Program-made: the position numbers and the translations under genes
Notes under the pieces: model-generated
Database searches by the model: none
Told to the model about the DNA's origin: nothing
The model's input: only the letters and a program-made list of their open reading frames with translations
Part shown: one piece after another, positions 1-32,000 of the stretch
Layout of the letters: each line of letters starts with the position of its first letter
Position numbering within the stretch: the stretch's first letter is position 1
Source: Clostridia bacterium
GTDB taxonomy: Bacteria; Bacillota; Clostridia; Oscillospirales; Acutalibacteraceae
Direction of reading: 5' to 3'
NCBI GenBank assembly: GCA_017623615.1
Contig: JAGAOT010000014.1
Span: 78,958 to 110,957, forward strand
DNA length: 32,000 nucleotides

Positions 1-2
1 AA

Positions 3-599
3 AACGATGCAATAAAAACCGCATGTGAAGCTCAAGGTATAACTTATATTTACGAAAGCTCACTTGACCCGATTTATCCCACACTCGGCAACGCAAGCAA
101 ATATATCAAGGAATCCGTTGCAAGGCTTATTAACAACAACGCTATCGAAGGCAAGGATGTTGTTCTTTTCTCGACAGACGGCACGGTTCAGTCCACTCTT
201 GTTGAGGTTGCAAACGAAAAAGGCTTCATTTATATCTGCCCCAGCTTCCCCACCGCGTATAACGGCATAGGCGAGGTTTATGAGGCGGCAATGCCCGAAA
301 GCGTTAACGACACGGCGGCATATATCGCAAGCCTCAAGGCAGCCGTTGAGGCTGACACGGCAGGCGCCGCAAGACTCAATGTTTACAGCTTCCCGCTTGC
401 ATCAAAGCTTCTCACCGGCGCACTCTACAGCGCATTTGATATCCTTAGCGGAACAACAACCGCAGATAACCTTGCAGAAAAGGTTCAGTCAAGAGTAAGC
501 GCGGCGGCTGATAACGAAAAATTCACCGTTGAAGCTTATAACACCGTTCTCAAAAACACATTCAAGGCATATTGCCCCGGATTTGAGAAGATTAAATAA
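3..599 (+). CDS. Solute/sugar-binding-protein-like lipoprotein, C-terminal part (5' end outside window)
   Basis: Frame 3 is open from the window edge to TAA 597-599; track ORF 291..599 is only its ATG-delimited tail. Translation (NDAIKTACEAQGITYIYES...VVLFSTDGTVQSTLVEVANEKGFIYICPSFP) has the strand/helix alternation of periplasmic-binding folds. Family (possibly DUF3798-type) is from memory only. Confidence 0.6.
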   Translation, partial: NDAIKTACEAQGITYIYESSLDPIYPTLGNASKYIKESVARLINNNAIEGKDVVLFSTDGTVQSTLVEVANEKGFIYICPSFPTAYNGIGEVYEAAMPESVNDTAAYIASLKAAVEADTAGAARLNVYSFPLASKLLTGALYSAFDILSGTTTADNLAEKVQSRVSAAADNEKFTVEAYNTVLKNTFKAYCPGFEKIK

Positions 600-600
600 G

Positions 601-645
601 AAAAACGAACGCCTCCGAGTTTGTGAAGCTCGGAGGCATTTTTTA
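601..645. terminator. Bidirectional intrinsic terminator between convergent genes
   Basis: 9-bp stem GCCTCCGAG (611-619) / CTCGGAGGC (629-637), with an A-run on the left and a T-run (639-644) on the right. Confidence 0.8.
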
Positions 646-2025
646 ATAATATTTCTTTAAATCCGAAAGCTGTTTTTCGCATTCTTCCCTGGTTATTTCG
701 CCGTTGTTGCAAAGAGCCAGCAAGCGGACATCCTTGTCGCGCAGCTTGTAACCGAAAATGAAAATCGGCAGGGCAATTACCGCGCCGACGGCGGTTAATG
801 CCGTAAAAGTGAGCCATACGGCGTTTTTGCCGATGGGGGTAACATTAGCGGAGTCAAAGCCGAGCGCACCGATAACGAGCATTGTAAGCGATGTTACAAC
901 CGCGCTGACAAGCTTTGAATTAAAGGTCTGGAGAGAGAAGCACATGCCCTCGTTGCGGCTGCCCGATTTATAATGACCGTATTCAACACAGTCGGGAGTA
1001 AAGAGGAAGCCGAGCACACCCATTCCGCCAAGGCCGAAGCCCCTCAAAACGGTTACGCCGTAAAGCACGGCAAGGCTTTCGTAGCCGATAAAATACTGTG
1101 CAACGGAAACCACCGCAAAAAGTGTTATCGCCGCAATATAAATATAAAACTTATCGATTTTCTGCGCGAGCTTCGGCATAACAAGCGCAACCAAAACAAT
1201 GGGACCCATTGCCGCAACCAAAAGACCCGTTGCAAGCGTTTCGTTGCCGAGAACATATTGGCTGAAAATCGGCACCAAAATCTGCACGCAGTTGGTAACC
1301 GAGAGGAAGAAAAGGCCGCAATAGAATATCAGCAAAAATTTGTTGCTGACAAGGTTTTTCAGAAGCTTTCCGACGGACGGCGATTCCTCGATAACCGCGT
1401 GGCTTCTCTCTTTTACCGTAAAGCAAATGGGAAGCATAAGCACAAAGCCGACCGCGGAAACGATTACGGCGGTTAAGCCGAAGCCGAGGTTAAGCCCGTT
1501 TTCGCCATACATCATAGGCACGGCGAGCATCGGCGCAAACGAGCCGAGAGTGCCCGTTATTCTGCCGAGCGAAAGAATTGCCGTTCTTTCCTGCGGGATT
1601 GGCGACATGGTGGTTGCAAGGGCAAAAATCGGAGCATCGCAGATTGTGTATGCGCTGTCCCAGAACACATAACCGATAATTACCCACGCGATTTTTGCAC
1701 CCTGCGGGATTGAAGCGGGCATAAGGAAAAGGGCGGCGGTTGCAATGGGAATAAATATGACGGACAGCCTAATCCACGGCAAAAATCTGCCCTTTTTAAA
1801 CTTGAGCTTGTCTATTATCACGCCGAAAATCGGGTCATTGACCGCATCCCATATTTTCGGGGCGAGGAGCACGGCGGCAATAAGCACCTCATCCATGCCG
1901 TTGTTGAGAAGATAGGTTGCAACAAAGCTTGTTACAAAGGTGTAGAATATATTCTGCGCAAAATAATATATTCCGTAGCTTGCTTTTTCACCGAAAGAGG
2001 TTACGAAACCGTTTTTATTTTTCAT
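643..2025 (-). CDS. MFS transporter, glycoside-pentoside-hexuronide (GPH) cation symporter family
   Basis: 460-aa polytopic ORF. N-terminal WDAVNDPIFGVIIDKLKFKKGRFLPW matches the GPH/MelB-type signature. SD GGAGG lies upstream of ATG 2025. Confidence 0.85.
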   Translation of the reverse strand: MKNKNGFVTSFGEKASYGIYYFAQNIFYTFVTSFVATYLLNNGMDEVLIAAVLLAPKIWDAVNDPIFGVIIDKLKFKKGRFLPWIRLSVIFIPIATAALFLMPASIPQGAKIAWVIIGYVFWDSAYTICDAPIFALATTMSPIPQERTAILSLGRITGTLGSFAPMLAVPMMYGENGLNLGFGLTAVIVSAVGFVLMLPICFTVKERSHAVIEESPSVGKLLKNLVSNKFLLIFYCGLFFLSVTNCVQILVPIFSQYVLGNETLATGLLVAAMGPIVLVALVMPKLAQKIDKFYIYIAAITLFAVVSVAQYFIGYESLAVLYGVTVLRGFGLGGMGVLGFLFTPDCVEYGHYKSGSRNEGMCFSLQTFNSKLVSAVVTSLTMLVIGALGFDSANVTPIGKNAVWLTFTALTAVGAVIALPIFIFGYKLRDKDVRLLALCNNGEITREECEKQLSDLKKYY

Positions 2026-2076
2026 GGTTTGCCTCCAAAATGTTATATTTTATTGTAACACCAAAAACAAATAAAA

Positions 2077-2688
2077 TTACAAATCGATTTTTCTGTCTTT
2101 ATAATAATAAATTTTGTCATGCTCACCTATTTCGCGAAGAACGCGGCAGGGATTGCCTACAGCAACAACATTTGCGGGGATATCCTTTGTAACAACGCTG
2201 CCCGCGCCGATAACGGAATTGTCGCCAATCGTGACGCCGGGCAAAACAACAGCACCCGCGCCAATCCAAACATTGTTTCCGATATGAATATCAAGGTTGA
2301 ACTGAAGCTGTTCGCGGCGAAGGTCGGGGTCAATGGGATGACCCGCCGTTGCGAGAATAACATTGGGCGCAAACATGCAGCCGTCGCCGATATAAATATG
2401 AGCATCATCAACAAGGGTTAAATTAAAGTTTGCATAAACGTTGTTTCCGAGATGCGTATTCTTACCGCCCCAATTCGAATGAAGCGGAGGCTCAATATAG
2501 CAGTTTTCACCGATGTCGCCGAACATTTCCTTAAGCATTTCGTTGCGTTTATCCATTTCGGACGGCTTTGTATTATTGAAATACCACAGCTTTTCAAGGC
2601 ATTTCATCTGCTCTTCCATTATGCTGTCATCATTTGGCTGATAAATACGCCCGCTTTCCATTCTTTCTCTGGATTCCTTTGCGTCCAT
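2077..2688 (-). CDS. Sugar (maltose/galactoside-type) O-acetyltransferase, hexapeptide-repeat family
   Basis: 203 aa. N-terminal Mac-type region (MESGRIYQPNDD...) followed by left-handed beta-helix hexapeptide repeats (IGNNVWIGAGAVVLPGVTIGDNSVIGAGSVV). SD GGAGG upstream. Sits 51 bp upstream of the GPH transporter, probably in one operon. Confidence 0.85.
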   Translation of the reverse strand: MDAKESRERMESGRIYQPNDDSIMEEQMKCLEKLWYFNNTKPSEMDKRNEMLKEMFGDIGENCYIEPPLHSNWGGKNTHLGNNVYANFNLTLVDDAHIYIGDGCMFAPNVILATAGHPIDPDLRREQLQFNLDIHIGNNVWIGAGAVVLPGVTIGDNSVIGAGSVVTKDIPANVVAVGNPCRVLREIGEHDKIYYYKDRKIDL

Positions 2689-2716
2689 AGTTACCTCCGA
2701 ACACCGTATTGATTGC

Positions 2717-2740
2717 GGGCGATTCGTGAAGCGCCCCTAC
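2717..2740 (-). repeat. Degenerate member of the GTAGGGG-hairpin intergenic repeat family
   Basis: Minus strand reads GTAGGGGCGCTTCACGAATCGCCC. It shares the GTAGGGG lead-in plus a GC hairpin with the copies at 6502-6528 and 10817-10843. Confidence 0.45.
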
Positions 2741-2775
2741 AAATGGATTTTAACATAACAAACAACATATTTCAA

Positions 2776-2814
2776 CAAAAAGTAATACGGCAGCCTGCAA
2801 ATAACAGACTGCCG
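2776..2814 (-). terminator. Intrinsic terminator after the BlaR1-like gene
   Basis: Stem CGGCAGCCTGC (2788-2798) / CAGACTGCCG (2805-2814) with one wobble. On the minus strand it is followed by ATTACTTTTTG. Confidence 0.65.
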
Positions 2815-2819
2815 TGTTC

Positions 2820-5800
2820 TTATTCAAATCGGTATGATAACATAATGTCTATCAATTCACCTGTAGGAGGATTACCGGACTCGAATTTATGTTTATAAAT
2901 AATCGAAACAGTATCACCGATTTTCCAGTCTTCAATATTGTCAACTTTAAAGGCAACAACATCGGAGCCGTATTTTTTACTGCTGTACCCATCAAGATTG
3001 TTACGTTCAGCATTAACTATTATATAATCCCCAGACTTATCAAGAATTCTGTTTTGAGTCATTCCTATTTCATCGCGCTTATATCTTATAAACTCTGTGC
3101 CGTCAGCATCATAGAATATAGTTTCTTCCAAAGTCCACGCCATGATTCTGTTATTCGAAATGAACTCAAGATTTAAATATTCCTCGGTAATCTTGTTTCC
3201 GTCCAAATCAACAAGCCAGAATTTTTCATTATTATGATTATTGTCTTCCCACTTACAGCCAATGCCGACTTTTGCATTTTCAGCATAAGTGATGTAAGTG
3301 AACTCGCCCACAGGACAAATGACACTTCCGTCTGCGCCGTAAATTTCCACAACATCCGTCGGCTCAACGCCGTTAAGCTGACCTTTTCTTGCAAGAATGC
3401 GTTCCGCGCTCAAAAATTTAATTTCATTATACTCGCAAGGAACAACAACCTCAAAATCGGCATTGACCGCGCCGTAGGTAACTTTGTTGTTTTCGTATTT
3501 TGTTACAAGCTGCAAACCGCCCGCCGCCGGCTCACCGAGCGGCTTTAAGTTTTTATCTCTCGTTTCGATAACATTGCATTTGCTGTCAAAGACATAGAGC
3601 GTGCCATCCTTAACGCCCTCAAATTCGCCGAGAAGCGAGTTAAGCTTCAGCCTGTCATAATCATCGGGGGCAATTATGGTTTTACCCTCCAAATCCGTAA
3701 CATATGCTTTTTCGCTGAAAGGCTCGATATAAAGCGCGTCAGCTATGCTTGCTTCGCCGCTGGTAAGCGGATAAATCATGCCGCGGAAATAGGGAATTAT
3801 CTCTGTGCCGTCGCCGTGAATAAGCGCGGAGCGTATTGTTTCACCGCTGCTTTGGATAACATAAGCATCGGAATCCACCCATGTTGAGGTTGTGTCGCCG
3901 AAATAATCCATAGCCTTTCTTTCGCAATAATAGCCAAGGCTTTCCGAATCGACACTTGTGTTATTTATGAGATTTTCCAAAACAGAAAAATTCTCATTAC
4001 TAATGTCCTTGCCCATCTCAGCAAATTCATTAAGCACAAACTCTTCGCCGCTGTAATTGAATGTTATAACTGCGGTGTTGCCCGTTTCACCTTCCATACG
4101 AGGCTCACCCTCATAATAACTGTAAGATTGATAAACATACTGCACATATGCCTTGACATTGGGCACGCTGTCAAAATAATCGGTGCGCAAAATAACAAAG
4201 CTGTTGAAGCCGTATTCGCCCCCATGGCTTTTTCTGTGGCGTTCATTTATCGCCTTTGAAATTGCATCATCCAAAGAATATGCCTTGTTCAGCCTGAAAG
4301 CCTCAGAATAAAGGAAATCATCCAAAGAGTAATAGTTTGTGCCGAGAACGCAGATATAAATTTCGCGCCTGTCCTCACCCTGCGGACCCGTTACGGGGGA
4401 TTTTCGGTCAACAATAAGAAAATCGTCATAAGAATACGCGGCGCAATTATCCACGCCGTATTTTTCTTTGATGCATCTGCCGAGCAGAGCATCCTCGGCG
4501 GCGTTTTGGGCGATTGTTTCGGCAGTTATCAAGCCGTCAACAAGAGCTTCTCTCAATTCAACCGTTTTGCCGTTGATATTAATATTGACCTCGGACAAGC
4601 CGAAATAATAAATATCAAGGCTGTATTTTTTCTCAAGCTCACCGTAGGTTACTTCTTTGACGGACTGTTCTCCGCTTTCAACAACTTTAAAAATATTCTG
4701 CCCGAAGCCGTCAACCCCGTTTTTTTCGGTCAGTCTGAACACATCCATTGCATATTCGCTTCGCGGAAGCCGCCCGCAGATTATATCACCGTTGCGCATA
4801 AGCAGCAGCACATGTGTCATAACACCCTGCTCCGCATCAAGGGTGAATTCGTGCATATACGCCTTGCTGAAACCGATTATTCGGTGATATAGCGGCAGCT
4901 CGTAAACGACCATATCAACAAGTTCATTTTCTGTTTCTTCAAGCAGTGCAAGAGTACCGATTTCATCGACATAGCCGCCGTTAATCTTTGCCATCATTAA
5001 ATCATCGGAAATGCTGTAGCGTAAGTTTTGCTCCACCAGCTTCCTGCCGTCAACAACCGATGAATGATAATATTTGCTTACCTCATAAACCTTGCCGCCT
5101 ATGTCGGAATTTGACGGATTAGTCATGAAGCATACCGCGGCAATAATGCTTATCACAACCGCCGCAACTATAACCCAAAACGCAGGCTTTTTATAGCTTA
5201 AAACATTTTTTATTCTGTCCTTAACGCCGACCTCGCCGAATGCAACGGGGCATGCGGTAATCATTTTGCGCGGAACGCTGCAGGAAAGCAGAGCCTCGGA
5301 ATAGCTCTTTTTTGACTCCTCACCCATCGACTTTATTACCCGCTCATCGCACGCAAGCTCGATATCACGGCAAAGAAGAATATACGCTGCCCAAATGAGC
5401 GGATTAAACCAATAAGCGGTCAAAACAAAAAATCCGAGCGGCTTCCACCAATGGTCGCGGCGTTTAAGATGCGCCTTTTCGTGGGCTATAACATATTGCC
5501 TCTGCTCCTCGGGCATGGCGGAGGGCAAATATATTTTCGGCTTTATTATGCCGAGAATAAACGGGCTTGAAATGCCGTCGCAAAGCAAAATGCTGCCGTC
5601 GAGGGGCATTGAAATTTTAACCCTTCTGCGGATTCTGATATAGCTTACAAGGCTGTAGATAAGCAAAGCCGCAACGCCGACAATCCAGATTGCCGATGCA
5701 ACGGCGGTTACAATCCGCATGGGATTTACGCTTTCGGTATAGTCCGGAGCAAAATTTTGCGAAATTATCGGATTAACCGCTTGGTTAACCGCCGAAATGC

Positions 5801-6044
5801 CGCTGTTGATGCTCGGCAAATCGGAATACCCTATATTCGGCGGCACGGTTTCCGCGCTCGGAATAAGGCTGAGCACGCTTTCAAATGAAAACGGGCACAA
5901 AAGCCTTACGCCGACAAGCGCCCACAGCGCGCAGTTAATCCATTTTGGGGCTTTTTTGAAAACAAATCGAATAAGTATAACCGCCAAGATAAGCCAAGAA
6001 GCGGTTATGCTCATGTTGAACATTTTCAGAAAAACAGCTTCCAT
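2820..6044 (-). CDS. BlaR1/MecR1-family M56 zinc-metalloprotease signal transducer with ~770-aa non-canonical extracellular domain
   Basis: 1074 aa. N-terminal TM segments and the M56 motif VIAHEKAHLKRRDHWWKP (HExxH), with a further TM near aa 285-305 (AFWVIVAAVVISIIAAVCFM). The long C-terminal region has WG-repeat-like segments (KFWLVDLDGNKITEEY, AVNADFEVVVPCEYNEIKF). Its ATG 6042-6044 lies 2 nt from the blaI-like stop. Confidence 0.85.
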   Translation of the reverse strand: MEAVFLKMFNMSITASWLILAVILIRFVFKKAPKWINCALWALVGVRLLCPFSFESVLSLIPSAETVPPNIGYSDLPSINSGISAVNQAVNPIISQNFAPDYTESVNPMRIVTAVASAIWIVGVAALLIYSLVSYIRIRRRVKISMPLDGSILLCDGISSPFILGIIKPKIYLPSAMPEEQRQYVIAHEKAHLKRRDHWWKPLGFFVLTAYWFNPLIWAAYILLCRDIELACDERVIKSMGEESKKSYSEALLSCSVPRKMITACPVAFGEVGVKDRIKNVLSYKKPAFWVIVAAVVISIIAAVCFMTNPSNSDIGGKVYEVSKYYHSSVVDGRKLVEQNLRYSISDDLMMAKINGGYVDEIGTLALLEETENELVDMVVYELPLYHRIIGFSKAYMHEFTLDAEQGVMTHVLLLMRNGDIICGRLPRSEYAMDVFRLTEKNGVDGFGQNIFKVVESGEQSVKEVTYGELEKKYSLDIYYFGLSEVNININGKTVELREALVDGLITAETIAQNAAEDALLGRCIKEKYGVDNCAAYSYDDFLIVDRKSPVTGPQGEDRREIYICVLGTNYYSLDDFLYSEAFRLNKAYSLDDAISKAINERHRKSHGGEYGFNSFVILRTDYFDSVPNVKAYVQYVYQSYSYYEGEPRMEGETGNTAVITFNYSGEEFVLNEFAEMGKDISNENFSVLENLINNTSVDSESLGYYCERKAMDYFGDTTSTWVDSDAYVIQSSGETIRSALIHGDGTEIIPYFRGMIYPLTSGEASIADALYIEPFSEKAYVTDLEGKTIIAPDDYDRLKLNSLLGEFEGVKDGTLYVFDSKCNVIETRDKNLKPLGEPAAGGLQLVTKYENNKVTYGAVNADFEVVVPCEYNEIKFLSAERILARKGQLNGVEPTDVVEIYGADGSVICPVGEFTYITYAENAKVGIGCKWEDNNHNNEKFWLVDLDGNKITEEYLNLEFISNNRIMAWTLEETIFYDADGTEFIRYKRDEIGMTQNRILDKSGDYIIVNAERNNLDGYSSKKYGSDVVAFKVDNIEDWKIGDTVSIIYKHKFESGNPPTGELIDIMLSYRFE

Positions 6045-6046
6045 AA

Positions 6047-6409
6047 TCAGCCCTCCCCGTAAGAATCAATCATTTTGCGGATTTCGGAAATCTCATGCGC
6101 AGAGAGCTTTTTACGGGATGAAAACGCGGCGATAAACGCGGGCAACGAGCCTTTGAATGCATCATCAACGAACTTTTCGCTTTGAATGGCAAAGAATTCG
6201 TCTTTTGTCATCAGCGACGTTACCGCCCCGTTTTCATTTTTGAAAATCCCCCGTTCGCAGAGCTTTCGCAAAACCGTGTAGGTTGTTGACTTTTTCCAAT
6301 TCAGCTCTTTTTCGCAAAGCTTAACAAGCTCGCCTGAAGCGATTGGCTCATTCTGCCATATTATATCGGCAAAATGCTCCTCAACAACGCCCAATTTAAT
6401 ATCTTCCAT
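6047..6409 (-). CDS. BlaI/MecI/CopY-family winged-helix transcriptional repressor
   Basis: 120 aa with typical family length and text (VEEHFADIIWQNEPIASGELVKLCEKELNWKKSTTYTVLRKLCERGI). SD AAGGAGGAG upstream. Translationally adjacent to the M56 sensor. Confidence 0.85.
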   Translation of the reverse strand: MEDIKLGVVEEHFADIIWQNEPIASGELVKLCEKELNWKKSTTYTVLRKLCERGIFKNENGAVTSLMTKDEFFAIQSEKFVDDAFKGSLPAFIAAFSSRKKLSAHEISEIRKMIDSYGEG

Positions 6410-6501
6410 CTTTTCTCCTCCTTTCGGTTTATCGTTAATAAACCTCTACTTTTAGTTTATCAGCGATAGACCGATTTGTCAAGAGGTATTAGAAAAAATC
6501 A

Positions 6502-6528
6502 AGGGTCGATGTGGGCATCGACCCCTAC
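6502..6528 (-). repeat. GC-rich palindromic intergenic repeat (REP-like), acting here as a second terminator
   Basis: Plus strand AGGGTCGATGTGGGCATCGACCCCTAC, with a perfect 9-bp hairpin GGGTCGATG/CATCGACCC. On the minus strand it is followed by TTGATTTTTTCT. It matches 10817-10843 at 26 of 27 positions. Confidence 0.7.
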
Positions 6529-6539
6529 ATTTTCAAAAA

Positions 6540-6571
6540 GAAAAACGGCCTGCACTAAATATGCAAGCCGT
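6540..6571 (-). terminator. Intrinsic terminator directly after the acyl-CoA-synthetase fusion gene
   Basis: Stem ACGGCCTGCA (6545-6554) / TGCAAGCCGT (6562-6571) with one wobble, and a T-run on the minus strand (plus-strand A-run 6541-6545). Confidence 0.7.
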
Positions 6572-6577
6572 TTGTTT

Positions 6578-8863
6578 TTATTTGCCTGTCCTAAGGTCTA
6601 CACGGCGGATTTTGCCGCTGATTGTCTTGGGCAAATCGTCTCTGAATTCAACGATTCTGGGGTATTTATAGGGAGCGGTATGTGTTTTAACATATTCCTG
6701 GATTTCCTTTTTGAGTTCGTCTGTGCCGACGGTGCCTTTGGTTAAAACAACAGAAGCTTTAACAATCTGACCTCTTACTTCGTCAGGAACGGGAGTAACT
6801 GCACATTCAAGAACATAGGGAAGTTCCATAATAACACTTTCAATTTCGAAGGGTCCTATACGGTAGCCTGATGACTTGATAACGTCATCGATACGGCCAA
6901 CATACCAAAGATAACCGTCTTCGTCCATTGTTGCGGTATCGCCTGTATGATAATAGCCGTCGTGCCATACATCGTTTGTTTTTTCTTCATCAAGATAGTA
7001 GCCTATAAACAAGCCGCAGGGAACGTTATCCTTTGTACGGATACAGATTTCACCGGTGTCACCTGTTTTGCATTCATTGCCGTCGGGGTCGAGAACAACA
7101 ACATCATAAAGAGGGCTGGGTTTACCCATTGAGCCTATTTTGGGAGTTGAACCAACGAAATTCGCAATAGAAAGAGTTGTTTCGGTCTGACCGAAGCCTT
7201 CCATAATGGTAAGACCCGTTGCCTTCTTGAACTGATTGAAAACCTCGGGATTAAGAGCTTCACCTGCTGTTGTTGCATATTCGATTGAAGAAAGGTCATA
7301 CTTTGACAAATCTTCTTTGATGAAGAATCTGTACATCGTGGGAGGTGCGCAGAAGGTTGTTATATTATACTTCTTGAAAAGAGGAAGAATATCGTCTGAA
7401 TGGAATCTGTCGAAGTCATATGTGAATACACCTGCTTCGCAAAGCCACTGACCATAGAGCTTGCCCCAGAGTGCTTTACCCCAGCCTGTATCTGAAATTG
7501 TGAAATGAAGGCCGTCGGGATTAACATTATGCCAATGCCTTGCAGTGGGATAATGACCGAGAGCATATTTGTATGAATGGGTTGCAATGCGAGGATAGCC
7601 CGTTGTGCCCGATGTGAAAAGCATAAGCATGGGGTCGTTGCCGCAAGGTGAGTTTTCGTTGCGGAAGAAATGGGTGCTGAAGCGTTCCATTTCAACGTTG
7701 AAATCATTCCAACCGTCTTTCTTGCCGCCAACAAGAACTTTTATCATTTCGGGGAACTCTGCTGCAGCCTTTTCCGCTTCGGCAGAAACATCACCGTCTG
7801 CGGTACAAACGATTGCTTTTACGCCGGCAGCTTTATATCTGTATGTAAAATCGTGTTCAACAAGCTGATTTGTTGCGGGAATTGCGATTGCACCAATCTT
7901 ATGAAGAGCAAGCATACAGAACCAGAACTGGTAGTGACGCTTAAGAACAAGCATAACCGTATCGCCTTTTTTGATTCCGAGAGATTCAAAATAGTTGGCG
8001 GTTTTTGCCGAATATTTCTTCATATCGCTGAATGTGAATCTGCGTTCGGATTTATCGTTTCCGACCCACATCATAGCGAGCTTATCGGGTGTTTTTGCCG
8101 CAATTTCATCAACACAGTCAAATGCGAAATTGAATTTGTCTTCATTTTTAAATGAAATACCGCTGAATACACCGTTTTCATCATAGTATGATTCAATGAA
8201 ATTATCGGCAACGGTTGTTTTGGAACTCTTTTCTGAAGATGAGGTTTTAGCTGAAACATCGGGAGTTTCGGGATATTCCTCGCTCACCTGACCATTCTGA
8301 GGATTAAGAACAACAGCGTGGAATTCACAACCGCCTTCGCTTACGGCTATCATACCGTGAGGTATAAGGCTGTTATAGAAAATTGAATCGCCCTCATTAA
8401 GGATATCAACATGGTTGCCAACCTGAACCTTAAGCGAACCCTTAACGATAACATCAAACTCCTGACCGTTATGGGAGCTGAGTTTTATGGGTGCGTTCTG
8501 TTCCTCTTCAAGATAAGGGAATTTAACAAGGAAAGGCTCCGCAAGCTTTTCCTTGAATTTGGGTGCAAGGTTATTATAGATATAGCCTTTTTTCTTGATG
8601 ATTTTGGCACCTTCGCCTTTTCTTGTTATTGCAAAAGATGTAAGAGTTGAGCTTCTGCCTTCGAGAATATCAACAACCTCAACGCCGCAAGCCTTTGCAC
8701 ATTTATAAATGAATGTAAAGCTGAAATCGGTTTCGCCCTGTTCAAGAATTTTATAATCCTCAACCGATACGCCCGTAAGCTTTGCAAGCTCTTCCTGCGA
8801 ATAACCTGTTACTTCACGCAAATCTTTGATTCTGCCGGCAACCTCTTTCAAATTGTAGTCCAT
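6578..8863 (-). CDS. Fusion protein: XRE-type HTH + cupin domain + AMP-forming acyl-CoA synthetase/ligase (ACSM-like)
   Basis: HTH text LKEVAGRIKDLREVTGYSQEELAKLTGVSVEDYKILEQG. Cupin text DVIVKGSLKVQVGNHVDILNEGDSIFYNSLIPHGM. Adenylation motifs MLFTSGTTGYPR, YHTGD and the C-terminal SGKIRR. Start moved to ATG 8863 (MDYNLKE) because SD AAAGGAG (8872-8878) precedes it; the track start 8884 has no SD. Confidence 0.85.
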   Translation of the reverse strand: MDYNLKEVAGRIKDLREVTGYSQEELAKLTGVSVEDYKILEQGETDFSFTFIYKCAKACGVEVVDILEGRSSTLTSFAITRKGEGAKIIKKKGYIYNNLAPKFKEKLAEPFLVKFPYLEEEQNAPIKLSSHNGQEFDVIVKGSLKVQVGNHVDILNEGDSIFYNSLIPHGMIAVSEGGCEFHAVVLNPQNGQVSEEYPETPDVSAKTSSSEKSSKTTVADNFIESYYDENGVFSGISFKNEDKFNFAFDCVDEIAAKTPDKLAMMWVGNDKSERRFTFSDMKKYSAKTANYFESLGIKKGDTVMLVLKRHYQFWFCMLALHKIGAIAIPATNQLVEHDFTYRYKAAGVKAIVCTADGDVSAEAEKAAAEFPEMIKVLVGGKKDGWNDFNVEMERFSTHFFRNENSPCGNDPMLMLFTSGTTGYPRIATHSYKYALGHYPTARHWHNVNPDGLHFTISDTGWGKALWGKLYGQWLCEAGVFTYDFDRFHSDDILPLFKKYNITTFCAPPTMYRFFIKEDLSKYDLSSIEYATTAGEALNPEVFNQFKKATGLTIMEGFGQTETTLSIANFVGSTPKIGSMGKPSPLYDVVVLDPDGNECKTGDTGEICIRTKDNVPCGLFIGYYLDEEKTNDVWHDGYYHTGDTATMDEDGYLWYVGRIDDVIKSSGYRIGPFEIESVIMELPYVLECAVTPVPDEVRGQIVKASVVLTKGTVGTDELKKEIQEYVKTHTAPYKYPRIVEFRDDLPKTISGKIRRVDLRTGK

Positions 8864-8901
8864 ATTTTTTGCTCCTTTCATCAAATTTGCTTTGAGAAAA
8901 A

Positions 8902-9168
8902 CAAAAAACGTCCCAAAGCAATAAATTTGCTTTGAGACGAGTAAAATCTAACCCGCGGTACCACTCAAATTGCGCTTTTGCGCCGCTCAACGGACTCCAA
9001 CAAGCCCTGCACCTTAACGCGGTGACCACGGAAGCTGTCTACTGACCGAACGGCTTTCGGAGCTTCGGCTCGGAAGGGATAGCCTTGAACTGTTTCGCTG
9101 ACGGCTCGCACCAAACGCCGCCTCTCTGAAAGCTCTGCAATTCCGCCTTCTTCGTCATAGCTTTTCTT
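8902..9168 (-). promoter_or_regulatory. T-box riboswitch leader (tRNA-sensing transcription antitermination); tentative GCU (Ala) specifier
   Basis: Minus strand shows an AGAGAG bulge and a GGTGCGA distal loop closed by GGCGGC/GCCGTC. The T-box sequence AATTTGAGTGGTACCGCGGG is at 8952-8971. A 12-bp terminator GTCTCAAAGCAA/TTGCTTTGGGAC (8910-8938) is followed by GTTTTTTG. TTTGAG/CTCAAA antiterminator pairing is possible. Candidate specifier loop is AAG-GCT-A (GCT = 9081-9083). Confidence 0.85.
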
Positions 9169-9175
9169 GTGTGAT

Positions 9176-9204
9176 ATAATAGCACCGAAAAAATGATTTG
9201 TCAA
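9176..9204 (-). promoter_or_regulatory. Sigma-70-type promoter driving the T-box leader
   Basis: Minus strand TTGACA (9199-9204), 17-nt spacer, TATTAT (9176-9181). Confidence 0.7.
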
Positions 9205-9218
9205 CAGTTTTTTTGAAA

Positions 9219-10796
9219 TTAATTTTTAGCCTCAAACCAAAACTCAACGCCGTTTGAAAGGTTGCTAAAGCCGTATCTGAAGCCGTGCAGGTCAAAAATC
9301 TGCCTGCAAATCGCAAGCCCCATGCCCGTTGAGCCGTCGTTGACGCGGGCTTTGTCATGCTTATAAAATTCTTCCCATATATGCGGCGCATCCTCCCCGC
9401 CGATTTGACTGCCGCTGTTAAAAACCGCAACTTTGATTTGATTTTGCACCGCCGAAACCGATAATCTCACTTCGCCGTTTTCGGGAGTATGCTTAACGGC
9501 GTTTGAAAGAAAATTATCAACCGCAAGCGCGATAAGCTCTTTGTTGCAGTTAAGAAACAGCTCATTGTGCAAATCAAGCTTTGTATCTATGCTTTTGTCG
9601 CTGAATAAAGCGGCATATTTTTTCAGCTCGTCGCGCATAACTGCTGAAACATCAACCTTTTCACGGCTGATGCTTTCGGTTGAGATAAGCTTGTTATATT
9701 GCAAAAGCGTTGCCACAAGCCTGTTCATGCGCAGGGCTTCCGAATAAACGGAGCGCACATATTCTTCGTTTTTCTCCGGCGCAACGTTTTCAAGAATGCA
9801 TTCGCATTGGTTTGATATAATCGCAATGGGCGTTTTAAGCTCGTGCGCCGCCGCGCTTGTGAACGCAATTCTCGACTGCTCAAGCTGTTTGTTTTTATTA
9901 TAGATTTTATTTGCGGCACAGAAAATAACAACAGCTATAATCAAGAACACTACGGTAAAGCTTATTTGCATGCTTTTGAACGATGGCGAAAAAAGCACTC
10001 CCGCAACAGGTCTGTAGCCCGAACGGATATGCACATTATAGAGCTTGCCGTCAAGCTTGAAAACCTCATCCCATTCAAAGTAATCCGATGCTATGCAGCC
10101 ACCTCCGCCTTCCGAAGAATCTCCGCTCATCATCAGCGTAATTTTACTGCCGAAGGTTTCTTCACAAAGCGATTTGTAAAACTTATGGTGATAGTGGCTT
10201 TCATCAATCATCCAGTCCCGTGTCATGAAGCTGTCAAAAATATTGCCTCCATTTTCTTCGCTGTCACACGTGAACTCGGCTTTTTTATCCGAGAAAACAA
10301 CTTCTTCCGTCTTTTCAATTCCCTTTTTAAAGCCTTTTATGAAAATACTGACAGGAACAATCTCCCCGTTTTCAACGCAGTAATCAATGCGGTATGTTCT
10401 CACGCTTTTATACTTTTCGTAAAAATCATTAATCTGCTTCATGGTTTCCGATGTTAGGTAATCATCCAAACAGCAGTATTTATCCTCACCGCCCGTCTCA
10501 TAAAAAAACATTATATAATTGCCCGATTTTGCGATAACATTTCCGTCTTCGTCATATAAAACTGCGGCAGTCGGGAAAAACGAAAAACTCGCAATTTGCG
10601 TAACCGTGTGCGCTGCATATGCTATTCCGCTGTCCTCGCTCAGTTTTGAAAAATTCAGCCTTTGCATATTTTCCGCGGAATCGTGAAATTCCGTTATCAT
10701 ATTTGTTCGCACCCCGTCATAGACGAGATATGTGCTTATGCCGTAAAAAACAGCAAGCACAGCCGCGATAATCGAAAAAAGTTTTTTCTTTTTCAT
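9219..10796 (-). CDS. Sensor histidine kinase (two TM segments, ~250-aa extracytoplasmic domain, HisKA + HATPase_c)
   Basis: H-box FTSAAAHELKTPIA. N and G boxes in the C-terminal part (LSNAVKHTPENG, GSTGMGLAICRQI). Start set at ATG 10796 (MKKKKLFSII), 9 nt after GAGG; the track GTG 10805 overlaps the SD. Confidence 0.85.
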   Translation of the reverse strand: MKKKKLFSIIAAVLAVFYGISTYLVYDGVRTNMITEFHDSAENMQRLNFSKLSEDSGIAYAAHTVTQIASFSFFPTAAVLYDEDGNVIAKSGNYIMFFYETGGEDKYCCLDDYLTSETMKQINDFYEKYKSVRTYRIDYCVENGEIVPVSIFIKGFKKGIEKTEEVVFSDKKAEFTCDSEENGGNIFDSFMTRDWMIDESHYHHKFYKSLCEETFGSKITLMMSGDSSEGGGGCIASDYFEWDEVFKLDGKLYNVHIRSGYRPVAGVLFSPSFKSMQISFTVVFLIIAVVIFCAANKIYNKNKQLEQSRIAFTSAAAHELKTPIAIISNQCECILENVAPEKNEEYVRSVYSEALRMNRLVATLLQYNKLISTESISREKVDVSAVMRDELKKYAALFSDKSIDTKLDLHNELFLNCNKELIALAVDNFLSNAVKHTPENGEVRLSVSAVQNQIKVAVFNSGSQIGGEDAPHIWEEFYKHDKARVNDGSTGMGLAICRQIFDLHGFRYGFSNLSNGVEFWFEAKN

Positions 10797-10816
10797 TTTA
10801 TTCACCTCTTTGTTTC

Positions 10817-10843
10817 AGGGTCGATGTGGGCATCGGCCCCTAC
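10817..10843 (-). repeat. GC-rich palindromic repeat (REP-like) between the response-regulator and kinase genes
   Basis: Plus strand AGGGTCGATGTGGGCATCGGCCCCTAC, one mismatch to 6502-6528. Its CTA (10840-10842) is the TAG stop of the response regulator. No T-run follows it on the minus strand. Confidence 0.7.
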
Positions 10844-11508
10844 TTCACCTCAAAACAGTAGCCCACGTTGATAACGGTTTTTATGCAATCCGATTTTTCG
10901 CCGAGGGCTTTGCGGATTATTTTGATGTGGGTATCCACAACCCTCTCGTCGCCGTCAAAATCATATCCCCAGATTCGCGACAGAATAATTTCTCTTTTGA
11001 GCACAATGTTTTTGTTATCCATAAGATATTTCAAAAGCTTGAAATCCTTGTTTGAAAGAACGATTTCCTTTCCGTCAACAAAAACCTTTCTTGCCGCAAG
11101 GTCAAGGATTATCCCGTTTTCCTCCATGCGGTTTTCGCGGTCAATGCCGCGGTATCGCCTTATTGTTGCCATGCATTTTTCATAGAGAACGGAAAGCGGA
11201 TAAGGCTTTGTCAGATAATCGTCACAACCCGCGGAATAGCCCGCCAAAAAGTCGCGCTCATCGCCCAAGGCAGTCAAAAAAAGAATGGGCGCGGAGTTTT
11301 CTTTCCTTATGCTTCGGCATGCGGTTATTCCGTTTATTTCAGGCATCATTATGTCGAGTATAATAAGGTCAAAATCCTGCTCGGAAGCCTTTTCGCATGC
11401 ATCTTCGCCGTCTTTTGCAAGAACAACCTCCAGCCCCTTTGCGCAGAGGTAATCCCTGACTGTTTCGCGCATTTTAATTTCATCATCGGCAAAAAGTATT
11501 TTGAACAC
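10840..11508 (-). CDS. OmpR/PhoB-family response regulator
   Basis: 222 aa. Receiver domain (FADDE...DLIILDIMMPEING) plus winged-helix output (RIWGYDFDGDERVVDTHIKIIRKAL). GTG start 11508, 6 nt after GGGGGAG. Confidence 0.9.
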   Translation of the reverse strand: MFKILFADDEIKMRETVRDYLCAKGLEVVLAKDGEDACEKASEQDFDLIILDIMMPEINGITACRSIRKENSAPILFLTALGDERDFLAGYSAGCDDYLTKPYPLSVLYEKCMATIRRYRGIDRENRMEENGIILDLAARKVFVDGKEIVLSNKDFKLLKYLMDNKNIVLKREIILSRIWGYDFDGDERVVDTHIKIIRKALGEKSDCIKTVINVGYCFEVK

Positions 11509-11566
11509 ACTGCACTCCCCCTTTCGCCATGATTATATTATACACATTTGTAATTTGTGTGTCATT

Positions 11567-11600
11567 AAAAAAATTTCCCTGTGTCTTTCGGCACAGGGAA
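11567..11600 (-). terminator. Intrinsic terminator after the phosphosugar mutase gene
   Basis: Stem TTCCCTGTG (11575-11583) / CACAGGGAA (11592-11600), with a 7-nt T-run on the minus strand (plus-strand A-run 11567-11573). Confidence 0.8.
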
Positions 11601-11605
11601 TAAAA

Positions 11606-13237
11606 TTATTCTGCAATAATTTTATACAGTTTATTATGTATATCCGCTTTTCGGCTTTCTGCCTGCTCGCGGTTTTCACCCTTGACGGAAAAATACATTT
11701 TCAGCTTAGGCTCTGTTCCTGAGGGTCTGACCGCCGCCCATGAGCCGTCCTTAAAATCAAAACGGAGCACGTTTTCCTTGGGCAAATCATCAATGCCCTT
11801 TGAATAGTCGAGAAGCACATCAATATCGTCAAAGAGGTCATTGCCCGTTTCGCGCAGGGATTTCATTGCGGACTGAATCTTTTCCGCGCCCTCTTTGCCC
11901 TTTAAAACAACGGTTTCAAGGCAGTCATAGTAATAGCCGTATTCGGCATAGACCGCATCGAGTGCATCAACAAGAGTTTTGCCTTTATTCTTATAGTATG
12001 CCGCCATTTCGGCGATAAGCATTGCAGATGAAACGGCATCCTTATCCCTCGCATGAGTGCCCGCAAGGTAGCCGTAGCTCTCCTCATAGCCGAAAAGGAA
12101 GGTTTGCTCGCCGCTTTCTTCCCAACGACAGATTTTTTCTCCGATATACTTAAAGCCCGTGAGAGTCTGCACAGCCTTTGCGCCGTGCTTTTCCGCAATG
12201 GCTGCACCAAGCCCGCTTGTTACGATTGTTTTGACAACGGCGGCATTCTTCGGCATGCTGTCTTTCTTGAATTTGAGAACAAAATCAACAAGAAGCGCGC
12301 CCGTCTGGTTGCCCGTTAAAAGAGTGTATGCGCCGTTATGAAGAACGCCAACGCCTATTCTGTCGCAGTCGGGGTCGGTGCCGATAACAACATCCGCGCC
12401 CTCTGCCTCGGCTTGTTTAAGGGCAAGGGTGAGAGCATCCTTTTCCTCGGGGTTGGGCGAACGCACGGTTGAAAAATCGCCGTCGGGCAGCTCTTGCGCC
12501 TTAACGATTGAAACATTCTTGCCATCAAGAATGCGGCGAACGGGGATATTGCCCGTGCCGTGAAGCGCGGTGTAAACTATTTTAAGCTCCGACGGCTCAT
12601 TATAAAGGCTCTGCTTTTTAACCTCGGTAAGAAATGCATTGAGAGTGTCGTCGCCTATCATAACAAGTCTGCCGCTCTTTTCAGCTTCGTCAAGCGAAAC
12701 AGACGGAATGTTTTTGATATCCTCAACCGCATTTACAAAAGCAATAACCTTGTCGGCATATTGCGGAACAAGCTGGCAGCCTTTGCTGTCATAAACCTTG
12801 TAGCCGTTGTATTCCTTGGGATTGTGGCTTGCGGTTATAACTATGCCCGCGGTGCAGTTGTGGTATCTGACCGCAAAGGAAAGAACGGGGGTCGGCATAA
12901 GAGTATCGAAAAGATAAACCTTGATTCCCGCCGCGCAGAGAACGCCCGCCGCGGTTTGCGCAAAAAATTGAGAATTGTTTCTTGAATCAAACGCGATTGC
13001 AACGGATTTTTCGCCGTCAAACTCTGCGTTAAGATAATCCGCAAGACCCTTTGTTGCCTTTGAAACGGTGTATTTATTCATTCTGTTTGCGCCTGCGCCC
13101 ATAATTCCGCGCAGACCGCCCGTGCCGAATTCAAGCTCTTTATAAAATCTGTCCTCAAGCTCAGCCTTGTCGGTTATGCTTTCAAGCTCTTTTTTTGTTT
13201 CTTTATCAAATGTCAGCCAATATTCATATGCATTCAT
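11606..13237 (-). CDS. Phosphoglucomutase/phosphomannomutase-family phosphosugar mutase
   Basis: 543 aa. Active-site serine loop ITASHNPKEYNGYK, metal loop GTDPDCDRIG, and sugar-binding GYEESYGY. Confidence 0.9.
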   Translation of the reverse strand: MNAYEYWLTFDKETKKELESITDKAELEDRFYKELEFGTGGLRGIMGAGANRMNKYTVSKATKGLADYLNAEFDGEKSVAIAFDSRNNSQFFAQTAAGVLCAAGIKVYLFDTLMPTPVLSFAVRYHNCTAGIVITASHNPKEYNGYKVYDSKGCQLVPQYADKVIAFVNAVEDIKNIPSVSLDEAEKSGRLVMIGDDTLNAFLTEVKKQSLYNEPSELKIVYTALHGTGNIPVRRILDGKNVSIVKAQELPDGDFSTVRSPNPEEKDALTLALKQAEAEGADVVIGTDPDCDRIGVGVLHNGAYTLLTGNQTGALLVDFVLKFKKDSMPKNAAVVKTIVTSGLGAAIAEKHGAKAVQTLTGFKYIGEKICRWEESGEQTFLFGYEESYGYLAGTHARDKDAVSSAMLIAEMAAYYKNKGKTLVDALDAVYAEYGYYYDCLETVVLKGKEGAEKIQSAMKSLRETGNDLFDDIDVLLDYSKGIDDLPKENVLRFDFKDGSWAAVRPSGTEPKLKMYFSVKGENREQAESRKADIHNKLYKIIAE

Positions 13238-13241
13238 AAAT

Positions 13242-16181
13242 TCACATCCTAAATCCGAGAGTTATTATTTCAAACGGGGAATATTCTATTTTGTCGCTTT
13301 CGCCGATTTCATCTTCGAGCATGTTGAGAACCGCGGCTTTTTCGGGCAATTCGACAACTCCCCTTTCGCCGTTTTGCTCACAAAGACGAACAACGATGTA
13401 TTTGCCGTTTTCGGAAAGCTTGACTGCCTGAAGCCAGAGCTTGCCGAAATCGGGCAGAGCGCATTCAACATCCGCCTTGCGGAGCGGAACATTGTATTCA
13501 AACGCTGTCTTGTTGATATCCGCGCTGACGGCATCACCCGCATGGGGATAAATCATATAGCAGAAGTTATGCGTACCCATATCCGAGGTCGGGTCGGGTC
13601 TTATCGTTGCACGCAGAAGCGACAAAGCCATTGTTGAGCCCTCTGCCGATACGCCGTATTTACCCTCATTTATGAGCGCAACGCCGCCCCCCTGCTCCGC
13701 CATGTCGCACCATTTATGGTGGCACACCTCAAAGCGCGCCTGCTGCCAGCTTGTGTTGCGGTGGGTTTCGCGGCGGATTATACCCGCCGATGTATCACAA
13801 ACAAGCTCGCGGCTCAAAACATTGCAGCCGTATTCAGCCTTAACAAGCTTATGCTTTTCGTTCCAATCAACAATATTTTCAATTTCAATTCCTCTTGAAT
13901 CGCGGAAAAGGCGGATTATCATTTGCCATTCGCTCTTTTCCGTTGCAAGAGTTACCGAAAACTCGGCGCATTCGCCGTCAGCCATGATAAATTCAAGCGG
14001 CTTTTTAACCGCAATTTCGCAGGGTCTGTCCTTATAGTTGGGAAGAATATCCCATGCATCATAGTTGCCGGGTGTATCGTGATACATTTTCAGCTTGTTG
14101 AAATCTCCCTTTACCCATTCGCGGCAAAGCTCTTTATCGCGCAGGGAAAGAATACTGCCGTCGGGAGCAAATTTTATTGAATAAAGCGGAGTTTCAACAT
14201 TGTTACCGTTAACACTTATCCAATCGGTGCCGCCCTTTGCAGGCTCAATTTGTCCGCTTGAAAGAGCAAATATATCGGGAATTGTGTAATAACCCTTTTC
14301 ACCCTTGCGGATGATATTTCCGTTTTTATCGGGAATGAAAGTAACGCTTTTTCTTTTAAAATTGAGCGTGTTTAAATACTTTGTACCGCCGCCTATGATT
14401 TCTGCGAGGTCTTTTTCCATTTGCTCATAGTCAGCCATTGCATCGCGGTAAACGGGCGTTATATGGCTGCCGGGCAAAATATCGTGAAACTGATTTATCA
14501 TCAGCTTTTTATAGATTTCTCTCAATTTTTCAGCGGGATATTCTTTGCCGTTTTTCATGCGCAGAACGCTCAAAAGCTCGGCATCGCGAAGCATAAATTC
14601 GAGCTTTCGGTTATATGCCTTCATCTTTGATTTTGTAGTAAAGGTGCCTCTGTGCATTTCAAGATAAAGCTCGCCGTCCCATGTTGCAAGCTTATCGTTG
14701 CCGTCGAAATTCTTTTTGAGGAATTCACTGCCCGTTGTATGCTCCGTTTTGGGCATTACGGAAAGCTTTTCAAAGCGGTGCATAAGCTCAACCATTTCTT
14801 CGGTTGCGCCGCTGCCGCCATCGCCGTAGCCAAACATTTGCAGAGTCTGACCGCCCTCGTTTTTATCCTGATATGCCTCCCAGTTTTCCTGCACCTGGCT
14901 GGGCATATTCCACGTTATAAAGTGAGTGGGCGGCACGCAGGCATAAACCTCGGAGCCGTCAATGCCTTTCCAGATGAAGTTGTTGTGAGGGAAGCGGTTT
15001 GTGTCGTTCCACGTTGACATTTTGTTGGAAACAAAATAGTCCACTCCGCTCTTTTTGAGAATCTGCGGCAAAATCCAGCTGTTGCCGAAAACATCGGGCA
15101 GCCAGCAGTTGTTGACCGTTAATCCGAATTTTTCGCGGAAATAGCTCTGACCGTAAAGGCATTGGCGGATAAGGCTTTCGCAGGCGGGCACATTGCAGTC
15201 CGGCTCAACATACATTGCGCCTACGGGCTCAAACCTGCCCTCGGCAATTCTCTTTTTAAGCTCTTCAAAAATTTCGGGATAATATTTTTCAACCGTTTCG
15301 TATGTATAAGCCTGCGTATGGGCGTATTTGAAATCGGGGTATTTATCCATTAATCGAAGCTGAATGAGCACCGTTCGCAGATTTTTTTGAACGGCATGAA
15401 TTCTGCGCCAATAATATGCAATGTCAAGGTGAGAATGCGCAACAAGCGCAACATTGCCGCTGCCCTTATAATCTTTATTAGCGAAAATATTTTCGTCAAT
15501 ATATTTTGATGCCGCTATCACATCCTCATCGCGCAAATCGTCAAAATCAATGAGATTGAGCGCCGCATCAAGCCCGCGGATAACCATTGCGGAAAAGTCC
15601 TCGTTAAAGACCTCGCTGAGTGCCGCATCAAGCAGCATTTCGATATCATAAACCAGCGACTGAACCGCTTCGTTGACAACGGAAATATAACCGCCCTCAA
15701 AAATCTGTCTGCAGCCCCTTACGCTGAGGCTTTCGGGGTTACGCTCGTCATCGGGCTTTGAGCGGTTGTAGCCCATAATTTCAAAATGCAGCTTTCTGCC
15801 CTCAGCATAGTCGGAAAGATTGAGCCTTTCGCGGTTGGGGTCAATGCCGCCGACATAAACGCCGTTGACCTTAACAATCATTTCCGCGGCGGTTTTGAGA
15901 GAGAAGCAGTATTTTTTACCCTCAAGATGCGCGGGCAATTCATAATCAGCTTCGATAAACGCCGTGCCGTCGGGAGTGAAATACATATCGCCCTTTTTGA
16001 GCGGTCTGAATTCTTCGTCATAAAACTCAAAATTCATTTCGGACACCTGACGGGCATCCTTTATCATAAATGTTGTTATTTCGTTTTTCTCGCTGTAAAT
16101 ATGTCTTTTGAGCCAGCCGAAGCGAAGCTGAATCCATTCCTCGGGCCTCATGCTTCTTCGCTGAACCTTAATATGTGCCAT
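13242..16181 (-). CDS. GH38 alpha-mannosidase
   Basis: 979 aa. Has the GH38 N-terminal signature VAHSHLDIAYYW and the typical length and architecture. SD GAGGTGAAG upstream. Its stop lies 4 nt from the mutase ATG. Confidence 0.85.
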   Translation of the reverse strand: MAHIKVQRRSMRPEEWIQLRFGWLKRHIYSEKNEITTFMIKDARQVSEMNFEFYDEEFRPLKKGDMYFTPDGTAFIEADYELPAHLEGKKYCFSLKTAAEMIVKVNGVYVGGIDPNRERLNLSDYAEGRKLHFEIMGYNRSKPDDERNPESLSVRGCRQIFEGGYISVVNEAVQSLVYDIEMLLDAALSEVFNEDFSAMVIRGLDAALNLIDFDDLRDEDVIAASKYIDENIFANKDYKGSGNVALVAHSHLDIAYYWRRIHAVQKNLRTVLIQLRLMDKYPDFKYAHTQAYTYETVEKYYPEIFEELKKRIAEGRFEPVGAMYVEPDCNVPACESLIRQCLYGQSYFREKFGLTVNNCWLPDVFGNSWILPQILKKSGVDYFVSNKMSTWNDTNRFPHNNFIWKGIDGSEVYACVPPTHFITWNMPSQVQENWEAYQDKNEGGQTLQMFGYGDGGSGATEEMVELMHRFEKLSVMPKTEHTTGSEFLKKNFDGNDKLATWDGELYLEMHRGTFTTKSKMKAYNRKLEFMLRDAELLSVLRMKNGKEYPAEKLREIYKKLMINQFHDILPGSHITPVYRDAMADYEQMEKDLAEIIGGGTKYLNTLNFKRKSVTFIPDKNGNIIRKGEKGYYTIPDIFALSSGQIEPAKGGTDWISVNGNNVETPLYSIKFAPDGSILSLRDKELCREWVKGDFNKLKMYHDTPGNYDAWDILPNYKDRPCEIAVKKPLEFIMADGECAEFSVTLATEKSEWQMIIRLFRDSRGIEIENIVDWNEKHKLVKAEYGCNVLSRELVCDTSAGIIRRETHRNTSWQQARFEVCHHKWCDMAEQGGGVALINEGKYGVSAEGSTMALSLLRATIRPDPTSDMGTHNFCYMIYPHAGDAVSADINKTAFEYNVPLRKADVECALPDFGKLWLQAVKLSENGKYIVVRLCEQNGERGVVELPEKAAVLNMLEDEIGESDKIEYSPFEIITLGFRM

Positions 16182-16192
16182 TGCGCTTCACC

Positions 16193-16426
16193 TCACACAT
16201 CCTGAAAATAAGGTTTTTTACGAATGCCGATAATCTTAACCTTTTCGCCTCTGTCGGCTTCAACTCTTTGCTCAATCCAAGCAAGGCAGCGGTCAAGAAT
16301 AAGGCATTTTGAGCATTCGCCCTGCAAAAGAACGGTTACTTCATCGCCCTCTTGCTTAACGAAGGTTATTTCGCCGCCATCGCCCTGAAGCCTCGGGCGG
16401 ATATATTCATTGATATATTTTTCCAA
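16193..16426 (-). CDS. NifU-like (Nfu C-terminal domain) small Fe-S scaffold-type protein
   Basis: 77 aa: IRPRLQGDGGEITFVKQEGDEVTVLLQGECSKC with a CxxC pair. TTG start 16426 after GGGAGGTG. It is the first gene of the GH38 operon. Confidence 0.75.
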   Translation of the reverse strand: MEKYINEYIRPRLQGDGGEITFVKQEGDEVTVLLQGECSKCLILDRCLAWIEQRVEADRGEKVKIIGIRKKPYFQDV

Positions 16427-16457
16427 ATCGGCACCTCCCGATATTACTCTATTTTAG

Positions 16458-16486
16458 ATTATATCATCTATTTTTTTATCAATCAA
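16458..16486 (-). promoter_or_regulatory. Promoter of the nifU-like/GH38/mutase operon
   Basis: Minus strand TTGATT (16481-16486), 17-nt spacer, then TGaTATAAT extended -10 (TATAAT = 16458-16463). Confidence 0.65.
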
Positions 16487-16559
16487 TTAAAAATTTAATA
16501 AAATATAATATTTTTGCTTCCAAACGTGTGCAGGCTGTGGTAAAATTATTGTGAACTTG

Positions 16560-16683
16560 TAAGTGAAAAGTTAAAAGTGAAGAGTGCAAAGTTTTGGGTG
16601 GGCAAAGCCCACACCCAATTTATAATCTGTCATAGGCGGAGCCTATCCGCAACTTTTCACTTTTCATTCTTCACTCTTCACTA
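16560..16683. repeat. MITE-like / large palindromic element: ~33-bp imperfect terminal inverted repeats around a two-hairpin core
   Basis: Left arm 16560-16593 (TAAGTGAAAAGTTAAAAGTGAAGAGTGCAAAGTT) matches the reverse complement of right arm 16651-16683 at 27/33 positions with one gap. Core hairpins are TTGGGTGGGCAAAGCCCACACCCAA (16594-16618) and ATAGGCGGAGCCTAT (16632-16646). Confidence 0.6.
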
Positions 16684-16700
16684 AAAATCGGGGTGATTTG

Positions 16701-18248
16701 ATGTTTGTTGTTACAAGCAAGCAAATGTATGCGGCGGAGTGCAACGCCGTTAAAAGAGGAATATCCTTTCCGCAGCTTATGGAAAATGCGGGTCAGGCAT
16801 GCGCCAAAATCATAAAAAAGCATTTTTGCATCAGCAAGGAAAATCCGCGCAATGTGCTGATTATCTGCGGCAAGGGCAAAAACGGCGGTGACGGCTTTGT
16901 TATCGCCCGCAAAATGTGGGAATACGGCTGTGACGTTACCGTTATGCTTGCCTGCGGGGAGCCGAAGGCAAGGGACGCCGTTGACATGTTTTCGCTTGTT
17001 GAATCGGCGGGAATTAACATAGTAAGATATAACAATAACCTCACCGTTTTAAAGCCGCATCTTGAAAAAGCGGAGATAATTGTTGAGGCGGTTTTCGGCA
17101 CGGGCTTTACCGGCTCGCTTGACCATTCTTTGAGCGTTCTTGCGCAGGCGGTCAATGCCGCAAAGGCACCCGTTGTTGCGATTGATGTGCCTGCGGGTGC
17201 GGACTGCGACAGCGCAACCGTGCAGGGCACGGTTTTTAAAGCGGATATGACAATCGCAATTTCGGCATACAAGCCTATTCATATCATGAAGCCATGCAGC
17301 AAATACTGCGGAAAGCTTGTTGTTGCCGACATAGGCATAACAACCGATGATATCAAAAATATCGACAGCGTAACCTGCTTCACGCTCGGCACGCAGGAAG
17401 TCAAATCCATGCTTCCCAAGAGAAAGCCCGTTTCAAACAAGGGCACCTACGGGCACGCCCTTTGCGTTTGCGGAAGCATGAGGATGACGGGCGCGGCTTA
17501 TCTCGCCGTTGGCGGTGCTCTGCGCTGCGGCGCGGGGCTTGTTACCGCGGCATTCCCGCAGAGTGCATATCCTGCAATCGCGCCGAAGCTTACAGAGCCG
17601 CTTCTGCTGCCTCTTGAATCAAATTTTGAGGGCACCTTTGCCTTTTCCGCAATGGCGGGGGTTATCGAGGCATCAAGCCGCGCAACTGCGGTTTTGGCAG
17701 GCTGCGGACTCGGATTTAACAAAGACACAACCCTGCTGGTTACAAACCTTATAAAAGAAATAAAAAAACCGATGATTATTGATGCAGACGGCATAAATGC
17801 TTTGAGCACAAATATAGATATATTGAAAGAAGCCGAAGCACCGATAATCATAACTCCGCATCCGGGCGAAATGAGCCGACTTTGCGGCAAGAGCATTCCC
17901 GAAATTCTTGCAAACCCAATCTCGATTGCATATGATTTTGCAAAGAAATACGGCATAACGGTTGTCCTGAAAGGCGCAAACACCGTTGTATGCGACGGCA
18001 AAACAGACGGAATTTATGTTAACGCAACGGGCAATTCGGGGCTTGCGCGCGGCGGAAGCGGCGATTTGCTTGCAGGAATGGCGGTTTCATTCCTCGCGCA
18101 GGGCATGAAGCCGTTTGATGCGGCGATGTGTGCCGTTTATCTGCACGGCTTGTGTGCGGATGAGGTTGCAAAAAACACCTCTATGCGCGGAATGCTTCCG
18201 AGCGATGTTTTGAATTATCTGCCCGAGCTTTTTTCAAAATTTGAATAG
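16701..18248 (+). CDS. nnr: Bifunctional NAD(P)H-hydrate repair enzyme (epimerase + ADP-dependent dehydratase)
   Basis: YjeF_N motif CGKGKNGGDG. The C-terminal carbohydrate-kinase-like domain has GGSGDLLAG. ATG 16701 preferred over TTG 16698 (SD GGGGTGA 16690-16696). Ends in TAG 18246-18248. Confidence 0.9.
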   Translation: MFVVTSKQMYAAECNAVKRGISFPQLMENAGQACAKIIKKHFCISKENPRNVLIICGKGKNGGDGFVIARKMWEYGCDVTVMLACGEPKARDAVDMFSLVESAGINIVRYNNNLTVLKPHLEKAEIIVEAVFGTGFTGSLDHSLSVLAQAVNAAKAPVVAIDVPAGADCDSATVQGTVFKADMTIAISAYKPIHIMKPCSKYCGKLVVADIGITTDDIKNIDSVTCFTLGTQEVKSMLPKRKPVSNKGTYGHALCVCGSMRMTGAAYLAVGGALRCGAGLVTAAFPQSAYPAIAPKLTEPLLLPLESNFEGTFAFSAMAGVIEASSRATAVLAGCGLGFNKDTTLLVTNLIKEIKKPMIIDADGINALSTNIDILKEAEAPIIITPHPGEMSRLCGKSIPEILANPISIAYDFAKKYGITVVLKGANTVVCDGKTDGIYVNATGNSGLARGGSGDLLAGMAVSFLAQGMKPFDAAMCAVYLHGLCADEVAKNTSMRGMLPSDVLNYLPELFSKFE

Positions 18249-18259
18249 CAGGTGATTAT

Positions 18260-18781
18260 TTGAAAAGAGCTTTTTCAATCCTTGCCGCGCTGATTTTTCT
18301 TTTGGCGGCGGGATGTGAAAAACAAGGGATTAACGAAACCGCTCCCCCTGCCGCACCGACTGCATTCACGGCAAATTTAAACGTTACATTCGGGGACACG
18401 GAAATGACCGCAAAGCTGACGCAAAACTCACCCGACAGCTTTGAAATCCAAATACTTTCTCCCGAAATACTCAGCTCTCTCGCGCTTGCTTATGCAAACG
18501 GAACTTGTACGGTCACATATGACGGGCTGAAATTTGAAACGGATTTAACAAGATTTCCGCAGGCGGAGTTCGGCGCGCTCGTCACACAGACTCTTGCGGA
18601 CATTGCGCAGGATATGAACATTCAAAAAACATATTCCGAGGGAGTCTGGACATATAAAGGCGCGGGAGAACGGGGCACCTTTTCGCTCACGCAAAGCGCA
18701 GAAACGGGTGCATGGCTCGAGCTGACCGTTGACGGCGCGGATTTGCATGTTGTTTTCAGCGATGTTGCTCTGACACAATAA
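18260..18781 (+). CDS. Putative lipoprotein of unknown function
   Basis: TTG start after AGGTGA. Signal peptide with lipobox LLAAGC (MKRAFSILAALIFLLAAGCEKQ). Confidence 0.7.
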   Translation: MKRAFSILAALIFLLAAGCEKQGINETAPPAAPTAFTANLNVTFGDTEMTAKLTQNSPDSFEIQILSPEILSSLALAYANGTCTVTYDGLKFETDLTRFPQAEFGALVTQTLADIAQDMNIQKTYSEGVWTYKGAGERGTFSLTQSAETGAWLELTVDGADLHVVFSDVALTQ

Positions 18782-18782
18782 C

Positions 18783-18820
18783 AAAGACGGCTTAAGCGTA
18801 AAATTGCTTAAGCCGTCTTT
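18783..18820. terminator. Bidirectional intrinsic terminator
   Basis: 15-bp perfect stem AAAGACGGCTTAAGC / GCTTAAGCCGTCTTT with an 8-nt loop, between convergent genes. Confidence 0.85.
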
Positions 18821-18830
18821 TCTGTTAAAA

Positions 18831-20930
18831 TTAAAGTTCTATCTTTTCACATACACTGCCCGTAAGCGCATTGCTCACATTATCGGGCTGATGACCGCCG
18901 ACATAAAGAGTGAGTTTTCCGTCGGGGTCAACTCTGCTGCCGTCATCAAGAACAGCCTTGAGCCAGTAGCGGTCAATTTCAAGGATTATGTTTGCTTTTT
19001 CGCCCGCATCAAGCTCAACAGCCTTAACGGCGCAAAGCTGATAGTGCGGCGTGGGAGTTCTGCTGTCGGTAAACGATGCATAAACCTGCACTCTTTCAAT
19101 GCCCTTCATGCCGCCGATGTTTGCAACATCAACGCTGACGGTGAGAGTATCATCCGTTTCGCCGATGAGCTTTGCGTTTTCATAAGCAAATTCGGTATAT
19201 GAAAGACCGTAGCCGAAGGGATAGAGAGCATCGCCGTTAATATATCTGTATGTTCTGCCGCTCATGTCATAATCTTCAAAATTGGGCATGTCGTGGTCGC
19301 CTCTGTAAAGAGTTACGGGCAGCTTGCCGCCGAAGCATGCTTCGCCCGAAAGGAGATTTGCAAGCGCAAGACCGCCGAGAGAGCCAGGATACCATGCGTG
19401 GATAATTGCCTTTGCGTGGTTTCTGACCTTTTCGCCAACGTCAATGGAGCTGCCGCACATAAGAACAACAACAACATTGTCGCAAACGTCGCAAACAGCA
19501 TCCGCAAGCTTCTGCTGGGTAGCGGGCAAATAGAGAGTTCTCTTGTCGCCGCAGGCTGTGTAATCATCGTCAAAGCCGGTGTCCTCACCCTCAACGGAGC
19601 AGTCAAGACCGAGTACAAGAATTGTTATATCAGCTTCAGAGGCGGCGGCAAGACCGTCGCTGAGCATGTTCATAAAGCCGCTCCAATGGTTGGGCTGCTC
19701 CGCGCAGTAGTTGGAGCCCCTTTCAACGGTTATATCTGCATTTTTGAACACTCTGCGAATGCCGTCGGCAACGGTTACATATTCGGAAGCGTAGCCGTTG
19801 TAGTTGCCTTCAAGCGCGGTGACGGACTGGGAGTTGGGGCCGACAACCGCAATTCTCTTTGAGCAGTCTTTATTGAGAGGCAGGAACGAATCCTCGTTTT
19901 TGAGCAGAACAATGCATTGCTCTGCCGTCTTGAGGTTAAGCTCCTTATGCTCCTTGCAGTCAAGCTTGCTGTACGGAATATCGGAATAGGGTCTGACCTC
20001 TTCAAATTCGCCGAGAAGATGGCGGATTGTATAAACTCTTTCGGCTGCTGCGGTGATTTCTTCCTCTGTTATCAAATCCTGCTCATATGCATCAATGAGA
20101 GCATCGTATGTTTCGCCGCAGTTTAAGTCGCAGGTGCTCTTAAGAGCAACGGCAGCCGCCTCTGCCTTTGTTTCGGTGAAGTGGTGGTCTTTGTAGATAT
20201 CGGCAAGCGCGCCGCAGTCCGAAACAATGTAGCCGTCAAAGCCCCAATTCTTGCGCAAAACCTCATTGAGAAGATAGGAGTGAGCGCAGCAAGGCTCGCC
20301 GTTTGTGCGGTTATATGCGCCCATAACTCCCGCAACGCCGGATTTTACCGTCTTTTCAAACGCGGGAAGATATGTTTCATAAAGGTCATGCAGGCTTGTT
20401 TTTGCATCAAAGCCATGCCTTGTTTTTTCGGGACCGGAATGAACGGCAAAATGCTTGGAGCATGCAGCCGCCTTGAGAAATTCGCCGTCGCCCTGAATGC
20501 CCTTGATGAATGCCTGACCGAGAACGGAGGTCAAAAACGGGTCTTCGCCAAAGGTTTCCTGGCCTCTGCCCCAACGCGGGTCACGGAAAATATTAATGTT
20601 GGGTGCCCAGAAGGTGAGACCTTTGAAAATATCGTAATCCTTAAACTGAACATGCTTGTTATACTTTGCTCTGCCCTCGGTTGAGATAACGTCCGCCACC
20701 TCGCCGATAAGTTCGGGGTCAAAGGTTGCCGCCATTGCAATGGCATGGGGGAAAACTGTTGCCGTGCCCGCTCTTGCAACGCCGTGAGAGCCCTCGTTCC
20801 ACCAGTTATATTCGCAAATTCCAAGCCTTTCAATCGCAGGCGAATTATAGAGAAGCTGCGAAATTTTTTCTTCAACCGTCATTTGCGCAACAAGAGCCTT
20901 TGCTCGTTGCCTTGCTTCGTTCTTTGTCAT
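18831..20930 (-). CDS. GH3 glycoside hydrolase (beta-glucosidase/beta-xylosidase type)
   Basis: 699 aa. GH3 N-terminal domain text (KHFAVHSGPE, GYIVSDCGA around the nucleophile Asp) followed by the C-terminal sandwich and FnIII-like region. Confidence 0.85.
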   Translation of the reverse strand: MTKNEARQRAKALVAQMTVEEKISQLLYNSPAIERLGICEYNWWNEGSHGVARAGTATVFPHAIAMAATFDPELIGEVADVISTEGRAKYNKHVQFKDYDIFKGLTFWAPNINIFRDPRWGRGQETFGEDPFLTSVLGQAFIKGIQGDGEFLKAAACSKHFAVHSGPEKTRHGFDAKTSLHDLYETYLPAFEKTVKSGVAGVMGAYNRTNGEPCCAHSYLLNEVLRKNWGFDGYIVSDCGALADIYKDHHFTETKAEAAAVALKSTCDLNCGETYDALIDAYEQDLITEEEITAAAERVYTIRHLLGEFEEVRPYSDIPYSKLDCKEHKELNLKTAEQCIVLLKNEDSFLPLNKDCSKRIAVVGPNSQSVTALEGNYNGYASEYVTVADGIRRVFKNADITVERGSNYCAEQPNHWSGFMNMLSDGLAAASEADITILVLGLDCSVEGEDTGFDDDYTACGDKRTLYLPATQQKLADAVCDVCDNVVVVLMCGSSIDVGEKVRNHAKAIIHAWYPGSLGGLALANLLSGEACFGGKLPVTLYRGDHDMPNFEDYDMSGRTYRYINGDALYPFGYGLSYTEFAYENAKLIGETDDTLTVSVDVANIGGMKGIERVQVYASFTDSRTPTPHYQLCAVKAVELDAGEKANIILEIDRYWLKAVLDDGSRVDPDGKLTLYVGGHQPDNVSNALTGSVCEKIEL

Positions 20931-20940
20931 AAAAATCTCC

Positions 20941-22020
20941 TTAAATCACTATATTTTCAATTACTGACAGAGCCTCGGAATAATCCTTTCCGGATTTAAA
21001 GCGGCTCACTCTTTTGAGAATCTGGCTGTAAAACCTTTGCTCGTTTTCGGATTCTTTTGCTTCCGTTTCTTCTTTGTATTCAAGGCTTTTGCGTTTGAGC
21101 GCAAGCAAAAACTCCTCTTTTGTATATACTTTCAGCCTTTCAACATCAAGCTCAGCGGCAAGCTCTTCAAGCTGTTCAAGCGTATCCGAGCCGAACTCCT
21201 CCGCCATTTTTCTGAAAGTGTTGCCCTCAAAATAATAGCGGATTCCCGAAATCCTGCCGAAGGCTTTCATTGTGTCAAGATAGCCCATTTTCAAGCGCAG
21301 ATTAAACATTTCTTCGCTGAAATCAAACGCCGCACCCAATTCATCGATATCATAGGGGCGGATATAAACAAACTCGGTGCACGCCATATCATTTCTGTGA
21401 CCGAAGCCCTTCATTGAAGAAATGTCAACAACTATCATGCGGTTGTAGCCGTTTTTGTGAAGCATTCCCATAGGAGCATTGTCATAAACTCCGCCATCGA
21501 GATATCTTTCACCCTCGGGACCGATTTTGCTCACACCGGGCACCTTCGAGGAAGCCAAAAGATAATCAAGAAGCTGACCCTCGGGAATTTTATCAATAAA
21601 AATTTCAAGCGGCATGAATTCGGAAAGCAGAAAAGTGACCATTCCGAATTTGACCTTGGATTTTCTGACCTTTTCTTCGTCTATAAACTGCTCCAGCAAT
21701 TCCTTGGTGGGTGAAGCGTCAATGCCGCCGTTTTTTACAATTTCTTTGAACAGAGCGGGAATGTTTCTAAAGCTGAAAAGGTTTTCGGGGTCGCGCAATT
21801 CCTCTGTGATGTTAACACCCTTATCCACCGATGCACTTTTCCAAAGCTTGACGGCATCATCAAAGCAATCCGATGCTATAAGTGCGCCGTTAATCGAGCC
21901 TATCGAAACACCCGCAACAGCAGAAAATCTAATTCCAAGCTCACGCATGGCGCTCCACGCGCCAAGCTGATAGATACCCTTTGCTCCGCCGCCCGCAAGA
22001 ACAAGACCGTATTCTTTCAA
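20941..22020 (-). CDS. Patatin-like phospholipase
   Basis: Oxyanion GGGAKG, nucleophile elbow GVSIGS (GxSxG), and the catalytic Asp motif DGGVYDN. TTG start after GGAGGAG. Confidence 0.85.
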   Translation of the reverse strand: MKEYGLVLAGGGAKGIYQLGAWSAMRELGIRFSAVAGVSIGSINGALIASDCFDDAVKLWKSASVDKGVNITEELRDPENLFSFRNIPALFKEIVKNGGIDASPTKELLEQFIDEEKVRKSKVKFGMVTFLLSEFMPLEIFIDKIPEGQLLDYLLASSKVPGVSKIGPEGERYLDGGVYDNAPMGMLHKNGYNRMIVVDISSMKGFGHRNDMACTEFVYIRPYDIDELGAAFDFSEEMFNLRLKMGYLDTMKAFGRISGIRYYFEGNTFRKMAEEFGSDTLEQLEELAAELDVERLKVYTKEEFLLALKRKSLEYKEETEAKESENEQRFYSQILKRVSRFKSGKDYSEALSVIENIVI

Positions 22021-22096
22021 CGAAATCTCCTCCGATAAACATATGGTTATATTTTAACATATTCAGCATCGTTTTCAATAGCAAAATTAAAATCTG

Positions 22097-22125
22097 TTGA
22101 CAATATTTTTTTGAAGTTATATATT
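22097..22125 (+). promoter_or_regulatory. Promoter of the GH125 gene
   Basis: TTGACA (22097-22102), 17-nt spacer, TATATT (22120-22125). SD AAAGGAG precedes ATG 22155. Confidence 0.6.
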
Positions 22126-22154
22126 TTAAGATAGCAAACTGAAAGGAGCTTCAT

Positions 22155-23438
22155 ATGAACTTACCGAATTGCGTTAAAGAAAGAATGGACAAATACTGCT
22201 CCGTTATTGAAAAATACAGCCCCAAGCTTTCACAGCTTTACGGAAACTGCTATCCCAACACGCTTGAAACAGCAACGGAATTTATGCCCGACGGCTCTGT
22301 TTTTGTTTTGACGGGCGATATTCCCGCAATGTGGCTTCGCGACTCAACAGCGGAGGTTTCTCACTATATTCCGCTTGCAAAGGATAATGAGGATATCTGT
22401 GACATCATAAGAGGCGTTATCAAAAGGCAGAGAATGTATATCACTCTTGAGCCTTATGCAAACGCATACAAAAAAGAGCCCAACGACCACAGAGAGTTTG
22501 ACGACTCCCCTCTTAACCATCCCATCGTGTGGGAAAGAAAATACGAAATCGATTCGCTCTGCTACCCCGTAAGGCTTGCATATTTATATTGGAAAGCAAC
22601 GGGCGACAGTTCCGTGCTCGGTGAGGATTTTCTTGAAAGCGCGAAAATAACCGTTAACCTTTGGAGAACGGAACAGCACCATTTTGAGAAATCCCCCTAC
22701 CGTTTTTCAAGAAACAACTGCCCTTATCAAGACACGCTTCACAACAACGGCATGGGCGAGCCCGTTGAATACACGGGCATGACATGGTCGGGCTTCAGAC
22801 CCAGCGACGATGCCTGCCGCTACGGCTACCTTGTTGCCTCCAACATGTTTGCGGTTGTTGTTTTGGGATATCTTGCGGAAATGCTCAATGCCGCATATCA
22901 GGAAGAAAAAGAGCTTATCGCCGAATGCGATGCACTCAGGGCAGACATTGAAAAGGGCATTGCAGATTTTGCGGTTGTTGAACATGAGAGGCACGGCAAA
23001 ATCTACGCCTGCGAGGTTAACGGCAAGGGCGACTATTTCCTTTTTGACGATGCAAACGTGCCCAGCCTGCTTTCCGCTCCCTATCTCGGATTCTGCGATT
23101 ATGACAATGAAATCTACATGAACACGCGCAGATTTATTCTGAGCAAGGATAATCCTTATTATTATGAGGGCAAATATGCAAAGGGTGTCGGCAGCCCGCA
23201 CACACCCGAGGGCTACATTTGGCACATCGCGCTTTCAATGCAGGGCTTGACAAGCAACGACCCCGCCGAAATCCGCGAAATTCTGCACATGCTTGAAACC
23301 ACCGACGGCGGCACGGGCTATATGCACGAGGGCTTTGATGCAAATGACCCCGACACATTCACAAGAAGCTGGTTCAGCTGGTCGTGCGCACTTTTTGCGG
23401 AGCTTGTTGAAAAAGCGGTTGATAAAAAAATAATTTAA
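22155..23438 (+). CDS. GH125 (DUF1237) metal-independent exo-alpha-1,6-mannosidase
   Basis: 427 aa with the family-typical TGDIPAMWLRDS motif and length. Confidence 0.8.
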   Translation: MNLPNCVKERMDKYCSVIEKYSPKLSQLYGNCYPNTLETATEFMPDGSVFVLTGDIPAMWLRDSTAEVSHYIPLAKDNEDICDIIRGVIKRQRMYITLEPYANAYKKEPNDHREFDDSPLNHPIVWERKYEIDSLCYPVRLAYLYWKATGDSSVLGEDFLESAKITVNLWRTEQHHFEKSPYRFSRNNCPYQDTLHNNGMGEPVEYTGMTWSGFRPSDDACRYGYLVASNMFAVVVLGYLAEMLNAAYQEEKELIAECDALRADIEKGIADFAVVEHERHGKIYACEVNGKGDYFLFDDANVPSLLSAPYLGFCDYDNEIYMNTRRFILSKDNPYYYEGKYAKGVGSPHTPEGYIWHIALSMQGLTSNDPAEIREILHMLETTDGGTGYMHEGFDANDPDTFTRSWFSWSCALFAELVEKAVDKKII

Positions 23439-23456
23439 GAAAATTATAAAAAAGAC

Positions 23457-23485
23457 TTGCAAAATTCAAAACATTATGGTATTAT
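23457..23485 (+). promoter_or_regulatory. Promoter of tRNA-Thr
   Basis: TTGCAA (23457-23462), 17-nt spacer, TATTAT (23480-23485), about 40 nt upstream of the tRNA. Confidence 0.6.
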
Positions 23486-23524
23486 AACATGCGTTCGATA
23501 CGGAACATAAAAATATCATAATTT

Positions 23525-23600
<76 letters not shown>

Positions 23601-23636
23601 ATCCCTTGAAACTTAAGGTTTCAAGGGATTTTTCTT
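23601..23636 (+). terminator. Intrinsic terminator after tRNA-Thr
   Basis: 12-bp stem ATCCCTTGAAAC / GTTTCAAGGGAT with loop TTAAG, followed by a T-run. Confidence 0.8.
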
Positions 23637-23655
23637 GTGTTTTATGAAATTCATC

Positions 23656-23700
23656 AGACCGCATCCCTAAATCGCAATTTTTTAGTAAGGGATGCGGTCT
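23656..23700 (+). repeat. 13-bp perfect inverted repeat abutting the integrase start
   Basis: AGACCGCATCCCT (23656-23668) / AGGGATGCGGTCT (23688-23700) with a 19-nt loop. It ends 4 nt before ATG 23705. Confidence 0.7.
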
Positions 23701-23704
23701 AACT

Positions 23705-24637
23705 ATGAGCAGAAAAATCACTATGAACAGGACTGAAAACAAGACCTTTGAACAGGTCTTTTCAATGTTCATCACTTCAAGAACGGCAAACGGCGTTTCC
23801 GATGCAACAATCAGGAATTATCATCAGCATTTGCACAGTATTTCAAAGTATCTTGACATTAAGATGCCCTTTGATAAGCTCTCCAAAAGCACCATTGATG
23901 ATATGATTGTCGAAATGCGAAACTCCGACCTTGCCTATAATTCCATTGCAACCTATGTCAGGGTTGTAAAAACTTTTCTTACTTGGTGTAATGAGGAAGG
24001 TTTGTCTGATGTTAAAATCAAAGGTCTGAAGGAAAAGGAAACGGTAAAAGAAACTTACACCGATGAGGAGCTTGAAATCCTGTTGGCAAAACCGAAAAAG
24101 GACTGTAATTTTTGCGAATACCGTAATTGGGTTATTGTCAATTTTCTCCTCAACAGCGGATGCCGAGCGGCAACAATCAGAAACATTCAGAACAGAGATG
24201 TTGACCTTCAGCGAAAACAGGTTATCTTCCGACATAATAAGAACGGCAAAATTCAGGTTATCCCCCTTTGTTCTCTGATGTGTAATATCCTGATTGATTA
24301 CATGAAAATAAGGCAGGGCGAAGCAGAAGATTATCTTTTCTGCGACCAATACGGCAAAATGCTGACCGAGAACGGTCTCAGACTTGCCATTGAACGATAC
24401 AACAAGAAAAGAGGCGTAAGCAAAACAAGCACGCATCTGTTCCGCCACACCTTTGCCCGAAAGTATTTAGTTGACTGCGGCGGCGATGCCTTTATGCTTC
24501 AAAGGCTCTTGGGTCATAGCACTCTGAACATGACAAAGCATTACTGCACAATCTTCGATGCGGATATTTCCAAGAACTATGACAGAGTTTCTCCACTTGC
24601 TCAGATGCACCAAGAGAAAAAGAAAATAATCAAATGA
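23705..24637 (+). CDS. Tyrosine site-specific recombinase (phage-type integrase)
   Basis: 310 aa. SAM-like N-domain plus a catalytic domain carrying the R...HxxR...Y signature context (GCRAATIRN..., THLFRHTFARKY, LLGHSTLNMTKHY). Confidence 0.9.
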   Translation: MSRKITMNRTENKTFEQVFSMFITSRTANGVSDATIRNYHQHLHSISKYLDIKMPFDKLSKSTIDDMIVEMRNSDLAYNSIATYVRVVKTFLTWCNEEGLSDVKIKGLKEKETVKETYTDEELEILLAKPKKDCNFCEYRNWVIVNFLLNSGCRAATIRNIQNRDVDLQRKQVIFRHNKNGKIQVIPLCSLMCNILIDYMKIRQGEAEDYLFCDQYGKMLTENGLRLAIERYNKKRGVSKTSTHLFRHTFARKYLVDCGGDAFMLQRLLGHSTLNMTKHYCTIFDADISKNYDRVSPLAQMHQEKKKIIK

Positions 24638-24644
24638 TATAAAG

Positions 24645-24691
24645 AAAGAAGCAGGAGCTTATCAGGAGCTTATCAACTTTCCTGCTTCTTT
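24645..24691. terminator. Bidirectional terminator hairpin with an 11-bp tandem duplication in the loop
   Basis: Stem AAAGAAGCAGGA (24645-24656) / TCCTGCTTCTTT (24680-24691). AGGAGCTTATC occurs twice in tandem at 24653-24674, the first copy overlapping the last 4 nt of the left stem arm. Confidence 0.7.
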
Positions 24692-24747
24692 TTAATTAGT
24701 TTGAAACAACCTTTTTGCTACATTATAAGAACTTTTTAACAACTTTT

Positions 24748-25869
24748 TTAATCGTTATACATACCTCTTATCTTATCTAAATGAGCCTTATACCCTTCAA
24801 CCACATGGTCGGGTGCAAGAACCTTTACTTTTTTACCGAATCCTGCAAGCCAACCATAAAAAGGTTCACTTATATCAACCGTTGTCATAACTGTAAAATA
24901 ATCTTTGTCGAGCTTAGAATATGACACGCCCTTTTTACCGAATCGCTCAACAACGGCATCCAAAAGGAAGTTGGGGAAACAGAGTGTGACCACTTCTGTT
25001 TTGCCTTTAAACATATTAAATGTTCTTTTTATGAGCGATTCAATATTGGTCTTTTCGTATTCTTCTTCGCCCTCTCTCGGCTCAGATGTAAAACAAACGT
25101 CTTTCATCCTGTCAACTCTATAAATTCTTATCTCTTTGTATTTATCGTCAAATCCTAAAAGATAATAATTGCCGTCATTGATAACGAGCTTATAAGGACT
25201 GACAATATATTTTTCTCCTTTTCTCTGTGCAACCTGATTGTGAAGGTCGTTTATTGAGTTTTTCATATAATGAAAACTTATCTTTTCAGGTTCGTGCGGT
25301 TCGCCGTCATAACTGACACTCATTGCTTCGTAAATAGTTTGAATGTTGTATATCAGAGCGGTGTTTGTTGTTTTGGGTCTGTCGATAACAAACGCATCCG
25401 CCTTTATTTTCTTTGCCTGATGAACACTGAGAAATTCACAGGCGGCATCAATCAATCGCTGAGCTTCAGATTCAGAAACAAATTTTGCCGAGTTAATGCA
25501 CTCAGTCATAAGGCGAATATCCTGAAGGCTGAAGTGTCGCTCAGGGATATAAAATCCTTTGGGATGTTTGTAAAGAATCAATTTTTCTTCATCGTATTTA
25601 TCGTTCGCAATTACTTTTACGGCTTCATCAATATCAGAATCGTTTTCAAGCATCCAATTAACTTCATTTATTTCTTCAATATCTTTGTATATGGAGCGGC
25701 GTTCCGCATAAATCTGACAGTTCTCCTGAAGAAAAGCCTCAATCATTTTGCCTGAAGCATAATTATCTTCATCGGTTTCTCTGAGAAGATACTGAAGAAC
25801 GATATAAGGCTTCATGCGTTGCTTCGGCTTTTTGCCGTGATGCTTGTCAGGATGCTTTTTTTTCGCCAT
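24748..25869 (-). CDS. WYL-domain transcriptional regulator (N-terminal wHTH + WYL + C-terminal extension)
   Basis: 373 aa. N-terminal HTH-like YIVLQYLLRETDEDNYASGKMIEAFL. WYL core YYLLGFDDKYKEIRIYRVDRMKDV. SD GAAGGTGA upstream. Confidence 0.75.
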   Translation of the reverse strand: MAKKKHPDKHHGKKPKQRMKPYIVLQYLLRETDEDNYASGKMIEAFLQENCQIYAERRSIYKDIEEINEVNWMLENDSDIDEAVKVIANDKYDEEKLILYKHPKGFYIPERHFSLQDIRLMTECINSAKFVSESEAQRLIDAACEFLSVHQAKKIKADAFVIDRPKTTNTALIYNIQTIYEAMSVSYDGEPHEPEKISFHYMKNSINDLHNQVAQRKGEKYIVSPYKLVINDGNYYLLGFDDKYKEIRIYRVDRMKDVCFTSEPREGEEEYEKTNIESLIKRTFNMFKGKTEVVTLCFPNFLLDAVVERFGKKGVSYSKLDKDYFTVMTTVDISEPFYGWLAGFGKKVKVLAPDHVVEGYKAHLDKIRGMYND

Positions 25870-25946
25870 AATATCACCTTCTTGTGTCTGTTGGCGATAT
25901 TATAACACGCAAAACCAAAAGTGTGAAGATGTATTTTATAAAGCAC

Positions 25947-25975
25947 TTGAAAAATTGGAATAATATTGATATAAT
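25947..25975 (+). promoter_or_regulatory. Strong promoter with extended -10
   Basis: TTGAAA (25947-25952), 17-nt spacer, TGaTATAAT (TATAAT = 25970-25975). Confidence 0.7.
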
Positions 25976-25982
25976 AAATGCA

Positions 25983-26158
25983 CCACACAAAAACCGAATA
26001 TTAACATTTATCAGGAGTCCTTTTTTGTTTTGGCAAAAATGTAGACTTCTCTTTTGGCATTTCTGATAAGTGTTAAAAGGTTTTTGTGTGGTAGCAAATC
26101 GAAGTTCTGCATTTTTCGGTGTGTGCGGCTTCGGTTGCACACACTTTTTTATTTTTTT
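25983..26158 (+). promoter_or_regulatory. Structured 5' leader ending in an intrinsic terminator (candidate attenuator/riboregulator or sRNA)
   Basis: Perfect 13-nt long-range complement CCACACAAAAACC (25983-25995) / GGTTTTTGTGTGG (26079-26091). A nested pair ACATTTATCAG / CTGATAAGTGT lies inside it. The terminator GTGTGTGC (26119-26126) / GCACACAC (26137-26144) plus a long T-tract sits immediately before SD GGAGG and ATG 26173. Confidence 0.55.
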
Positions 26159-26172
26159 GGAGGTAAAAACAA

Positions 26173-26682
26173 ATGAAAAAAGCATTGAAAACAGTCGTCA
26201 TTCTCATAGTGGTAATTGCCATAGGTTTTGTGGCAATAAAACTTATTACCACTCCCAAAAGTGCTGAAATTGGAGAAACAGTAAAATATGCAAACAATGG
26301 TGAGTTTGTAGTAAATGATATTACTGTTTATAATGATGCTCTTGAAATGTTTGCAGACGGCTATCGTTTTTCAGAAGTCAAGGATGATGAAGGCTTAATA
26401 ATGGTTGATTTCACAATGAAAAACACAGGAAAAATTGATTTTGATGTAGAGCCTAAAGTAATAGTAAATTATGACAACGGTGTTGAATTTACATCAGAAT
26501 ACTTATTTCATAAGACATCAACGGGTTCATTTGAACTGTGTCAAAATGGATTTTTATTGGAAAAAGTAACAAGCGATGCCGAAACTTTTGTCGTTGTTGT
26601 TCCTGTTCCACAGCAAGTCATTGAAAACGAAGATAAATCTCTTGAAGTGGAAGTATACTACAAGAATTATATTATTAGATAA
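26173..26682 (+). CDS. Membrane-anchored extracytoplasmic protein (DUF4352-like beta-sandwich, tentative)
   Basis: 169 aa. N-terminal TM VVILIVVIAIGFVAIKLI followed by a beta-rich domain (FVVNDITVYND...IMVDFTMKNTGKIDFDV). SD GGAGG upstream. Confidence 0.7.
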   Translation: MKKALKTVVILIVVIAIGFVAIKLITTPKSAEIGETVKYANNGEFVVNDITVYNDALEMFADGYRFSEVKDDEGLIMVDFTMKNTGKIDFDVEPKVIVNYDNGVEFTSEYLFHKTSTGSFELCQNGFLLEKVTSDAETFVVVVPVPQQVIENEDKSLEVEVYYKNYIIR

Positions 26683-26721
26683 AATATCAAAAAGATAAAC
26701 AAACAAGAGGTGTTAATTGTT

Positions 26722-27267
26722 ATGAAGAAAAAAATTGCAAATGCAGTTCAGTTGGTATTATTAATCGCATCATTTATTGTTTTAAATTCAGAAAATATTA
26801 CAGACCCCGGCAAGTTTTCTGCCATTACATTTTTAAGAGACTGGTCATCCATGCTTATCCCTATGTATGTTTTATATATACTCTGTGCCGTTATGTGCAT
26901 TATTTCCATTGTTTCAAAAAGCAAACATAAAGACGGAAAAGCTCATGGTGCTGTTGCAATATTACTATTTATTTACACAATGTTTTTCTTCTGTTTCTTT
27001 AATTCAAGTGACTATAACTGTAAGATTATTGAAACCGATTTCCCCATCGCACTTTTCAGCGGTTTACTGTTTGCAGTAATAGTCGTTGCCTTTGCAAAAC
27101 GTTCTTCACTCATTGCAGAACCAAAAGAATCAAAGCAGACGGTTGTTAACAACATTCAGGAAACAACAAATGCCGATGAATTGAAAAAGTATAAAGACCT
27201 GCTTGACAGCGGTGCAATATCACAAGAAGAATTTGATGCAAAGAAAAAGGAACTTTTGGGTTTATAA
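26722..27267 (+). CDS. Multi-pass membrane protein with C-terminal SHOCT domain
   Basis: About four TM segments, then DELKKYKDLLDSGAISQEEFDAKKKELLGL (SHOCT-type short oligomerisation motif). ATG 26722 preferred over the track GTG 26710, which overlaps the SD. Confidence 0.7.
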   Translation: MKKKIANAVQLVLLIASFIVLNSENITDPGKFSAITFLRDWSSMLIPMYVLYILCAVMCIISIVSKSKHKDGKAHGAVAILLFIYTMFFFCFFNSSDYNCKIIETDFPIALFSGLLFAVIVVAFAKRSSLIAEPKESKQTVVNNIQETTNADELKKYKDLLDSGAISQEEFDAKKKELLGL

Positions 27268-27274
27268 TATTAAC

Positions 27275-27299
27275 GGGGAACGGTTTTGAGCCGTTCCCT
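27275..27299. terminator. Bidirectional terminator hairpin
   Basis: GGGAACGG (27276-27283) / CCGTTCCC (27291-27298), with T-rich flanks on both strands. Confidence 0.7.
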
Positions 27300-27305
27300 G
27301 TTTCT

Positions 27306-27893
27306 TTATGTCTCCAAAAGAGAAAGATATTTATAAACCGTGTTTCTACTCAGACCGCAGACCCTTGCGAACTCAGAAAGATTCAGATTGCCCGATTTGA
27401 ACGCAGGATAATGTCTGTAAAACACTTGCGGAATCGCATCCGTTGTTGTTTGCGGTCGCCCGATTTTCGCTCCCTTTGCTTTGGCATTTGCCATTCCTGA
27501 ACGCACTCTTTCACGGATGATTCTGAGTTCGAGTTCCGCAAACACTCCCGACATCTGAATGAACGCATTTGTCATGGGGTCAATCTGACCGTTTGAACAA
27601 TCAACCGTAATACTCCCCACAATTACGAGACGGAGCTTATTATCCTTTACGGTTTCGATAATTTCACAAAGTTGCTTTGTGCTTCGGGCAAGTCTTGAAA
27701 CTTCAAGAGTATAAATTGTGTCTCCTTCCTGAGCCTGTTCCAAGAGGGATGAAAGCTCCTGCTTCACGGCACTGTCGCCGTGTTCGTATTCAAGGAATAT
27801 TTCCGTTGCTCCTGCGGCTTTCAGTTCTTTAACCTGACGAAAAATATCTTGTTTGCTCTCATTAGTCGAGCAACGTGCATATCCGTAGTTCAT
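27306..27893 (-). CDS. Small serine recombinase (resolvase/invertase type) with C-terminal HTH
   Basis: 195 aa. N-terminal catalytic motif YGYARCSTNESKQD and the E-helix ELELRIIRERVRSG. C-terminal HTH LSEFARVCGLSRNTVYKYL. Confidence 0.9.
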   Translation of the reverse strand: MNYGYARCSTNESKQDIFRQVKELKAAGATEIFLEYEHGDSAVKQELSSLLEQAQEGDTIYTLEVSRLARSTKQLCEIIETVKDNKLRLVIVGSITVDCSNGQIDPMTNAFIQMSGVFAELELRIIRERVRSGMANAKAKGAKIGRPQTTTDAIPQVFYRHYPAFKSGNLNLSEFARVCGLSRNTVYKYLSLLET

Positions 27894-27907
27894 GATTTAT
27901 CTCCTTA

Positions 27908-28174
27908 TCAATCAACAAAGGTGTTGTATGTGAATTTTGCTCCAAGCTTAAAGCCTGCAATAAAACTGTCTGCGTTGCTTACACAAAGGAACTCACCCGA
28001 CTGTTTCAGATATGTGTCAAACAGTTCGCTTTCCGCATCGGTCAGGCTTGCGGCAAGCACACTCTCTGTCTGAGACAGAGCTTTTAATCTCTTTCTGAGT
28101 TCGGGTTTCAGCTCGGTTGTGATTTCCTGCGGCTCGATGTTTCCGTAATAAAATTCTTCAATAAAGTTCGGCAT
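27908..28174 (-). CDS. Hypothetical small protein (MGE-associated, EEFYYGNI N-terminus)
   Basis: 88 aa. SD GGAGAAAGGA upstream. Sits 14 nt upstream of the recombinase gene in the same operon. Confidence 0.6.
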   Translation of the reverse strand: MPNFIEEFYYGNIEPQEITTELKPELRKRLKALSQTESVLAASLTDAESELFDTYLKQSGEFLCVSNADSFIAGFKLGAKFTYNTFVD

Positions 28175-28223
28175 CTTTTATCCTTTCTCCGCCCCACTGT
28201 TGCGTGGGGCGGACTGTCTATTC

Positions 28224-28499
28224 TCAGCAGATTGAGAAGCGGCGGCTGCTGACCTGCTTTGTGAACTCCTTATACATTTCACCGTGCATCTTCTTGAATG
28301 CGGTGGTATCGAATCTCTGTGAGAGCACCGAAGTCCAACGGATGATATAAGCTCCTGCTTCAAGTTCCTCGGTGTCCTGTTCAAGCATCTCTGCTTTGAG
28401 TGCCTCTCTGATTGCCTCTGCTTCTGCCTTAGCATCCTCGATGATTGTTTCCCACTCTGCGAGAGCCTCGATTTTCTTGATGATTTCGTTGTTTGACAT
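28224..28499 (-). CDS. Hypothetical coiled-coil-rich small protein, first gene of the recombinase operon
   Basis: Start set at ATG 28499 (MSNNEIIKKIE), 8 nt after AAAGGAGA. The track start 28541 lies inside the promoter/operator region. 91 aa. Confidence 0.6.
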   Translation of the reverse strand: MSNNEIIKKIEALAEWETIIEDAKAEAEAIREALKAEMLEQDTEELEAGAYIIRWTSVLSQRFDTTAFKKMHGEMYKEFTKQVSSRRFSIC

Positions 28500-28554
28500 G
28501 GTTGTTATCTCCTTTGTTTTTATTTGTTTGGTGTGTATCAACTGTCTATATTAT

Positions 28555-28640
28555 AGCACTAAATATTAGTGCTGTCTATTGACATATTGCACTAACTTTT
28601 AGTGTAATCTTTGTGCAAATTTAGCACTTGATTTTAGTGC
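28555..28640. promoter_or_regulatory. Divergent promoter region with three palindromic operators (CI/Cro-like switch)
   Basis: O1 AGCACTAAATATTAGTGCT (28555-73, perfect). O2 GCACTAACTTTTAGTGT (28589-605). O3 GCACTTGATTTTAGTGC (28624-40). Leftward promoter is TAGACA (28573-78), 17 nt, TATAAT (28550-55), with O1 filling the spacer. Rightward promoters are TTGACA (28579-84), 18 nt, TGTAAT, and TTGATT (28628-33), 17 nt, TGaTAGAAT (28651-56). Confidence 0.7.
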
Positions 28641-28685
28641 AACAATATGATAGAATGATTACACTGGGAAAGGTGGTGCTAAAAT

Positions 28686-28904
28686 ATGGCATTACAGTAT
28701 AAGATTGATATTATGGATGCGTTAAAAAACAAAGGCTATTCTTCAACTAAAATCCGTGAAGAAAAACTTATCGGTCAATCATACCTTCAACAAATCAGAC
28801 ACGGCGAATTGGTATCATGGAAAACCATTGATACTCTTTGCTCCCTCTTAGACTGTCAGGTGGGCGATTTGGTTGAGTATGTAAAAGACCCCGATGCTCA
28901 GTAA
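28686..28904 (+). CDS. XRE/Cro-CI-family HTH regulator
   Basis: 72 aa. Typical short HTH protein with C-terminal TIDTLCSLLDCQVGDLVEYV. SD AAAGGTGGTG upstream. Confidence 0.8.
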   Translation: MALQYKIDIMDALKNKGYSSTKIREEKLIGQSYLQQIRHGELVSWKTIDTLCSLLDCQVGDLVEYVKDPDAQ

Positions 28905-29177
28905 AGGGGTGTTCGAGTTTCTTGAACAAATAACGGCGATTTTCGTGCGGAATACACCCGATTTTTACCGAGCTTAAAGTGTGAATGAAAGCAGTTGTTT
29001 TTCTGAACAGGGGTCAGGGGGTATATTTCGGGAGAATCAAAAACACTTTCGCCCTTTGCGGAATTGCGTGGCTCGTTCTCCGTCTGAATGTGATTTTTGT
29101 TTCGGATTACGGTTTATCCCGACCGCAAATGATAGAATGATTATTTCTCCGTCAAACAAACCAAAAGGAATATAAAC

Positions 29178-29224
29178 GAAAAAATACGGCAAACCGTGAG
29201 ATTGTCTCTCTTGGTTTGCCGTAT
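29178..29224 (-). terminator. Intrinsic terminator ending the TAG-containing operon (hairpin also usable on the plus strand)
   Basis: 12-bp stem ATACGGCAAACC (29184-95) / GGTTTGCCGTAT (29213-24), followed by ATTTTTTC on the minus strand. Confidence 0.75.
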
Positions 29225-29226
29225 TG

Positions 29227-29358
29227 TTATTTGAAATCTTTAAAGATTTTGTCAAATGCCATATCAAGTGCGGTTTTCATGCTCTTTTGCATAAAGGCAA
29301 GAATTTCCGCCTCGATTATGTTCTTCTTTTTCCGCTTTTTATCTTTTGGCTTCGCCAC
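29227..29358 (-). CDS. Small basic protein, 43 aa (operon gene E; no internal TAG)
   Basis: GTG 29358, 6 nt after AGGTGAA. Translation (M)AKPKDKKRKKKNIIEAEILAFMQKSMKTALDMAFDKIFKDFK, TAA stop. Not on the ORF track because it is under 60 aa. Confidence 0.5.
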   Translation of the reverse strand: MAKPKDKKRKKKNIIEAEILAFMQKSMKTALDMAFDKIFKDFK

Positions 29359-29360
29359 TG

Positions 29361-29546
29361 TTATTTCACCTCGCTTGTAAAGATGAATTGAACAGTTTCG
29401 GGTTCTTCCGAATCATGTAATGAGTTGAAGAAATTATCTCTCTGTTCTGTATAGTTTTCTATTGCAGATTTGCCGTTCATTTGATAATAAAACAAATCGG
29501 GAACTTTGCCCTATGCCCTGTTAAACTCCAATAAATCTTTATTCAT
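29361..29546 (-). CDS. Hypothetical 61-aa protein requiring TAG read-through (operon gene D)
   Basis: ATG 29546, 7 nt after GGAAGGAGAA. Translation MNKDLLEFNRA-[TAG 29511-29513]-GKVPDLFYYQMNGKSAIENYTEQRDNFFNSLHDSEEPETVQFIFTSEVK, TAA stop. Its start overlaps the gene C stop (ATGA). Confidence 0.6.
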
Positions 29547-29980
29547 ATATTTTCTCCTTCCATAATATCATCAAGGGATATATTCAATGCAACCCTGTTG
29601 ACTGTATAGCTTCTCCAATTTTCCTCTTTTGGAATCTGAGTGTTCAGCGGCGGCTAATACAGGCGGATGAAATATCCTTCTCTTTCTCCGATTTCTTCTT
29701 CGATTTCTGCTCTTGTTTTGCTCTTGGCGGTATAAAGAACATTGAATCTGACGTTATATCTCCGCCTATGGGCTTCCGCAAGAACTTTATATTTATTCTC
29801 TTTTGGATTTCCCATTGAAGCCCAATGTTCCGCCATTCGGTATAGAATATCTTTGCTTTTACCGATATAAACGATTTTATTGTTGACGGTTATTGAATAA
29901 ACCCCCGAACACTAAAACTTTTTACTCCATTCTTGCTCAATGTATTTGTTGTATATGTTCTGTATGTGTAAATTACTCAT
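29543..29980 (-). CDS. GIY-YIG nuclease-domain protein, 145 aa, requiring read-through of two TAG codons (operon gene C)
   Basis: ATG 29980, 7 nt after AAGGAAGGAG. Translation MSNLHIQNIYNKYIEQEWSKKF-[TAG 29912-14]-CSGVYSITVNNKIVYIGKSKDILYRMAEHW...EREGYFIRLY-[TAG 29654-56]-PPLNTQIPKEENWRSYTVNRVALNISLDDIMEGENI, TGA stop 29543-45. The track shows only the 60-aa fragment 29654..29836. Confidence 0.7.
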
Positions 29981-29995
29981 ATTCATTCTCCTTCC

Positions 29996-30478
29996 TTAAA
30001 ATACAAAATTACCGTGTTCGTCTGTTGAACACTCACTTACTTTTTGATTCTTTATATTGTTATAATTTATATTATTCGAGCTTATAATTTTCTCTATATT
30101 ATTATGCGTATTTTCAATAACCCCTGCTGAGGTATATTCAGAATTTGAAGGGGTATATTCATTGTCGGGGGAAGGGGTATTTTCAATATCCCTCTCCGCA
30201 CTTTTATAAATCGCATCATAATCAACGATGATTTCACCTTGCTGACCGTTTTCGCTTGGCTTGTGGATTATCCAACCTTTTTCAATCAGCTTTTTTCTTG
30301 CACTCTTATATGTTGTTTCTGACATTCCGCATCTGCTCATGACCGTCGCCTCAGGAACGGCAAAACTGCCGTTGTCTGCGTTTCCTGTCAGAAATAATAT
30401 CAGTTTCAGCTAAGCTCCTTCTTTGCCTGTCAGACCGTTAAATATTATTGATTCAAGGTGATTCGTTCTCATTGCCAT
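29996..30478 (-). CDS. Winged-helix (replication-initiator/DnaD-like N-terminus) protein, ~160 aa, requiring TAG read-through (operon gene B)
   Basis: ATG 30478 or 30472. Translation MAMRTNHLESIIFNGLTGKEGA-[TAG 30410-12]-LKLILFLTGNADNGSFAVPEATVMSRCGMSETTYKSARKKLIEKGWI..., TAA stop. The track ORF 29996..30340 starts in the middle of the HTH. Confidence 0.65.
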
Positions 30479-30509
30479 TCCCCACTTTTTATCCCTGTTT
30501 TTTTCTCCA

Positions 30510-30689
30510 TTAGCCCTCAGTATCGGTGCCTGAATAAAAACGCCCATAGCCGCAAATCCTCCACTATTCGCAAATAAATCTGATATACTGACTTGTATTC
30601 ATGTGATATTTTCTTGCCTACTCTTGGATTGCTTCCTTTTCTTTTTCAGTCAGGCGAAGGTCAATTTTTTTATCTTTTTTTGGACTCAT
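30510..30689 (-). CDS. Ribbon-helix-helix / MobC-like small protein, 59 aa, requiring read-through of one or two TAG codons (operon gene A)
   Basis: ATG 30689, 7 nt after AAGGAGAG. Translation MSPKKDKKIDLRLTEKEKEAIQE-[TAG 30618-20]-ARKYHMNTSQYIRFICE-[TAG 30564-66]-WRICGYGRFYSGTDTEG, TAA stop 30510-12. Confidence 0.65.
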
Positions 30690-30758
30690 TTTATCTCTCC
30701 TTTTACTTGTAAATTTTCTTTGAAATGAATTATCAGACGTTGTCCTACCTTCTAATAT

Positions 30759-30787
30759 ATTATACAAAAAATTTTTCTTAAAATCAA
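30759..30787 (-). promoter_or_regulatory. Promoter of the TAG-containing operon
   Basis: Minus strand TTGATT (30782-87), 17-nt spacer, TATAAT (30759-64), about 70 nt upstream of ATG 30689. Confidence 0.7.
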
Positions 30788-30803
30788 AAAAGAGCGGTCG
30801 CCG

Positions 30804-30840
30804 CAAACAAAAACGCCACTGAACAGTTGAGTTCAGCGGC
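30804..30840 (-). terminator. Intrinsic terminator after the upstream paralog gene
   Basis: Minus strand CCGCTGAAC / GTTCAGTGG (plus 30816-24 and 30831-39, one wobble), followed by CGTTTTTGTTTG. Confidence 0.7.
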
Positions 30841-30874
30841 GGACTTGCTTTATTAAAATACATATGGATTCCTC

Positions 30875-31342
30875 TTATGAAACTTTTTTAAGTTGGAGTT
30901 CTTCGCTCTTTGTCTCTTGGATTTCTTCCGAATCCTTTTTAATAGTCGGCATACCGTTATTTACGATTTCAGGATATTTCTCCAAAAACCAATTTTTTAT
31001 TTCGGGATAACGGTGTGCTTTCGAGTGGCATTCACTGATAAAAAGTTTATCATCAAGTTCTTGGAGAACAGCATCTCTTGTTTCAATGGGCTCAAATCTT
31101 CTGATAAATTCTCTCATATAATCATAAGTTAATCCCTCATAGTGTTCCTGATTGCCGTTGATTTTTATATCTTCACGAACAACAACCTTATAGCTCGGGA
31201 AACTCTTTATATATCCTGCATGTATTTTAAACTCCTTATTTTTGGGGTTCTTTGCTTTTTCCGCAAACCATTTGTAAAGGACAATTTGATTGTTAGCGTG
31301 GTCGAATCTTGCAGGGTTAATTCTTGTTTTAGTCTTTGCCAT
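30875..31342 (-). CDS. Hypothetical protein, paralog 1 (YxGLxYDYM ... WFLxxYPEI motifs)
   Basis: 155 aa. SD AGGAAAGGAAGG upstream, TAA stop. Shares two motifs with the upstream gene. Confidence 0.7.
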   Translation of the reverse strand: MAKTKTRINPARFDHANNQIVLYKWFAEKAKNPKNKEFKIHAGYIKSFPSYKVVVREDIKINGNQEHYEGLTYDYMREFIRRFEPIETRDAVLQELDDKLFISECHSKAHRYPEIKNWFLEKYPEIVNNGMPTIKKDSEEIQETKSEELQLKKVS

Positions 31343-31365
31343 AGTTATTTACCTTCCTTTCCTAA

Positions 31366-31821
31366 TTAAGCCACAACTCTGAGATTGGCTTTCTTTTCTT
31401 CACGAACCTTTGCTCTCTTGGCTTTAATTTCCTTAAGTGTCTTGTCGGTATCATTGTTGAATTCTTCGATTTCAGGATATGTCGCCAAGAACCACATTCT
31501 TACATCACCATAAGAGTATTCTTTGATAGCAACATCTCTTTCACCTTTTTCATTAAGACCCCTGAGCTTATAGAACATTTTAAGATTTTCTTCCTTATTG
31601 TCATGAGCTTCGATATATCGCTTCATGTAATCGTAATCAAGACCTTTGTAAGTATCTTTATTAGTTGAGTTTGCTTTTACAACGATTTCAAAATCAGGGC
31701 ATAATGTGCGGAGTTTTACAAGTTCATTGAACTTTTCACTGCCGAACTTTCCTGCTTCCTTAGCTTCTGTCTTTGTCATTTCGATTGTGTTTTTTTCAAA
31801 ATTAATTGTCATAGTTATCAT
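31366..31821 (-). CDS. Hypothetical protein, paralog 2
   Basis: 151 aa. ATG 31812 (MTINFEKNT) may be the real start, given the spacing from AAAGGAA. YKGLDYDYMKRYI and WFLATYPEIEEF match paralog 1. TAA stop. Confidence 0.7.
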   Translation of the reverse strand: MITMTINFEKNTIEMTKTEAKEAGKFGSEKFNELVKLRTLCPDFEIVVKANSTNKDTYKGLDYDYMKRYIEAHDNKEENLKMFYKLRGLNEKGERDVAIKEYSYGDVRMWFLATYPEIEEFNNDTDKTLKEIKAKRAKVREEKKANLRVVA

Positions 31822-32000
31822 TTCCTTTACTAAATTATTTTGCGGTAAGTCGCTACCTTATTTCAGCACTTCAGGTTTCACCGTTTGCCTCTTGGTTTCG
31901 TTCACTCCTTTCAGGCGTTTTGTTTTGGTGTGTTCCCCTCTGCTGTGTCTACAGTATATCACGCAACCACAATTTATCAGTCGTTATAAATGCAAAAAAC

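What the first reader, a model, noticed from the sequence alone, without database searches (positions are those of the whole stretch)
6578..9204. T-box leader controlling an HTH-cupin-acyl-CoA-synthetase fusion rather than an aminoacyl-tRNA-related gene
The leader has all T-box landmarks and a consensus promoter. The candidate specifier is GCU (Ala): it is followed by the usual purine, and the T-box bulge reads UGGU, which pairs with an A73 discriminator (Ala-compatible, Gly-incompatible). The specifier-loop fold is ambiguous by eye, and GGC, CUA or UAU cannot be excluded. T-boxes normally regulate aaRS, amino-acid biosynthesis or transporter genes. Here the only downstream gene is a 761-aa fusion of an XRE HTH, a cupin ligand-binding domain and an ACSM-like adenylate-forming ligase. 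Uncharged-tRNA control of an adenylating enzyme that carries its own DNA-binding domain suggests an amino-acid-linked substrate (amino-acid or keto-acid activation) and two layers of regulation.
Basis: partly seen in the sequence, partly recalled or inferred. Interest (0 to 1): 0.65.

Follow-up and report, generated by a model that had tools for sequence, protein, structure and literature searches.

The report
Isoleucine T-box controls methylbutyrate-CoA ligase
A genuine tRNA-sensing T-box riboswitch, specific for isoleucine and not alanine as first read, switches on an enzyme that most likely activates the gut fatty acid 2-methylbutyrate so the bacterium can rebuild isoleucine from it, which gives a candidate gene and regulator for a rumen pathway known since the 1960s.

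Summary
The T-box is real. Rfam RF00230 matches full-length (83.7 bits, E 1e-18), below the curated cutoff of 93, but orthologous leaders score up to 97.6. The canonical fold is 96% paired across 74 leaders, with 29 compensatory pairs. The specifier is AUC (Ile), invariant in 75/75 orthologous leaders.

The 761-aa HTH-cupin-ligase is confirmed. Its ligase part is 56% identical to MacsMa (PDB 3ETC), whose preferred substrate is 2-methylbutyrate, and the studied pocket residues are conserved.

In relatives, paralogues carry Val (GUC/GUA) T-boxes, and pocket residue 462 tracks the specifier (Gly 46/46 for Ile, Ala 21/21 for Val). The genes are often followed by VorB-type 2-oxoacid:ferredoxin oxidoreductase and IlvE. 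Nearby, Phe T-boxes precede phenylacetate-CoA ligase.

Best reading: isoleucine starvation induces 2-methylbutyrate activation for reductive carboxylation to isoleucine. This is amino-acid biosynthesis and fits T-box logic. The HTH-cupin module is conserved and keeps a His/Glu/His triad, but its role is unknown, so "two layers of regulation" is untested. I found no paper describing the link.

The parts
9176..9204 (-). Sigma-70-type promoter: TTGACA (9204-9199), 17-nt spacer, TG-extended TATTAT (9181-9176)
   Evidence: 11/12 match, TG present. The promoter is conserved in 75 orthologous loci.
9068..9161 (-). T-box Stem I: K-turn at the base, specifier loop, AGAGA bulge (9127-9123), distal loop GUUUGGUGCGA (9116-9106)
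   Evidence: Helices are 75-100% paired across 74 leaders. The helix below the specifier loop covaries: A-U in 52 leaders, G-C in 21.
9078..9080 (-). Specifier codon AUC (Ile). It is followed by C (9077) here and by A in most orthologues.
   Evidence: Invariant in 75/75 orthologous leaders. The Rfam model aligns it to the codon columns.
9081..9083 (-).
   Evidence: this triplet is CUU 26, CCC 25, CCU 16, GCU 4, UCU 4 across orthologues.
9031..9066 (-). Stem II, with CCGAAAG...AGUAGAC internal motifs
   Evidence: The lower helix is 98.9% paired. The upper helix pair is CG 31 / GC 29 / UA 6 / AU 4.
9010..9030 (-). Stem IIA/IIB pseudoknot, including the F-box-like CCGCGUUA
   Evidence: IIA is 99.5% paired. 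IIB is 99.3% paired, with compensatory changes.
8992..9007 (-). Extra hairpin between the IIA/B pseudoknot and Stem III (GGGCUU-GUUG-GAGUCC)
   Evidence: It is 100% paired, and 4 of 6 pairs show compensatory changes. The Rfam alignment treats it as an insertion.
8972..8983 (-). Stem III (GCGC-AAAA-GCGC), flanked by GAGCG and AA
   Evidence: 100% paired, with the outer pair A-U in 44 leaders and G-C in 30.
8931..8969 (-). Antiterminator with the 7-nt T-box bulge UGGUACC. UGGU at 8963-8960 pairs with an ACCA 3' end (A73).
   Evidence: Calculated stability is -5.9 kcal/mol.
8899..8939 (-). Intrinsic terminator (13-bp stem at 8939-8909, then U-run), mutually exclusive with the antiterminator
   Evidence: (-17.6 kcal/mol).
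8872..8878 (-). Ribosome-binding site AAAGGAG
6578..8863 (-). CDS of 761 aa: XRE-type HTH (aa 8-64), cupin (aa 127-184; invariant H131/E135/H169), variable linker (aa 189-222), AMP-forming acyl-CoA ligase (aa 223-759)
7478..7480 (-). Codon for Gly462, in the pocket segment GW-G-KALW. It is equivalent to MacsMa Gly255, between Trp254 and Lys256.
   Evidence: Gly in 46/46 AUC-led enzymes, Ala in 21/21 GUN-led enzymes. Gly in 62/62 orthologues.
6543..6573 (-). Terminator closing the monocistronic unit

Best explanation
This is a class-I transcriptional T-box riboswitch specific for tRNA-Ile (specifier AUC; UGGU pairing with A73). It sits in front of a single gene for an AMP-forming short/branched-chain acyl-CoA ligase of the MacsMa type, fused to an N-terminal HTH-cupin module.

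Proposed mechanism:
1. When isoleucine is plentiful, charged tRNA-Ile cannot stabilise the weak antiterminator (-5.9 kcal/mol). The strong terminator (-17.6 kcal/mol) then stops transcription before the gene.
2. When isoleucine is scarce, uncharged tRNA-Ile binds the specifier and the T-box bulge. The antiterminator forms and the ligase is made.
3. The ligase converts exogenous 2-methylbutyrate, abundant in rumen and gut, to 2-methylbutyryl-CoA.
4. A VOR-type 2-oxoacid:ferredoxin oxidoreductase reductively carboxylates it to 2-oxo-3-methylvalerate, and a branched-chain aminotransferase makes isoleucine.

Shown here: T-box identity, structure and specifier; domain architecture; close homology to a 2-methylbutyrate-preferring enzyme; specifier/pocket covariation; and clustering with VOR and IlvE in relatives.

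Inferred: the actual substrate, the direction of flux, and regulation in vivo.

The role of the HTH-cupin module is open. It could be a sensor, an autoregulator or a second activity.
For: RNA:
- Full-length RF00230 match, E 1.3e-18. Orthologous leaders score 87-98 bits.
- The T-box core is present upstream of essentially every orthologue with enough sequence.
- The canonical fold is 96.1% paired, with 29/58 compensatory pairs and 0/500 shuffles reaching the observed values.
- AUC is invariant in 75/75 leaders.
- Terminator and antiterminator energies fit a default-OFF switch.

Enzyme:
- The best solved structure is 3ETC/MacsMa: E 1e-199, 55.6% identity over 518 aa.
- MacsMa prefers 2-methylbutyrate (PMC10455477).
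- 12 of 13 functionally studied MacsMa residues are identical, including Trp259 and the Gly that replaces the Acs Trp.
- The best NCBIfam hit is MbcS, which is selective for 2-methylbutyrate and isobutyrate (PMC10026030).

Family logic:
- Diverse fusion genes carry AUC or GUC/GUA leaders, often as Ile-then-Val tandems.
- Residue 462 is Gly in 46/46 AUC-led enzymes and Ala in 21/21 GUN-led enzymes.
- Same-strand downstream genes include VorB (548 bits, cutoff 399), OFOR beta and gamma subunits, and IlvE (476 bits, cutoff 307), in 16 of 87 loci.
- L087 is an Ile T-box operon that ends in an aminotransferase.
- Phe (UUC) T-boxes precede PaaK phenylacetate-CoA ligase in neighbouring positions.

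Physiology: reductive carboxylation of 2-methylbutyrate to Ile, isobutyrate to Val, isovalerate to Leu and phenylacetate to Phe is documented for rumen organisms (PMC2812497; PMC7356843).

Habitat: bovine and sheep gut.
Against: - No VOR, IlvE or transporter gene lies in this 32-kb window. The gene is monocistronic here, so the pathway link rests on relatives at 48-65% identity.
- There is no substrate assay and no expression data. The public runs gave only contig-level depth.
- The Rfam score is below the gathering threshold.
- In the window's clade the base after the specifier is C, not the usual purine.
- The proximal Stem I lacks a clear AGUA/GAA S-turn.
- The NCBIfam MbcS score (445) is far below its equivalog cutoff of 850.
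- The NJ tree does not split Ile- and Val-led enzymes cleanly.
- No tRNA-Ile gene was available to check A73 directly.
Confidence: 0.72

Rival explanations
1. Same Ile T-box and same 2-methylbutyrate-CoA ligase, but the product serves as a primer for anteiso branched-chain fatty acid synthesis, as with S. aureus MbcS. Isoleucine starvation would remove the normal Ile-derived primer and induce salvage of the free acid for membrane lipids, not for isoleucine.
For: - MbcS is the best NCBIfam hit, and it feeds FabH with 2-methylbutyryl-CoA and isobutyryl-CoA (PMC10026030).
- In this window the gene stands alone, without VOR or IlvE.
- Both uses could coexist.
Against: - The relatives' clusters pair the ligase with VorB/beta/gamma and IlvE or another aminotransferase, not with fab genes.
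- The parallel Phe T-box in front of PaaK cannot be explained by lipid primers.
- The signal sensed is tRNA charging, that is, demand from protein synthesis.
Confidence: 0.13
2. Same Ile T-box, but the physiological substrate is propionate (or another small acid). Propionyl-CoA would be reductively carboxylated to 2-oxobutyrate, which enters the ordinary ilv pathway to isoleucine.
For: - MacsMa forms adenylates with C3-C8 acids (PMC10455477).
- The NCBIfam hits include acetate and propionate ligases at lower scores.
- From general knowledge, the propionate to 2-oxobutyrate route is known in anaerobes.
Against: - MacsMa completes the CoA step preferentially with 2-methylbutyrate.
- The pocket residues are identical to those of MacsMa.
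- The Val-led paralogues differ by Gly462Ala. That fits a C5/C4 branched pair, not a propionate-based scheme, which has no Val counterpart.
- The VorB-type oxidoreductase is the branched-chain type.
Confidence: 0.08
3. One reading: an alanine (GCU) T-box controlling activation of an amino acid or keto acid.
For: - GCU followed by A is present in the window's specifier loop.
- UGGU is compatible with tRNA-Ala A73.
Against: - GCU is present at that position in only 4 of 75 orthologous leaders, while AUC is present in 75/75.
- GCU lies 4 nt from the closing helix, outside the canonical frame used by Rfam and TBDB (PMC7778990).
- The enzyme's nearest characterised relatives use fatty acids, not amino or keto acids.
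Confidence: 0.01
4. The protein is mainly a transcription factor. The HTH-cupin binds DNA and the ligase domain acts as a ligand sensor, so the T-box controls a regulator rather than a metabolic enzyme.
For: - The HTH and cupin are nearly as conserved as the ligase (87% and 91% against 91-94%).
- A divergent paralogue (P0127) has degenerate adenylation motifs but keeps the HTH-cupin.
- A conserved element lies between the -10 box and Stem I.
Against: - In the window protein all adenylation motifs and the MacsMa catalytic and CoA-site residues are intact.
- A stand-alone ligase without the HTH-cupin (P0124) also has an Ile T-box.
- The top fold matches include enzymes whose HTH-like domain is not known to bind DNA.
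Confidence: 0.06

Closest known systems
T-box leader family (Rfam RF00230), e.g. ileS and ilv-leu T-boxes of Firmicutes
   Same: - Full architecture: Stem I with K-turn, specifier loop, AG bulge and distal loop; Stem II; IIA/B pseudoknot; Stem III.
- UGGN bulge in an antiterminator that competes with an intrinsic terminator.
- A C-ending specifier.
- Control of an amino-acid supply gene.
   Different: - The target gene is an acyl-CoA ligase, which I did not find described as a T-box target.
- An extra hairpin lies between the IIA/B pseudoknot and Stem III.
- The proximal Stem I is atypical, and the base after the codon is C in this clade.
- The score is just under Rfam's gathering cutoff.
MacsMa, the medium-chain acyl-CoA synthetase of Methanosarcina acetivorans (PDB 3ETC)
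   Same: - 55.6% identity over the whole ligase.
- Trp237, Trp254, Lys256, Trp259, Cys298, Gly351, Gly459, Tyr460, Arg490, Lys519, Tyr525 and Tyr527 are identical.
- MacsMa prefers 2-methylbutyrate.
   Different: - MacsMa is a stand-alone archaeal enzyme with no HTH-cupin.
- No T-box is expected in an archaeon.
- Its physiological role is unsettled.
MbcS, the methylbutyryl-CoA synthetase of Staphylococcus aureus
   Same: Same ligase family (best NCBIfam hit). It is selective for 2-methylbutyrate and isobutyrate, the two acids implied here by the Ile and Val specifiers.
   Different: - The score is 445 against an equivalog cutoff of 850, so the window protein is not an orthologue.
- MbcS feeds fatty-acid synthesis.
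- MbcS has no HTH-cupin fusion, and no T-box is reported for it.
Reductive-carboxylation route from branched or aromatic volatile fatty acids to amino acids in rumen anaerobes (VOR/IOR plus aminotransferase; PaaK for phenylacetate)
   Same: - The gene clusters in relatives encode ligase, VorB/beta/gamma and IlvE.
- Phe T-boxes precede PaaK.
- The habitat is ruminant gut.
   Different: The pathway is known from labelling and physiology. I did not find the activating ligases or their tRNA-dependent regulation described.
Two-domain HTH+cupin proteins: the regulator 1Y9Q (V. cholerae HTH_3 family), PuuR, and the enzymes HppE/HEPD/MPnS
   Same: - The fold match runs end to end (Foldseek E about 1e-10).
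- The His/Glu/His positions align with the HppE-type metal triad.
   Different: - Here the module is fused to a ligase.
- The relative domain orientation differs (TM about 0.35).
- Neither DNA binding nor metal binding has been tested.
Bifunctional enzyme-repressors such as BirA (HTH plus adenylate-forming biotin ligase)
   Same: An N-terminal HTH is fused to an adenylate-forming enzyme, which suggests a link between catalysis and gene control. This is an analogy from general knowledge.
   Different: - There is no homology to BirA.
- There is no evidence of DNA binding or of an operator.
- An additional cupin domain is present.

Membership tests
T-box riboswitch (RF00230) | Covariance-model match at or above Rfam's gathering score | tested here: not met
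   The window leader scores 83.7 bits against a gathering score of 93. The match covers the whole model (positions 1-219), with E 1.3e-18. Orthologous leaders score 87.4-97.6 bits, and L011 passes.
T-box riboswitch (RF00230) | Stem I with K-turn, specifier loop, AG bulge and distal loop, supported by covariation | tested here: met
   Stem I helices are 75-100% paired with compensatory changes. AGAGA and the distal-loop GGUG...GA are invariant.
T-box riboswitch (RF00230) | Specifier codon at the 3' end of the specifier loop, followed by a purine | tested here: inconclusive
   The codon position is met: AUC in 75/75 leaders. The following base is A in 66, G in 2 and C in 7, and the window itself has C.
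T-box riboswitch (RF00230) | Conserved T-box sequence with a UGGN bulge inside an antiterminator that excludes a terminator | tested here: met
   AAUUUGAGUGGUACCGCG is invariant. Helices A1 and A2 are 98-100% paired. The terminator overlaps the 3' strand and is followed by a U-run.
T-box riboswitch (RF00230) | Stem II and the IIA/B pseudoknot (class I architecture) | tested here: met
   Stem II is 89-99% paired with many compensatory pairs. IIA and IIB are 99% paired.
T-box riboswitch (RF00230) | The discriminator base of the cognate tRNA pairs with the N of UGGN | not testable with these tools
   UGGU predicts A73. No tRNA-Ile or tRNA-Val gene is present in the window or in 109 loci. A73 in bacterial tRNA-Ile and tRNA-Val is textbook knowledge.
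T-box riboswitch (RF00230) | tRNA-dependent antitermination | not testable with these tools
   This needs in vitro transcription or in vivo reporters.
MacsMa/MbcS-type short branched-chain acyl-CoA synthetase | Full AMP-forming ligase fold with intact adenylation and CoA-site motifs | tested here: met
   AMP-binding 200.6 bits and AMP-binding_C 79.9 bits. Motifs TSGTTGYPR, GFGQTET, YHTGD, GRIDDVIKSSGYRIGPFEIE and PKTISGKIRR are present.
MacsMa/MbcS-type short branched-chain acyl-CoA synthetase | Alternate acyl pocket: Gly in place of the Acs Trp, plus Trp259 | tested here: met
   Gly558 and Trp466 align with MacsMa Gly351 and Trp259. The role of these residues is described in PMC10455477.
MacsMa/MbcS-type short branched-chain acyl-CoA synthetase | NCBIfam MbcS equivalog score | tested here: not met
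   444.9 bits against a cutoff of 850. The protein is a relative, not an MbcS orthologue.
MacsMa/MbcS-type short branched-chain acyl-CoA synthetase | Preference for 2-methylbutyrate | not testable with these tools
   Inferred from homology, the Ile specifier and the Gly462/Ala462 covariation. An enzyme assay is needed.
XRE-HTH + cupin transcription regulators (PuuR/1Y9Q type) | N-terminal five-helix XRE HTH followed by a cupin barrel | tested here: met
   Pfam HTH_3, HTH_31 and Cupin_2. The AF2 model has mean pLDDT 80. Foldseek matches 1Y9Q at E 8e-11 over 198 columns.
XRE-HTH + cupin transcription regulators (PuuR/1Y9Q type) | Sequence-specific DNA binding with an operator | tested here: inconclusive
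   A conserved AAATTTGAATATCAC element lies next to the -10 box in most close orthologues. In diverse relatives, T[TC]GAATA occurs in only 7/62 leaders against 0.8 expected. No palindrome is general to the family. HppE-type enzymes match the fold equally well.

The most novel reading that the evidence does not exclude
The HTH-cupin-ligase is a 'trigger enzyme' that adds a second input to the T-box. The T-box reports demand (uncharged tRNA-Ile). The metal-binding cupin, or the ligase's acyl-adenylate state, reports supply (2-methylbutyrate) or end product (isoleucine). That signal would control either DNA binding at the element next to the -10 box or the enzyme's own activity. The family would then be a BirA-like class of enzyme-regulators for volatile-fatty-acid salvage. 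Duplicates would be retargeted between Ile and Val by a single specifier change (AUC to GUC) plus a single pocket change (Gly462Ala).
Probability: 0.2. Interest if true: 0.8.

Novelty: new member of a known kind. Interest (0 to 1): 0.58.

Why it matters
Many rumen and gut Firmicutes need branched-chain volatile fatty acids. Labelling work decades ago showed these acids are carboxylated into Ile, Val, Leu and Phe, but the activating enzymes and their regulation are poorly defined.

Here the T-box specifier acts as a natural label of amino-acid specificity on each ligase gene: AUC for Ile, GUC/GUA for Val, UUC for Phe in front of PaaK, and probably CUC for Leu. That yields concrete candidates for 2-methylbutyrate-, isobutyrate- and phenylacetate-CoA ligases in a very abundant family. 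More than 8000 database proteins reach E <= 1e-50, although that set includes unfused ligases. The top 120 hits all share the fusion architecture, and 583 confirmed relatives were found among species-representative genomes.

It also gives a single-residue specificity prediction (Gly462 for Ile, Ala462 for Val). It widens the known T-box regulon from aaRS, classical biosynthesis and transport genes to fatty-acid salvage routes. This is relevant to ruminant nutrition, where branched-chain VFA are supplemented, and to metabolic annotation of gut MAGs, where these genes are currently named 'AMP-binding protein' or 'helix-turn-helix domain-containing protein'.

Tried and rejected
- **Default Rfam scan:** found no T-box. 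This is a threshold effect, not absence.
- **RNAalifold on the full-leader alignment:** it mis-paired the base of Stem I with the antiterminator region, so I used an explicit canonical structure instead.
rejected, because only AUC is conserved and correctly placed.
- **CodY-box reading of the conserved AAATTTGAATATCAC element:** only about 8 of 15 positions match by eye, so I did not pursue it.
- **The same element as a family-wide operator:** only weakly enriched in diverse leaders.
- **Public sequencing runs:** only assembler contigs were available, and the run labelled transcriptomic has flat depth like the DNA run. There is no information on termination or read-through.
- **Look-up of the first gene of the L081 tandem:** The metagenome scan replaced it.
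- **Clean two-clade split of Ile- and Val-type enzymes:** not obtained in an NJ tree. Tandem partners sometimes group together.
- **Separate HTH-cupin regulator beside stand-alone relatives:** none found.
- **tRNA-Ile or tRNA-Val genes in 109 loci:** none.
- **Pathway partners inside the window:** none.
- **Literature searches linking T-boxes with acyl-CoA synthetase, PaaK or VOR:** nothing relevant.

Full report
**1. What is at the coordinates**

Everything in 6578-9204 reads on the minus strand. In 5'-to-3' order:
- A near-consensus promoter, TTGACA-17-TATTAT with a TG extension (9204..9176).
- A leader of about 270 nt.
- An intrinsic terminator at 8939..8909 followed by a U-run.
- An AAAGGAG ribosome-binding site, then an ATG at 8863.
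- A 761-aa ORF ending at 6578.
- A second terminator at 6573..6543.

Pfam finds HTH_3/HTH_31 (aa 8-64), Cupin_2 (aa 127-184), AMP-binding (aa 252-623) and AMP-binding_C (aa 673-751). The flanking genes are unrelated: BlaI/BlaR1-like downstream and a two-component system upstream. The rest of the window holds glycoside hydrolases and a tRNA-Thr-associated integrase region. The unit is monocistronic.

**2. Is the T-box real?**

At Rfam's gathering threshold only a tRNA is reported. With E-value reporting, RF00230 matches 9167..8930(-) over the whole model (positions 1-219) at 83.7 bits, E 1.3e-18. The curated cutoff is 93.

Eighty species-representative genomes encode the same protein at 87-96% identity. 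They are gut and rumen MAGs of Acutalibacteraceae/Oscillospiraceae, Ructibacterium and similar. Essentially every locus with enough upstream sequence carries the T-box core UGGUACCGCG 87-123 nt before the start codon. L047 has UGGUCCCGCG instead. Orthologous leaders score 87.4, 89.5 and 97.6 bits, so the subfamily straddles the cutoff.

I aligned 74 leaders (A1) and imposed the canonical architecture: Stem I, Stem II, the IIA/IIB pseudoknot, an extra hairpin, Stem III and the antiterminator. Results:
- 96.1% of cells form standard pairs, against 39-48% when partners are slid by 1-3 columns.
- 29 of 58 pairs show compensatory changes.
- No shuffle out of 500 reaches the observed values.

The terminator (-17.6 kcal/mol) is much more stable than the antiterminator (-5.9 kcal/mol), which is the usual default-OFF design.

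The lower Rfam score has visible causes. The proximal Stem I lacks the AGUA-type consensus, and there is an inserted hairpin (9007..8992) between the pseudoknot and Stem III.

**3. The specifier**

In the Stem I alignment, the 3' side of the specifier loop reads ...AUGAC-YY-AUC-A followed by the closing helix CUUC/CCUC. That helix covaries with GAAG/GAGG on the 5' side.
- AUC is invariant in 75/75 leaders.
- The next base is A in 66, G in 2 and C in 7. The window's clade has C.

The Rfam model aligns AUC-A to its codon-plus-purine columns in orthologues. TBDB uses the same positional rule and notes the preference for C-ending specifiers (PMC7778990). The specifier is therefore AUC (Ile) at 9080..9078. 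UGGU (8963..8960) predicts an A73 tRNA. From textbook knowledge that fits tRNA-Ile. No tRNA-Ile gene was available to check directly.

**4. The enzyme**

The ligase part (aa 223-759) matches PDB 3ETC at E 1e-199, with 55.6% identity over 518 residues. 3ETC is MacsMa from Methanosarcina acetivorans. Its preferred substrate is 2-methylbutyrate, and it is the only substrate reported there to be carried cleanly through both half-reactions. Its pocket uses Trp259 and a Gly in place of the Acs tryptophan (PMC10455477).

Twelve of the thirteen functionally studied MacsMa residues I could map are identical, and Lys461 is Arg. Part of that residue list comes from my memory of the MacsMa mutagenesis literature. 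Trp259, the Gly replacing the Acs Trp, Gly459, Tyr460, Lys461, Arg490, Lys519, Tyr525 and Tyr527 are named in the paper I read.

The best NCBIfam model is MbcS, at 445 bits and below its equivalog cutoff of 850. MbcS selectively activates 2-methylbutyrate and isobutyrate (PMC10026030). 2-Methylbutyrate is isoleucine minus its carboxyl carbon.

**5. Family-wide test**

At 50% clustering the full-length fusion forms only a few clusters: P0121, P0122 (56% identical to the window protein) and P0127 (41%). Most other hits are stand-alone ligases.
- P0122 is the second gene of a tandem of two fusion genes, each with its own leader. Its specifier position reads GUC-G, which is Val.
- P0127 has degenerate adenylation motifs. 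It is the second gene of an operon with the order T-box(AUC), fusion, P0127, aminotransferase.

A metagenome scan gave 80 further loci at 48-64% identity to P0122. I built a Stem I covariance model from the verified leaders (A2 and R1). It found 84 Stem I elements. In front of the 755-795-aa fusion genes, the specifier column is AUC, GUC or GUA. Nine contigs carry an AUC-led gene followed by a GUN-led gene.

After removing duplicates:
- 46 AUC-led and 21 GUN-led enzymes share all the MacsMa pocket and CoA-site residues.
- They differ completely at residue 462. It is Gly in 46/46 AUC-led enzymes, in MacsMa and in 62/62 close orthologues. It is Ala in 21/21 GUN-led enzymes.
- This residue lies between the pocket residues Trp254 and Lys256 of MacsMa. 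An added methyl group there fits a substrate one carbon smaller, isobutyrate for Val.
- Residue 560 in the GFGQ-T/S-E motif also tracks the specifier: Thr in 100% of AUC-led enzymes, Ser in 86% of GUN-led enzymes.

An NJ tree does not separate the two types cleanly. Tandem partners sometimes group together. That suggests repeated duplication or gene conversion with specifier switching, and AUC to GUC is a single base change.

A stand-alone ligase-GNAT relative (P0124) also has an AUC T-box. The T-box/ligase link is therefore wider than the HTH-cupin fusion.

**6. Pathway context**

In 16 of 87 metagenome-type loci, the fusion genes are followed on the same strand by:
- a small P-loop protein;
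- a VorB-type 2-oxoacid:ferredoxin oxidoreductase alpha subunit (548 bits, cutoff 399);
- beta and gamma subunits;
- and/or a branched-chain aminotransferase (476 bits, cutoff 307).

L091, for example, reads T[AUC]-ligase-T[GUA]-ligase-P-loop-VorB-beta-gamma-IlvE.

In the close genome relatives, other T-box-led genes lie next to the gene:
- Phe (UUC) T-boxes precede PaaK phenylacetate-CoA ligase.
- Tyr (UAC) T-boxes precede a Na+/solute symporter.
- A probable Leu (CUC) T-box precedes a TIM-barrel-ligase fusion.

An AMP-forming ligase drives acyl-CoA formation. Together with VOR and a transaminase, that is the reductive-carboxylation route from volatile fatty acids to amino acids described for rumen organisms (PMC2812497; PMC7356843). 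The organism occurs in bovine and sheep gut samples.

**7. The HTH-cupin module**

Among 62 orthologues, mean pairwise identity is 87% for the HTH, 91% for the cupin, 91-94% for the ligase, and only 60% for the linker at aa 189-222.

An AlphaFold model of aa 1-200 has mean pLDDT 80. It shows a five-helix HTH and a cupin barrel joined by a less confident segment. Foldseek matches two-domain HTH+cupin proteins end to end at E about 1e-10. These are the regulator 1Y9Q and also HppE, HEPD and MPnS, enzymes whose HTH-like domain is not known to bind DNA, as far as I recall.

His131, Glu135 and His169 align with the HppE-type metal triad. They are invariant in 67/67 diverse members and 62/62 close orthologues.

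A conserved AAATTTGAATATCAC element lies between the -10 box and Stem I in most close orthologues. In the window's clade it is reduced to ATATCAC. A T[TC]GAATA core recurs in only 7 of 62 diverse leaders, against 0.8 expected.

Whether the module binds DNA, a metal or a ligand is open.

**8. Verdict**

The interpretation needs correcting on two points:
- It is an isoleucine T-box, not an alanine one.
- The gene is best read as the entry step of an isoleucine salvage and biosynthesis route from 2-methylbutyrate. That fits T-box logic and does not break it.

Mechanistically this is an ordinary member of the T-box family. What appears to be undescribed in the searchable literature is:
- the target class, volatile-fatty-acid CoA ligases with VOR and IlvE;
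- the specifier/pocket covariation;
- the conserved HTH-cupin fusion.

Noticed in passing
L019:6515-8178; also L018(-) 5744, L054(-) 8201, L041:9576-9853, L079:9518-9795, L075(-) 1508: Phe-specific T-boxes (specifier loop GAA-UUC-A/C, UGGU; Rfam 103.8 bits in L019) precede PaaK-type phenylacetate-CoA ligase (TIGR02155, 533 bits). In L019 an ACT-domain protein follows. This is the same demand-sensing logic applied to phenylacetate and Phe.
   Followed up: partly
L049:2776-5645; the same protein family lies upstream of the Ile-T-box gene in 15 of 80 genome loci (e.g. L032:1169-3625): An approximately 820-845-aa fusion of a xylose-isomerase-like TIM barrel with a PRK12583-type acyl-CoA ligase. 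In L049 it has a T-box (94.9 bits) whose specifier position reads CUC (Leu; UAC is an alternative frame). The other copies showed no T-box core in the 200-420 nt available upstream. It could be the isovalerate/Leu counterpart.
   Followed up: partly
L011(-) 8222-7976, L037(-) ~8200-7980, L064(-) ~5917-5700: Tyr (UAC) T-boxes (128.9 bits in L011) precede a 511-516-aa Na+/solute symporter (SSF family) next to the ligase gene. It may be an amino-acid or aryl-acid transporter.
   Followed up: no
L087:3001-5277 (P0127): A paralogue 41% identical to the window protein. It keeps the cupin, but its adenylation motifs are degenerate (QSYSYGMAKP for TSGTTGYPR, HTGT for HTGD, NGVVIR for SGKIRR). It is co-transcribed behind an intact fusion gene and ahead of an aminotransferase. 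It may be a pseudo-enzyme acting as a sensor.
   Followed up: partly
window 9185-9170(-) and the orthologous promoters: A conserved AAATTTGAATATCAC lies between the -10 box and Stem I in most close orthologues. In the window's clade only ATATCAC remains. In L003 it forms the palindrome GTGATAT-T-ATATCAC across the -10 box. UAUCAC also recurs at the specifier. Its function is unknown: it could be an operator, a 5' RNA element, or chance.
   Followed up: partly
window CDS, aa 131, 135, 169 (codons at about 8473-8471, 8461-8459, 8359-8357, minus strand): The cupin keeps an invariant His/Glu/His triad that aligns with the Fe(II) site of HppE-type cupins. This suggests a metal site in a protein from strict anaerobes.
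   Followed up: partly
L107:3067-3735 and 13 other metagenome loci: A 223-aa P-loop protein (GHYGSGKT motif) with no NCBIfam hit sits between the ligase and the VOR genes. It is conserved in position, and its function is unknown.
   Followed up: no
L095:7369-7474 and downstream; L110(-) 484-1893: A Leu (CUC) T-box precedes a 2-isopropylmalate-synthase-like gene directly after the Ile/Val ligase tandem. De novo and salvage branched-chain amino-acid genes are therefore co-located and each is T-box-gated.
   Followed up: no
window 23525-28000: A tRNA-Thr(GGU) gene at 23525-23597 is immediately followed by a tyrosine-type integrase (23705-24637), a WYL/WCX protein, a SHOCT protein and a serine resolvase. 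This is probably an integrated mobile element at the tRNA gene.
   Followed up: no
window 2820-6409(-): A BlaI-type repressor (6047-6409) and a 1074-aa BlaR1/M56 sensor with a long C-terminal extension containing WG repeats lie directly downstream of the ligase unit.
   Followed up: no
window 11606-23438: A cluster of mannoside-degrading genes (GH38 alpha-mannosidase, GH125, GH3, phosphomannomutase-like). This points to a glycan-foraging lifestyle for the host organism.
   Followed up: no

Follow-up and report, generated by a model that had tools for sequence, protein, structure and literature searches.

A satellite-like island of about 8.7 kb, integrated in the tRNA-Thr(GGT) gene of its host, carries one operon in which TAG is used as a codon for glutamine (code 15) and is otherwise composed of genes in the standard code. 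We propose that this operon is translated only when UAG is read as glutamine, most likely by way of a TAG-recoded phage, an arrangement that would tie the island to that phage. A joint probability of about 0.55 is assigned to this explanation as a whole, which includes the identification of the element as a satellite-like integrative island and of the host as a gut member of the Clostridia (Oscillospirales-type) using the standard code. If it is true, the island would be a mobile element with a key operon gated at translation by a change in the genetic code.

Island boundaries and standard-code genes

The window, that is the whole stretch of 32,000 nucleotides that was analysed, contains the left end and almost all of the island. 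The following features lie outside the recoded operon:

23525..23600, plus strand: host tRNA-Thr(GGT) (ARAGORN; Rfam 67 bits)
23555-23600, plus strand: attL core, supplied by the island and equal to the 3' 46 nt of the tRNA gene
23705..24637, plus strand: tyrosine integrase, standard code, TGA stop (Pfam Phage_integrase 3e-25)
24748..25869, minus strand: WYL/WCX-domain regulator, standard code (Pfam WYL 1.7e-12, WCX 4e-6; PADLOC WYL 1.9e-25)
26173..27267, plus strand: variable cargo slot, here two membrane proteins of 169 aa and 185 aa, the latter with a SHOCT domain (Pfam 2.4e-10)
27306..28541, minus strand: operon of p105, a DUF6809 protein and a small serine recombinase of resolvase/invertase type, standard code (PHROG 6244 for p105, 1.4e-14; Pfam DUF6809 5.6e-20, Resolvase 2.6e-29)
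28551..28642, no strand: three operator-like palindromes of the form GCACTAA-N-TTAGTGC, in the gap between XRE and the p105 operon
28686..28904, plus strand: XRE/Cro-C1-type HTH regulator, standard code (Pfam HTH_26 1.1e-10)
30875..31821, minus strand: two tandem paralogs of 155 aa and 151 aa, standard code, the hallmark of the family
31822..32000, no strand: first part of a non-coding right arm of about 450 nt, containing AACAAC repeats and a site resembling a promoter

The operator-like sites emerged from a repeat search as one repeat family of three inverted repeats, and conservation of the region among islands is 88-94%. The right arm is conserved at 95-99% with the islands L005 and L006, as against about 85% for the adjacent genes. 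Relatives carry other genes in the cargo slot, encoding an LRR protein, an Mrr/NA-iREase nuclease, an Eco57I-type methylase or proteins of 1030 aa or 280 aa. The tandem paralogs gave no match in Pfam, PDB or BFVD.

The 46-nt att repeat recurs at the far island end in L001-L003, L005 and L006, and overlap with L001-L003, at 99.8% identity, places the predicted attR at about 32276-32321, some 320 bp past the window end. A first, sequence-only reading of this DNA had described a compact tRNA-integrated island, as is now borne out; it had also supposed that a decoder of TAG might lie in the unseen part, but with attR so close no tRNA can hide there. An ordinary recoded prophage continuing beyond position 32000 is excluded, given that the island ends shortly after that point without structural or lysis genes inside it and that ordinary host genes flank its close relative L005 on both sides.

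All 15 island genes end in TAA or TGA and none in TAG, and genes across the island family likewise terminate solely in TAA or TGA. Among host genes TAG is the stop of 2 of 14 (10840-11508 and 16698-18248), and long host ORFs carry no sense TAG; genome-wide decoding of TAG by the host is thereby excluded. These are the two TAG stops that had earlier been assigned to the backbone: they do establish TAG as a host stop, although both belong to host genes and the island has none.

The recoded operon

The operon extends on the minus strand from promoter to terminator (30787-29178) and encodes RHH, wHTH, GIY-YIG, o61 and o43 in that order:

30814..30840, minus strand: hairpin terminator after the paralog genes, parting them from the recoded operon (sequence inspection)
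30759..30787, minus strand: near-consensus sigma-70 promoter, TTGATT-17 nt-TATAAT (from sequence and coordinates)
30510..30689, minus strand: RHH protein, NikA/MobA-like, 59 aa (Pfam NikA-like 5e-9), sense TAGs at 30620-30618 and 30566-30564
29996..30547, minus strand: winged-helix replication-initiator-like protein (wHTH), 183 aa (Pfam HTH_36), sense TAG at 30412-30410
29543..29986, minus strand: GIY-YIG nuclease, 147 aa (Pfam GIY-YIG), sense TAGs at 29914-29912 and 29656-29654
29361..29546, minus strand: o61, 61-aa protein, sense TAG at 29513-29511
29227..29358, minus strand: o43, final gene of the operon, 43 aa, GTG start, no TAG, conserved in L005/L006
29178..29228, minus strand: intrinsic terminator, a hairpin with 22-nt arms followed by a U run

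Four overlapping genes carry six in-frame TAG codons, spread over 1.1 kb, and no TAA or TGA occurs in their frames; RHH and wHTH overlap by 38 nt. This operon, about 1.3 kb, is the sole recoded part of the island, so that the mosaic code first noticed in the letters, with all six TAGs confined to one operon amid intact standard-code ORFs, stands. The Pfam domains run through the TAGs (NikA-like, residues 4-37; HTH_36, 45-93; GIY-YIG, 27-112), and the first TAG of the nuclease falls ahead of its catalytic motif. Read with table 11 the region yields short ORFs only, and NCBI annotations of relatives contain truncated GIY-YIG and HTH proteins; gene callers also place a small gene at the o43 position in relatives. 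The terminator was identified by an inverted-repeat search and an RNA fold of 29226-28905. Stretches of 31-35 nt in the promoter region are 91-94% identical to sequence upstream of an HNH-RHH-GIY-terS operon in phage L023 and to intergenic stretches in phages L019 and L021.

PHROG families 270, 186 and 428, all of replication initiation, match the wHTH protein (1.5e-10 to 5e-9), a remote similarity on which the term replication module, as a putative designation, depends. The protein also has a homologue in phage L066 (3e-20).

TAG as a glutamine codon

Among glutamine-type codons TAG accounts for 6/18 in the operon and 0/56 elsewhere in the island (Fisher p = 1e-4), and the chance that six random nonsense mutations would all be TAG is about (1/3)^6 = 0.0014. 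Moreover, in comparisons with relatives that are 70-99% identical, TAG exchanges with CAG or CAA at at least 8 sites, other TAGs being conserved. In L015-L018 the nuclease motif PLNTQIPK reads PLNT-TAG-IPK, with TAG in place of its invariant Q, and GKEGA-TAG-LKL in the wHTH protein of the window island corresponds to GKEGAQLKL in L012. At the position of the second RHH TAG, L005-L007 have CAG (Q), an RHH TAG having been gained in the window island; L007 has Q at the second GIY-YIG site, and among relatives three sites of o61 vary between TAG and Q. This turnover within the island lineage implies that TAG and CAG are interchangeable as codons where these genes are under selection. Downstream of the first TAG dN/dS is 0.09-0.40 (0.09-0.17 for o61 past its TAG), values like those of the backbone genes and indicative of purifying selection.

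Related islands and phages

The two tandem paralogs, for which 832 clusters were found at E<=1e-3, mark a large modular family of which the island is a member. Recoding in the family is confined to members with the GIY-YIG module. Sense TAGs occur in 13/13 GIY-YIG genes (metagenomic homologues in islands) and in 4/12 wHTH genes, and are absent from the backbone genes for XRE (0/35), p105 (0/33), resolvase (0/11) and WYL (0/24). About two thirds of the family have a different, standard-code replication module, either the type with a 400-aa SF2 helicase or rep261. A search to a distance of 10 kb from each of 80 related islands found no phage structural genes, and the family and its paralogs are absent from IMG/VR viral contigs, so that there is no sign of packaging.

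An RHH-wHTH-GIY module, likewise TAG-recoded, occurs directly upstream of the terminase genes in Topaz-like temperate phages of about 22 kb, and the order RHH-wHTH-GIY-small gene-terS-terL is seen in L060, L070, L056 and L031. TAG recoding was found in 22 of the 30 related phage loci; TAG-recoded temperate phages, the kind first postulated as helper, thus exist, with a homologous and syntenic recoded module. Phages and island share four gene families. Identities are 38-53% for the integrase (53% to phages L019/L023, 38% to TAG-recoded phages such as L031), 34% for wHTH and 29-46% for GIY-YIG with IMG/VR phage homologues, rising to 50% with the standard-code phage L014; RHH is the fourth family. 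The phage GIY-YIG homologues adjoin terS/terL and exist in both standard-code and recoded forms. Judged by sequence and gene order, the island module is homologous to, and syntenic with, that of the recoded phages. The placement of these phages in the Topaz clade is based on size, code, host type and flanking tRNA-Thr rather than on Topaz sequences.

Search for a decoder

ARAGORN detected the host tRNA-Thr(GGT) and no other tRNA in the whole window, and Infernal/Rfam found no further tRNA in 23400-32000 at E<=5, in accord with the initial failure to see a CUA tRNA by eye. Genes for a tRNA(CUA), a release factor or a synthetase were found neither in the island nor in about 100 related islands, nor in the 30 loci of the related phages, which include three fully covered recoded contigs of about 22 kb and in which tRNA(CUA) was also sought at relaxed thresholds. 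With the recoded prophage and the TAG-reading host both excluded, decoding must come in trans, and this dependence is well supported. The original proposal of a suppressor tRNA acting in trans is retained as to trans decoding; the agent need not be a tRNA of the helper, none having been detected in the phages. A decoder from the phage is therefore putative, and the switch may instead come from the host; suppressor tRNAs of TAG were reported in just 40% of TAG-recoded phages (Borges et al., bioRxiv 10.1101/2021.08.26.457843).

Proposed mechanism and alternatives

We suggest that in the recoded operon the island has its own version of a module from the clade of Topaz-like phages of about 22 kb, most of which are TAG-recoded. 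In an ordinary cell, with no decoder in the island, ribosomes would halt before 40% of any of the four proteins had been made. The genes overlap and are probably coupled in translation, so that each stop should add to the effect of those before it. Initiator and nuclease of full length would be produced solely while UAG is read as glutamine, most likely during lytic development of a TAG-recoded phage within the same cell, and replication or DNA processing of the island would be tied to that phage. With the phage as probable trigger, the gating would be adaptive and the island would then be replicated and/or packaged. Helper sensing through the genetic code is what we infer as the best reading of these data, and code-based sensing has already been proposed for co-infecting phages (Borges et al.).

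The recoding could, although we consider this unlikely, simply have been inherited: a GIY-type module would have been imported from a TAG-recoded phage and its TAGs kept, with no role in sensing, either because the module is useful only beside such phages or because it is scarcely used. The homology and synteny with recoded phage modules fit such an import. Recoding also goes with the type of module, as the helicase-type and rep261-type modules of the same backbone use the standard code, and inheritance, not selection for sensing, could thus explain it. However, island lineages both gain and lose TAG sites, selection is purifying past the TAGs, and the island-wide avoidance of TAG stops suggests adaptation to a UAG-reading state. 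Passive inheritance also implies expression only under suppression, and differs from helper sensing mainly on adaptiveness.

Slightly less probable is that a conditional host factor reads UAG as glutamine and that phages and islands are both keyed to a host state; candidates would be a suppressor tRNA expressed conditionally from the chromosome, or reduced RF1 activity that lets a near-cognate tRNA-Gln read UAG. The lack of a detectable decoder in the islands and in the three fully covered phage contigs is consistent with such a switch, as is the low frequency of suppressor tRNAs among recoded phages generally. The TAG stops of host genes and the TAG-free long host ORFs argue against it, in that any host suppressor must be tightly conditional, and we know of no conditional UAG-reading factor in these bacteria.

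It is improbable that the GIY-YIG protein is a latent toxin, translated when a TAG-recoded phage switches the code and aborting the infection by destroying phage or host DNA. For such a trigger speak the position of the first TAG before the catalytic motif in the sole gene that is always recoded, the defence-type genes in the cargo slot of relatives (Mrr/NA-iREase, Eco57I-type methylase) and the presence of a WYL regulator, a kind seen beside defence systems. However, the nuclease is embedded with a replication-initiator homologue, its PADLOC matches are weak (1.2e-4 for a homing-endonuclease model, 1.8e-3 for two further matches), and phages hold the homologous gene beside terminase genes, which points to a function in the phage life cycle.

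Decay, sequencing or assembly error, or a recoded prophage beyond the window would account for the short table 11 ORFs and truncated annotations but are refuted, because TAG alone breaks the frames, its sites recur in independent assemblies and alternate with Gln codons, dN/dS is 0.1-0.4 after the TAGs, and the att repeat closes an island whose relatives are host-flanked.

Comparison with known systems

The closest known counterparts are TAG-recoded temperate gut phages, above all the Topaz clade (Borges et al.), in which TAG likewise encodes Gln in a standard-code Firmicutes host (Oscillospiraceae-type), the integrase and lysogeny genes are TAG-free while other modules are recoded, integration occurs beside tRNA-Thr, and a suppressor tRNA is frequently undetectable. 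The recoded phages that we retrieved have homologues of the island's integrase, RHH, wHTH and GIY-YIG genes, arranged in matching order. In contrast, the Topaz phages measure 22 +/- 3 kb against 8.7 kb for the island, which lacks terminase, portal, capsid, tail and lysis genes and whose recoded module serves DNA handling, not structure or lysis. Its hallmark paralogs do not occur in the phages.

The island resembles phage satellites (PICI, P4-like, PLE and related elements) in its small size, tRNA-type site, own integrase, repressor-type switch, replication-type module, variable accessory or defence cargo and lack of virion genes, and in a key module that is proposed to remain silent until a phage-associated cue. 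Known satellites sense their helpers by protein-protein derepression or transcriptional transactivation, whereas the cue proposed here is a genetic-code change acting on translation. Among the island genes there is no primase-helicase, packaging (terS), capsid-remodelling or AlpA-type gene, and the PICI-like layout first attributed to it therefore holds only loosely.

As in amber-suppressor-dependent expression, familiar from laboratory amber mutants and phage suppressor tRNAs, full-length protein would require suppression of UAG. The island's arrangement would differ in being natural, conserved in a family and under purifying selection, with its decoder encoded elsewhere.

An amber-recoded operon within a standard-code island

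Four consecutive minus-strand reading frames of the island, encoding the RHH, winged-helix (wHTH), GIY-YIG and o61 proteins (30689-29361), carry six in-frame TAG codons, at 30620-18, 30566-64, 30412-10, 29914-12, 29656-54 and 29513-11, and not a single TAA or TGA. Pfam matches run across these codons (NikA-like, residues 4-37; HTH_36, 45-93; GIY-YIG, 27-112). The island genes outside the operon are all intact in table 11, and TAG makes up 6 of the 18 Gln-type codons of the operon versus 0 of 56 in the remaining island (Fisher p = 1e-4). Open reading frame and codon counts thus bear out the sequence-only reading in that all six TAGs are confined to a DNA-handling operon and the remainder of the island uses the standard code. 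The transcription unit is organised as follows.

Features of the recoded operon, in the direction of transcription
Before the operon promoter: hairpin terminator closing the paralog genes (sequence inspection)
30787-30759, minus strand: near-consensus operon promoter, TTGATT-17 nt-TATAAT, upstream of the RHH gene
30689-30510, minus strand: RHH protein, 59 aa, open if TAG is read through, first TAG at codon 24
30547-29996, minus strand: winged-helix protein (wHTH), 183 aa, open if TAG is read through, first TAG at codon 46
29986-29543, minus strand: GIY-YIG nuclease, 147 aa, open if TAG is read through, first TAG at codon 25
29546-29361, minus strand: o61, 61 aa, open if TAG is read through, first TAG at codon 12
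29358-29227, minus strand: o43, a small fifth frame following o61, no TAG
3' of o43, minus strand: terminator, a strong hairpin with a U run (repeat search and RNA fold)

Successive genes are joined by a 38-nt overlap, a 9-nt gap and two 4-nt overlaps and, given its own promoter and the flanking terminators, the recoded stretch constitutes one self-contained transcription unit. The 322-nt non-coding stretch 28905-29226 was also considered as a structured RNA, and it yielded the terminator hairpin alone (z = -2.5 and -1.6).

Island boundaries and host stop codon usage

The attL core consists of the last 46 nt of tRNA-Thr(GGT) (23555-23600) and it recurs in contigs of other samples that overlap the window end with 99.8% identity. 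These contigs, which extend beyond the window itself, place attR at ~32276-32321, followed by the displaced 3' end of the host tRNA and then a terminator, and the whole island with both att sites, the recovery of which had been proposed, is thereby delimited. A tRNA search of the ~320 bp of island past the window found none. An Acutalibacteraceae MAG locus (L005) carries a homologous island, with 86-88% nucleotide identity, that is bounded by the same repeat and has ordinary host genes on either side (deaminase, GGGtGRT, PAP2 and GH16 at one end, aldose epimerase and HhH-GPD glycosylase at the other). The scenario of a suppressor tRNA and structural genes lying past position 32000 is excluded by the att repeat ~320 bp further on and by the tRNA search, and an ordinary prophage extending past the window was rejected on the position of the att repeat and the host-gene flanks of L005.

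The tRNA-Thr 3' half carried by the island differs from the displaced host copy (contig L001, 160-205) by four T-arm changes, GGCAGTTCGAGTCTGCC versus GGCGGTTCAATTCCGCC. Two of the four are paired (GCAG/CTGC versus GCGG/CCGC) and keep the T stem, so that the tRNA rebuilt upon integration stays foldable. In L005 both tRNA-Thr copies are identical. The host flank (window 1-23500) encodes many mannoside and glycan utilisation proteins (GH38 alpha-mannosidase, GH3 and GH125) together with patatin-like and YjeF-type proteins, and its GC content is 43-51% versus 32-42% for the island.

Genome-wide reading of TAG as sense by the host, also raised earlier, is ruled out by the TAG stops of 2 of 14 host genes and by long host open reading frames devoid of TAG. 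Among the 15 island genes none stops on TAG, all using TAA or TGA, and the same holds for family orthologues; standard-code variants of the island family do stop on TAG.

TAG is equivalent to glutamine

Relatives were drawn from a species-representative genome collection, ENA and Logan assemblies, and metagenomes. Among islands 70-99% identical in their module proteins, the TAGs of the window are either kept or replaced by CAG or CAA, and the reverse exchange also occurs, Gln codons of the window appearing as TAG in related islands; in all, TAG and CAG/CAA exchange at at least 8 alignment columns. For example, FICE-TAG-WRI in the window reads FICEQWRI in three related islands (L005, L006 and L007), GKEGA-TAG-LKL reads GKEGAQLKL in another (L012), and L015-L018 have PLNT-TAG-IPK for the invariant nuclease motif PLNTQIPK. 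In the parts of all four genes that follow the first TAG, dN/dS values range from 0.09 to 0.40 (Nei-Gojobori) and resemble those of the backbone genes, which places these parts under purifying selection, as expected if they are translated. Both the turnover between TAG and CAG within island lineages and the lack of TAG stops throughout the island point to selection acting on the module genes in an environment where UAG is read as Gln. Pyrrolysine decoding was considered and rejected, the window having neither pyl genes nor a tRNA(CUA) and the TAG sites being equivalent to Gln codons.

For the module genes, gene callers selected code 15 (TAG read as Gln) on short contigs and produced fragments on long host contigs. 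Eight entries from long contigs (P0060, P0062, P0069, P0093, P0110, P0129, P0140 and P0143) are N-terminally truncated public MAG entries, named 'GIY-YIG nuclease family protein' or 'helix-turn-helix domain-containing protein', and they are truncated because table 11 was applied.

Gene content of the island

Read in the orientation of the operon, the island runs from attR through a ~450-nt arm with AACAAC repeats, paralogs A and B, a terminator and the operon promoter to the RHH, wHTH, GIY-YIG, o61 and o43 genes and their terminator. There follow the convergent XRE gene, three putative palindromic operators, the p105, DUF6809 and small serine recombinase (resolvase) genes, cargo on the opposite strand, a WYL/WCX gene, the integrase gene on the opposite strand, and attL with tRNA-Thr. 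Within the module, the wHTH protein is remotely similar to phage replication initiators (PHROGs 270, 186 and 428) over their N-terminal region, which binds the origin, the RHH protein resembles NikA/MobA/CopG-type proteins, and the GIY-YIG protein comprises a catalytic domain alone.

The two paralogs, of ~150 aa with conserved motifs GLxYxYM and WFLxxYPE, are always found in tandem and define the island family (832 clusters at 50% identity, E<=1e-3). They yielded no Pfam match, their AlphaFold2 model (pLDDT 74.7) matched no entry in PDB or BFVD, and the family has no homologue in IMG/VR. An HMM search gave no significant homologue in the phages either, and the idea that the paralogs constitute a code-switch factor shared with the phages was dropped for want of support. 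Islands marked by the paralogs are widespread in gut Clostridia, integrated at tRNA Thr, Lys and Gln/Lys genes; further sites may include Val, Met and Glu tRNAs, judging from the tRNAs inside the fetched flanks.

The slot between the resolvase and WYL genes (window 26173-27267) is a variable cargo hot spot that holds membrane proteins in the window. In the relatives for which it was compared (L005, L007, L009, L012 and L015), it carries an Mrr/NA-iREase, an Eco57I-type methyltransferase, an LRR protein or a 1030-aa protein, reminiscent of the defence hot spots of satellites. Three spaced palindromes, GCACTAA-N-TTAGTGC, lie at 28551-28642, with the XRE gene on one side and the p105-DUF6809-resolvase operon on the other. 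They resemble a lambda-like three-operator switch, and the region is 88-94% conserved across otherwise diverged islands. The right arm (31822-~32275) is 95-99% identical to L005 and the related island L006 versus ~85% in the adjacent paralog genes, and contains about five AACAAC repeats that are likely integrase arm sites. An origin or packaging site in the arm is less likely, its conservation being explained more simply by attP arm sites together with a promoter.

Recoding follows the module across the island family

A survey of 80 metagenomic loci of the island family (653 kb) revealed that the XRE gene and the paralogs enclose one of several alternative modules. The GIY-type module, consisting of a small RHH-like gene, wHTH, GIY-YIG and a small gene, is recoded in every case, with TAG in the GIY-YIG genes of 13/13 loci (30 TAGs altogether), and modules encoding ~400-aa SF2-helicase-like proteins or 219-271-aa 'rep261' proteins are in the standard code. 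Sense TAGs are absent from the backbone genes (XRE 0/35, p105 0/33, resolvase 0/11, WYL 0/24). Apparent TAGs in paralog and integrase matches are nearly all 5' of the start codon or true stops, with one possible exception in L122, where a paralog has a TAG close to its C-terminus; integrase-type genes with a TAG stop occur in three standard-code islands only. Phage structural genes, sought as evidence of a tandem prophage, were not found within 10 kb of the 80 islands.

Recoded phages carrying the module

In small siphovirus-like phages, genes for homologues of the GIY-YIG nuclease (29-50% identity) directly precede terS and terL. Some of these phages use the standard code (L014 and L019/L023), and L019/L023 encode an integrase 53% identical to that of the island and carry a 31-35 nt stretch 91-94% identical to the island operon promoter region. 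Others, L011 and many ~22-kb IMG/VR contigs, are TAG-recoded. A scan with a query confirmed as a major capsid protein of Firmicutes-phage affinities yielded 31 loci of the phage clade and, of 30 analysed, 22 were TAG-recoded. Nearly every gene of these phages is recoded, TAG being absent from the integrase gene and a few small ones. Their gene order is RHH, Rep-like (wHTH or rep261), GIY-YIG, a small gene or PD-(D/E)XK nuclease, terS, terL and portal. In phages L060 and L070, the TAG counts of this module match those of the island, with 2 in the RHH gene, 1 in the wHTH gene and 2 in the GIY gene. As for rep261, the copy in phage L031 contains 6 TAGs, and its homologues in islands L034-L038 use the standard code. 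The 261-aa Rep-like gene of these tRNA-Lys CTT islands is clearly homologous to an L031/L029 phage gene with 5-6 sense TAGs, and the family is thus present in both codes across the island/phage divide.

A tRNA-Thr(CGT) gene adjoining the integrase gene forms the end of one recoded phage contig. The Topaz clade was described as TAG-recoded phages of 22 +/- 3 kb with an Oscillospiraceae host and a prophage bounded by integrase and tRNA-Thr (Borges et al., bioRxiv 10.1101/2021.08.26.457843). By size, code, host and tRNA-Thr, rather than by sequence comparison, we infer that the ~22-kb recoded phages are 'Topaz-like'. Nucleotide searches with the module gave no match in GenBank phages or PLSDB plasmids, nor did tblastn of the nuclease against GenBank phages; the att core had no match in IMG/VR, and none of its 18-mers occurred in any fetched phage locus.

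Two further features of these phages were observed. A TAG-free trio, encoding DUF4160-like (86 aa), DUF2442-like (105 aa) and RHH (51 aa) proteins, lies within the recoded structural region (L025 11244-12003, L031 14377-15138, and 16-17 further recoded phage loci). It was detected in 18-19/28 recoded phage loci versus 0/13 standard-code relatives, an association confounded by phylogeny, and it may be a lysogen-expressed moron or a candidate code-switch factor. In addition, L031 carries at ~4790-5260 a strong promoter-like site and, after it, ~400 nt that lack an open reading frame, contain long hairpins and end in a terminator, with no match in Rfam. This non-coding unit, which has the lysogeny genes on one side and the RHH-Rep-GIY module on the other, is like the trio a possible lead to the decoder.

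The search for a decoder

ARAGORN detected the host tRNA-Thr(GGT) alone in the whole window, and Infernal/Rfam on 23400-32000 at E<=5 found no further tRNA, confirming the earlier impression that the visible island carries no tRNA with a CUA anticodon. By ARAGORN and Rfam, neither the island nor its relatives encode a suppressor tRNA, RF2 or synthetase decoder, and no tRNA(CUA) occurs in the 80 metagenomic island loci (653 kb). It is also absent from 30/30 loci of the recoded phage clade, including three end-to-end contigs (L031+L042, L029+L050 and L025+L045), with the boundary tRNA-Thr as the sole tRNA. In 69 kb of recoded phage sequence, Rfam at E<=1 gave no suppressor tRNA, and ARAGORN at lowered thresholds gave scattered, non-syntenic calls below chance expectation. 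This absence agrees with the finding that TAG suppressor tRNAs were detected in just 40% of TAG-recoded phages (Borges et al., bioRxiv 10.1101/2021.08.26.457843). The earlier suggestion that a helper donates the suppressor tRNA is therefore not supported, the best candidate helper lineage having no tRNA(CUA) in 30 loci.

Since both the islands and the small recoded phages lack a recognisable tRNA(CUA), the code switch may use an undescribed decoder that may be tRNA-independent, host-derived or non-canonical. Candidates could include another phage factor, a non-canonical RNA, a third element or a conditional host function.

Possible mechanism and alternative explanations

The strong promoter would transcribe the operon and translation would be locked by the TAGs. 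Given the early TAGs and the overlapping or abutting genes, termination in a standard-code cell would leave useless fragments and probably entail polar loss of the downstream genes, and full-length initiator and nuclease would be produced only where the cell reads UAG as Gln. For standard-code gut Firmicutes, the only known setting of this kind arises when a TAG-recoded phage infects the cell or is induced (Borges et al., bioRxiv 10.1101/2021.08.26.457843), and the island module is the counterpart of that preceding the terminase genes in such phages. On these two grounds, the preferred reading is a satellite-like element in which the code switch associated with the phage gates replication or DNA processing, with a probability of roughly 0.55.

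The recoding could instead have merely been inherited together with the module, which is recoded in every surveyed GIY-type case and recurs in recoded phages; this we consider rather unlikely. Control of the code switch by the host ranks slightly lower; a conditional host function is among the decoder candidates listed, but the TAG stops of host genes speak against it. Less probable again is that the locked nuclease serves as an abortive-infection trigger against recoded phages. Decay or artefact is highly improbable, since the TAG-Gln exchange in relatives and the downstream dN/dS values exclude a pseudogene or sequencing error.

The data establish what the inheritance, host-switch and abortive-infection explanations have in common, namely that the operon is expressed only under suppression in trans. 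More tentatively, and at somewhat under even odds, the sense TAGs would form a translational lock on a phage-derived initiator/nuclease operon, with the change of code revealing a recoded phage that is then exploited or attacked.

Implications

The stop-codon recoding described to date comes from phages and prophages, and models derived from these cases assume that the element itself changes the code. The island is a non-phage element, fully delimited and unable to read its own genes, such that the question of who decodes UAG, and when, becomes sharply testable. If a change of code acts as a cue, the island would sense a helper or a threat through a channel for which satellites and defence systems offer no described precedent. 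If a recoded phage opens the lock, the genetic code would be a signal between mobile elements, giving satellites a new way to sense helpers or hosts a new way to sense phages, and the operon would provide a natural template for suppression-gated gene circuits. The Topaz-like phages and the island relatives, both without a recognisable suppressor tRNA, point to a gap in the current picture of how natural recoding works. As standard gene callers split the module genes on long contigs, the island family and its module go unrecognised in current annotation.

Comparison with known systems

The island resembles a Topaz prophage in having a TAG-free integrase gene and an att core at the 3' end of tRNA-Thr(GGT). 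It differs in measuring 8.7 kb between att repeats versus ~22 kb for the phages, and in lacking the terminase, portal, capsid, tail and lysin genes that the related phages have. The PICI-like layout proposed in the sequence-only reading holds in part: integrase and att sites, small size and the lack of virion genes are shared with PICIs and other satellites. However, the island encodes a 183-aa wHTH initiator-like protein instead of a primase-helicase (other family members have a 400-aa SF2-helicase-like protein in this slot), and Pfam and PHROG searches found no packaging or capsid-hijacking gene (terS, ppi, cpm or capsid genes). Unlike an integrative mobilizable element, it has no relaxase domain in any of its proteins, and the NikA/MobA-like, accessory-type match of the RHH protein falls below NCBIfam cut-offs.

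With code-15 elements the island shares TAGs in conserved genes, equivalence to Gln, purifying selection and the absence of TAG terminators. It differs from some of them in having no decoder of its own, a trait also seen in 60% of the published TAG-recoded phages. A mosaic code with a standard-code integrase is already known for recoded prophages, and the sensing of coinfecting phages via suppressor tRNAs has been suggested for phages (Borges et al., bioRxiv 10.1101/2021.08.26.457843). In a full-text literature search of limited coverage, recoding was not found described for any satellite, island or other mobile element that is not a phage. What is new here is code-15 recoding confined to a single phage-derived operon of a decoder-less, satellite-like island family.

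Follow-up and report, generated by a model that had tools for sequence, protein, structure and literature searches.

In-frame TAG codons confined to one replication-type transcription unit in small virion-gene-free islands of Oscillospirales suggest amber recoding outside phage genomes

Are four consecutive genes that are interrupted by TAG alone a decaying cluster, or genes in which TAG is read as an amino acid? The question is raised by an element of ~8.7 kb, integrated at a tRNA-Thr gene of a standard-code Clostridia (Oscillospirales) genome, within the 32,000-nucleotide stretch of DNA analysed here (the window). Under table 11, genes A to D of this element read as broken, and the initial annotation proposed their six in-frame TAGs as candidate amber recoding. 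The unit in question comprises the following features:

30814-30841, minus strand: intrinsic terminator with an 11-bp stem (7 GC pairs) and a T-run, between orf155 and the unit
30759-30787, minus strand: sigma-70-type promoter TTGATT-17-TATAAT, 10/12 consensus matches, driving the unit
30510-30689, minus strand: gene A, NikA-like ribbon-helix-helix protein of 59 aa (Pfam NikA-like, E=5e-9), TAG at 30618-30620 and 30564-30566
29996-30547, minus strand: gene B, Rep-like winged-helix protein of 183 aa (Pfam HTH_36; phrog_270, phrog_186 and phrog_678), TAG at 30410-30412
29543-29986, minus strand: gene C, GIY-YIG nuclease of 145-147 aa (Pfam GIY-YIG; phrog_1111 endonuclease), TAG at 29912-29914 and 29654-29656
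29361-29546, minus strand: gene D, 61 aa, TAG at 29511-29513
29227-29358, minus strand: gene E, 43 aa, GTG start, N-terminus rich in Lys; TAG-free in the window
29186-29222, minus strand: hairpin ACGGCAAACC ... GGTTTGCCGT followed by a T-run, directly 3' of gene E, read from the sequence

The promoter was present where it had been proposed and, together with the terminator upstream of it, indicates that genes A to E form a separate transcription unit. The hairpin downstream of gene E, which the terminator scan missed because of its 17-nt loop, is likely the terminator of this unit.

All six TAGs proved to be in frame as proposed, and when they are read through, genes A, B, C and D close with TAA, TAA, TGA and TAA, with no in-frame TAA, no in-frame TGA and no frameshift. 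The folds that read-through was predicted to restore were recovered by Pfam as NikA-like for gene A, HTH_36 for gene B (phage replication-initiator/DnaD-like) and GIY-YIG, spanning both TAGs, for gene C. The proposed lengths of 59 aa for gene A and 61 aa for gene D stood, while the ~160 aa given for gene B has to be replaced by 183 aa, since its start is not ATG 30478. Relatives share the N-terminus MGVFIQAPIL, and ATG 30547 is preceded at a distance of 8 nt by a GGAGGA Shine-Dalgarno site, which together place the start there. The 3' tail of gene A and the start of gene B have 38 nt in common. We also considered the second TAG of gene A as a true stop, as it lies 17 nt ahead of the gene B ATG, beside the Shine-Dalgarno site, and is conserved in one relative (L004). 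This was rejected because other relatives have CAG (L005-L007 and L082-L086) or ATG (L008 and L009) there, which makes it a sense position and gene A 59 aa long.

The operon region contains just nine TAG trinucleotides over all frames, six of which are the in-frame ones, and 34 TAA and 38 TGA trinucleotides, none of which is in frame. The probability that all six lesions would be TAG was 2e-6 given the composition and 6e-4 given single-nucleotide mutational paths. As the initial annotation had noted, TAG terminates none of the element genes in the window and does terminate host genes (at 10840-10842 and 18246-18248); with 2 of 14 host backbone genes ending in TAG, the host uses the standard code.

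We then compared the unit with related loci. Because the GIY-YIG protein served as the query that gathered them, the apparent core status of its gene in this family is partly by construction. Among 78 GIY-YIG homologs (10,300 codons), in-frame stops were 120 TAG as against 2 TAA and 1 TGA; the internal stops of 74 GIY-YIG homologs comprised 104 TAG, 1 TAA and 1 TGA distributed across 29 alignment columns. Family-wide, in-frame TAGs numbered 12 in 376 codons for gene A, 9 in 2,638 for gene B, 120 in 10,300 for gene C and 10 in 803 for gene D, the last with neither TAA nor TGA, giving 151 TAGs and 3 other stops for the four genes. Many genes of the family carry two to four TAGs, and 13 of the 78 GIY-YIG copies carry none, indicating that any gating by this codon is not universal in the family. 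Gene E is conserved in 19 loci, with a single in-frame TAG, at a Gln position, in L074. The read-through proteins align with their homologs across every TAG junction, and no homologous element was found in which the genes end at the TAGs or carry mixed lesions.

The residue that TAG stands for was examined in the same alignments. The six TAG sites of the window are occupied by TAG or CAG in close relatives: both sites of gene A are CAG in some relatives, the site of gene B is CAG in L004 and L012, and that of gene D is CAG or CAA, with the TAGs of those relatives falling at other Gln positions. More generally, TAG positions vary between relatives and alternate with CAG. At 118 TAG sites of the GIY-YIG family, the nearest TAG-less relative has Gln at 47 (CAG at 40), Glu at 29, Asp at 12 and Lys at 6; Gln is the most enriched residue opposite TAG (4.2-fold). 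The otherwise invariant Gln of the LNTQIP motif is replaced by TAG in two loci (L016 and L062), and automated gene callers already render TAG as Gln on contigs of related loci. Downstream of the first TAG, dN/dS was 0.11-0.26 for genes B and C (0.11-0.23 for gene C), which implies purifying selection and hence translation of the downstream codons. The base following TAG (A 51, C 55, T 31, G 14) gave no striking read-through signal.

From the homolog alignments, the TAG/CAG interchange, the Gln enrichment and the purifying selection, we consider it very probable that the TAGs of genes A to D are sense codons, in agreement with the recoding that had been proposed in place of decay, and probable that they are read as Gln. 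Four genes broken under table 11 would equally result from inactivating mutations or sequencing errors, but over 78 independent assemblies, which come from many studies, these would hardly produce 120 TAGs against 3 other stops and no frameshift, at positions that vary and alternate with CAG, with dN/dS of 0.1-0.25 downstream, and already for the window alone six TAGs out of six have a probability of at most 6e-4. The comparative data effectively refute the pseudogene or artefact reading, to which we give a negligible probability. UAG is also the pyrrolysine codon in some Firmicutes. Decoding as pyrrolysine seems hardly conceivable here, given that TAG stands opposite Gln, Glu or Asp rather than Lys in the nearest relatives and replaces an invariant Gln, that neither pyl genes nor a tRNA(CUA) were found in the window or related loci, and that the host terminates genes at TAG.

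Outside this unit the element keeps to the standard code; its other genes and its integration site are as follows:

23525-23600, plus strand: host tRNA-Thr(GGT), the integration site (ARAGORN; Rfam tRNA, 67 bits)
23705-24637, plus strand: tyrosine integrase (Pfam Phage_integrase, E=3e-25), no in-frame TAG, ending in TGA
24748-25869, minus strand: WYL/WCX-domain regulator (Pfam WYL and WCX; PADLOC WYL), family with 0 TAG in 8,960 codons
25874-27267: variable cargo of orf103 (minus strand), orf169 (plus strand) and a SHOCT-domain membrane protein (plus strand; Pfam SHOCT), standard code
27306-27893, minus strand: small serine recombinase, or resolvase (Pfam Resolvase, E=3e-29), family with 0 TAG in 4,930 codons
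27908-28174, minus strand: DUF6809 protein, standard code
28224-28541, minus strand: orf105 (phrog_6244, RecE C-terminal-like), family with 0 TAG in 3,522 codons
28686-28904, plus strand: Cro/CI-type HTH regulator (Pfam HTH_26, E=1e-10), divergent from orf105, family with 0 TAG in 1,944 codons
30875-31342, minus strand: orf155, paralog of orf151, standard code, family with 0 TAG in 4,686 codons
31366-31821, minus strand: orf151, paralog of orf155, standard code, family with 0 TAG in 6,270 codons

In the integrase family (10,677 codons) there was likewise no internal TAG, the two TAGs counted being terminal stops. Over ~41,000 codons of the integrase, WYL, resolvase, orf105, HTH_26, orf155 and orf151 families, no internal TAG was found (Fisher p=9e-89 against the recoded families), and the recoding is therefore confined to one transcription unit. 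Of the 242 terminal stops counted across the element family just 7 are TAG, a rarity that does not differ significantly between unrecoded and recoded families (6/152 and 1/90, p=0.26). The orf151/orf155 pair is conserved across the element family and matched no Pfam, PHROG, NCBIfam or PADLOC family; an AlphaFold2 model (pLDDT 71) had no structural neighbour in the PDB (best E=0.2). We asked if this pair could be a code-switch factor shared with recoded phages and ruled this out, as recoded phages have no homologs of it.

The att core corresponds to the 3' 46 nt of the tRNA-Thr gene (23555-23600), of which L006 and L007 have a second copy at the distal end of the element. The relatives are found in gut and rumen Oscillospirales, including cultured isolates; carrier strains include Oscillibacter valericigenes An860, Pseudoflavonifractor phocaeensis An901 and Hominicoprocola fusiformis CLA-AA-H188. 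In all, 73 of 74 genome loci (one-genome-per-species representatives) are of the small-element type. Terminase, portal, capsid, tail and lysis genes were absent from the window element and from 17 delimited relatives, and phage structural proteins matched just one of the 74 genome loci (L064); the family is small and without virion genes. Cargo differs between relatives, most of which lack the cargo genes of the window and have others in their place, for example restriction-modification genes, an Mrr nuclease and surface proteins.

With its att boundaries, integrase, regulators, replication genes and lack of structural genes, the element has the generic layout of a phage satellite. None of the markers of PICI, P4-like or PLE satellites (pri-rep primase-helicase, terS, cpm/ppi, psu/delta/sid) was found among the element proteins with Pfam, PHROGs and NCBIfam. 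Of the features of an integrative mobilizable element, just an accessory-type NikA-like RHH protein was present, and a relaxase ORF was not found. The element DNA matched neither INPHARED phages nor PLSDB plasmids. Three copies of the element family are present in IMG/VR. One contig of 8,137 bp (L086) has identical 30-bp ends that equal the att core, as an assembler could also yield at att repeats, and the ends of two other ~8-kb contigs (L082 and L084) do not overlap. The IMG/VR copies and the L086 contig, along with modules shared with phages, are indirect hints at a possible dependence on a helper phage.

The Rep and GIY-YIG module has a homologous counterpart in Topaz-like temperate phages of ~25 kb, which live in the same hosts as the elements and many of which are TAG-recoded. 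One of them, the true phage L080 (26.8 kb), has a GIY-YIG gene beside terS and an integrase that shares 53% identity with that of the element; its IMG/VR relatives are heavily TAG-recoded (89 TAGs in 6,062 codons of terL), with TAG opposite Gln 78 times. A further recoded phage, L091, has a gene B homolog at 7548-8114. Elements and phages had neither cos/pac-like DNA nor structural or packaging genes in common. Borges et al. (bioRxiv 10.1101/2021.08.26.457843) described Topaz prophages as TAG-recoded genomes of 22±3 kb that reside at tRNA-Thr in Oscillospiraceae and have unrecoded integrases.

These homologies raise the possibility that the element arose by deletion from a recoded prophage of the Topaz-like type, or is what remains of one, perhaps defective, and that it merely inherited its TAGs from a code-15 phage ancestor, with no switch involved. 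Phage homologs of gene B, the GIY-YIG gene and the integrase fit such an origin, as does the finding that L064 is a full phage of the Topaz-like type. We regard it as rather improbable, since the 17 delimited copies (5.0-13.1 kb) sit at six different tRNA species with their att repeats intact and have no remnants of structural genes, turnover of cargo and a conserved backbone (WYL, resolvase, HTH_26, orf105, orf151/orf155) that is absent from the Topaz-like phages, and the recoded genes are under purifying selection with no other lesions; their function would in any case still require suppression.

We then searched for the agent that decodes UAG. ARAGORN detected no suppressor tRNA in the element. 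The 77 related loci likewise yielded none, as did the recoded phages related to the element, among them one with a complete circular genome (L096+L104). Permissive Rfam scans, which cover hidden or non-canonical tRNAs and the theta ribozyme, returned the host tRNA-Thr alone for the element and nothing for recoded phages, and gathering-threshold scans of six relatives returned ordinary tRNAs alone, at or near integration sites. Neither a release factor nor an aminoacyl-tRNA synthetase is encoded in the element. According to Borges et al., ~60% of published recoded phages have no detectable suppressor, so a missing tRNA does not refute recoding here; since the related recoded phages are also without one, the simple idea of a helper that supplies a tRNA is unsupported as such.

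An outside agent must therefore act, which could be the host itself, through a chromosomal tRNA, another mobile element or leaky reading of UAG by a near-cognate tRNA-Gln, with the TAGs serving as helper-independent attenuators that hold Rep and the nuclease at low levels. The rarity of TAG as a terminator in the element family and the cultured isolates among the carriers are compatible with such suppression. On the other hand, an efficient constitutive suppressor would be costly to a host in which 2 of 14 backbone genes end in TAG, and leaky read-through multiplied over the two to four TAGs of many genes would leave negligible product. The tRNAs encoded in ~1 Mb of host flanks included no tRNA(CUA). 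When the anticodon arm of the host tRNA-Gln was converted to CUA and searched for together with the T-loop, IMG/VR gave no match, and two matches in metagenomes were discarded as irrelevant 3'-tRNA fragments on contigs of 58% GC (window, ~35-50% GC). Overall, we consider host-side suppression unlikely.

The reading that we lean towards, by a modest degree, is that the element is satellite-like and that the genetic code gates its replication module, the recoded unit being translated in full length only in a cell that decodes UAG as Gln. This state would be set up in trans, most plausibly by a TAG-recoded phage active in the same cell, and the code change of this helper would license replication of the element. 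That a recoded phage supplies the suppression is a conjecture to which we give somewhat less than an even chance. The recoded module would presumably replicate the element, and the element would be mobilised by the helper. Given that neither partner has a recognisable suppressor tRNA, the code switch would work without a phage tRNA, possibly by inhibition of RF1 that lets tRNA-Gln read UAG or by an inducible suppressor encoded by the host. Still more tentatively, UAG may act as a sensor, such that translation of the replication/nuclease module of the islands has to await a code switch brought about by a helper of the Topaz lineage.

A code-dependent unit that encodes a nuclease could also be an anti-phage trap, untranslatable until a recoded phage switches the code, upon which the GIY-YIG nuclease would attack phage or host DNA in a manner resembling abortive infection. 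Recoded phages of these hosts exist, regulators like the WYL protein of the element are associated with defence systems, the cargo of relatives includes restriction-modification and Mrr genes, and sensing of co-infecting phages through recoding has been raised by Borges et al. However, the same Rep and GIY-YIG module occurs in phages, beside terS, which points to a role in replication or packaging; the PADLOC match is weak and of the homing-endonuclease kind, and the Rep-like and small structural-looking genes are recoded besides the nuclease. A trap of this kind therefore appears to us a fairly remote prospect.

Compared with known systems, the code-gated satellite-like element is closest to the Topaz phages, with which it shares the host group, integration at tRNA-Thr, in-frame TAG opposite Gln, a standard-code integrase in a standard-code host, mixed codes in related lineages, and homologous integrase, Rep-like and GIY-YIG genes. 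It differs from them in size (8.7 kb, family 5-13 kb, as against 22±3 kb), in having no terminase, portal, capsid, tail or lysis genes, and in that its recoding is limited to one five-gene unit of replication-type genes, whereas nearly all genes of Topaz phages are recoded and phage reports emphasise structural and lysis genes. Code-15 crAss-like and Lak phages reportedly encode a suppressor tRNA(CUA) of their own. They resemble the element in reading TAG as Gln in a mobile genome inside a standard-code host and in having blocks written in two codes, but they are viruses of Bacteroidota, while the element is a non-virus in Firmicutes that lacks a suppressor tRNA, a release factor and an aminoacyl-tRNA synthetase. 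Work on such phages includes Yutin 2021, Ivanova 2014 and Peters et al. 2022 (PMC9523058).

In classical amber genetics, mutant genes give a product only in cells with amber-suppressing activity; the element would be a natural counterpart, conserved across a family and under selection. Phage satellites of the PICI/SaPI-like, P4-like and PLE types, as defined for SatelliteFinder (PMC10085698), are likewise 5-13-kb att-flanked islands with an integrase, regulators, a replication module akin to modules of same-host phages, variable cargo including defence genes, and no structural genes. The element is without their primase-helicase, terS and capsid-size or packaging redirection genes, and its dependence on a helper is putative. 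No reassigned codon was reported for any described satellite in the literature searched.

Stop-codon recoding itself is a known kind of phenomenon, so far described for phage genomes, where it is thought to time late genes or to separate lysogeny from lysis; what is new is its occurrence in small virion-less islands, which are widespread and in which it is limited to one replication-type unit. Annotation under table 11 systematically breaks such genes, so that these elements are mis-annotated as pseudogene clusters. With them it can be tested whether one mobile element regulates another in trans by way of the genetic code, and if UAG does act as a sensor, this would be the first non-viral mobile element shown to use a reassigned codon, and to use it in that role. 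They also sharpen the question of how Firmicutes cells come to decode UAG as Gln with no suppressor tRNA in either the recoded phage or the element, a question that the cultured carrier strains make experimentally approachable. Finally, gene B itself contains iteron-like repeats at 30129-30184, of which three were found as against 0.18 expected.

We translated genes A–E from their proposed start codons on the minus strand (29227–30689) and found frames containing neither in-frame TAA or TGA nor a frameshift, as claimed in the initial annotation, which had interpreted six in-frame TAG codons in genes A–D as candidate amber stop-codon recoding. The features of this region are as follows.

30841–30814: intrinsic terminator, immediately upstream of the promoter
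30787–30759, minus strand: TTGATT-17-TATAAT promoter
Gene A, minus strand: ATG at 30689, TAG at 30618–30620 and 30564–30566, TAA end, 59 codons; NikA-like ribbon-helix-helix protein
Gene B, minus strand: ATG at 30547, TAG at 30410–30412, TAA end, 183 aa; HTH_36 winged-helix protein matching phage replication-initiator and DnaD-like families
Gene C, minus strand: TAG at 29912–29914 and 29654–29656, TGA end; complete GIY-YIG domain spanning both TAGs
Gene D, minus strand: TAG at 29511–29513, TAA end
Gene E, minus strand: 43 aa, no in-frame TAG in the window copy

The promoter, the TAG positions and the terminal codons all agreed with the earlier description, and the terminator just upstream of the promoter makes A–E a separate transcription unit. 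The start of gene B had been placed at ATG 30478 (~160 aa) and was moved to 30547 because GGAGGA lies 8 nt upstream and the N-terminus is conserved among relatives. For gene A, the second TAG was considered as a true stop and rejected; relatives carry CAG or ATG at this position, so the 59-aa frame originally proposed is right.

Nine TAG trinucleotides occur in any frame across 29227–30689 and six of them are in frame, while none of the 34 TAA and 38 TGA trinucleotides is. The probability that all six lesions would be TAG was approximately 2e-6 based on composition and 6e-4 based on single-nucleotide mutational paths. Host-supplied or leaky read-through, with the TAGs serving as an attenuator, may also account for the unit, but the host itself terminates genes at TAG: backbone genes in the window end in TAA ten times, TGA twice and, as previously noted, TAG twice, and the host therefore uses TAG as a stop.

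A protein search returned more than 100 homologs of gene C, many of which are full length and align across both TAG positions with Q at each. For several homologs, a Q of the database protein corresponds to TAG in the DNA, which means that automated gene callers had already used a TAG-as-Gln code for those contigs. The public protein collection contains these genes both with Q at TAG (proteins P0001–P0058; contigs L082 and L084) and as 111-aa table-11 fragments (P0059–P0063), so different pipelines annotate the family inconsistently.

We then scanned one genome per species and obtained 74 homologous loci, in which the GIY-YIG match contained 104 in-frame TAGs versus one TAA and one TGA, with no mixture of lesion types. 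These TAGs were spread over 29 distinct alignment columns, and tabulation of the residues aligned with them showed Q as the most enriched (4.2-fold). In the nearest TAG-free relative at 118 TAG sites, the residue was Q in 47 (CAG in 40), E in 29 and D in 12, and the otherwise invariant Q of an LNTQIP motif was replaced by TAG in two loci. At the six TAG sites of the window, relatives with 72–96% identity have TAG or CAG and occasionally other sense codons. The dN/dS ratio 3' of the first TAG was 0.11–0.26 at a dS of 0.4–1.3 for genes B and C. The homolog TAG counts, the TAG/CAG exchange and the low dN/dS exclude decay, assembly error and pyrrolysine for practical purposes. To our knowledge, TAG is read as Gln in all known TAG reassignments of bacterial viruses, and Gln is the most likely meaning of UAG in genes A–D.

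To count TAGs by gene family, each element gene was searched against all loci by tblastn under code 15, in which TAG is read as Gln.

In-frame TAG codons by gene family under code 15
Gene A family: 12 in 376 codons
Gene B family: 9 in 2,638 codons
Gene C family: 120 in 10,300 codons
Gene D family: 10 in 803 codons
Gene E family: 1 in 653 codons
int, WYL, resolvase, orf105, HTH_26, orf155 and orf151 families together: 0 internal in about 41,000 codons

The integrase family contributed two TAGs, both of them terminal stops. Recoding is restricted to the single transcription unit A–E (TAG versus CAG plus CAA in recoded and unrecoded gene sets, Fisher p=9e-89), within which 65 of 78 GIY-YIG copies carry 1–4 TAGs and 13 carry none. 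As a terminal stop, TAG is rare throughout the element family (7/242).

The element carrying the unit starts at the host tRNA-Thr(GGT) gene (23525–23600), from which its genes are ordered as follows.

(1) Tyrosine integrase, then a WYL/WCX regulator
(2) Variable cargo: orf103, orf169 and a SHOCT membrane protein
(3) Small serine recombinase, DUF6809 protein and orf105 (phrog_6244)
(4) Cro/CI-type HTH regulator, then the A–E unit
(5) orf155 and orf151, two paralogous genes without assigned function

The 46-nt 3' end of tRNA-Thr recurs at the distal end of two syntenic elements of 8.3 kb (L006) and 9.2 kb (L007), alignment to which predicts that the window copy ends ~300 bp beyond position 32000, so that nearly the whole element lies inside the window. 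The part within the window contained no tRNA besides that of the host, no ribozyme and no virion genes. Seventeen relatives delimited by att repeats were 5.0–13.1 kb long, were located at tRNA-Thr, Val, Pro, Lys, Ala or Ser genes, and had in common a tyrosine integrase (~310–330 or ~390–415 aa across the family) and the Rep-like/GIY-YIG module; none of the 17 contained structural genes. The WYL, resolvase, HTH_26, orf105 and orf151/155-like genes were present in many relatives. The host uses the standard code, and so do the maintenance, regulatory and cargo genes of this small island, which has no virion genes; in its one replication-type unit, UAG is a sense codon.

Gene B contains three GAAWATACC(Y)C repeats on the minus strand at 30129–30184 with a spacing of 21–24 bp, and a fourth, degenerate copy near 30108; the expected number of 0.18 is optimistic because the pattern was chosen after inspection of the sequence. 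These putative iterons make gene B resemble an initiator gene whose origin lies within it, similar to lambda-O-type initiator genes, in which iterons also lie inside the gene. At the protein level, the repeats give a recurring (D/E)NTPS peptide, which relatives have as well. Directly upstream of the recoded unit, orf155 and orf151 (30875–31821) are 26% identical, share the motifs YxGLxYxYM and CHS...RYPxIKxWFLxxYPE, and are always in standard code across the family; neither matched any known family or fold, and the related phages lack homologs of both.

Gut phages are already known to recode TAG to Gln, among them small Oscillospiraceae prophages. The TAG-recoded "Topaz" prophages, found in Oscillospiraceae, are 22±3 kb long and bounded by an unrecoded integrase and a host tRNA-Thr, and a suppressor tRNA was detected for only some 40% of TAG-recoded phages, for which recoding has been proposed as a possible means of sensing co-infecting phages (Borges et al., bioRxiv 10.1101/2021.08.26.457843).

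Among IMG/VR sequences, L080 is a true phage of 26.8 kb with genes in the order integrase, HNH endonuclease, GIY-YIG, terS, terL, portal, scaffold, major head and tail fibre. Its integrase is 53% identical to that of the window and its GIY-YIG gene has no TAG. Its relatives of 24–27 kb include many TAG-recoded genomes as well as standard-code members, and their terL genes contain 89 TAGs in 6,062 codons, opposite which Q was found 78 times and E 42 times. Two relatives (L093 and L095) have in-frame TGA instead of TAG, opposite Trp in 8 of 10 cases, so the standard code, a TAG-as-Gln code and a TGA-as-Trp code all appear to be in use within this one small-phage lineage. Another phage sequence (L091) has TAGs in every gene but the integrase. 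Among the 74 genome loci, only L064 was a full phage of the L080 type.

The integrase, gene B and the GIY-YIG gene occur in both elements and phages, in some cases together with an HNH gene; structural genes and non-coding DNA are not shared. Recoded phages of the same hosts carry a module homologous to the recoded unit, whose TAGs may have been inherited non-adaptively from a phage ancestor; the unit may also be an anti-phage nuclease trap. In the phage regions L080 2870–3746 and L091 6524–8516, the GIY-YIG gene or a clear gene B homolog, respectively, lies between the HNH endonuclease and terS/terL. Genes in this location are often linked to cos cleavage and to packaging, and the module could therefore act in packaging besides replication.

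We propose that the A–E unit would be translated only where the cell decodes UAG as Gln, a state that would be established in trans and most plausibly during the activity of a recoded Topaz-like phage. On this view the element would be a hitchhiker resembling a satellite, with the genetic code as its gate. The decoding agent is the weak point of this proposal. A search for a CUA-anticodon tRNA, suggested in the initial annotation, yielded none in the element, the 77 related loci or the recoded phages, and a directed search for a Gln-derived CUA tRNA gave none. TAG-recoded relatives of L080 had no detected tRNA, and neither ARAGORN nor a permissive Rfam scan found one in the complete TAG-recoded genome IMGVR_UViG_3300021399_000089 (L096 and L104; 25,566 bp with a 127-nt terminal overlap). 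Our full-text literature search, of incomplete coverage, returned no description of recoding in a non-viral integrative element, satellite-like or otherwise, nor of recoding restricted to the replication module of an element without virion genes or suppressor.

The hosts of the family were nearly all Oscillospirales of gut or rumen, including cultured Oscillibacter valericigenes, Pseudoflavonifractor phocaeensis and Hominicoprocola fusiformis. Several MAGs carried 2–4 different members (L005 and L010; L015 and L018; L034, L037, L042 and L058; L019 and L045; L020 and L066), with TAGs in some copies and not in others. The cargo varied and included a restriction-modification system (L077), surface proteins and an Mrr-type restriction nuclease (L004), the last in an element whose insertion site is not a tRNA but the 3' end of a gene for a GGGtGRT-family protein (7058–7201 and 16249–17247). 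Two att-core repeats on the distal side of L047 (6234–6279 and 7571–7619) and L051 (5938–5984 and 6711–6757) suggest tandem insertion or a second-element remnant at the same tRNA. A 96-nt 'tRNA-Lys(ttt)' called by ARAGORN at the distal att site of L007 (7636–7731) is probably an att-repeat artefact rather than a real gene because its first 46 nt repeat the tRNA-Thr 3' end. Finally, a Logan contig of 8,137 bp (ERR11637160_8590; L086) comprises a whole element with identical 30-bp ends that resemble a tRNA 3' end, the att core, and could represent either an excised circular form or an effect of de Bruijn-graph assembly at the att repeats.

Follow-up and report, generated by a model that had tools for sequence, protein, structure and literature searches.

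A GIY-YIG nuclease gene with in-frame amber codons, very likely read as glutamine, in a four-gene operon of a Clostridia chromosomal island

The question raised by this locus is whether a nuclease reading frame crossed by two TAG codons is a broken gene or an intact one and, if it is intact, how the two codons are read. In the window, which is the whole stretch of 32,000 nucleotides that was analysed, the standard-code list of open reading frames shows merely a 60-aa piece at 29654-29836, which corresponds to residues 49-108 of a longer GIY-YIG frame and contains neither of the two motif tyrosines nor the Asn. When TAG is treated as a sense codon, the frame runs on the minus strand from the ATG at 29980 to the TGA at 29543 and is 438 nt long. 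The gene and its signals are as follows.

29543 to 29980, minus strand: GIY-YIG (T4 EndoII-like) nuclease gene, 145 codons with TAG as sense, identified by translation, PF01541, PHROG, 2wsh and AlphaFold2
29988 to 29997, minus strand: Shine-Dalgarno sequence AAGGAAGGAG of the GIY-YIG gene, preceding the ATG at 29980 and overlapping the TAA of the upstream HTH_36 gene
29912 to 29914, minus strand: in-frame TAG1, codon 23, located in the linker that precedes the GIY strand; kept in the homologous loci L002, L003, L005, L006 and L007
29654 to 29656, minus strand: in-frame TAG2, codon 109, just past the catalytic-Glu helix and before P-P-L-N113; CAG in L002/L003 and TAG in L005-L007
29552 to 29561, minus strand: Shine-Dalgarno sequence GGAAGGAGAA of gene D, within the GIY-YIG frame and before its TGA
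29543 to 29546, minus strand: ATGA overlap of the GIY-YIG stop (TGA 29545-29543) with the gene D start (ATG at 29546); conserved in L002, L003 and L005-L007

The translation reads MSNLHIQNIYNKYIEQEWSKKF-TAG-CSGVYSITVNNKIVYIGKS...EREGYFIRLY-TAG-PPLNTQIPK...EGENI, followed by the stop codon. TAG1 is followed by C-S and then GVYSITVNNKIVYIGKS, and TAG2 stands in the context EREGYFIRLY-TAG-PPLN. The initial annotation, made from sequence alone, had claimed that the 60-aa ORF is only part of a gene, that a Shine-Dalgarno sequence and an ATG lie upstream in the same frame, that two TAGs interrupt it and that its stop overlaps the start of the next gene in ATGA; all of these claims held, with the frame on the minus strand. 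Ordinary termination at UAG gives a peptide of 22 residues. Among the homologues, standard-code pipelines mis-annotate the gene as fragments of 91-111 aa.

The encoded protein is a GIY-YIG nuclease. With X placed at the TAG positions, the Pfam GIY-YIG family (PF01541) matches residues 25-110 at 27.6 bits, compared to a gathering score of 22.6. The endonuclease family PHROG_1111 matches residues 10-118 (E=1.7e-9), spanning both TAGs, and a profile of homologues finds T4 EndoII (2wsh) at E=1.3e-7, where the alignment covers residues 20-115 and spans TAG2. The segment FIRLY-x-PPLN aligns to FIKLFNPPWN of T4 EndoII. The AlphaFold2 model of a 98% identical homologue has a pLDDT of 93.9 and meets the criterion of the GIY-YIG fold, a three-stranded sheet plus helices, and a Foldseek search with this model gives a probability of 1.0 to the UvrC N-domain (1ycz), EndoII (2wsh) and I-TevI (1ln0). 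T4 endonuclease II is the closest solved relative by sequence; a host-DNA nicking activity is suggested for the window nuclease only by analogy.

The positions of the TAG codons in this fold determine what can be made from the gene under the standard code. In the AlphaFold2 model, TAG1 falls between helix 17-22 and strand 26-32, in the linker that joins them, and the TAG2 residue comes directly after helix 90-108, at its C-terminal end; the earlier claim that TAG2 lies inside a conserved helix was therefore slightly wrong. Y28, Y38, R48, H52, E101 and N113 are invariant in 21-25 homologues. Both motif tyrosines lie downstream of TAG1 and the catalytic Asn113 lies downstream of TAG2, so no standard-code product contains a complete active site, and the full catalytic set requires the reading of both TAGs. 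Downstream of TAG2, P110, L112, N113, P117 and W122 are invariant among the homologues. Homologues that end before the P-x-N segment, which would have spoken against reading through TAG2, were not seen; P110, L112 and N113 are among these invariant residues.

The reading of TAG as a sense codon was examined by comparison of homologues. The 'Q' found at these positions in the closest Logan/ENA proteins is circular, because it was put there by code-aware gene callers translating TAG; the genes of L002, L003 and L084-L086 do not give the stored proteins under table 11. These residues were excluded as evidence, and the comparison was done from DNA instead. A protein search gave 103 GIY-YIG homologues, and a DNA scan with one genome per species gave 72 homologous genomic loci. 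By their labels, nearly all of the 72 belong to Clostridia or to Oscillospirales-type groups (Acutalibacteraceae, Oscillospiraceae or unclassified Clostridia MAGs); the exceptions are a few assigned to Lachnospiraceae and one contig whose bin is labelled Bacteroidaceae. Three cultured isolates have such loci, namely Oscillibacter valericigenes An860, Pseudoflavonifractor phocaeensis An901 and Hominicoprocola fusiformis CLA-AA-H188.

At least one in-frame TAG is present in 62 of the 72 loci, with up to four in one GIY-YIG gene (L020, L023, L052 and L064), which is far beyond chance. With only TAA and TGA treated as stops, the 70 alignable frames contain 112 in-frame TAGs in 34 columns, and all of these frames run full length to TAA or TGA. 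In-frame TAA and TGA are nearly absent, with one TGA and one TAA in the aligned positions of 76 GIY matches by tblastn. In codons 1-22, the window differs from L002 at 13 third and 2 first codon positions, giving 12 synonymous changes and 1 non-synonymous change, and this bias indicates that the leader peptide before TAG1 is translated in the GIY-YIG frame. The gene is intact and under protein-level constraint on both sides of each TAG. The claim that both TAGs are read through thus held on the DNA-level comparison, that is, on constraint, on exchange with CAG/CAA and on the conserved ATGA. We consider it almost certain that TAG in this gene is decoded as a sense codon; the evidence is comparative and does not include proteomics or ribosome profiling.

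The same comparison points strongly to glutamine. The fraction of Q opposite TAG in the GIY alignment is 0.24 against a background of 0.031, and a nearly invariant Q column (in NTQIPK) contains 61 Q, 1 H and 9 TAG. In the nearest relative lacking TAG at the site, the codon is CAG in 35 and CAA in 12 of the 112 cases (42%), compared to 3.1% for Gln codons among all codons; the next commonest are GAG/GAA (24), Asp codons (11) and Lys codons (10). At TAG2 of the window, the relatives L002 and L003 (94-95% identical) have CAG, so that the ortholog check proposed in the initial annotation came out in favour of Gln. The same annotation had cited the E. coli UvrC text LLEHNYIKLYQPRYN and placed its Gln opposite TAG2. 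The text was correct and a pairwise alignment gives this placement; as a guide to the residue it held only in part, because the residue at the TAG2 column varies across the superfamily (Asn in T4 EndoII; Q/M/R/K/L within the family), and the UvrC match is partly luck. The profile alignment with PF01541 that it had proposed passed the threshold. Among distant homologues, Glu predominates at the TAG1 column. The assignment of Gln at TAG1 therefore rests on the general TAG pattern and not on the TAG1 column itself. Taken on this comparative evidence, TAG very probably stands for Gln ('code 15') in the GIY-YIG gene. The TAG-spanning peptides to expect are FQCSGVYSITVNNK and LYQPPLNTQIPK.

The GIY-YIG gene stands third in a row of four TAG-bearing genes on the minus strand (NikA-like ribbon-helix-helix, HTH_36, GIY-YIG and gene D). 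The surrounding features are listed in the order of transcription.

30759 to 30841, minus strand: terminator-like hairpin (30841-30814), then a promoter-like site (30787-30759), from a consensus scan only
30510 to 30689, minus strand: NikA-like ribbon-helix-helix gene, 59 codons (Pfam NikA-like), with TAGs at codon 24 (30620-30618) and codon 42 (30566-30564)
29996 to 30547, minus strand: HTH_36 / phage replication-initiator-like gene, 183 codons (Pfam HTH_36; PHROG replication initiation / DnaD-like)
29361 to 29546, minus strand: small gene D (61 codons), whose codon 12 (29513-29511) is an in-frame TAG
29227 to 29358, minus strand: Lys-rich ORF of 43 codons without TAG, the last gene on the strand, after gene D

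The hairpin and the promoter-like site probably mark the start of the TAG operon, with the four genes forming one transcription unit, on consensus matches only. The TAG at codon 42 of the NikA-like gene is CAG in L002/L003. The HTH_36 gene is the conserved upstream neighbour of the GIY-YIG gene, and its in-frame TAG at codon 46 (30412-30410) is conserved in L001-L011. The homologues of gene D contain 13 TAGs, 10 of them opposite Q; gene D itself has no match in Pfam, PHROG or NCBIfam. The bases that follow the six TAGs of the window are G, T, C, T, C and G.

The extent of the phenomenon was determined by a tblastn comparison of 13 island proteins with 76 loci, in which in-frame TAG and CAA/CAG codons were counted. 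The homologues of the four operon genes contain 149 in-frame TAGs and 507 CAA/CAG codons, whereas the homologues of the other nine genes (integrase, WYL, resolvase, DUF6809, orf91, Xre, orf43 and the two paralogues) contain 0 TAGs and 1486 CAA/CAG codons (Fisher p=6e-83). The aligned regions are almost free of in-frame TAA and TGA. The recoding is limited to one four-gene operon of the island; its integrase, regulators, resolvase, cargo and the two paralogues follow the standard code, as the host does. The initial annotation had missed both the whole operon and the whole family of elements to which it belongs.

The operon lies in an integrated island, for which the following features were determined.

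23601 to 32000: integrated island of ~8-9 kb, with its far end just beyond the window, identified by gene content and the tRNA-Thr repeat
23555 to 23600, plus strand: 46-nt attachment-site core, formed by the 3' part of tRNA-Thr(GGT); in L006 a second copy stands at the distal island end
23705 to 24637, plus strand: tyrosine integrase, standard code, without in-frame TAG

The tRNA-Thr(GGT) gene at 23525-23600 marks the island start. In L006, the island between the 46-nt repeats is ~8.2 kb long, and in L004 an island of ~9 kb splits a GGGtGRT gene. The conserved gene content consists of two paralogous genes, the TAG operon, Xre, orf91, DUF6809, a resolvase, variable cargo, a WYL regulator and the integrase. 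The two paralogous genes have no match in Pfam, PHROG or NCBIfam, and no TAG was found in the integrase homologues over 10,123 aligned residues. A complete prophage was considered and rejected, as only ~8-9 kb lies between the repeats or target halves and structural genes are absent. None of the 72 genomic loci has a terminase (TerL), portal or capsid homologue in the surrounding ±10 kb, and the comparison of gene content shows no terminase, portal, capsid, tail or lysis genes in the island. A megablast search of 28000-32000 against phage and plasmid collections gave no match, and the 46-nt attachment-site core was not found in viral contigs. A search for the junction of an excised circular island gave only the integrated copy. 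Of the parts of an integrative mobilizable element (oriT and a relaxase), no relaxase domain was found in any island protein scanned; the NikA-like accessory protein is the only gene product of this kind.

The host (Oscillospirales, Acutalibacteraceae-like) uses TAG as a stop codon. Of its genes in the window, 2 of 14 end at TAG, and so do 12 of the 91 long ORFs (13%) in the host flanks of the loci. A test of TAG as a sense codon over the whole window gave no clear gain, which indicates that the host is not recoded. TAG stops are rarer in the standard-code genes of the island, 6/201 vs 12/91 in the host (p=0.002).

The island carries no suppressor in cis. No tRNA-CUA was found by ARAGORN in the window or in 76 island loci, none was found in the island by Rfam, and none was found in 29 terminase-related viral loci. 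No tRNA at all was detected in the 22.5-kb contig L116+L079, which has the full Topaz size and in which nearly all genes are recoded. Exact-pattern searches of viral and metagenome collections for a tRNA-Gln of the host type carrying a CTA anticodon gave no match. Borges et al. (doi 10.1101/2021.08.26.457843) detected a suppressor in just 40% of the TAG-recoded genomes. The decoder of the operon is unresolved, and its possible sources can only be inferred: the host, a recoded phage or some non-canonical factor.

The island is related to small phages that are TAG-recoded genome-wide. Distant GIY-YIG homologues (33-48% identity) occur in small phages beside an HTH_36 gene, just upstream of terS/TerL. 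In the phages L079, L082, L083 and L084, nearly all genes other than the integrase are TAG-recoded, and the terminase, portal and other structural genes of the related recoded phages contain many TAGs; L081 has TAG only in HTH_36 and GIY-YIG. L084 is 35% identical to the island in the integrase, 37.5% in HTH_36 and 48% in GIY-YIG. The Topaz clade has been described as TAG-recoded prophages of 22±3 kb in Oscillospiraceae that use tRNA-Thr and have a TAG-free integrase (doi 10.1101/2021.08.26.457843); for this clade, reads have been mapped over the att sites to look for circular junctions and raised coverage. The related phages resemble this clade; membership is not established.

The best explanation of these results, which we regard as likely overall, is that the nuclease gene is intact and uses code 15, and that its operon would be untranslatable under ordinary UAG termination. 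Both TAGs must be read for a full-length product, so the nuclease would need amber suppression supplied in trans. In this explanation the ambers would act as a translational gate, by which the replication and nuclease operon stays silent until a suppressing state arises in the cell. The gating role, the source of the suppressor and the target of the nuclease are inferred. Ten of the 72 GIY genes have no TAG at all, which indicates that the gate is not universal.

A bolder reading is possible, though less likely than not, in which the ambers would be a sensor of a TAG-suppressing phage that infects, or is induced in, the same cell. The island, as a satellite or a defence island, would keep its operon of replication initiator and EndoII-like nuclease untranslatable until then, and the suppressor activity of the phage would license either island replication and hitch-hiking or nuclease-mediated abortive infection. 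Borges et al. (doi 10.1101/2021.08.26.457843) speculated that through recoding a phage could sense co-infection by another phage. An island and a TAG-recoded phage can occur in one sample, as L004 and L087 do in JGI 3300024269. If the bolder reading is true, this would be the first mobile element that uses the genetic-code switch of another element as an induction signal.

Four other explanations were weighed against the preferred reading of an intact, suppression-dependent gene. In a decaying pseudogene of a defunct island, the TAGs would be nonsense mutations in a dead nuclease gene, which would agree with the splitting of the gene into fragments of 91-111 aa by standard-code pipelines and with the absence of a suppressor in cis. 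However, every one of the 70 homologous frames runs full length to TAA or TGA despite 112 TAGs in total, with only one TGA and one TAA in the 76 matches. The TAGs exchange with CAG and CAA, synonymous bias is seen upstream of TAG1 and invariant catalytic residues downstream of TAG2, and the pattern is repeated in three neighbouring genes while it is absent from nine others. This explanation is practically ruled out. The possibility that TAG encodes pyrrolysine or another residue instead of Gln can be set aside almost as firmly: some Firmicutes decode UAG as Pyl and distant homologues mostly have Glu at the TAG1 column, but CAG/CAA stand opposite TAG far more often than any other codons, the nearly invariant Q column takes 9 TAGs, no pyl genes or tRNA-Pyl are found in the window or the loci, and proteomics shows TAG to be read as Gln in gut phages (PMC9523058).

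The two remaining explanations concern how TAG is read in the cell. In the case of leaky termination, host tRNA-Gln(CUG/UUG) would misread UAG at a low rate and hold a toxic nuclease/replication operon at a trace level. The absence of a suppressor tRNA in the island, its relatives and the full-size related phage favours this, and it is plausible that a nuclease would be kept at very low expression. The explanation is nevertheless improbable, because no read-through context is shared (the bases after the six window TAGs differ, and TAG occurs in 34 columns), because up to four TAGs stand in one 145-codon gene, where multiplied low rates approach zero, and because the TAG-rich structural genes of the related phages need bulk expression. 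Constitutive suppression is less strongly opposed, although we still consider it unlikely. Here the host or a resident element would supply the amber suppressor, and TAG would be a rare Gln codon of recoded-phage ancestry without any regulation. The recoded 22.5-kb phage without detectable tRNA suggests a decoding capacity that already exists in the cell, and the depletion of TAG terminators in the standard-code genes of the island (6/201 vs 12/91 in the host, p=0.002) points in the same direction. Against this, host genes end at TAG at an ordinary frequency (13%), nine island genes with 1486 Gln codons are strictly without TAG, which neutral drift between CAG and TAG would not yield, and the published model and the TAG-free phage integrases point to a switch.

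Earlier publications already describe the recoding of TAG to Gln, prophages that are recoded within standard-code hosts, and integrases without TAG. What is new here is TAG recoding limited to one operon of a non-phage island that has no suppressor; the literature searched gave no account of a recoded satellite or non-phage island. To our knowledge, no GIY-YIG gene has been described as amber-interrupted. With these results, stop-codon recoding is no longer restricted to phages but reaches a compact chromosomal island without structural genes, where it is confined to a single operon. As no suppressor is detectable in the island or in the full-size related phage, the family bears on the ~60% of TAG-recoded elements whose code change is unexplained. 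The copies in the cultured isolates An860, An901 and CLA-AA-H188 make amber decoding in a standard-code gut Firmicute testable at the bench.

Several known systems can be compared with the window island. The nuclease shares with T4 EndoII (DenA; 2wsh) and the GIY-YIG superfamily a single-domain architecture of ~140 aa and the same catalytic residues, and UvrC has YIKLYQPRYN opposite FIRLY-x-PPLN. However, the window nuclease is only ~24% identical, has an extra N-terminal helical hairpin and a C-terminal tail, and is always paired with an HTH_36 gene; its substrate and role are unknown. With the Topaz clade and other code-15 gut phages, the island shares TAG as Gln in a standard-code Oscillospiraceae host, integration at tRNA-Thr, an integrase without in-frame TAG and the clustering of recoded genes, and Topaz-like phages carry homologues of its GIY-YIG, HTH_36 and integrase genes. 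It differs from the clade in its size (~8-9 kb vs 22±3 kb), in having no terminase, portal, capsid, tail or lysis genes, in recoding one replication/nuclease operon instead of structural and lysis modules, and in carrying no suppressor tRNA.

The island also resembles PICI-like phage satellites, since it is small, bears an integrase, Xre and WYL regulators and a replication-initiator-like gene, has a variable cargo slot able to hold nuclease or defence-like genes, lacks structural genes and is kin to a phage lineage of the same hosts. In contrast to such satellites, it has no recognisable terS, capsid-redirecting or capsid-modifying gene or primase, no helper is identified and there is no evidence of packaging or excision, whereas its NikA-like relaxosome-type protein is a hint of conjugative mobilisation instead. 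Finally, as in classical amber-mutant/suppressor genetics with sup+ hosts, where expression depends on a suppressor tRNA, expression of the operon would depend on suppression; unlike the classical mutants, the ambers of the island are natural, numerous and evolutionarily maintained, and they interchange with CAG.

In-frame TAG codons are present in all three genes flanking the GIY-YIG gene, whereas none occurs in the nine remaining genes of the island.

TAG-bearing neighbours of the GIY-YIG gene
29361-29546, minus strand: small gene D, in-frame TAG at a Gln-type position
29996-30547, minus strand: HTH_36 replication-initiator-like gene, in-frame TAG at a Gln-type position
30510-30689, minus strand: NikA-like RHH gene, in-frame TAGs at Gln-type positions

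Standard-code pipelines divide the GIY-YIG gene at its own in-frame TAGs; the NCBI/JGI annotations of four homologous proteins (P0060, P0062, P0066 and P0088) give it as fragments of 91-111 aa, which start directly after one TAG and end at the next. GIY-YIG genes without any TAG were found at 10 of the 72 genomic loci (L022, L033-L036, L039, L041, L043, L048 and L060), and these may be lineages that went back to the standard code or that were always in it. In several genomes the GIY-YIG element is present more than once, as two to four copies that have diverged from one another (L005 and L008; L026 and L052; L027 and L070; L035, L036, L037 and L054); the genomes of two isolates, O. valericigenes An860 and P. 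phocaeensis An901, are among these. Separately, a host gene at 16698-18248 (plus strand) has a TAG stop, which is followed by a second in-frame stop four codons on.

Upstream of the TAG operon, the following features were identified.

Features upstream of the TAG operon
30759-30841, minus strand: terminator-like hairpin, then promoter-like site, in the stretch that separates the NikA gene from the paralogous pair
30875-31342 and 31366-31821, minus strand: pair of paralogous genes of about 150 aa each

The listed 81-aa ORF at 30618-30863 covers both the hairpin and the promoter-like site, and it is likely not a real gene. The two paralogous genes have a common 58-nt segment with 74% identity, and neither has a match in Pfam, PHROG or NCBIfam; both are kept throughout the island family, with their role unassigned.

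The contents of the cargo slot, between the WYL regulator and the resolvase, vary from copy to copy of the island, and the slot resembles a defence-type cargo hotspot.

Cargo and ends of island copies
Window, 26173-27267: two membrane proteins, one with SHOCT
L004, 12584-13855: Mrr_cat/NA-iREase1 nuclease, also in L085
L002, 3886-6978: 1030-aa protein
Window, 23555-23600, and L006, 7578-7623: 3' end of tRNA-Thr(GGT), 46-nt direct repeat marking the island ends

In the L004 family member, the insertion split a GGGtGRT-domain gene instead of using the tRNA-Thr site.

In the related phage contig L081 (IMG/VR, 11.3 kb), the only amber-interrupted genes are HTH_36 (one TAG) and GIY-YIG (four TAGs), and TerL, portal and capsid are uninterrupted, which argues that the TAG habit goes with the gene pair and not with "late genes". 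For the contig joining L116 and L079 (IMGVR_UViG_3300045988_102862), ARAGORN detected no tRNA. No terminal repeat was found in it, so that circular completeness was not shown. At 22,505 bp, this contig has the full size of Topaz, the published clade of small TAG-recoded prophages (22±3 kb, TAG-free integrase; doi 10.1101/2021.08.26.457843), and it carries in-frame TAGs in nearly all genes, the integrase excepted.
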